From Phyllobates terribilis (Eukaryota): a stretch of 64,000 bases of DNA. The notes beneath the pieces were generated by a model. It made no database searches and was not told the DNA's origin. It saw only the letters and a program-made list of their open reading frames with translations. The translations under genes were made by a program, and so were the position numbers. Numbering within the stretch: position 1 is the first letter of the stretch; each line of letters begins with the position of its first letter. The stretch lies in NCBI RefSeq assembly GCF_046119375.1, contig NW_027362765.1:93372001-93436000 (forward strand). Reading direction: 5' to 3'. Of this stretch, positions 1 to 64,000 are shown piece after piece.

Positions 1-96
1 ATATAAAGTGTGACATCTCTGTGCTGTCCATGTGCCACGTACTGGAATAGAATTTAGAATAGAAATGACAGATGTTTAGGTGTTAGATGTGCAAAG

Positions 97-125
97 AGAT
101 AGATAGATAGATAGATAGATAGATA
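97..125 (+). repeat. (GATA)n microsatellite
   Basis: About 7 perfect AGAT units read directly. Confidence 0.9.
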
Positions 126-231
126 GGGACCTCTGCCGATCTTAAGAGTGAAGTGAATGCAGTGCTAGTATACGAATGCATCCTGCCCACTGGCGCCCCC
201 TGTGCAGGCCACTGGAAATACTTTTTTAAGC

Positions 232-1722
232 ACGGTGGCTCAGTGGTTGGCACTGCAGCCTTGCAGCGCTGGGGTCCTGGGTTCAAATCCCACAAGGACA
301 ACATCTGCAAGGAGTTTGTATGTTCTCCCCGTGTTTGCGTGGGTTTCCTCTGGGTGCTCCGGTTTCCTCCCACACTCCAAAGACATACTGATGGGGAATG
401 TAGATTGTGAGTGTGAAGAATATTCTAGAATAATCACGTGCCCTGGTTGTCATGTTTCCAGGTACAGCGTAACCTGACTCGCAGCTGTAAGAGAGAAGGG
501 AGGGGGGCTTCAGTGCCAGTGTCCCTCTGTAGCTGTGAGCTGAGCTGACAGGAAGGCTCCCTGCTGTGATCCTTTCCTTTGTTCACTAACATGTGCTGTT
601 TTGTTAAGGTACTATATTTCAATACCGAGTTGTGGGAGAACTATATGTCCCAGTTCTTCACAAAATGGATTTTCTAGATCAGGAGGAGATAGCGAATGCC
701 AGACTGCATCCTAGCCCAATCTAGCGTGCAGGGACGAGGAGATACACGTCCCAGCCTTTTGGAACCTCCTAAAACCAGTGTGTTTAGTTTCCACAAGTAG
801 CAGGGGCCTGGCAGGGTCCGTTGACACCAGAACTGGTTCCCTGGGACCTTCCAGTAAGGATGTATGGGCCATTTTAGTTCTTGGAGTCTCTTAGCTAGGA
901 AGGAACAAGGGTGGAGACTTGGGGTTGAGTCGGGGGGCAGGAGTCAGAGTTCCCAGAGAGTTTGAAGGTCTCTGTAGCCGAAAGCCTATTGTCTTTTCCT
1001 GAGGAAGCTCGTGGCATCAAGAAGTGTGGGAGAAGTCCAGCAACCAAGCAGGGCCCACAACTTTCCCCATGTGGCCGCTCATCCCCCGAGCCATGCTTTC
1101 CATCTACTGGTAACTGACTTTAAGATCTGTTATGCTTGATGTACCATGCTTTTGTATTTGTAACTCTGACCACTGTATATGTATAACCTTGTGTATATAG
1201 TATATTGTTTAGTGAGCCCTTATGGCGATTAAATATATAATTTAATCTTGGGCTGTTCTTGTATCTCGATCCACAAACCCTGTGTGGCAAACGCGCTACC
1301 GGGCTGCTTTCTAGCCCGATATAAGTCTGTTATATCAAATAGAAACTGGTGGCAGCTCTATCCAGGTCGACAAGGCTCTGCTTCACGGGAGTAGTGAAAG
1401 AGCCTCTCTGCCTGTCAGGAGTGTGGGAGAGTGTGGGGCCACACCAGCGTCTGAGTGGACCACCTTGTCCCATTCCCTGGTGCCTCTCTGTACCCGTGTG
1501 GACAGGAGGTAACAGTGTAGAACTGTGCCGATCTGACCTTACGCATCTTTGAGGGGGTGTGGAACGTCACATTGGTGCAAAGGGTAGATCCGTACAGCGG
1601 GATTCTGCGGGGCCCCCCTGGTGCCATTTCTTCACAGTGAGCCCCAATGGGGACAGTGCCCATAATGTCTGTAAAGCACTGTGGAATTAATGGCGCTATA
1701 TAAGTGAGTAAAATAAATAAAT
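232..1722 (+). mobile_element. tRNA-derived V-SINE/HE1-like SINE, split by a solo LTR (SINE parts ~232-411 and 1637-1722)
   Basis: B-box-like GGGTTCAAATCCC, the typical core GTTTGTATGTTCTCCCCGTGTTTGCGTGGGTTTCCTC, and a LINE-like tail TGTAAAGCACTGTGGAATTAATGGCGCTATATAAG followed by (TAAA)n. Confidence 0.75.
412..1636 (+). mobile_element. Solo LTR (1225 bp) with 5-bp TSD GTGAG
   Basis: Begins TGTGAAGAA and ends TTCTTCACA (9-bp inverted termini). GTGAG lies at 407-411 and 1637-1641. The uninterrupted SINE copy at 22691-22777 has GTGAG only once. Strand inferred from ATTAAA at ~1228. Confidence 0.85.
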
Positions 1723-2014
1723 AAAAATAAATAGATAGATAGCAGACAGCTGTGAGCTGATATTATGAGGCTGGGAAGGTCCATGGTTATTGGATCGTTC
1801 CCAGCCTAAAAATACAAACATGCAGCCACCTCAAAATTGGCGCATCCATTAGACGCAACAATTCTGGCACTTTGCCCGGCTCTTCCCGAATGTCCTGGCA
1901 ATCAGGGTAATGGTAGTTGGGGTTGATTACAGCTGTGATTTGTCAAAAATCAAAGCTGGCATCAATCACTGTGGTTAGTAATAACAAAAAACACACAGCA
2001 AAAAAACACTTTAA

Positions 2015-2716
2015 GGCTATGTGCCCACGTTGCGGACCTGAAGCATATTTTTTACGCTTCTCCCTGGCGGGAAAATCGCATGCGGATATTACATGCGGTT
2101 TTCCCGCCAGGTAGAAGCGTTTGTGAGGCGTCTTTGCATGCATTTCCGCATGCGGGTTATCAAGCACTTCTCCAAGCATCACTTGGAAAAGTGCTTGACA
2201 ACTTGTTCAGAATGGTAAAAAATAAAAAAATAAACTTTATACTCACCTTCCGATGCATTCTCTGCCCCGTCCGGAGTCTTGAGCGGCTCACGCTGTTGTG
2301 TGCAGGACCTGCGGTGACGTCATTGAGTCATGTGGTGGGTCACATGACTCAATGACGTGGCAGGTCCTTCAGACAACAGCGCGACGGAGGGAAAACATCA
2401 GAAGATAAGTATAAACTTTATTTTATTCTTTTTTTTACAGGTTCTTTGGTACCCAGGTCTGGATGAGAGTATCCTCTCATCCAGACTTGGGTACCATCCG
2501 CACATTGATTCCGCTGCGCTTCCGCAAAATTAATGAACATGCTGCGGATTTTTGACCGCAGCATATACGCTGCGGAAAAATCCGCAGCATGGGCATTGAC
2601 ATTGCGGAATGCCATTGGGGACCATGGGGTGCGGATATACATGCGTTTTTCAAGCGTTTACGCTGCGGAAATTCCGCAGCATATACGCTTGAAAAACGCT
2701 ACGTGGGCACACAGCC
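2015..2716. mobile_element. PIF/Harbinger-type MITE
   Basis: TAA|GGCTATGTGCCCACG ... CGTGGGCACACAGCC|TAA: imperfect TIRs and a 3-bp TAA TSD. Confidence 0.75.
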
Positions 2717-3093
2717 TAACCGAATAAGTTTCCCCTTCACTATGCCTCGTTCACAATTTATTTTAAAAAAAAATCCCATGCAGGTCTGAAGTAGTCCAGA
2801 AAAGGATACCTGAAAGACATAAAAATGACAGAAATAAAGACAATAGACAGTCCCTCGTTCACCAATTTATTACTCAAGATGTTCCCTCGATGCTCCGTCG
2901 TAATCCATGTTCCTCGAATCTTGCTCTGGTGACTGTGAATAGCAGTAAAGTTCCTGCTATTCACAGGTGTCGGGTAGTGACTACAATGACCATCAGAGCT
3001 GCCAAGTCTCGCTGAGCTCAGCGAGACCCGGCGACAATGATGATGGGTGACGTCACTACCCAGTGCCTGTGAACAGCGGTAACTTTACTGCTA

Positions 3094-4277
3094 TGACTCG
3101 CCCAGGGGAATGGGGATGACTCGGTACCCGGGCCTTTAGCCTGGCCTTTAGGGATGTCGCAGTGGTCGGCTCCCGGGCCCGTACCCTGGGGTCTCTCCTT
3201 AAAAAGAGGAGAATAGTCGTTTATTTTATTAAAGAGTTCGCGACGCCACCTGTGGCTTCTGGTGAGGATCACCAGCGCTGCGCAGTCCACTGAGGCCGAT
3301 GATAATGCAGCTGGATGGTATAGCTCCCCACAGGTGGAGCTGGGCCTCAGGGCAGTGTATGAGAAGGGATGCAGGACAGGCGCGACCCAGCCAGATCAGA
3401 GCAAGAACAGGGACAGACACGATAGTCACTTCAGTACCTTTTACTGATGGAAATTCAGGCACATCCCGGAGCACTGTAGGGTGAAGGGTGCATGTCAGGA
3501 TCCTCCCCAATGAGTGGGTTTCGGGCTTCCTGTTTCTTGCCTCTGTGTAGTAAGTTTCTGACCTGCCTAGAGCTAGGCCTAACTTTGTCTCTATCCTGCG
3601 CTGGCTGACCTTGTGGTAGGGCCTTTCCTTGGAGTGCACACTCCCGACTTAAGGGGCCTATGTGTCTCCTGGCTCTGTTACGTATCAGCACTTTAGCGAT
3701 CCTGGGACTTGTAGTTCTCCAGGGATTCCGGTTTGCCTTACTGGGTCATGGAGATCCCGGTAAGCTTCGGACCCGGTGTCTGGTAACTACTTCGGGGTGA
3801 GCCAGTTAAGCTCCTCTGCCCCCTATGTACTAACTCTCCTCTTGCCTTCGGCCTACTCGGGCCCTCACTAGGCTACTCACACTAACGGCAGCTTGCCGCG
3901 CTTCACCAATCTTATGGCGCCGGCACACCTAAAGTTCACCTCTCTGAGCTACACGGAGTCTTGATCTGGATAAGCTCCACTGCAGGATAGCAATTGCAGG
4001 AGCTGGAACAGGCTTTTGTCCTCTGAGGTAACTCTTCTTAGTCTGCACTGGACTCACTGCTAAACCAGACTGAACTTGACTCTGACTCCGGAATAGACTC
4101 TAACTAACTGCTGCCTGGCTCCACCTTCCCTATTTATCTATCTATCCCTAACGGGCTCCCTCTGGTGGTCTGAGGTGGAAGGTGGAGATGTGTGAATGGT
4201 TATGGGGGCCTCTTGTGGAGGAATCCATCAATACACCCTTCTAGGATCTGTGATACCAAGCGCAGCTGGGCGTCACA
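3094..4277 (-). repeat. G1 3' LTR (1184 bp)
   Basis: About 97% identical to 17647-18826 (roughly 30 substitutions and one 4-bp indel by eye). Preceded on the element strand by PPT TTAACTAGGGGGGAA (4278-4292). Confidence 0.95.
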
Positions 4278-4834
4278 TTCCCCCCTAGTTAAACTCAGCA
4301 CTCCCGAGCTGAAGTACATTTTATAACACAATAACAATAGGAAACATAAGCAATACAAGAACAATCTTCCCTTTATGGGAGGCGCCAAGCTTAAACGTTA
4401 CATAACCATAACAAATACAGAGTGTCCTCAGAATTCAAGTCTTCTATGGTGAGGTTCCAAAACTGGATGTCCATCTCACAAGGTAGAGTACTTGGTGGTT
4501 TTGAGGAACCTGTCCTAAACCCTCTACGTAGGCCCTGGGGTGGCTGCAGGGCATGAAGATCCCGTGCTGGACCTCCAAGAGAGCCACTCCAGACAGGTTT
4601 TTCTTCTGAGGTCACCTAAAGGGGCACTCCAGGGAGCGCAATTATATACAAAAGCAGTTTTTGGGCTGCACACAGTCCTCAGCCACGAAGTTCTTAGGTA
4701 ATTAAGGAAGGAATTAATGAGGTAAAGCACAAATTAATAAAGGCAGACATATGCATTGAAAACACACAATTATACAATACCCCAGGGGTAACTATCTACA
4801 TTTTCAGAAATTTTGACCATCTACTGCGTGTACC

Positions 4835-6858
4835 TAGCAGGGGGTTTACCTCTCGTGCTACGTGTTGATCTGCGTAGTGCGGTGGTCTGTGGGGTATCAG
4901 TGTCTGTATTTTCGGTTACTCTACCAGTTCTACGTGTAACCATGTTGTAAAACTGCCTTAACCTCTCTCTTGGACTGGCAAGTCTACCATTGGCTGGGCC
5001 CTCTTGCTCTGCTCCTACCGGGGATCCTTCATCCGGGGATACTTCTTGAGCTGGCTCCTCTGCAGCACTTACAGGTTCAACTTGCTGTGACTGGGACGAT
5101 TACTGCACCTCCTATTTGAGGCCAATCTGTTAGGAAGTCTCCTAGGTCAGTGTGGATCACTGTTTCTTCAGGTTCTTCCTGCATTGTGAGAGGCACTTTT
5201 TCTTGGGGTTTCAGTAAGTCTGGACACAACTTTAGGTGGTCCCTGGACACTGTTGTAGACGTTTTTCCTCCATCTCGACTGATTATGCATGTCTTCTTGT
5301 TGTCAAACCTCGACGGTAACACAGTGTAGGGGTCTTTTTCCCACTGGTCATCAAGTTTGTGGTTACATCTTTTCCTTTTCAGTACTGTTTCACCAGGTGC
5401 GAAAGGTTCTGCGGGTGCGTTTTTATTGTATTGAACTTCCTGCTTTTCTCTCACCCGAGTAAGACTGTCCTTGACACAAGCTTGTACCCTTCTGTACTGC
5501 TCTTGTCTGGTCTTGTCCCAGTCCTCAGTGGTCATATCAGCTTCAGGCTCAACAACACCAAGCTCCAGGTCCATGGGCAGTTTTCCTGGCCTTGCCCGCA
5601 TGAGATATGCCGGAGTGAAGTTGGTGGAACTGACTGGTATATGATTGTACAAATCCACTAGATCTGGTAATAGGTCTGAACACTGGTTTCTCTCCTCAAG
5701 TGGTATGGTCTTTAGCAGGTCGATGATGACGTTGTTCATCTTTTCGCAGAGACCGTTGGTTTGTGGGTGGTAAGGTGTAGTTCTTATCTTTTTGCAACCG
5801 TACAAATGGCAGAACTCCTTGAACAACTCAGCCTCAAAGGCTGGGCCTTGGTCCGTCAGCACCTGCTCAGGATATCCGTGGGGTCTGCAGAACTACGCTT
5901 GGAATGTCTTTGCTGCTGTCTCTGCCGTCAGGTCTTTGACGGGGGCGACCACCAGGAAACGTGAGTAGTGATCCACCATGGTCAGAGCATAAGAGTACCC
6001 TGCCCTGCTGGCGGACAGCTTGACATGGTCCAGGGCCATGATCTCCAGAGGTCGAGTCGTCTTGATGGGTTGCAGGGGTGCCTTCTGACTGCTGAAGTCT
6101 TTTCTTCTTAGGCCACAGGGTCCACAGTCCCGGCCCCACCTCTCAATGGAGCTGCGCATTCCTACCCAGTAGAATCGACACTTCAGCAGAGTCTCCAACT
6201 TTTTCCAGCCAAAGTGCCCCGCCTGATCGTGGTAAGCCTCTAATACCATTTGGATGTCTGTCTTCAGGACCACTATCTGCCATACCATCTCATGAGTTCT
6301 TGGATTAACGTACCTTGATGCGGCTGACAACCGGGTCGCTGTCCTGGGTCTCCTTCCAGCTGTGGTGAGGCAGGGGGTGTAACGTATTTCCACGCTGTTT
6401 CCTGGAGGCTCGTTGCTCATGGATCATCCCACTCCGATGAAAGGCAGGTAGCTCTATCTCTTCCAGGTCACCCACTTCTTCTTCTGTGTCTGACTGGTGA
6501 GGCATCCTAGACAGGGCATCGGCGTTGGCGTTCTTGCGGCCCGCCCGGTATTTAATTGTAAATTGGTAGTTTGACAACCGAGCCACCCATCATTGTTCCA
6601 GTGCCCTGAGCTTAGCTGTTTCGAGATGGGTCAAGGGGTTGTTATCAGTGAAGGCAGTGAACTTACTGGAGGCCAGATAGTGCTTGAATCTTTCAGTGAT
6701 GGCCCAGACCAAGGCCAGGAACTCCAACTTAAAACTGCTATAGTTCTCTGGGTTCCTCTCAGTCGGGCGGAGCTTCCTGCTTGCGTATGCGATCACCTTC
6801 TCTTGGCCATTCTGCTTCTGACTTAGAACAGCGCCCAGCCCTTCATTGCTGGCATCTG
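4835..6858 (-). pseudogene. G1 pol, RNase H-integrase part (stops and frameshifts)
   Basis: YTDASNEGLGAVLSQ...AYASRKL...KLEFLALVWAITERF...TDNNPL (RNase H), H-H-C-C zinc motif, LDH...TDQGPAFE...NGLCEKMN (integrase core), and tail LRRSTRSTRGKPPARY. Broken into several ORFs (6590-6949, 6305-6586, 5893-6420, 5077-5862). Confidence 0.92.
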
Positions 6859-6862
6859 TATA

Positions 6863-7870
6863 TGTGTCACCCCAGGCCTGGATGCCACAAACTAGTAAGG
6901 CTGTGTCTGAGAGCAGGAGGGAGGTTCTCTGGTCATGGACCATTTGCATGCCGCACCTCCTGTCCCAGGCCAGTAGGGGGAGCAGGCTGCCCCTATAAAA
7001 ACTGGTACTGAGGGCAGGGTTAGAGAGACCAGGACCCGCTTCTGAAGTATCCAGAAGGGTTCCCAGAAGCAGAGGGACAGGTCAGCCGCAGCTGAGGAGT
7101 CCAGGAGGCAAAGGAGGAGCAGAAAGTCAGGGACAGAGGCGACGAGAGCCGGTCCTGACAGAGAGAAACTACATACCGGACACTGGGGTTCGAGGCTATC
7201 AGGGTTGCAAGCCCTGCAGCAGAAAACCAACCCGCAGGGGATTGCAGGTCCCTTGGCCAAGAAGCCTGGAGGTTCCGCCACACAGAGGGACCGGTACAGC
7301 ACGGAGAAGCTACAGGTACCTAAGGCCCGAGTCGCAAGCCATACAGGAGTAGTACACGGCAAGCTCAGGGACGTGGGCTATCATACCACTAAAGGGGGAG
7401 ATAGTCAGCAAGGGCAGAAAGAGAACGGTAGGCCTACCCACTCACCCTGACCAGCGGAGCTCGCCCGAATGCCCTCAGACACCCAGGTCCATTCCTACCC
7501 TGTACTCCTGTTGGGTCTATGATAAGATCAGTAAACGACCCTGGACTGCATTATTGGACTCTGTGTGGTTACTGCTGCGCCTGCACCATCACCCCCAGCA
7601 TCCTATCACACTGCCCTGAGGCTACACTCCTCCCGTGGGGAGTTGTACTATTCCCTGCTGCATCCCCAACACCAGCCTCAGCGGTCTGACTTGCAGCGGC
7701 GGTCCTCCCTAATAGCAATCCACGGGTGGCGTAGTCGGACATTACCTAAAACACATCATAGACTACCACTGGTCTGACCACCCTGAGCCACGGGACCGTG
7801 TTGCCACTACTACTCCCAGCATTGCCCTGAAGTCCGGTCTCGAGTGCCCCACGGCCCAGGGGGCGAGTCA
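6863..7870 (+). repeat. G2 5' LTR (1008 bp)
   Basis: About 98% identical to 13711-14703 (roughly 17 substitutions and one 15-bp indel by eye). Confidence 0.95.
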
Positions 7871-7874
7871 GCTT

Positions 7875-7893
7875 TGGCGTAGTCGGCAGGATT
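7875..7893 (+). promoter_or_regulatory. G2 primer-binding site, tRNA-Ser(AGA/UGA type)
   Basis: TGGCGTAGTCGGCAGGATT, complementary to the vertebrate tRNA-Ser 3' end AATCCTGCCGACTACG-CCA, 4 nt after the LTR. Confidence 0.9.
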
Positions 7894-8291
7894 GAGACCA
7901 ACCCGCCACAAACGGGTATTGCGTACCTGAAAAAGACTGTACACGTACCTGAAGAAGAGGTTTCCCGCCATCCGGAGCCGTTTCCCGCCATTTTCAGCCG
8001 TCTCCCGCCATCTTCCGTCAGTTCCCGCCATCTTCAGCCGTTTTCCCGCCATCGGACGCCATCTTCAGGACGCCGCGCAGGAAGAAGAGGGGCGTGGACG
8101 TCCAAACCGCGCGAGACCCGAAGCTCCGCGCCACGCACCGACGCTGCGCAAGGTCCTGGAAGGGAGAGAGAGCGACGCTGAAGTCACCAGGACGCGACGC
8201 AAGGTCCTCGTCCGGAGCAGCACCAGCGGACCCGCGGCCTACAGAAGAGGATCGTCGGAAGGTAGGCCACGCTTAACTAGGGGGGAGGAAG

Positions 8292-9276
8292 ATGACGGAC
8301 ACGGAGGGGCCTTCTACAACCAGCGGGGCTGCAACAGCTGTGATGCCGTTCTCTATGCCCTACATCCCCGGAGCAGCCTGGCTACCTCAATACTCAGGGG
8401 ACCCCCATACCTTAACTGACTTTAGGGAAAGACTGCACAATTTGTTCAAAGTTTATCCCCTGACGGAAGAACAGAAAGTGAGCATTCTAACGGGGCAGCT
8501 CACCGGTGCAGCCCAGCGGGAAGTGAAATCATGGTCAGATGAAGAGAAAAAGACAGTAAAGGACATTCTGACCCGGCTGCGGAGTACCTTTGATACCCGT
8601 ACTTCAGCAGAAATAAAAATGCGGTTCTATGGCTGTAAGCAGCGGGCCCAGGATAGCATCAGAGACTATGCCTTGAACCTGCAAGAAGCCCTGAGAGCTA
8701 TCAAACAAGCTGACCCTGGTAGCGTGCAGGACTCTGATAAACTGTTGACTGATCAGTTCATAGAAGGTCTGCTGTCCAGCTCCCACAGAACCCAGCTGCG
8801 CCTCATGGCCCTACAGAACCCCGATTTGACTTTTGCGCAGTTCAAGGATCGGGCCATCCAAGTGCTCAGAGAACCCGCAGCAGGTGGCTTCCCGGCGCCC
8901 TGCCATCACTTACCACCAGGGGGCAGCGCCCTACCCCGCAGACCTTGTGGGGGCTGATGCACAGGCCCTAAATCCATCCCAGCCTGCAGACCTGCACTAT
9001 CAGGTCCAGGAGGTAACAAAGAGTGTGGCTGAATTAACCAGGACCGTACAGTCGTTGCAGGTGGAACCGTCAAGGCCAATCGAGCTAGCTTCCAGTCCGG
9101 AGGATGTCCCGTGGCGTCGACAGAGGAGGATCCCGCCGTTCAGAGGGAGGCCCGCCGACCGCTACGCTGAGGATGGACAGCCGATTTGCCGCCGTTGCAG
9201 TCAGCCAGGACACATAGCAAGGTACTGTACTTTAAATGGGTCTGACCTGGGGCAGAGGGCCAACCCCCAGGCATAA
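8292..9276 (+). pseudogene. G2 gag (one frameshift at ~8870-8890) with CCHC knuckle
   Basis: Capsid-like N-terminal part in ORF 8292-8957. C-terminal part in the next frame contains CRRCSQPGHIARYC. Colinear with G1 gag. Confidence 0.9.
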
Positions 9277-12200
9277 GGTCATCAGGCCCGTCTAATTGGC
9301 GTGATAAGTACGTGGGAGGACGCCCGATCTTACCCGTAGTGCTGGACGGTATCCCCATGAGTGCACTGCTGGACACCGGGTCTCAAGTGACTACCATCCC
9401 CTACGTACTTTTCAAGTGGTACTGGAGTGACGCTGACATAACCTGCTACCCAGACGATGACTTAAGCATGATTGCCAGCAATGGCCAACCCGTGCCGCAG
9501 GTGGGGTTCAGAGAGATGACCATCAAGATTGGTAAGGTGGAACTGCCGGCACAGGGAGTGATCATTGTGGACATTGACCGTCGTGAAAGTCACCCTAAAA
9601 TAACTGTGGGTACTAATGTGATTGAAAACTGTCTCTCAGAAGTAATTGTGATTTTACAGCAGGTGGCGATGAATGCAAGCTCCAGCCAAAAGAGGGTCCT
9701 CCAGAAAGAGATAAGAGTCCTGATGAGACGGCAGCAGGTAGAACTGTCTGGTGGTGAGATCGGTAGCGTAAGAATGAGTGACCCATTCCCCATTTCCATG
9801 CCTTCCAAAAGTGAAATGATGATCTGGTGTCGGACTGCAATCGGGTTGAGAGGCAGAGACTACCAAGCCATGGTAGAACCCGTGTACTCAGACAGCAGTC
9901 CCACCATTTTGACAGCCTGGAGGGTGGTTGATGTCCGTCATGGGAGGGTGCCCGTTCGCATTCTCAACATTGGGGAGAGGGAGGTACACCAACCCAGGTA
10001 CGCTACACTTGCCAAACTGTTTGCTGTTGAGCACAAAGCTATCAGGGCCGTGGAACCGTTGCCTCCATCTCCACAGGCGGAGGGTAATGGCTCCCAGAAA
10101 CAAAAGGAGGACTGGTGCCAGAAACTCCATGTGGGTGCTGACTCCACTCCCCTGCACCAAAAACAAGGAGTCTACTGGGTGGTTCTGGAGAACGAGAGAA
10201 TTTTTAGTAAGCACCCGGTAGACTTCGGCAGAGTAAAAGGGATAGAACACCATATCCCAACGGGGAGCCACCCACCAATAAAAGAGAGACACAGGCCTGT
10301 ACCCCCTGCACATTATCAGAACGCCAAGGGTATGCTGAGAGAAATGAAAGAAGCTGGGGTCATTAGAGATAGCTGTAGCCCCTGGGCAGCTCCCTTAGTT
10401 TTGGTAAAAAAGAAAGACGGTACCATGAGAATGTGCGTAGACCATAGGCAAATCAATAGTATCACCCATAAAGATGCGTACCCGTTGCCTAGGATAGAGG
10501 AGTCTTTAGCAGCTCTAAAATCAGCTAATTTCTTCTCTACTTTGGACCTTACTAGCGGGTATTGGCAGGTTCCTGTGGCAGAGGCTGACAAGGAGAAGAC
10601 CGCCTTCACCACCCCGATGGGACTGAGCGAGTTCAACTGTATGCCCTTCGGGCTCTGCAACGCACCAGGGACCTTCCAGAGGCTGATGGAATGCTGTCTA
10701 GGACACCGAAACTTCGAGACGGTCCTCCTTTACCTGGACGACGTGATCGTCTATTCGAAGACTTACGAGGACCATCTAAAGCACCTGGCCGAGGTGTTCG
10801 AAGCCCTGGCAGGCTACGGCCTGAAAGTAAAGCCTTCAAAGTGCCACCTGTTAAAACCGAAGGTCCAGTACCTAGGACACGTGGTGAGTGCAGAGGGAGT
10901 AGCTCCCGACCCCGACAAAGTTACAGCCATCAAGAGCTGGCCAAGCCCCTCTAACATCAAGGGAGTGAGGCAATTCCTCGGGTTGGTAGGCTACTACCGA
11001 AGGTTCATCCCCGGGTTCACTAAGATGGCAGCCCCTATGCAGGACCTCCTGATAGGGCAATCTAAATCCAGAAGTCACAAGCCACCCTTCAAGTGGGACA
11101 AGCCGGAAGAGGAGTCCTTCCACCAGTTGAAGATGGCCCTCACGGGGGATGAGATCCTGGCCTACCCCGATTATGGTCAGCCTTTTATCGTCCACACAGA
11201 TGCCAGTAATGTGGGGCTGGGAGCCGTACTGTCACAGAACCAACAGGGCAGAGAAAGGGTGCTAGAATTCTTGGCAGTGGTGTGGGCCATCACAAAACGC
11301 TTTAAGCATTCCCTGGCCTCCGCAAAGTTCACCGTGTACATGGACAACAACCCGTTGACACATCTGGACAATGCAAGACTAGGTGCCCTAGAACAGCAGT
11401 GGATGGCCCGGCTATCCAATTACGACTTCACAATCAAATACCGGGCAGGCAGAACCAACGCCAATGCAGACGCCCTATCAAGAATGCCCCATCTACCTGA
11501 AGGAGAAGACGACTCGGAAGAGCTGGAGGAAATAGAGCTCCCTGCGTTCCACCGGTATTGGGCCACTCAGTATTCTCATGGGGTAAGAGACAAAGACTTG
11601 ACCACCGTCATGTTCAACCCCTTACCCCACCACGGCTGGGCTGAAACGCAAGATAGCGACCCTGCAATACGCCTGGTGAAAGACATGTTAACCCAGGAAG
11701 ACGCTAGCCCTGGCCCGGACGCTCCAGAGGAAGCCAAGCAGATATGGAAGGAGAAAAGCAGGCTATTCCTCTACGAGGGTAAGCTGTGCAGAAGGCTTGT
11801 CAACCACCGGACGCACGAGCTAACCTGGCAGATAGTGGTCCCAAGGCGAGATGCAGCAATGGTCCTGGAGGCCTACCATGACAGAGCGGGACACTTCGGG
11901 TGGAAGAAACTGAAGTTCCTACTGAGAGAGCGGTTCTACAGGGTCGGCATGAGAAGGGCCTTCGAGAAGTGGAGCAGGGACTGTGGCCCATGCCACCTCA
12001 GAAGGAAGGACCGTACCAGCCAGCAGACACCCTTGAGGCCCATCGTCACCAGGCAGCCTCTTGAGCTGGTAGCTCTGGACCATGTGAAATTGGCTCCAAG
12101 CCGGTCGGGCTACGTCTATGCCCTGACAATTGTGGACCATTACTCCCGGTTCCTGGAAGTGGTTCCTGTTAAAGACCTGACAGCCCAAACAGCGGCCAGA

Positions 12201-22958: not shown

Positions 22959-24888
22959 ATATCTATCTATCTATTATCTATCTCTTTATCTATCTCTCTA
23001 ATTATCTATCTATCCCATTTCTATCTATCCCATATCTATCTATCTATCTATCTATCTGTCTATCTATCTATCCCATATCTATCTATTTATCAATCTATCC
23101 CATATCTATCTGTCTATCTATCTATCTATCTATCTATCTGTCTGTCTGTCTATCTATCTATATCTATTTCTATTTTTCTATGCCCCTTAATGTATTTGTT
23201 GCACCTTTTAGGGGACCAAGCACCAAAATCTTGTAGCATAAATTACTGTGAGTTTTTGGGCTGTGATTGCCCCCTTTCCTCAAGCCCCGTTTACTTTTTT
23301 TTCCAAATGTCAAAACTGATATATAGCACAAAACTCGTTATATATTGATGCATCTAAGTACTGCACAAATCTTAATAGGCCAGGTTCCTGCTGTGAACTC
23401 GTTAATTAAGCCCTCAGTATAATAGATTTACAAGTAGGGGGAATATGGAGCTTCTATTTAAAGAGCAGATACTGAAGTCACAATTTACGAGATGAGGCGA
23501 CAAGTTAAAATTCTGCCCAGAAAGACACATCACTAAGTGCAATGCATTAAATAAATGTCAAGTCAGAAAGTTTTAGGAACAATAAGCGCTCAGCTTCCCA
23601 CTGTTCTGGGTCCAGCCCTATTATACTGCCACGCTGCCTGTCTGTAATCACTTATTAAAGGGAAGTTATCATCAGAAAATTACCTATTGTTTAAATCATT
23701 TTTTTTATGTTAAATATTGGCAATTTTTTTCCATATCACAATCTGTATATGAAAAAAATAATAATAAAAATCTTGCAATTTTCACTCTGGCCACTGGGGC
23801 TATTTTAGACTCTAACTTCCTGCTGTTTCAGGAAACAATGCATGTACATTAGCAGCAATGAAAAGACTCCCGACCCTTCCCTTTTGTACTGAAGCGTCTA
23901 ATGAGTGTGTGCTAATGTAATAATGGGGAAGGACCTAGCCTTCCTTTGGCACTGATGTAGTTAAAAAAAAAAGGGAATGTTCCCGGAATAAGACCTCTCT
24001 GAACTGTTGGTAGGCCAAGCTAAGGGGGGAACTTAGTGCCCTGATCAAGCTTCGAGTGTTTATACAGTTTGCTCCTGACATAATTCCTTGTGGGCTGCAG
24101 TACTTGTAACCAGCCACAAGATGCCACTGTCCCTGTGTTACAGATAGCAATGGGGTTAATGGTGTGTGATGACAGCCCACAGAGGGTGGGCAGATTAGGA
24201 ATCTCTGTTTAGCTCCAGCAGCAGGAAGTGATGGGTGATTAGGGGTTAGGACAGTGAACCATACGGGCAGCCTGAGTATATGGTGGCTGCTAGTGTAGAC
24301 GGGAGCTCCATACCCTCAGATAGTGCGACCATCAGTGTAAAGATCTCCCTGCGCAAGAGTCCTGTTAGCCAGCCGGAGAAGCTCAACGGAGGTATTGAGA
24401 ACCCGGGGCACTTCTAGTCTGCAGTTAGCAGAGGAAGATAAATGGGACTCCAGGCTAAGACGTGGGGGAGATATTGGATCCGGAACACTGCTGGTATTGC
24501 AGAAGAGTCTCTTGGGCTAGAGATTAGAGTCACAGAGATGCTTCACCTAAAGGGGGAACCAGGGCTGAAGATGTTGCCAGCGCCTGTGAGGGAGATAATA
24601 GCCTGTCGGGCCTTATCCATTATATCTGCCTGTAAATATTGTACATATTCCTCTTCCCCAAGTAAAGTCCAAGTTATGGTTAAGAACCTCGTGTCCGCTG
24701 AATTTATTGCTGCCCTGGTCCCAGAAGAGAAGTGCCTGGAGACAGCCACGATCGGATGGTTTGAAGTAAGTGGAGAGTCCCACATACACAGCCACACATC
24801 AGAGGGAGGACACGAATTGTCTGTAGGGTGCCAGAGTGAGAGGGGGCTACAGCCCGCCCACGACTACCTCACCGGGGCTCCTTACATT

Positions 24889-24906
24889 TGGCGTAGTCGG
24901 CAGGAT
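24889..24906 (+). promoter_or_regulatory. G3 primer-binding site, tRNA-Ser(AGA/UGA type)
   Basis: TGGCGTAGTCGGCAGGAT, 2 nt after the LTR CA; identical to the G2 PBS over 18 nt. Confidence 0.9.
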
Positions 24907-25900
24907 GCGAGCTCCTCGCATGAAGAAAACGGGGAAGAGCCAACGCAGAACACTGAAGAGAAAGTGTTGGAAGGCATGCGGCCAATGATGGCGGCCTGAA
25001 GCATGGATTCCAAGATGGTGACAGTGGCGGTAAAGTACAGGGGAAGAACCGCCTATCGTGGGAGTGGGCGGCGTCGGAGAGTGCGAACAGATGTCCAGGC
25101 CCTACGAGTTCCGGCCCAAAGGAGGATGGGCTCAACAGTGAAGATGCGTCCCAGTATGGGACGTCCAGTGAAGAAAAGGGTGCGGCGCAAAGCGAAGTCC
25201 GGCCCAGTGAGTACCAGTGCGACCAGAGAAGGGGCGCGGCTGAAGGCGGGGCTGCTGAGAGAGATGTGTGACCTGATGGTCGCGTCAGAAGACCGGCCCA
25301 GAAGGAGGAGGAGTTGGACGCGTGTCATCGGTAAGCGACCAGCGCCATTTTCTGTCCATCGCACGAGGGAAGAAGGTGCTACAGCGGATGCTCCATGAAA
25401 ATGGCAGCCGGAGAGTCCGACGACATGACAAAAATGAGCGGTGAGGAGGAGATCTTGAAGCTTATCACCCTAGGGGCCGCAGCCGGAAGCCACTCGCCTG
25501 TGGGCACAGCCCACGAGTCCTTACCACCAGTGGCCGTCCAGTGGTCTACTAGGCCTGAACCGGAGGTGGGTCTGCTCGTTCATGAGCTGCACGTGTGGTG
25601 CTGGAGCCGGATGCCGGAAGATGCTTCCTCCTCGGCGGAGAGCGAAGAACATCCCGGTGGGGCCGAAGCGGCAGCTACAGCATAGCCCGATGAAGGTGAG
25701 CGGCCTATACCCTGTTGGCTGGTTCCGCTCGCGACGCCCGCAGTAATAACTCCCGGGGCGGCGGCGGAGGCCGCTAGCCCTGAAGGGGTTGTCACAGAGG
25801 CGAGGCCTCCAAGGAGAAAGGCCACACAAATAAATTGGTGGCAGATGGCGCTGGAGGCCCTAAACACCCCCTCGGCGAAGCGCTACTCCGAGCTTGGTAG

Positions 25901-26436
25901 CCTGAGGCTGACAACACGCAACCCCCCAATGACACCACGGGAGCAGCGGCGGTGGAGCGATACTTTCTTAAGAGGCTGGCTGGAAGGGTCCAACGCGGCG
26001 CGGAGGGAGTCGGTGGAGGCTTCCCAGACCCGGGTCGGGTCATAGAATTCCACATCCGAGAGGGGTACGGGTTCCTGGAAGAAGAGTGGACCGGGCACGA
26101 GGTGTTTGTTACTCGCGAGGTGATTAAGAGAGACTTTCTGCCCGATCGTCTCCATAATTTGCGTGTGGGAGACATAGTGCACTTCGTGAAGTGCGAGTGT
26201 TCCAGAGGGTGTACGCGCCTGCGCTCACCCGACCTTATGAATGGAAGGATGTCCTTGAGAAGGACGAAGAGGTCTTCCGGCGGAGGGCCAGAAGAGAGGC
26301 TCTGCAGCGCTGGGCTAGGGCAGCCCCCAAAAGATTCCTACCCCCTCCTAAGGCCGGTGTCCTGCAAGAAGAGGAGCCCAGGAAACGGCAGTGGAGAGAG
26401 ATTGAGAGTGAAGAGGAGGAAGGCTTCACAAGCTGA
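25901..26436 (+). pseudogene. Cold-shock-domain (OB-fold, RNP1/RNP2) protein remnant in G3
   Basis: GRVIEFHIREGYGFLEEEWTGHEVFVTREVIKRDFLPDRLHNLRVGDIVHFVKCECSRG (26033-26209). Restoring one base at ~26210 continues as WYAPALTRPYEW. Matches the CSD pattern G.V..F....GYGF.......VFV...I......L..GD.V.F......G..A. Confidence 0.75.
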
Positions 26437-27204
26437 CTCTCCCAGTGAGGAGCATGTTGAAGAATCGTCGCTAAAACACCCAGGAGGGGCTGAGGGAGCT
26501 GGTCCGGGAGCTGTCGGGGAAGTACAAGCTGGTGCCAGCAATGTGGTCCATAATTTTAGGGTCACCAGCTATGGCCCTACCCAGGTTGGCTGCGGCAGTG
26601 CCACGTCCTCGGATGAGGATTATGGGCCCACAGGTACCCTGACCAGCCTTGGAGGTGGAAGAAGCCACCTTCATCCGCAACATGGGCGGCCTTCATGAAG
26701 GAGCGGAGGGAGGCCCGGAAGAAGTGAGCTGGTCTGTTAAGAGGTCCATAGACCTTATCATTTCTTCCTGCAGGAGGATCCACCAGCGGTGGTTCTGTTT
26801 CTGGGACTGTTTCCCAATGGGGGCGGAGTGCCCCATGTTGATCTGGAGTTGGAGAAAAGAATTGGAGGACGGTTTCCCCTACCTCCCAGGCCAAAGAAGG
26901 CCTTAAGCAGCACTAAGTTGTGAACCCAAGCGAGCTGTTCTTTTTGTTTCTACTTTTATTTTTATTTTTGTTGCGCTTGTTGTGCCTTTTTCTGCTGGAA
27001 TTTGTAGCACTGAGGCACACTGTGAGGATGACTGTCCTCTAAACCTAAGAAACTTGCGGCCTAGCGGGGAGAACCGGTGACCCCCGCTAGGGCCAACAAG
27101 AAAGAGACTCACGGGGTGTTTCCTGTGACCGCGTGCCTCAGAATGCAGCCCTTGAAGGAGATTGAGGACTATTGGTGTGTTGACCTGTCTTTAAAAAATA
27201 TATA

Positions 27205-28839
27205 CAGTACAGACCAAAAGTTTGGACACACCTTCTCATTTAAAGATTTTTCTGTATTTTCATCACTATGAAAATTGTACATTCACACTGAAGGCATCAA
27301 AACTATGAATTAACACATGTTGAATTATATACTTAACAAAAAAGTGTGAAACAACTGAAAATATGTCTTATATTCTAGGTTCTTCAAAATAGCCACCTTT
27401 TGCTTTGATGACTGCTTTGCACACTCTTGGCATTCTCTTGATGAGCTTCAAGAGGTAGTCACCGGAAATGGTTTTCACTTCACAGGTGTGCCCTGTCAGG
27501 TTTAATAAGTGGGATTTCTTGCCTTATAAATGGGGTTGGGAACATCAGTTGTGTTGTGCAGAAGTCTGGTGGATACCCAGCTGATAGTTCTACTGAATAG
27601 ACTGTTGGAATTTGTATTGTGGCAAGAAAAAAGCAGCTAAGCTAAGTAAAGAAAAACGAGTGGCCATCATTACTTTAAGAAATGAAGGTCAGTCAGTCCG
27701 AAAAATTGGGAAAACTTTGAAAGTGTCCCCAAGTGCAGTTGCAAAAACCATCAAGCGCTACAAAGAAACTGGCTCACATGAGGACCACCCCAGGAAAGGA
27801 AGACCAAGAGTCACCTCTGCTTCTGAGGATAAGTTTATCCGAGTCACCAGCCTTAGAAATCGCAGGTTAACAGCAGCTCAGATTAGAGACTAGGTCAATG
27901 CCACACAGAGTTCTAGCAGCAGACACATCTCTACAACAACTGTTAAGAGGAGACTTTGTGCAGCAGGCCTTCATGGTAAAATAGATGCTAGAAAACCACT
28001 GCTAAGGACAGGCAACAAGCAGAAGAGACTTGTTTGGGCTAAAGAACACAAGGAATGGACATTAGACCAGTGGAAATCTGTGCTTTGGTCTGATGAGTCC
28101 AAATTTGAGATCTTTGGTTCCAACCACCGTGTCTTTGCGCGATGCAGAAAAGGTGAACGGATGGACTCTACATGCCTGGTTCCCACCGTGAAGCATGGAG
28201 GAGGAGGTGTGATGGTGTGGGGGTGCTTTTCTGGTGACACTGTTGGGGATTTATTCAAAATTGAAGGCATACTGAACCAGCATGGCTACCACACCATCTT
28301 GCAGCGGCATGCTATTCCATCCGGTTTGCGTTTAGTTGGACCATCATTTATTTTTCAACAGGACAATGACCCCAAACACACCTCCAGGCTGTGTAAGGGC
28401 TATTTGACCAAGAAGGAGAGTGATGGGGTGCTACGCCAGATGACCTGGCCTACACAGTCACCAGACCTGAACCCAATCGAGATGGTTTGGGGTGAGCTGG
28501 ACCGCAGAGTGAAGGCAAAAGGGCCAACAAGAGCTAAGCATCTCTGGGAACTCCTTCAAGATTGTTGGAAGACCATTTCCGGTGACTACCTCTTGAAGCT
28601 CATCAAGAGAATGCCAAGAGTGTGCAAAGCAGTCATCAAAGCAAAAGGTGGCTACTTTGAAGAACCTAGAATATAAGACATATTTTCAGTTGTTTCACAC
28701 TTTTTTGTTAAGTATATAATTCCACATGTGTTAATTCATAGTTTTGATGCCTTCAGTGTGAATGTACAATTTCCATAGTCAAGAAAATACAGAAAAATCT
28801 TTAAATGAGAAGGTGTGTCCAAACTTTTGGTCTGTACTG
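27205..28839 (+). mobile_element. Tc1-like DNA transposon, DD38E (Intruder-type), inactive
   Basis: TA TSDs, ~270-bp TIRs starting CAGTACAGACCAAAAG. Transposase ~27619-28676 with WSDESKF / FQQDNDPKH / SPDLNPIE and 38 residues between the second D and the E. Start is GTG, with a 5-bp duplication and a TAG at 27891. Confidence 0.93.
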
Positions 28840-30954
28840 TATATATATGGACATGGATACTGTGTTTCCAGGGTCCTTACCAAGAAGGACCGATACTTCT
28901 GAGAAGTTTTGAAAGTTGACAATGAACTGTCCTGAATTGCTGTTCCGGGGCCCTTAACCGAGAAGGGCCGGTCTTCCACCCAAGAAGAGGACTTCAGGAC
29001 CAGTCTTTTACTAAAATGTTTTAAGTAATGTGATGTGATGCTAATCTGTATTGGTTGCCTAGTGTGGTCGGGGACGACCAACATTAAAGTGTGGGGGAAT
29101 GTAATAATGGGGAAGCACCTAGCTTTCCTTTGGCACTGATGTAGTTAAAAAAAAGGGAATGTTCCCAGAGTTAGACCTCTCTGAACTGTTGGTAGGCCAA
29201 GCTAAGGGGGGAACTTAGTGCCCTGATCAAGCTTCGAGTGTTTATACAGTTTGTTCTTGACATAATTCCTTGTGGGCTGCAGTACTTGTAACCAGCCACA
29301 AGATGCCACTGTCCCGGGTGCAGATGCCAGGTTGAGTCTGTCAGCAGTGTTACAGATAGCGATGGGGTTAATGGTGTGTGATGACAGGCCACAGAGGGGG
29401 GGCAGATTAGGAATCTCTGTTTAGCTCCAGCAGCAGGAAGTGATGGGTGATTAGGGTTTACGACAGTGAACCATACGGGCAGCCTGAGTATATGGTGGTT
29501 GCTAGGGTAGACGGGAGCTCCATACCCTCAGATAGTGGGACCATCAGTGTAAAGATCTCCCTGCGCAAGAGTCCTGTTAGCCGTCCGGAGAAGCCCAACG
29601 GAGGTATTGTGAACCCGGGGCACTTCTAGTCTGCAGTTAGCAGAGGAAGATAAATAGGACTCCAGGCTAAGACGTGGGGGAGATATTGGATCCGGAACAC
29701 TGCTGGTATTGCAGAAGAGTCTCTTGGGCTAGAGATTAGAGTCACAGAGATGCTTCACCTAAAGAGGGAACCAGGGCTGAAGATGTTGCAAGCGCCTGTG
29801 AGGGAGATAATAACCTGCCAGGCCTTATCCATTATATCTGCCTGTAAATATTGTACATATTCCTCTTCCCCAAGTAAAGTCCAAGTTATGGTTAAGAACC
29901 TCGTGTCCTCTGAATTTATTGCTGCCCTGGTCCCAGAAGAGAAGTGCCTGGAGACTGCCGCGATCGGATGGTTTGAAGTAAGTGGAGAGTCCCACATACA
30001 CAGCCACACATCAGAGGGAGGACAGGAATTGTCTGTAGGATGCCAGAGCGAGAGGGGGCTACAGCCCGCCCATGACTAGCTCACCAGGGCTCCTTACACA
30101 AAGATCATTATGAAGAGAGGGGGAGGCGGTCAGCTGTGACATCACATTGTGTTGATATATTTGATGGATCCTGTGCTGCCAGCTGTGTATAGAGGTGTTA
30201 CCTGTCATTGCAATCCTGCATCTGATGACAATGAGACTGCTGAAAACTCTTCCTGAAAGGATAGGAAGTATGAATCTAAAAAATTCCCAGTGGCCAGTGT
30301 GAAAAATTATTTTTTTTATTACTAATTTTGTTATTATTATTATCACGATTAAAGATATTAAAGATTGTGATATGATTTTAAACAATAGGTTGATTTCTGA
30401 TAACACGTGTCCTTTAAAGTGTTATTACAAGAATCCCAAAATAATGGCAGGGCTTAGCAAAACCACACCCAAAAGTAGATCATATTTTCCTGCAATGTCC
30501 AAAAGGCTACGATAAAAGCAAAAATCATACAAGATTTGGCGAATCACATTGGGTGTGTGGTCTCAGGATGCTTCGGTATTCCACAGAGCCCCATCATCCG
30601 GATCCACATTCAGTGGATGGATATTGGAGACGTGGAAAGGTGTAGTAAGGTTCCCCTTGGCTAAATACTAATGAGAACCTCGACACCAGTGATAATAGTG
30701 TACGTCTCACAGCTTCCCCCTGACTAAACAGTTTCTCTGCTGGTAAGTGCAGCGGGCTGAAGTGTGTGTCAGTGAAGATAGCAGATAAAGAAGCAGGAAA
30801 GGACATTGTAGTTAAAAACAGAATTCCCTCTACTGCAAGTTTAGAAGATGAAAAGCTATAGCAGACAACAGGCACAATAAGTGATACACAGTCACCTATC
30901 CCATAACATAGACACCTATAGGTCTACTTGCTGTTACAGGGAGAGATACTCAAA

Positions 30955-32165
30955 CCCACAGTCTATGGACCCATAGTCTCTGGACTCACAGTCTCAATAC
31001 TCACAATCTAGGGACCCACAGTCTCAGGACTCACAGTCTATGGACCCACAGTCTATGGACCCACAGTCTCTGGACTCACAGTCTATGGACCCACAGTCTC
31101 TGGACTCACAGCTATGGACTAACAGTCTATGGATCCACAGTCTATGGACCCACAGTCTCTGGACTCACAGTCTATGGACCCACAGTCTCTGGACTCACAG
31201 CTATGGACTCACAGTCTATGGATCCACAGCCTCAGGACTCACAGTCTATGGATCCACAGCCTCAGGACTCACAGTCTATGGACCCACAGTCTCTGGACTC
31301 ACAGTCTATGGACCCACACTCTCTGGACTCACAACTATGGACTAACAGTCTATGGATCCACAGTCTCAGGACTCACAGTCTATGGACCCACAGTCTCAGG
31401 ACTCACAGTCTATGGACCCACAGTTTCTGGACTCACAGTCTATGGACCCACAGTCTCTGGACTCACAGCTATGGACTAACAGTCTATGGATCCACAGCCT
31501 CAGGACTCACAGTCTATGGATCCACAGCCTCAGGACTCACAGTCTTATGGATCCACAGCCTCAGGACTCACAGTCTATGGACCCATAGTCTCTGGACTCA
31601 CAGCTATGGACTAACAGTCTATGGATCCACGGTCTCAGGACTCACAGTCTATGGATCCACAGCGTCAGGACTCACAGTCTATGGATCCACAGCCTCAGGA
31701 CTCACAATCTCAGGAGCCATGGTCTCAGAACTCACAATCTCAGGAGCCACGGTCTCAGGACTCACAGTCTATGGAGCCACGGTCTCAGGACTCACAGTCT
31801 ATGGATCCACAGCCTCAGGACTCACAATCTCAGGAGCCACGGTCTCAGGACTCACAATCTCAGGAGCCACGGTCTCAGGACTCACAGTCTATGGACCAAC
31901 AGTCTCAGGGCTCACAATCTCAGGGGCAACAGTCTCAGGATCCATAGCCTTAGGACTCTCAGGACCTACAGTCTCAAGACTCACAGCCTATGGACTTGCA
32001 GTCTCAGAAGACACAGAATCAAGACCCACAGCCTCAGGACCTACAGTCTCAGGACTCACATTCTGTGCAACCACAATCTCCGAAGACACAGTCTATGGAC
32101 CTACAGTCTCAGGACTCACAGTCTATGGACCCACAGTCTTAGGACTCACAGTCTATGGACCTGCA
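30955..32165 (+). repeat. 15-bp minisatellite (GGACTCACAGTCTAT / GGACCCACAGTCTCT alternating), ~80 units
   Basis: Direct reading; produces the MDPQS-LDSQS / GLTVY-GPTVS / WTHSL ORFs. Confidence 0.92.
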
Positions 32166-32334
32166 GATTTAGCACCCACAGTCCCATGACACCCATTGAG
32201 CAGCTCTACTCCACTGATCCTTTCCTTATTTCTCATCTCTCCAGCTCAGCTGTTCACAGTTTGATATGTCTATGATCTTCTGCCATTCTGGATCTCACAT
32301 CTCCCTTCCTATGTGTCTCTCACTGCTCTAGACT

Positions 32335-32760
32335 TTAACTCCAGAATGACTGGGTGATTTTTCATTTTTGCGTTTTCGTTTTTTTCCCTCCTTTTCTTCC
32401 AAAAACCATAACTTTTTTATTTTTCCATTGACATAGCTGCATAAGGGCTTGTTTTTCGCAGGACAACTTTTAGTTTTGAACAACACCGTTCATTTTACTA
32501 TAAACTCTACTGAAAAAAAAATCCTAGTAGGGTGAAACAAGGAAAATAAACCGCAATGACACCACTGTTTTTTAGGTTTTGTTTTTACGGCAATCATTGT
32601 GCAGTAAAAATGGTAACATGATTACCATTTCGTCAGTACGATTAGTATCTTATTATGGCATATATTTTTTTCTGGGTGGAAGGGAGAGGCGATTGAATAA
32701 TGGCAATTCTGACGCTTTCGATTTTCTTGAACTGAAAAAAATTGGAAATTTAAATAAAGT
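32335..32760 (+). mobile_element. Degenerate fragment of the TTAA-flanked (piggyBac-like) non-autonomous family also at 61983-63237
   Basis: Shares CCATA.C.TTTTTATTTTT...GACATAGC...AGGGCTT.TTTTT.GC.GGAC with 62020-62075. Confidence 0.55.
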
Positions 32761-32899
32761 CATGCAGTCACCACTAGAGGGAGCTCATTGCATGCACATT
32801 TATTCCCAGTGAACAAAATGCCTGAAAAAAATGTATATAAGGAGCTGTAGCTTGAAGCAACTGCAAACAGCAATAACCCCCAACTAACCAATCATAAAC

Positions 32900-33224
32900 G
32901 ACATCTTCAGGTCACATGATTAAATCATTACCCACGTGACATAGTCTAACGCGTGAAAACTACGAGTTCCGTAATGTCAACTTCCGTCCTACTCGACAAT
33001 GATCCAGTCAGTATGGTTCGCAAGGCATGGCGGGATGTGTAGTTCAGCTTTTACCCACCAATCACGTGACAAGCTCCATTGTAGGTTCTAATAAACTACA
33101 AATCCCATCACGCCACCTGCGACATGTTTAGTACTCTGGACCATGTATTTTCTTCGCAAGTCATTTCGGGAAATGTAGTCTAAAAAAAAAGTGACTGCCG
33201 TTTCCTGACTGCTGGCAGGTAAAC
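32900..33224 (+). promoter_or_regulatory. COG1 proximal promoter: ZNF143/THAP11-type ACTACA motifs and E-boxes
   Basis: ACTACACATCCCGCCATGC (minus, 33025-33043), ACTACAAATCCCA (33095-33107), ACTACATTTCCC (minus, ~33168-33179), TCACGTGAC (33062-33070), CCACGTGAC (~32931-32939). Confidence 0.7.
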
Positions 33225-36200
33225 ATGGCGGCGGTAAAGCTGAATGAGGTGCTGGACCCCAGCGCCTTGTTTGAGGCGCACAGCGCGGAGGAGATCCGGG
33301 GACTGGAGAGGAAGGTGCGGGCGGATATCGAGCAGAAGAAGGAAGAGCTGCGGCAGATGGTGGGAGAGCGATACCGGGACCTGATCGAGGCGGCGGACAC
33401 CATCGGAGAGATGCGGAGGAGCGCGGGGCTGGTGGTGGACGCGGTGCGGGGGATGGAGCGCTACTGCGGGGCACTGAGAGCCAAGGCCGGCCCGGCCCCG
33501 GGACAACGGGGAGGCGGCACCGCACAGGTGAGAATACGGCCGGCTCTGCTACATCTGTACAGGGGGAGAACACGGCCGGCTCTGCTACATCTGTACAGGG
33601 GGAGAACACGGCCGGCTCTGCTGCATCGGTACAGGGGGAGAACACGGCCGGCTCTGCTGCATCGGTACAGGGGGAGAGAACACGGCCGGCTCTGCTGCAT
33701 CGGTACAGGGGCGGAGAACGCGGCCGGCTCCGCCGCGCATCGGTACAGGGGCGGAGAACGCGGCCGGCTCCGCCGCGCATCGGTACAGGGGCGGAGAACG
33801 CGGCCGGCTCCGCCGCGCATCGGTACAGGGGCGGAGAACGCGGCCGGCTCCGCCGCGCATCGGTACAGGGGCGGAGAACGCGGCCGGCTCCGCCGCGCAT
33901 CGGTACAGGGGCAGAGAACGCGGCCGGCTCCGCCGCGCATCGGTACAGGGGCAGAGAACGCGGCCGGCTCCGCCGCGCATCGGTACAGGGGCAGAGAACG
34001 CGGCCGGCTCCGCCGCGCATCGGTACAGGGGCAGAGAACGCGGCCGGCTCCGCCGCGCATCGGTACAGGGGCAGAGAACGCGGCCGGCTCCGCCGCGCAT
34101 CTGTACAGGGGCAGAGAACGCGGCCGGCTCCGCCGCGCATCTGTACAGGGGCAGAGAACGCGGCCGGCTCCGCCGCGCATCTGTACAGGGGCAGAGAACG
34201 CGGCCGGCTCCGCCGCGCATCTGTACAGGGGCAGAGAACGCGGCCGGCTCTGCCGCGCATCTGTACAGGGGGAGTTCTAACCTTTCGGCGTTTTCTCTTC
34301 AGTCCCAGGAGCGGTTTTACTGCACGGCCGCCCAGATCAAGCTGCTGCTGGAGATCCCCGAGAAGATCTGGAGCGCCATGGAGTCGTCCCAGTTCCTGCG
34401 CGCCACTCAGCTCTACCTCCTGTGCTGCCACCTGCACTCCCTCCTGCAGCTGGACTCCTCCACCTCCCGCTACAGCCCCGTCCTCGCCAAGTTCCCCATA
34501 CTCATCCGCCAGGTGGCGGCCTCTGGCACCTTCCGGTAAGAACTGCAGACGTCTTCTAAGTACAGCGCCATCCCGCACCACAGGCCGCGTCTGGTACTGC
34601 GGCTCAGCTCTAGTGACATGAATGAGGCCGAGCTGTAGCACCAAGAGCATCCTGCAGGCAGGCGTGGTGCTGTTGTAGGAAGAAGGCGGTCCTGTTTTTT
34701 TTTTTTTTTTTTTAAGGTGTGTCTTCCATTTCCCCTCTGCAGCGCCACCATTCTGCAGGAGAGCAAGTCGCTCCTGAGATGTTCCTCAGCCTCTGACCAG
34801 TCGGTGGCGGAGGCCCTCTGCTCCATCATGCTCCTGGAGGACAGCTCCCCGCGACAAGCACTGGCTGATTTCCTGCTCGCTAGGAAGGCCGGGATTCAGC
34901 AGCTGCTCAACCAGCCGCACCACGGTGAGGGACTCGGCCCGGGGGCCACACGGGGTACAGGCCACCCACTGCTAAGTACTAAGCAGCACAGAGTATTTCA
35001 GGAGAGCAGTACACTGATCACGTTGAGTGCAGTTAAGTCATGTGATGGTGTTATGGAGGACAGGACTACTTGTCGGGAGAGGAGACTGGTTTCAGTCAAC
35101 AGGAAGAGCAGCACAGAGTATTTCAGGAGCGGAGATGGGAGGCAACGTGCGGGAGAAGGTGTCAGTGAGGATCGGACTGCATATTAGGCGGACGGTGCCA
35201 TGTGGGGAGGGGGATGGAGAGAGCTGTCAGCAGTAGGAATTAGGGTCTCAGCAGCACAGAGTATTTCAGGAGCAGAGTGTGCTGATCTGATGGGAGGCGG
35301 TGCTTTCTCACGTGGGGATTTTAGTGATGACGGGCTGCGCATGTACAGGAGAAAGAGGGGAGGGAAATGATCTTGCTGGTTAATAAGTTAAGGCGCTAGG
35401 TTATTACTTGGCAGCACAGAGGATTTCAGCAGAGCAACTGATAAAATTGGACGCACTGATGAGGTTTTTAGCCCGGACATGGAGTCACGGGGACCGTGTC
35501 ATGTTGGGAGGGAACTGAAAACCAAAGCGAAGTCACCAGCAGACCGCTCAAGGACTTGGATTACTATTCAGCACAGAGTGTTTCAGCACAGCACATCGCA
35601 GTACGCGCACATGAGGACACGACTGCATGTAAAATAAGTGAGAACCTGATGTAAGGATGGGGTTCTGCTGCTACCATTGTCAGCTTGTGCCTTAAGAGCG
35701 GCAGTCTGCTGAAACACTCTGTGCTGCTTTTGTATAAGGCTATATTAGAATGGCCATCTAAGCCATCCATCATTTTTTTTTTCTTGTCTTTCAGGCTCCA
35801 GCATAAAGTCCCAGGTGTGTTCCCTGGTAGAGCTGTTGGCAAATACCCTGTACCAGGCCCATGCCCTCTTCTACACGCAGCCCGACGCCGTGCCGGCCGA
35901 CCCTGCCCTCAGCTGTGGCCTCCTGTTCTCTATGTTAGAGACAGTCACCGCCCAGCAGGCCGGAGGTAAGATGCCCGTTTCTCCCATCATTCACATGTGC
36001 CCACCTTACCCGCCGGCCTGTGTGCCCACCCTGCCGCTGGCACAGTGCCAGTCTCATATTCGTTTATGGGTCTTTACTGTTACAGGGAAAGGCATCAAAG
36101 TATTAAGAGAGGAGATGCAGTCCGTCAACTGGTCCAAGCACCTGCCGCCCTCCGTCCTGGACTTCCAGCCCACACTGCGGACCCTCGCTCGCCCTATAAA

Positions 36201-39200
36201 CCAGGACTATCTACGAGAAACTCTGCAGCAGTGGATTAACCTGTAAGATTCCAGGTCTTGTATGTACTTAAAGGGGTTTAACATTGATGGGTTATCAATG
36301 TCTGGTCGGTGGGAGTGTGACACCCAGCACCCCCGCCAATCAGCTGTTCCCGGTGTCAACGGCGGCCGGAACTGCTCAGTTGCAGGGCTGGGATGTATTT
36401 ACACAGGTTAACAGGACCCCCAGTCTCATGATTGTCCCAGGCACCATGATTAGATGTATATCCTATGACAAAATGTTTGTGGGATAATCCCTTTAAGAGC
36501 AGAAAATCCCTTTAAGACAAGAGACGAGGGTAAGGGCATGTATCTTATGCCACTGTTGTATTTCTGCCAGGTGCAATGAAGACATAAAATCTGGGATTTC
36601 GGCACTGCTGGTCTACGTGAAGACCCTGAAGGGCCTGGCTGGTATCAGAGACGCCGTGTGGGAGCTCTTGACCAGCGACTCCATGAGCCACAACTGGGGG
36701 AAAGTTTGTCAGCGACTACTGGATCGTCCCATCCGTTTCTGGGAGGACATGATGCAGCAGCTGTTCTTGGACAGACTGCAGGTTGGTGCTCGCTTTGGGG
36801 CTTATATATTCGGTCATTAGAGATCATTTCCAAATTCCGAGTAGCCTCATTAAAGGGATTGTCCATTATTGGGTCCCCCTGCCCGTCTACGGGCTGCCGG
36901 GTTCCCCCTGTCAGTCTACGGGCCGCCGGGGTCCCCCTGACATTCCTACCGAATAGGAAGAACCATGCTCTTCTCAGCATCCCAGCGCCCATAAGACAAC
37001 GGCTGACCTGTGTCGTGTACCTAAATGACAGATGATGGAAGAAAAGAAGGATCTCGCATATTGGATTTCGATATGCCCAATCCTCTGTTATCATTAGAGA
37101 TAAGCGGCCGCCTGAAGTGTCTGGTAGCTGCTTTTTCTTGCACACGTGTATGGGGGGGTCGTAGAGGTAGCGGCTCAGTCGGCAGCTACATGTATGGACA
37201 CCTTAAAGGGTTATTGCCAACTTCAGCAAAGTAGATGACACACATGCACATCCCTTGTAAAGGGGCCTTTTAGAGCCCGGTTCTCAGGATTAGTGGGGGT
37301 CCCAGCAGTCGGACCCCCAGCAGATTGTCACCTACCCTGGGGATGGGGTGACAACTTGCAATAACCCTTTGTAATCTTGACATTTTGTTTCCTCCCTGTT
37401 GCGCAGACTTTGATAAAAGAAGGGCTGGAGTCGATCTCCTCGGACTCGGTGCAGCTGCTGCTCTCCACCCTGCAGGACCTGGAGAGGAGCCCGGACTCCC
37501 TGAAGCACATCCAACACGAAAGTAACATCTGCTCCTTCCTGTGGTCCGAAAGCCAAAGTGACCTTCTGCCAGATGCCGCCTGGATCAGCGTGGCAAACCG
37601 CGGCCCCCAGCGCAGGAGCGGCCTCTCCCTGAAAGCCCAGGCGGTCACTCCCTGCATCCAGAGCTTCTGCCAAGTCATAGACTCCAAACTGAAGGTGAAG
37701 CTGGAGGACCTGATGTCCTACCTCCCGAGGGAGGCACCAGCCGGTGAGCAGCAGGACCAACCTCTCGGCGGCAAAGCCTCGGCTTTCGATCGGTACGGTG
37801 ATGCCAGGACGGTGCAGGAGATGTTATGCCAGCACTGCCTCACGTGTATGCAGCACATCCAGGACTCGGTCAGGGCACAGTTGAAATCTGCGGCAGATTC
37901 GGAGCCAGCTGGTAACGCTGCCACGTGCGGGTACACACTGGGCAGGGTACTGTTCCTGGCTAGGCTGTGCCAGTCATTAAGCGAACTCTGCCCTCATTTG
38001 AAGCAGTGCATCTTAGGAAAGTCCGGCGGCATCGAACATACGATCAGAGAGGCTAAGGCCACCAAGAAGTCTGGTAAAGGGAGGGCCGCCGACAAGCCGC
38101 AAGTCGTCTGCAAGTGGCAGGAGCTGAAAGACAAACTCGTAAAACAGTCCCTGGATGCCTACTCCATCTGGAGCGCCACCGTGGTAAAAGTAAGTGGTGG
38201 GAGGCGGACTATTCCCCCTTCATAAAACAATGCAGACAATCCAGAGCTGCATTCAGAATTCTGCGAGCTTCAGAGCTGAACTCTTACAGCAGCTCTTGCG
38301 CAAAGTGGTTTTTCTTATTTTCATCTGCTGCCCCTTGCATTATAAGTAGCCTTTCTTATTCGCACCTTTTCCCACAGCACTTAGTCCGTTCCTTCGTGAA
38401 TACCTTGCTGCAGAGCACAGCCGGATCGGTGCTCGCTACCGCCACCCAGTGGGATGAAATAGAAATTCAGGAGGAAACTGAGGCAGGAAGCAGCGTCACA
38501 TCAAAGATCCGACTCCCTGGTCAGGTGGGAAGTTTATTAGGACTGACGCTGTAAACGTCGGTCTTAGCCTGATTTGCGGTACTTGGCACATTTATTAAGA
38601 GACACAGCTGTTGGTAAATTTGGGGCATCTTTGGCTATACTGATGCCAGAAAATGAAATCTGTTAGCAGCAGGTGTAGATTTGTGTCCCGTTTGCCCCAA
38701 CTTCTGGCATCCACGTGTCCTGGTCCACAGGACGCCCCACATCTCCCAGTCTAGACGCTGCTTAATTTTCCCATCACTATAAAATTTGTCTTATAATTTG
38801 CAACTTCTCTACACCATAGAAATGGAGCCTTTACTTTACTGTTGTTGGAATTTTATTGAATATTACATTGTGCCACAATTGTGAGGCAGAGTACTCCGCT
38901 TGTATCCAACTGAAAAGGACACTGCTCTGCCCACTTATCCTTTCCAGTTGAATACAAGCTTCAAAAACAACCGCTAAAAAATGACAGTAGCCATGGTGAA
39001 TTTACTCTCTTGTGGGATGAAATTGTAAGTAATGAATGACTTCACTAATATCTTCTCTGCTTTATGTCCACTCCCTGACCCGATCATAATCTTTGTATTT
39101 GTGGTTTCCGGCTGCAGTGCTCCTGGTACGTCCAGTCGCTTCTGTTCAATTTGTGCCAAGCGGTCAACCGAGTTGGAGGGCACGCCCTGCCCAAAGTGAC

Positions 39201-42200
39201 CCTGCAGGCGTTACTGAGGAACTGCCTGGATGAAGTACTCAGTGCATACGAGAAGCTGTGCCAGGAAGGTTTGGGAAAGGTTTGGTCATATTATATATCT
39301 GATTTCCAGTAGTTCTAATACTGTAGGTGCTGATGATACCTGGGTTGTAGCACAGCTCAGCTATGCAGAAGATGAATCTAATGACCCTGCCTAATAAACC
39401 ATCTGAGAGCCGGGTTGTAGCCGCTATGCAGAAGATGCACCTAATCTGTCTAATTCACGAAATTCTGATGAACCTAAGACCCTGTCTAATAAAAGAAAAA
39501 AAACGCTCACACGGCAACACGGCGTTTTCATTGCCATGTTGTTTATGCTCGAGCTCTGCTATGCCTGCAGGGGAGAGCTTGATCTGACGATGCCAATGAA
39601 CAACTAATGAAATGTGGAGTGTGTAAATAGTAATGAATACTGATCACATAGTGGATCATAGTCACTAAGTTCACAACCATCAATGGTCTCCTCATCCATA
39701 GAAACAAAAATTGCCACTGTTGATCTATATCAGGAAGCACAAAGGACAGCAAAGCAAGGGAGGGGGCCTGCAGCACTGAAGAGAAGCTGGGTACTGCTTG
39801 TTTAAGGAGGTTTAGGTTGAACTGAATGGCAATCCTCCTTCATAGGTTGTGTCCCCCTCAAGCAAAGTGAGCAGGGCTGATCTGCAATATCACGCGCAGC
39901 CTTAGAACAAATATGGTGCTGTCTTTGGAAGAATGCAGTCGTCTTCTGAACATAGACAGCCCCCCCAAGTTCTTTGGGGTCTGTAGGAATTGGATGTTAA
40001 ATCATGACCTCCTGGACCCCAATATACCACTACTTTGTCCCCTTCACTATTCTACTTGCACTGTGGCTATTTCGTATACTCTATGCTGCAGCTCAGTTCA
40101 CTTGCAGGATATATATTTATATTTTTTTGCAGAAATCGGCAAATCCCGTCACACAGACCAGAGCTCTGCAGCTGCTTTTTGACCTCCGCTACCTGTGCCT
40201 AGTCCTCAGCTCCCGTGCAGAAGATGGAAAGAGTGGTAAAACGAAGCCAGACTCCAGGTATGTTACTGGCAACAGGGAGTGTTGTCATAGGATTCTTGCA
40301 TCTCCGATTGTCATGGGATTGTGGTTATGTTGCAGAATTCAGCATGTGGCCGATCAGCTGGAGGGTCGCATCGATCCGTTCGATTTGGACGTCTTTACCC
40401 CACACCTGAATGTGAACCTAAACCGACTGGCCCAGAGGACGTCAGTAAGTGGCTCGTGTGCGGTGTTATAACCTGTCCTCGGGTGGATCTGATTCTGGAT
40501 TATCAAATGGACTTAGATAGAGATAGTGAGAATCGATTTGCAGGACCCGGTCCAGCGGGCATGTCACTAATCTGTGGTCACTGGACGGGAGCCCTACATT
40601 ATCCGTGGCTCTGCTTTTGATTGACATGATGGAGGCACAGTCTTAGGAGTGACTTCCCTTTCCTGTTGCAGGTCCTATTTGGGTTACTCACAGGAGCTGA
40701 AAGCCAGTTCATCAGCAGAAGTTCCACGCTGGGGGTCCAGGAGACGCACAATGTGCTGCCATTGGCGTCCAGCCAGATACGGTAATGGCCGCTTTAGATG
40801 TGTGGGAAGGGAGTCCGACCACAGAAGTCAACGGAAAATAAGTGCACCTGTTGGGGCTGCGCACTCAGTGCTGTAACAAAGACACTGGAATAGTATTTCA
40901 TATCAATTTCCCCAAATTTTTGCCCACAAATTAAAATCTCACCCACTTTTCTGCACCTGTGATCTGCTGCCGATTATCTTCCTCCAAACCGGGCAGATCT
41001 GTCACATGTGATCGCAGCAATTTATGAAGTTTGCAAGTAGGGGTCTCCGGGGTCTGCTGCTGCCCTTTGCTGGGATCACAAAGATGACCAGGTGCATCCA
41101 GTCTGTGACCAAGAAGCGACTTATGGGCTTGTGTTTTTTAGGTTCGGGCTGCTTCCGCTCAGTATGACGAGTTCACGGAAGTCACTGAGCCGAACCGTGG
41201 AAGAGGTGAGAACGCAGGTGAGTGCTGCGACAGTGCACGTGTGAGATATACGCTCTGCCCCACCTTGTTCCATTATGCACCATTTTTTGGTCTAGCACTT
41301 ACTATTAGATGGGGACGGATGGCACCCTATCATAAAGATAATTAGGGCTGTGCCAATCGATGGAGTACTGCTAACCCATGCCAAGTACAGGCTATCCATT
41401 ATTAAAGGGCAGTGGTCTCCAGCGGTTGTAGAATCATGGCTCTCAAGCTCATCAAACATCCAGGGCATGCTGAGAGTTGTAGTCTTGCAACACCTGGAGA
41501 GCTCCACATTGCAGATGATCAGGAGCGGGGCATTGTTATTCATTCCTGACACATTTTGTTTTTTTACTCCTGTGAATTATCTTCTAGCTGTTAGCGAGCC
41601 ACATCCTGCTCTAGAAGTCTGCGCCACGAGGGCGGGAGTCTGATGTGTAAGCGGCTGAAGGGTATTGATGTGTCTTGCAGTGAATCGCATTTTTATAAGT
41701 GCATGTTGTTCGCTTTGGCAGCGCTTAGCCCAGATGTCAGAATGTCACGAGGGTAAAGAACGGAGCTGGTTCTCCCTGCTGACTCATCTGTGATCTGTAA
41801 TATCTTTGCTCCCGTGCCTGCAGAGCAAGGGGGCTGACTGTGCTAAAATGTAGTCATGGGTCTCATCTGAGGATATTCTGCTTGTGCAGTCACTGTGTAC
41901 ATACATTACATTACTTATCCTGTGCAGATCCTGTATTATACTTCAGAGCTGCACTCACTATTCTGCTGGTGCAATCACTCTGTACAGACATTAACACTAC
42001 TTATCCTGTATTACTCTGCAGAGCTGCACTTACAAGTCAGAATCAATCCTTTTACCCCTACTTTGGGTGCCGGTGTATGGAGCTGGTTCAGTCTCTCAAG
42101 CAGATGTCGGCTGTATTACACAGGTGGCCTCGTTCTGTAACAGCAGTAACCAGACCTAGGTCAGATTACTGCTGTTTAACCATTTAGATGCAGCTGTTGG

Positions 42201-43358
42201 TCACTCAAAAGCACCACTCCAGTGTGTTTTTTTTCAGAGCTGGAGTGGTGCTTTAAGTGTAAGACGCCGGTCATATACTCTCCCTCTGGCGTCGTACCCC
42301 TGTGCCATCTTGTGAGCGCAACTTCTGACAGCTGGAATTCATAAGCTCCGCTCACAAACTCTCAATACAAGTCTGAGGACCAGAACCAGGCTCCCAGACT
42401 TACAATGATTGGTGACCTCGACGCCCTCCAGCAGACACTGGAGCTGCGGGCAGGTCACTTTTCACAGGACATGAATCGGAGCAGTGGGGAAACTGATGAA
42501 GGCGGCGCAAGGTGAGTATATGGCAGGTGACTTACAGTTAAAGCACCACTCTAGCGCTGCAATAAAAAAAGTGGATTGGTGCGTTAAAGGATTTGATGGC
42601 TGGTGCTCACCCAGCTCTAATCTCGCCACCCCTACGATGTGATCAGGGTCAAAACCCCCCAGTGCTATTATGTTGTTCCTCCTACAGGAGGACGTCATTT
42701 TGACAAGGATATAGAAGCAGCGGTCTCACATGCATGTCCTGTAAGGGGACTTAAAGGGAAATCTAAAGTTTTGAAAATAAGAAACAAGAATAAGCAGATT
42801 CAGGTTCCTAAAAATCCAATCAAAATTAACCCAAACAGTAAATATTGTAAAGAAAAAAATTAAAGTAAATATTCTGGAATTGCATTTTTTGATCACCAGT
42901 CAGGTTATCATAATAGTAATAAACTACAGCTCACCACATTAAAAAATATATATATTACAAGTCCATCAACAGAAAAAAAAAATAGATATTGGTTGCATAT
43001 AACTAACAAATTTCCAGTTTTCTGGGACCCCTAGAGACCTCCGATAGTCACAGCTCCACAGATTTTCCCATTGCATGAAACTTTGCAGTGATTGTATCTA
43101 TACATCGGAGCCCATCTTCCTGAGGTCCCTACAAGTCGCACTCTGGATTGGTTTCCACCAGTTTCAATAAATCTCCCCTATGACAAGATGTATTATATTT
43201 TCCTGACCTGTTCTTCGCAGGTAACAGCGACTGTCCCAAAAGCTGAAGACGACACATTCAGACCGGGGTCTTTGTTCAGACAACTGGCGACGCAGGATGA
43301 CGAGACACAGGCCCCATCTCTCTTCAAACTGGGCTGGCTGTCCAGCATGACCAAGTGA
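33225..43358 (+). CDS. COG1: Conserved oligomeric Golgi complex subunit 1, 14 coding exons, 968 aa
   Basis: join(33225-33527,34303-34535,34743-34924,35795-35965,36086-36242,36571-36781,37407-38189,38378-38524,39118-39279,40133-40257,40336-40444,40672-40781,41142-41217,43221-43358). All introns are GT-AG, phases are consistent, total 2907 nt. Vps51/COG1 N-terminus (KKEELRQMVGERYRDLIEAADTI) and C-terminus SLFKLGWLSSMTK. Confidence 0.96.
33537..34272 (+). repeat. GC-rich 36-40-bp VNTR (~19 units) filling COG1 intron 1
   Basis: Five 36-38-bp units followed by fourteen 40-bp units CGGCCGGCTCCGCCGCGCATC(G/T)GTACAGGGGC(G/A)GAGAACG starting at 33721. Confidence 0.95.
36272..36492. mobile_element. 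Kolobok/T2-like MITE in COG1 intron 5
   Basis: TTAA|AGGGG...CCCT|TTAA with internal inverted segments. Confidence 0.65.
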
Positions 43359-43414
43359 CCCCACCGCCCGCGCTGAAGAACCCACATATTGAAACAAACC
43401 GGCATTTTGAGCAA

Positions 43415-43420
43415 ATTAAA
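43415..43420 (+). terminator. Candidate COG1 polyadenylation signal ATTAAA
   Basis: 56 nt after the stop codon, followed by T/GT-rich sequence. Confidence 0.55.
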
Positions 43421-43425
43421 TAACT

Positions 43426-43431
43426 TTTATT
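43426..43431 (-). terminator. Candidate FAM104A distal polyadenylation signal AATAAA
   Basis: TTTATT on the plus strand, ~2.5 kb downstream of the FAM104A stop. Confidence 0.45.
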
Positions 43432-45888
43432 GTGCATCAATCCCAGTTTGTATTGCCTGTGTTTCCACCTCATAATTCAGGGTAACATTGTAGCAAGATA
43501 CAAAACTTCCTTGCATTCTCCGGCAGCAAAAGAAAATAGAAAAATAACGTAAACCGCACTGACGACCACTTCTCCGAAATAAACTGCAGGTGGTCACGTG
43601 CCAGAAGGGCAGGGGGTAGAGTGTGGGTAGCGAGTCGTCTTCCAAAAATAGAGCCCCCTTTGTACAGTATTGTAGCTCTTAATCATTCATTGGAGCGAAG
43701 CCGCAATACTGCACACAACCTGGAGCGAGGAGTGATGCTGTTTAATCTACTTTACCCGTCCAGGTTACTTTTGAGCATTTGTATTAGACTGGGGCTACAC
43801 GGCTATGTTGGTGACGGCTAAGGTTCCCCAAGTGTTGCTGCTACATTGCAGCGCAATACAAGTTAATGGGGTCCCGTTGCAACCCGTGAGGGTACTGCGA
43901 CCAAAAAAAAAAAAAAAGTCAGATGTGGTTGACGTTCTGGTGCCTTATTTTTTGGCACATGTGACCCCTTATGTAGGAGTGACAACCAGATTTGGCAGCA
44001 CAATATTTTGCAGCCATGTAGTCCCTACCTTACAATGCAAATTCTACCAAGCTTTTGCAAAGCCACTTTACAATTTTCCCCTTTTAAAATGTATTTTTTG
44101 CTGCCCCCAAGCTGATGCATATATACTCCATCCTTATTAATGATCAGAGTGGGTGTCTGCCTGCCATATTAAGCCACCCTAAACTCTTGGACATGACCCT
44201 AGGCAGTCTAAGGCTTAGCTCAGACGGGCATATTTCACAGTCTGTATGCATAACTAAAATGCCCTGACTGAGCGCAGGTCAGACACAAATGTGCAAGTTC
44301 AGGTTGGGACCCCAGCGGTCAGTCTGCACATTGCAGTTTGTATACAGGCCATGAAATACACCCATGTGAACCCAAACTAAGGGGATATTCGAGGAGCAGA
44401 TCTGTTCGAGAAAGCCTCACACCTGTCCGGCAGGTTGGTAGAAATCTACGTACGTGCCAACAAGACATCTCCCATCACTGGTACGAAACGTCTGCAAAAA
44501 TCTACCCCAATAGGAATTTTTGCATTTTGCTCATTGTGAACCAAAGTGGTATTGAGTATAAATGGAGGCGATCGATGGCTTTGTACCAATGTAGCACCAA
44601 AGAGAAGGAGTTCAAGCCACAGGGAAAGTGACCACCATGGGGCTTATTACAAAGGGGCCTACAATGGGGACAGATTGCACGATACTTGCCGGGCATTATA
44701 CAGTTTACCCGCCCAGTGTGCAGTAATGTCTCAACGTCAGATCAGGCGCTACACAATGATTTTCATAAAAGGTGATGAGCAAGTAAATAGCCTGTCAAAT
44801 CTAACAACCCAGTCTTTAATAGGGCGGCCGTGGCTCATGGCCCTACGGGCGGTTACTCTGATCTCAAGTACACATACAGTGCTCTTATCAGACACCATAT
44901 GGCAGCACACATAGGGTGCTGCTCCTTGACTGAGGCATTAAAGGGGTGATCCAACAGCTATGTTCATGAGAGGAGCGGATGGCAACTTGTCAGGTATCAT
45001 GGACCAGTGATGTAGAACAGACACATGAACAGTATCTGGCAAGCAGGTGTTGCCCCCACAGCAGTAGCTGGATTAAGTGGCCAATGCATCTGCTGCCACC
45101 TTTCAGTGTTGCGATGGCTGTGGTGGTCTAATACCACAACCAACCAGGCTCTGCGATCCCTTCAGTAAACAACCTGATAGTTAAACTTATGATCAGGTCT
45201 TAAACAAAAAGCATAAAAGGTGGGATGAATTTAGGTAGAAGATAACATATGCAAAAACAAAGCATCCATAACGTCAGGCTTCAATGCCAGGACAACTACC
45301 GTCCGCTCGTAGTCGAGCCCGACCACAACACTAATTTATAGCCAAGTGACACAAAACTGGGGGCACATCCCCATCCCGACTGGCTAGCTGGCATATGGGT
45401 CAGAAGAATGAAAAAGAAGCTCCCTGGTTTGCCACAGGGTGACCCTTATGCCACGCAAGGTGGTAAAAAGTAATGGCGATGGAAGCTCTGGTCCAAGACA
45501 AAAGGCGCTTTGTTCCATTGCTCCTGTGGTCTGAAAAATGGAAGTGGAACCAAGCAAGTGTATTTACCCCCCCCAAAAGGTGCTAATGAACAGGAAGGGG
45601 GAGGGCGGGGGAATATATATACAAATTAAATATACACAACAACTAAATGCACACGGCAAGATGGCATCTCAGAGCACGGAGGGTTTCCTTGTCCAAAGGG
45701 CCTCATACAACAGAAAATGGCACCTCCGTGCACCCAGAAAGGGGCTGAACTGAGCAAGTAATAATCTGTTAACTTGGTAGCAAGTTTGAAACAACTGAAC
45801 AAAGCTGCCGGACAACTGGGTGTACAACCTGAGGGCTGTAATATTGGCATAAGATACAGTTTGCTGGGTAAGATCCATGGCTGGCAGG

Positions 45889-53967
<8,079 letters not shown>

Positions 53968-53974
53968 CCTCCTC

Positions 53975-54806
53975 ACACACGGGCCCCGCCAGCCTCCATG
54001 CTCCAAACCGTAGCTGCAGCCGGATACACAGGCCCTTGTGACGTCATAACGCAAGCCTTTAAGAACGTTCCAATTGGCCAATAAGAACGCGCGTTCATAA
54101 GTGTCGCCAGTGGGGGGGAAGAAGGCGGCCATATTAATGGTTTGACAAAAAAAAACTACCTTGCTCTAAAAACACATTTGTTTCCACTTCATCGATATTT
54201 ATGTTTTAGAATCAAATATCAAACTGATAATGAAAAATATATATGGAGAGTTGCGCCAGCCATATCAACCAATCAGAACTTCGCTTTTATTTTCAATAAA
54301 TTAATTGAAAATTAAACAAGGATTCCGATTGGTTGATCTTGAGCAACAAACTGAGACTGTCAGCATTACACATTAGATACGAGGTGTAAATGTGTATACT
54401 GCCTCTACCAACAAGGCACTCATATCCATCTTGGAGGATCCAGCCAATCACGAAGCACAAACCTGTCCACGTGATCCTGCACGTCGCCTCATCTACGTCG
54501 CCATTTTATTGGAGTGTATGCGTGTTTTTGCGGGGTTTTTTAAGTACGTGTACTAGCAGTCTCCATAACGGCTATATTGTAATGCTTGAGAGATGTTCAG
54601 TGACAATATAGAAGCCGTTAAAGTACTTTTGCCGCTACGAATATGGCGGCGCTCTCATTCCCAGGGACAAGTCCTTTCAGCCAATCACAGTGGCAAAGGT
54701 GTGGCCATGTGACCGTCACTTGTGAGATGACGTCATACGTGCAGTCCAGGGTCAGGGACCTCATGTGGATGAGGAGTGAGGTGTAATGTGATCCCAGGAG
54801 CAGCAG
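53975..54806. promoter_or_regulatory. Bidirectional promoter FAM104A / C17orf80
   Basis: CRE TGACGTCA (54039-54046, 54728-54735), several CCAAT boxes, YY1-like AATATGGC (minus 54128-54135; plus 54640-54650), CpG enrichment, and a candidate non-coding exon donor CAG|GTAAAT at 54806. Confidence 0.7.
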
Positions 54807-55410
54807 GTAAATCCCGGCGCAGCCTCTCCCCTGCTTGAGGAACGGGGGCTGAGCTGTGGGTGACCCCACATATTCAATTACATGAGGCCATGGTTTCTGA
54901 CAGTGATCACCCAATAGTGTAGGAATAAAGTGCAATCCTCGCATCTTGGAAAGGTTAGGAACTTTCTGATAGACTTTGTCTTTCATTTCCTCACTATTTC
55001 CAAGCTCTCTGCTTGCAGTCAGTGAACCGGGACACATCTTTATGCTGAGAGATCCTGAAAAGGTGCGTAACGGGGTCTTGGGTCCCTTTATTTAGGATAC
55101 GCACTGCACCCCCTGTACAAACACCAAAGTACATTTTTCCTTTTAAACAGACCCCTTTTATAAAAAAAACAAAACACCCTTTTATGAACCCCCAGACCAG
55201 CCCCTTTTTATATAGCCCACACCGACCAATCCTCTACAGCCTTATTGAACACCCCCCCCACCTTGTACCCACCTGATCACTTAGACCAGTTCCCTCTCTT
55301 TCTAAAGACCCCCTAAACCACCCCAACCTTTAAAAGGATCGCGTAGACCAGCAGATATGAAGACCAGTCTGACTCTTTGTACAGATCGCACCAATCTCCC
55401 ACATTCTTTT

Positions 55411-55628
55411 TACAGACCCCCAGATCAGCCACCACCTTTATACTGATCCCCAGATCAGCCACCTACCTTTATACCGATCCCCAGATCAGCCACCTACCTT
55501 TATACCGATCCCCAGATCAGCCACCTACCTTTATACCGATCCCCAGATCAGCCACCACCTTTATACAGACCCCCAAGCCAGCCACCACCTTTATACAGAC
55601 CCCCAGATCAGCCACCACCTAAATACAG
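55411..55628 (+). repeat. 30-31-bp minisatellite (~7 units) in the C17orf80 5' intron
   Basis: CCCCAGATCAGCCACC(T)ACCTTTATAC(C/A)GA(T/C) units, degenerating towards ~55810. Confidence 0.88.
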
Positions 55629-56305
55629 AACCCCGGGCCAGCCCCCTACCTTTATACAGATCCCCCAAGCCAGCCCCCTAACTTTATTCAGATACCAAGA
55701 ACAGTCTGACTCTTTATACATTTCACAACAGTCAATCCCCCACATTCTTTTTAAGGCCCCCACCTTTATATACAGACCCCCCAGTCCAGTCCTACTCTTT
55801 ATACAGATAATTACTCCTACATCCCTACACGTCTTTTTACTCCCGGTCACCGACAACATCCAGACACTGGGAGTGGCCCGGAGAGGGATTAGTGCTGCAG
55901 AACTTCTCATAATACTGTGATAGTCGGGTGTCCCACCACTAAGACCCAAAGCAAGCAGGGGAGCAGGCCCGCGTGGCACCCATTCATATTGTAAGGCGGC
56001 TGCCACATCTAGACATCGTGAAGGCTAATTCCCATGGCTGTTTTACAGCCTCAATTCTTGACCCCACCATCATACAGTTCCCTTCCCTTAGGCGACTAGG
56101 GTAAACTAAGCTTGCGCAGCCACCTTTGTATTCATTCCCTGCCTCAATGTGGTGGCTGCTCCACCAGGTAGGACATGGATCAGGAACCTTCATTCCCATA
56201 TCAGGTGGAGGACCAAGAGATCTGACGTCTCCCCCTCCCTTTTAACCATTACTAAACACTGTGGTTATAACCCCTGAAACTTCGTTCTTTTTTTTCCCTT
56301 CAGTG

Positions 56306-59300
56306 ATGAAAGAACCATCTTCTCCAATGGACGTTTGCCCGTTTTGCGGGAAGGCTTTTAAGAGGCTGAAATCCCATTTACCTCATTGTAAGATGGCTGA
56401 AACCAGTGACAAAACTGCAGGGTCAGAGCCTGGAGATCAAAGTAGGACTGCCAAACAGGTGCCCATGAAAAGAACGGGGATATCTTTACCAAATATAGAT
56501 AGACAGGACATGAAAGCCAAAGGGAAAAGTAAGACAGGAGTCAAAATTCAAGTTCTGCAAGACAAAACCATATCCTCATCACGGACGACAGCAATGAAAG
56601 TTGGAAAAGTCACATCAGGGAATATGTTGACCCAGAAGAAAGCTGTAGCAATCATCGAAGAGTCCAAGAAAGTTCTACAGACAGCCATGAGGACAAATCA
56701 GATGGTTACCTTACCAAAAGAGCAAGATCAACAGCTGATGACGTTGACAGAACCTCTTGTGCCAATCCAGCAGGCCCTTATATTAAGCCCCAAACTTGAG
56801 AGATCGGTACCAATTACTGTGGAAAGTCCAAGACTGGGCAAGACTGAGACTGTGAGAGACCAAGTCAGTACTAAAAATTTTGAAGGAGATTTGCTTCGAT
56901 TATCCGTGCCCAATCAGATCTCAGAAAAAGACGTCGTAGAGAATTCAGATGGGGTACGGCCTTATGAACAGATGGACCAAAATTTTGCTTCAAGGTTTCC
57001 TTCAGGATTTACCAAGGCTTTGATGGTTTTCAAGTGGTCCACCAACCCTTCTCAGGAAGGAGTTAAAACACAAATACCGGGAATATCTCCAACTGGGTGC
57101 AATATAAAAGCTGAAATGCATGACTGTGACACATTTGGGACTACCGGGAAGTATAGGGAGCTCAAGATGGACATGTTAATCCCACCCAAAACCGTGCAGA
57201 TAGTCGATGGTCCCTTAGGGCTGCAGTGGATTCCTCAGTTGTATCCCAATTATGTCCAATTGTGCATAGTTCCTGGAAGACAAGATCAATGGGATCCACT
57301 TGGTAGAAGAGCAGGGATGCCAGACCCGATGGGAAGTCTACCTGGTAGTGTACCACCATGGTTAGATTGCTTGGATCCTACAAGGATCCCTCATTCTTTT
57401 TATGCTCTTTGGGTCATTTTCTTTCTCTCTGTCCATAGAAGTTTCCAAGATTGCTCGTACCATGTCCATTCTAAGAAACCAGTCTATATCCAAGCGCCTG
57501 ATGGATGTCAGACTCGGGGAGCTTCCATTCTGGTTGGCCAACCATAGCTTTACACCAAAGAACCTTCCAACTTTTATGGCAAATGGTGAGAGAGCAAGTT
57601 ACCTTATTTGTCCTGCGGAGGAGCTGCAGGAGAATTGAACACTCGTGGTCAGGTTCTTTCACTGATCAGTGGAAAATTTTTGGTTACCCTTACTATTAAA
57701 ATGGATTGACTAAAGTGGAGAACCCTTTTAAGTCAATGATGGCGCTAGTCTTCTTAGGCATCTCACTACCAGGTCTTTGTCTTTTACAAGCTGGAAGCCA
57801 AGGGGAATTTCCAAATTGGTTAATATTGCTATCTAAGGGTTCTCTACCATCACTAAATCCATTTTTAATAATCCATAATATCTGAAAGATTCCTGTTAAG
57901 GGGATATTTCTATCCAAGAACATTATGGTATATCGTCATAACTAGAGATGAGCGATTAATTTAGAGTGGAATAGATTTCTACAAAACTCAGCATTTGCCA
58001 AAATGTGGCTTTTTAGTAATTTGATTAGGCGCATTCAGCAAAATTCTGAACCGTATGAGGCCATCAAAAAATTAAGAAATCCTTATACTCACCTTACCGA
58101 TCACCTCTCCAGCCCGCATTGTCACCCGACCGGTCCTTGTCGCATCTACTGCTTGCGCCAAAACCCCCGGGCCTCTCACAGAGATTGTTCTGTGCATGCG
58201 CACACCAGGTCACAAAGCATATCATGACATTTCACGCATTTGCGCAGAATCCCTCCAGGCCTCAGAGTCTGAAGTCCCGGCTCACTCAGAAAGGCTTGAG
58301 GATTTCAACGCAAGCAGCGAGAGATCAGAAGACATGACGAGGACTGGACGGCTGATGGTGAGAAGCAGGGGCTGAAGAGGTGAGCATAAGGATTTTTTTT
58401 TTTATGTTTTTGCATAATTTTTTTTTAAACTAGATTCAACAACATACTAAGGGACATTAAATTGGCAGAGAATAACTTCTCCTGGATTAGAATTTCCCAG
58501 GAAAAAACACACAGACATATCAAATTTTGCCTGATCCGCATAAAATTTAGGTCAGTGAGGTCCTCCAAAATCAGTGAATGAGCCTGTAACCATTTGAGTG
58601 GATTGTCAAGGAATTGAGAAATATAGCTACTTTCTTCAAGAAACAGCGCCACATCAACCACAGGTTTGGGTGTGATATGACAGATTATCCCAATTCACAA
58701 AACTAGTCATCCGCGGACACATGGGTGCAGTTTTTGAAAGAAAGCAACATTTTTCTAATACTCTACAACCCCCATTAAGAGCAGTTCATTCATTCTGAGG
58801 GGTAGCCATAGCAGTTGGATCCGATTAGGAGGATATATCTTTATCCTTGTGATAAGACCTGTCACTTGCTCAAAAAAATTGAGTTAAATATCTTGTAAAA
58901 ATCCCTGAGCTCCCCTGATTCTGCCGCCATTTTTAGTTTTGCGCTGCGTCCTTCCATTGCAGAGATATTCACATTTGTTTCTTCTGGAGTGCACTATATG
59001 AAATCTCTGCTTTGTAGTACAGCTGGGTGTTTCTTCAGAGCCTTCTCTGTGGGTGTATACTTTCATTTTTCCCTTGAGAAGCAGCCAATCACAACTCAGC
59101 AGGGTCTAAGAATGCTAGATCATCTGCCAAACTGTGGCTGCTTCTGTGAGGGAGGGAGGGGTGAAAGTGCACGCCCACAGAGAGGACTCTGAAGAAACTC
59201 ACAGTTGTACTGCAAAGCAGAGATTTCACATAGTGCGCTCCAGAAGAAACTACTGTGAATATCTCTGCAATGGAGTGTCACATTGCAAAACGGAAAAGAG

Positions 59301-59910
59301 TGGCAAAATCAGGGGAGCTCACGGATTTTTACAAGATATTTATCTCAAGTTTTGAGCAAGTGACAGGTTCTCTTTAAAGGGGTTGTTCATAATGTTTCAA
59401 AACAGATATAATTCCAGGTCCTTAGCCTTTCCACTACCTAATCAAACTCCAGCTGCCTTGCTGTTTCTGAAGTGCTGATATCACGTCCATTGTTTACCTG
59501 ACGGTTGCAGTCAATCACTTACATCAGTGGTCAAGCTAGCACGTATGGTGGACGTGACGTCTCTGCTGCAGGACAGCGTAGCTGGAAGGGCAAACTTTTA
59601 ATTAGGCAGGTAATTTATTATTATTATTTTACATACCATTTCCTGACCAGAGCCCAAATTTTGAAAAAATCCTGGACCGCCCTTTATTGCCAGTTTAAAT
59701 AGAGGTTTATTATGTTTCAGAGGATAAGGACACAGTTTAGTTAACCCTTTCCTTTTTACATCTAACATTTTACATCCATGTAACTTTTTCCAGCTTGGGG
59801 ACGATACTACAACAAGTACATCAATGTGAAGAAGGGCGGCGCGGGAGGGCTGACCATGCTTCTTGCGGGTTACTGTGTTCTCAGCTATTCCTGGAACTAC
59901 GACCACATAA
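56306..59910 (+). CDS. C17orf80: C17orf80 / MTNAP1 mitochondrial nucleoid-associated protein (3' partial)
   Basis: join(56306-57344,57439-57585,59794-59910,...). N-terminus MDVCPFCGKAFKRLKSHLPHCK. C-terminus resembles ATP synthase subunit f: KRLMDVRLGELPFWL...WGRYYNKYINVKKGGAGGLTMLLAGYCVLSYSWNYDHI. Phase-1 introns are consistent. Terminal exon not found in the window. Confidence 0.92.
58855..59373. mobile_element. MITE with ~125-bp imperfect TIRs in a C17orf80 intron
   Basis: ACCTGTCACTTGCTCAAAA...CCATTGCAGAGATATTCACA versus TGTGAATATCTCTGCAATGG...TTTTGAGCAAGTGACAGGT; right end followed by TTAA. Confidence 0.75.
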
Positions 59911-60194
59911 GTATGATTACTTCAATGTAATCCTAAGGTTGCCTTTTATGCCCGGCTTTGTTCCCATTTTGACAACCCCAGTGGCTACCATTTTGTGTAT
60001 ACAGCTCCTGCGTAGAACTATGCATCTCCATGTCACACATCCCTTCATCTGTTCCCTGAGTGTTGCTAACATACAGTCAGGAAATACAGAGGGGAGCATG
60101 TATGAAGGATCTGACTACACAGAGTCTTATTTGTAGTCTGTAACCATAGAAACACACAGCAAACATATAGCTTTTTTGCTGTACTGTAGGTTAA

Positions 60195-60531
60195 AGGAAC
60201 TGTCTACTTTTGGGGACAGTTTTTTTTTACTTAAATTCATGTATTTGGGGCTAAAAATTATGTTTGCAATTGCAATTACCTTCTTGCGTTGCACTATCTA
60301 TTGCTGGCTGCAGAATGAGTTAACTGAGAATCCGTCAGTGAGCTGGTTTTAATGATTTGACAGTAGTTTATAAATTTTACCTGTCCGATCACATCAAAGA
60401 TGAATGTGCAGGGAAACCTGTAAAAGCCAAACTGCAAAATATTTAATGAAACTCAATGGCAAAAATTATTTTAAGTCCCAAATACATTTTTTTCCTAGTA
60501 AAAAAAAAAGCCACAAAAGTGGATAATCCCT
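60195..60531. mobile_element. Kolobok/T2-like MITE
   Basis: TTAA|AGGAACTGTC...GATAATCCCT|TTAA, same family as 50872-51239. Confidence 0.7.
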
Positions 60532-61982
60532 TTAAAAATTATCGGTTACTGGGTTGTCCAGGATTAGAAAAATCCAGCAGCCCTTTTCCAAAAGCTGTGG
60601 CCACCCTATTCATGGGTTTGTGTCTGGTATCGCAGCTCAGCTTCACTGAAGTGATTGGGACTGAGATGCAAAACCATATGCAACCTGTGGATTGGGGTGG
60701 TGCTGGTTTTTGGAAACAGGTGGCCACAGTAATAACTGAACCCCAAAAAGTACCAGCAGCAAGGAAAAACGTTATGGGCACCCCCTATTGGGTAGTCATA
60801 GGCCTCAGATTGGCCCTGATATACAGCACACACAGCCGGAATAAAGCGCGTGCGTATGAAGGCGGACACATGTTAGCGCCATATTCCTGCCACTCCTGAT
60901 CTGATTGAAGCCTGACAGTCAGTAATAACATCTCCCGCCCGGAGATATTCGGGGTTTTGCTCACCTGAAGGCAATAGAGGGATCAGATCCATAGAACCCG
61001 TGTAAAGCAAAGCCCGGAGCTATCTGCATATTAACGCTCAGAGAGGATATCACATTACCATGGAGAGCACTTCATGCCCAGCACGGGCCGCTCCGGTAAA
61101 TCACGTTTCATTGCGGACCATTATATTGCAACAGCTGGAAGGAAAACATTAACTCCGCGCACAGCAATGTATTCCTGGAGCCATAAAAAAGCAATACATC
61201 TCATCCAGCCCGAAAGACTGAATTAACTGGAGACTGCAGAATAAAACAGCGAGCAAGCGCTCCTTCCAGAGACGTGCTGGGTCGTATATTCATATTCCAG
61301 GCTGCGTACAAAATCCTGGTTATTTATTTATTTTTATAAAATTTTCCGAACGCTGCAATTTTAGAGCAATTTCGGAAGAATCGCAGCACAATAAAAATGC
61401 AGCTTTCATACCACGAATTTGCAAACCTGTCGATTTAGCAAATTGTGCAAGTAAATTAGGTTTTTCCATCTGTCCTGTTGCTGCCCTCTCTGTATGGGAC
61501 GAGTCAGATGGCTGTATACCTAGGACGAGGATTGCAATGCAATTCTCGGACTGGCTGAATAACAATTTAATTGTTATTGTTAAAAAAAAAAACAGAACAA
61601 ACTGAGCTTTACTCACCCTCCCCGGGTCCAGCACCGAGCGTCCGCAGTGCTGCCGTCACATCGACGGCACTGCCACCTACTCAGGCAAATACTGTCAACG
61701 TGACGTCAGCACTGCAGACATTAAAAGACACTGGAAGTAGCGTCGGAGTTCTGGACCAGGGATGGTGATTAAAAAACAGCATCTGGGACACAGGGATTTT
61801 CTGAAACTGGAAAAACCCTTTAATCTGTGATAAGCAGCTACCAAATACCATAGGTGACGCTTATCCTAAAGGGAAAACAACAGGGTCGAATGGATTAAAA
61901 ACAATCTTCCAAAAAAATATAATTATATTCATAAAAAAAAAATATATAGTCAGCCACCAATTGTGCAAGTTCTCCCACTTAA

Positions 61983-63237
61983 CCCCTTCACGACCTTGCT
62001 CCCCTTCTTCCCAGAGCCATAGCGTTTTTATTTTTTGGTCAATATGGCCATATGAGGGCTTATTTTTTGCGGGACGAGTTTTACTTTTAAACACCATTAC
62101 TATTTTTGCCATATCATGTACTGGAAAACGGGAAATAATTCCAAGTCCGGTGAAATCGCAAACAAAAATGCAATTCCTTCCACAGTTGTTATTTGTTTTT
62201 TTTTCTTTCCACGTTCACTGGATGCTAAAACTAACCTGCCATTCTTATTCTCCAGGTCATTACAGGTCATTACAAGTTCGTAGACACCAAACATGTATAG
62301 GTTCTTTTTTATTTAAGTGGTGAAAAAAAAATCCAAAGTTTGCTAAAAAAATTTAAAAAAACTGGCGCCATTTTCCGAGACCTGCAGCCTCTCCATTTTT
62401 CGGGATCTGGGGCCGGGTGAGGGCTTATTTTTTGCGCGCCGGGCTATTGTTTTTATTGATACAATTTTGGGGTAGATACGAAGTTTTAATCGCCCGTTAT
62501 TGCATTTTATTGCAATGTTGCGGCGACCAAAAAAATGTAATTCTGGCGTTTGGATTTTTTTTCTCGTTACGCCGTTTACTGATCGGATTAATTATTTTTT
62601 TATATTCATAGAACGGGCGATTCTGAACGCGGCGATACCAAATATGTGTATGTGGGTTTTATTTTTTATTTTATTTTGAATGGGGCGAAAGGGGGGTGAT
62701 TTAAACTTTTATATTTTTTTATTTTTTTAAAAAAACATTTTTTTTTTACTTTTTGCATGCTTCAATAGTCTCCATAGGAGACTAGAAGCAGCAACTGTCT
62801 GATCGCCTCTGCTACATAGAGGTGATGAACAGATCGCCTTTATGTAGCAGAAATGCTCCTGTACTATGAGCGCCGACCACTAGGTGGCGCTCATAGTAAT
62901 CTTTACATGACAACCACTGGAGTCTGCTGCAGACCTAGGGTTGTCACGACCACCCATCGGTGACCCGCGATCACGTGACGGGGTCACCGATGGGCGGGGC
63001 TAATGCCGCACTTCCGGCGCGGCGATGTTAAATGCCGCTGTTAGAGATTGACAGCGGCATTTAACATGTTAATAGCCGCGGGTGGATCGTGATTCCACCC
63101 GCTGCTGTTGCGGGCACATGTCAGCTGTGAGAATCAGCTGACATGTGCCCGGTTCAGTATGGGCTCACCGCCGGAGCCCTCACTGAACCGGGGGTGATGG
63201 CCTGGGGCGTACTAATACGCCCCAGGCCAGTAAGGGG
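61983..63237 (+). mobile_element. TTAA-flanked piggyBac-like non-autonomous element
   Basis: TTAA|CCCCTT ... AAGGGG|TTAA with internal palindromes (63024-63068, 63112-63151). Confidence 0.75.
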
Positions 63238-63241
63238 TTAA

Positions 63242-64000
63242 AAAGATGAGAAAGGCCTGTAACTTACATCATAGGTAGACCTCAACTATGAGAGACAAAA
63301 TGAGAAAACAAATCCTGAAAATCACATTGTCTGATTTGGAAAGAAATTTTCCACCAAAATTTGAAAAAAATAAGTATTTGGTCAATTACAAACAAGCAAG
63401 ATTTCTGGCTGTCACAGACCTGTAACTTCTTCTTTAAGAGGCTCCTCCGTCCTCCACTCATTACCTGTAGTGCTGGCACCTGTATGAACTTGTTATCAGT
63501 ATAAAAAGACTCCTGTCCGCAACCTCAAGCAGTCAGACCCCAAACTCCAAACAAAATTGTAGCCCTGCACCAGGCTGGGAAGACTGAATCTGCAATAGGC
63601 AAGCAGCTTGGTTTGAAGAAATCAACTGTGGGAGCAATAATTAGAAAATGGAAGACATACAAGACCACTGATAATCTCTCTCGATCTGGGGCTCACCCCG
63701 TGAGGTCAAAATGATCTCAAGAACGGTGAGCAAAAATCCCAGAACCACATGGGGGGACCTAGTGAATGACCTGCAGAGAGCTGGGACCAACGGTACACAG
63801 GTTACCATCAGTAACACACTACGCCGCCATGGACTCAGATCCTGCAGTGCCAGACTTGTGCCCCTGCTTAAGCCATTACATGTCCGGGCTCTGAAGTTTG
63901 CTAGAGAGCATTTTTATGATCCAGAAGAGTATTGGGGGAATGTAATATGGTCAGATGAAACCAAAGTAGAACTGTTTGGTAGACACACAACTCGGCGTGT
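63242..64000 (+). mobile_element. Second, unrelated Tc1-like transposon (5'-truncated, degenerate, runs off the window)
   Basis: [46 protein letters not shown] and VIWSDETKVELFG, with deletions and frameshifts. Confidence 0.85.

Follow-up and report, generated by a model that had tools for sequence, protein, structure and literature searches.

The 64,000-nucleotide stretch of the Phyllobates terribilis genome analysed in this study, to which we refer as the window, contains a decayed copy of a 4.65-kb LTR element termed G3 (23916–30098), which lacks gag and pol and is interrupted by a Tc1 transposon. It is part of a very large and apparently undescribed group of frog retroelements encoding a cold-shock domain (CSD) which, as judged from variants shared between copies, was under selection while the elements multiplied. 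In the interpretation we favour, to which we assign a probability of about one half, G3 is the dead copy of a helper-dependent LTR element, whose selected protein with its captured CSD would bind and shield the RNA of the element and probably help this RNA to compete for the enzymes and capsids that Gypsy elements with a matching LTR end and primer site provide. The first-pass annotation had proposed an anuran LTR lineage encoding its own CSD, which is borne out by the presence of at least 509 copies of the G3 family and by purifying selection, and none of the three findings it had named as contrary, the lack of a CSD or OB fold, a single-copy or neutrally evolving segment and a lone captured host fragment, was obtained.

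Architecture of G3 and its relatives

The 5′ LTR of G3 (23916–24886, on the forward strand as are all features of this copy) starts with TGTAA, ends with TTACA and is 96.5% identical to the 3′ LTR (29100–30098; 934 of 968 positions). The bases CTAA directly upstream of the former (23912–23915) and CAAA following the latter constitute an inexact target-site duplication. A primer-binding site at 24889–24906 is complementary to the 3′ end of the host tRNA-Ser (AGA/TGA) and a polypurine tract at 29086–29099 abuts the 3′ LTR, in agreement with the initial description of an LTR element where both sites surround the CSD. No tRNA-Ser was called at the first four tRNA-motif loci examined, and four of the 12 tested genomic matches to the motif complementary to the primer site are tRNA-Ser genes; at locus L101, an element primer site can pair with the tRNA motif over a stretch reaching about 26 nt and is miscalled by ARAGORN as tRNA-Ala. 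The long reading frame downstream of the primer site (24889–26590) is broken by four frameshifts and two stops compared to a naturally open sister copy, which together with the Tc1 insertion accords with the earlier view of a decayed copy. It includes a zone of about 195 codons with approximate limits (25830–26410) that is under purifying selection in the G3 family and in which the CSD (26033–26232), containing a Y-box-like long loop, is placed between two helical flanks. The pattern of this domain is present from 26033 onward as had been claimed, and the base presumed lost near 26210, preceding the last strand, reflects a genuine frameshift, with the strand being encoded in a single frame in sister copies. 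The stop-free frame at 25901–26698, which had been regarded as one ORF, is in the register of the element only between the frameshifts at about 26030 and 26210. The 3′ untranslated part contains a GC-rich hairpin (27056–27096), which is a candidate cis signal, and a Tc1/mariner transposon (27205–28839) that has later inserted at a TA, is foreign to the element and is missing at this position from all 20 sister copies compared.

The genome-wide survey of copies that had been suggested revealed G3 to be dispersed. A DNA search of the host genome yielded 880 candidates, 40 of which were scored, at 83–100%, and a degenerate motif of the G3-family CSD has 509 exact matches compared to none for a control, a number that is a lower bound for the family as the motif recovers 22 of 30 known copies. 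All of 20 sisters, which were chosen for long open frames, align end to end with the 2.6-kb internal part of G3 and show the same succession of LTR, internal part and LTR. In the 15 sisters where they were measured, LTR pairs are 95.9–99.3% identical, and a 4-bp target-site duplication is exact in 14 of them, with the boundary of the remaining one being misplaced and unscorable. The natural frames of the family, which start within the 5′ LTR, are open for 700–770 codons and have the CSD as sole Pfam match. We found no PNMA or Gag match in the element proteins by Pfam or BLASTP, and a search with a G3-family protein gave no match among 564 candidates with lengths of 419–1336. At several loci (L035, L050, L182–L184) copies of the G3 family form head-to-tail tandem arrays with common LTRs and a spacing of about 3.6 kb.

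The domain extends far beyond the G3 family. With the Pfam CSD profile, 33,380 first-look candidates were obtained in the host genome and all 150 that were scored exceed the cut-off; of 30 such loci that were fetched, 21 encode element-type domains, eight are host CSDE1-like and one is a Y-box-like relic. Among 20 element-type loci read at 10 kb, nine are 4.9-kb elements with LTRs of 99.4–100% identity and open frames of 694–816 codons, and matches to gag or pol were detected in five, in no case inside a detected LTR pair. A second motif describing related families has 25,046 genomic matches (control, 11). When loci from both motif searches were picked by position, the domain was encoded in 60 of 60, a purine tract and the start of an LTR were located within 1.5 kb downstream in 54, and a pol match was found near a single one, on the opposite strand; in the larger families, at least 500 codons are open upstream of the CSD in 19 of 30 position-picked loci. 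The elements thus display TG..CA paired LTRs, a primer site, a purine tract, a short target-site duplication and dispersed copies, as expected for non-autonomous LTR elements, and they lack the gag and PR-RT-RH-INT between LTRs that define an autonomous Ty3/Gypsy element. The CSD-bearing subfamilies are 70–90% identical in their DNA and differ in LTRs and primer sites. Between the G3 family and a young family (family B), the primer site is the only DNA in common, and their proteins share the CSD alone, with 38% identity over 72 amino acids. The related families, which have only the CSD in common with the G3 family, add about 25,000 copies. The earlier description of the CSD as cargo understates the role of what is the only domain common to the proteins of the G3 family and family B.

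Since the elements lack gag and pol, a feature that the first-pass annotation did not mention, their copying would rely on other elements. The junction between the LTR end of G3 and its primer site occurs 2,017 times in the genome. Of 30 sampled junctions, six are from G3-family copies and the remaining 24 come from two other families; matches to gag or pol follow 22 of the 30. Eight gag-pol loci read at 10 kb all contain pol and none encodes a CSD, and five of them, which constitute one gag-pol Gypsy family, carry in their LTR a 50-nt hairpin that is 90–94% identical to the one of G3. We regard as candidate helpers those Gypsy families that encode gag and pol, lack the CSD and share with G3 both the LTR end and the primer site. 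The hairpin region of G3 has a z of −2.4 for a 101-nt stretch, and in the 41 of 47 copies of the family that are long enough, 4 of 41 hairpin columns vary compared to 24% elsewhere, with no compensatory changes in these copies. The Gag of the candidate helper retains its own CCHC knuckle, and no similarity to this Gag was found in G3-family proteins. The LTR of the young CSD family resembles the LTR of an autonomous element of the window, termed G2 (66–71%). This element (6862–14703, forward strand), which contains a PNMA-type gag, PR-RT-RH-INT and a tRNA-Ser primer site identical to the one of G3, is enclosed by G1 (3093–18826, reverse strand), both being Gypsy elements without CSD. The primer site of G1 differs from those of G2 and G3 and is also found in one group of CSD elements. 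A second primer-site-like motif is located within the LTRs of G2 (7727 and 14560) and of the young CSD family (L081–L100), about 150–180 nt before the LTR end, and a fragment of the window at 19673–19949 is 73–75% like the LTR of one CSD-element group.

Fold and ancestry of the cold-shock domain

The G3 CSD is genuine, with the domains of sister copies predicted to fold as a five-strand barrel that is closest to YBX1 and YBX2. In the proposed comparison with the Pfam profile (PF00313), the window peptide alone scores 17.9 bits (E = 0.0028), whereas the curated cut-off is 27 bits, and in a structure search it matched YBX2 and YBX1 at E values of 5e-4 to 2e-3. The profile is matched by 14 of 14 aligned natural domains at E < 0.01. 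Bit scores amount to 13.5–23.8 in the G3 family, thus staying below the cut-off, and to 32–46 in related families, which exceed it. With a profile built from natural element domains, YBX1 and YBX2 rank first (E = 1e-12), followed by bacterial proteins, and LIN28 is missing among the 37 matches. The predicted model of a natural sister-copy domain (pLDDT 77.6) shows the five strands of an OB barrel, for which Foldseek returned YBX2 and YBX1 as best matches, with an E value of 4e-7 for the CSD of YBX2. For the whole selected zone, 204 residues in length, the pLDDT is 36.5, too low to assign a fold to the flanking helices. Searches of the ESM Atlas provided CSD leads only, all under 0.9, and no usable match for the N-terminal part of family B.

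The element CSDs and Y-box proteins, for which identities are 32–34% and TM-scores 0.71–0.75, have in common a long loop connecting the third strand to the fourth and charged flanks of low complexity. YBX2 is also known as FRGY2. The flanks themselves are unrelated, and in contrast to the N-terminal location of the CSD in Y-box proteins, where it hardly varies in sequence and precedes the Y-box tail, the domain is close to the C-terminus in the elements (residues 573–640 of 763 and 642–710 of 737). On the binding surface, the motifs G-Y/W-G-F and V-F-V are mostly retained. Among the contact residues described for YB-1, which include W65, F74, F85 and H87 (PMC7498358), the equivalents of F74 and F85 are mostly preserved, whereas the equivalent of W65 is gone in 14 of 14 aligned element domains and that of H87 in 13 of 14, and the last strand bears a new W/P-Y pair. 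Since the equivalents of W65 and H87 are lost, the affinity or the target of the element CSD may differ from those of YB-1.

A tree computed from 49 rows and 74 columns places all 20 element CSDs in a single clade (support 87/96), which suggests one capture of the domain, from a donor that was probably of the Y-box type. The branching around this clade does not single out a sister group, and the clade is not placed with the Y-box-like rows, which comprise invertebrate proteins and one host relic. When an invertebrate Y-box-like protein was used to look for the Y-box genes of the host, nothing was recovered except a decayed relic and a locus related to the elements, for which reason the tree is without vertebrate YBX and LIN28. 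Decayed, intronless Y-box-like CSD relics are located at L155, which is single-copy, and at L071. A region at 734.43–734.45 Mb (G000:C1, L051–L056) contains intronless, partly duplicated copies with long open frames that are presumably CSDE1-like. An element-type CSD that branches deeply and keeps VxVH forms a local, non-dispersed cluster of three at 791.47–791.52 Mb (G000:C4, L061, L156, L217–L222), for which no LTR pair was found and which is either an old relic or a domesticated gene.

Selection on the domain and its possible role

Variants were counted relative to the commonest codon of each column, with CpG-type sites left out, and those present in at least three copies were classified as shared and taken to represent changes that active elements had transmitted. 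In the CSD of 30 copies picked by DNA, nonsynonymous and synonymous variants amount to 3/16 if shared and to 37/13 if rare (p = 2e-5; ratios of 0.07 and 0.99). The corresponding values are 4/31 and 49/15 in 48 copies, 15/37 and 28/13 (p = 2e-4) in 22 further ones, which are those of 24 that were not too short, after removal of six duplicate or tandem copies, and 12/26 and 15/10 (p = 0.04) in 26 copies of family B, from the 29 of the larger families. As shared variants are non-independent events, the p values are indicative, and the sets picked by pattern favour intact domains, though the pattern codons were left out. Across three samples, the dN/dS-like ratio of the CSD is 0.05–0.16 for shared and 0.5–1.2 for rare variants, in line with the expectation of a value below 1 across copies. 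It is because the shared variants are mostly synonymous that we regard the CSD as selected during multiplication of the elements. In the G3 family, the constraint extends to about 65 codons on each side (shared ratios 0.08–0.3), but it is not significant for the upstream flank in two samples; in the young family, a coiled stretch preceding the CSD is constrained (0.23). The first 500 codons are weakly constrained (0.4–0.8), and ratios after the stop codon are 0.7–1.8. The two other forward frames within the CSD contain no comparable signal, and the low ratio of the reverse frame with the same third codon positions is the expected shadow of the real frame.

How would selection act on a protein that is not strictly required for copying? 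It is most easily explained if the gain goes back to the very copy from which the protein was made, since an element that borrows Gag and Pol would otherwise not profit from retaining it (an argument as in PMC13558583), and we thus propose that the protein, which would be produced in the germ line, acts in cis by favouring the RNA encoding it. In this scheme, the CSD would bind the RNA of its own element as it is made, and the bound RNA would be stabilised or stored and its packaging favoured, with gag-pol Gypsy families of matching ends supplying capsids and enzymes. Private traits of this kind are expected to be under stronger purifying selection (PMC13558583), and a comparable supporting part is played by host YB-1 for HIV, where it sustains RNA levels and early steps (PMC6040738). 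In four runs of one study, consisting of contigs only and presumed to be RNA, coverage is deep over the LTRs and sparse over the CSD region, which provides no evidence on expression in either direction. A wider and more tentative proposal, which we hold to have odds below even, considers the elements as a satellite-like class of vertebrate retroelements without capsid or enzymes. All they would encode is an RNA-binding protein of the Y-box type, captured and retuned, which would mark the RNA encoding it so that this RNA is stored and then taken up by Gypsy helpers of several unrelated kinds; this single module would have spread across LTR types and make up about 1% of a 10-Gb frog genome.

Instead of guarding RNA in the cytoplasm, the CSD might be carried into the helper particle and act there as a nucleic-acid chaperone in the DNA steps, such as tRNA annealing, strand transfer or the protection of single-stranded cDNA. 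We consider this unlikely in light of the CCHC knuckle already present in the Gag of the candidate helper, and because searches of the element proteins found neither a Gag-like domain nor any other that is known to direct proteins into particles. The suggestion of a nucleocapsid substitute appears improbable, as the element lacks a Gag and the Gag of the candidate helper keeps its own knuckle. A somewhat lower probability is assigned to a factor acting in trans against silencing or as competitor, which would tie up small RNAs, helper RNA or the targets of host Y-box proteins and from which all members of the family would profit. Such activity would fit the very high copy numbers and a binding surface whose altered residues, the lost W65 and H87 and the new W/P-Y pair, suggest a changed target; yet a benefit open to all copies should be worn down by non-coding ones that profit without contributing (PMC13558583), and both the ratios of 0.05–0.16 across many subfamilies and the upstream frames open for at least 500 codons in 19 of 30 loci of larger families argue against it. 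Still less probable is selection at the level of the host, where a few source loci would encode a protein from which the frog benefits and would give rise to the remaining copies. This has a precedent in the Gag of zebrafish BHIKHARI (PMC12067270) and is compatible with the non-dispersed cluster of the VxVH-keeping relative, but constraint in many subfamilies with different LTRs and primer sites would necessitate many separate host-selected loci. Finally, a passively carried, processed Y-box fragment in neutral drift, for which the single clade would reflect one capture and the ratios near 1 of rare variants a lack of constraint, is very improbable, as the strongly synonymous shared variants in three samples argue against drift and the CSD is retained where the remaining element is unalignable between families.

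Known systems, taxonomic range and other features of the window

Non-autonomous LTR elements are usually non-coding or encode Gag only. LARD and TRIM elements contain a primer site and a purine tract, lack pol, need a helper and are defined as non-coding, whereas the frog elements retain a selected protein. The gag-only elements Bik-1 and Bik-2 of zebrafish BHIKHARI, whose Gag is described as useful to the host, are similarly non-autonomous vertebrate elements keeping one coding frame (PMC12067270); this frame encodes Gag, whereas no similarity to Gag was found in the frog elements, whose kept domain is a captured RNA-binding fold. A host-type CSD within LTR retroelements is found in 46 bird ERVs, where a PF00313 domain was captured several times and where the authors read this repetition as a possible adaptation (PMC12287698). 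These ERVs were identified by their RT, in contrast to the frog elements with Gypsy-type ends, no gag or pol, a single CSD clade, about 25,000 copies in one genome and measured purifying selection. In orchids, Ty3/Gypsy elements have captured an m6A demethylase domain and likewise illustrate a Gypsy-type carrier fixing a host domain of RNA metabolism (PMC9289625); the latter concern plants and an enzyme domain, as opposed to a non-autonomous carrier and a domain that is probably of a nucleic-acid-binding type. The frog lineage is devoid of gag and pol, and a captured RNA-binding domain of host type is retained in it under strong selection, in families that differ in LTRs and primer sites. It thereby offers a direct way to test whether a parasite of retrotransposons can gain an edge through an RNA-binding protein of its own that acts in cis, and why CSDs are captured repeatedly by retroelements, as in the bird ERVs.

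In the openly available literature that was searched, no report of the frog lineage was found, and the term "cold shock" does not appear in the main text of three frog genome papers. Gene annotations of Phyllobates, Ranitomeya and Anomaloglossus list relatives among their uncharacterised proteins, and P0016 reads, by eye, nearly as the frame of the young family. Among the best 8000 and 7999 candidates of two word-limited searches and the best 150 of 9770 profile matches, named relatives are exclusively dendrobatid and aromobatid, which places the domain in two poison-frog families, but the case for a range restricted to poison frogs is weak because repeats are usually masked in annotations. 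The elements leak into gene annotations and would be missed by surveys based on pol. The public poison-frog gene models P0156, P0157 and P0158 combine the element CSD with domains that have no relation to it, such as R3H, and are probably annotation chimeras and possibly cases of exonisation. With about 25,500 motif matches of about 5 kb each, we estimate that the elements account for roughly 1% of the assembly, with solo LTRs uncounted, and they may contribute to the growth of poison-frog genomes.

The window also contains, at 33195–38222 and 56246–57544, host exons resembling COG1, the first of which is followed by a 36–40-nt minisatellite, and a zinc-finger exon resembling C17orf80.
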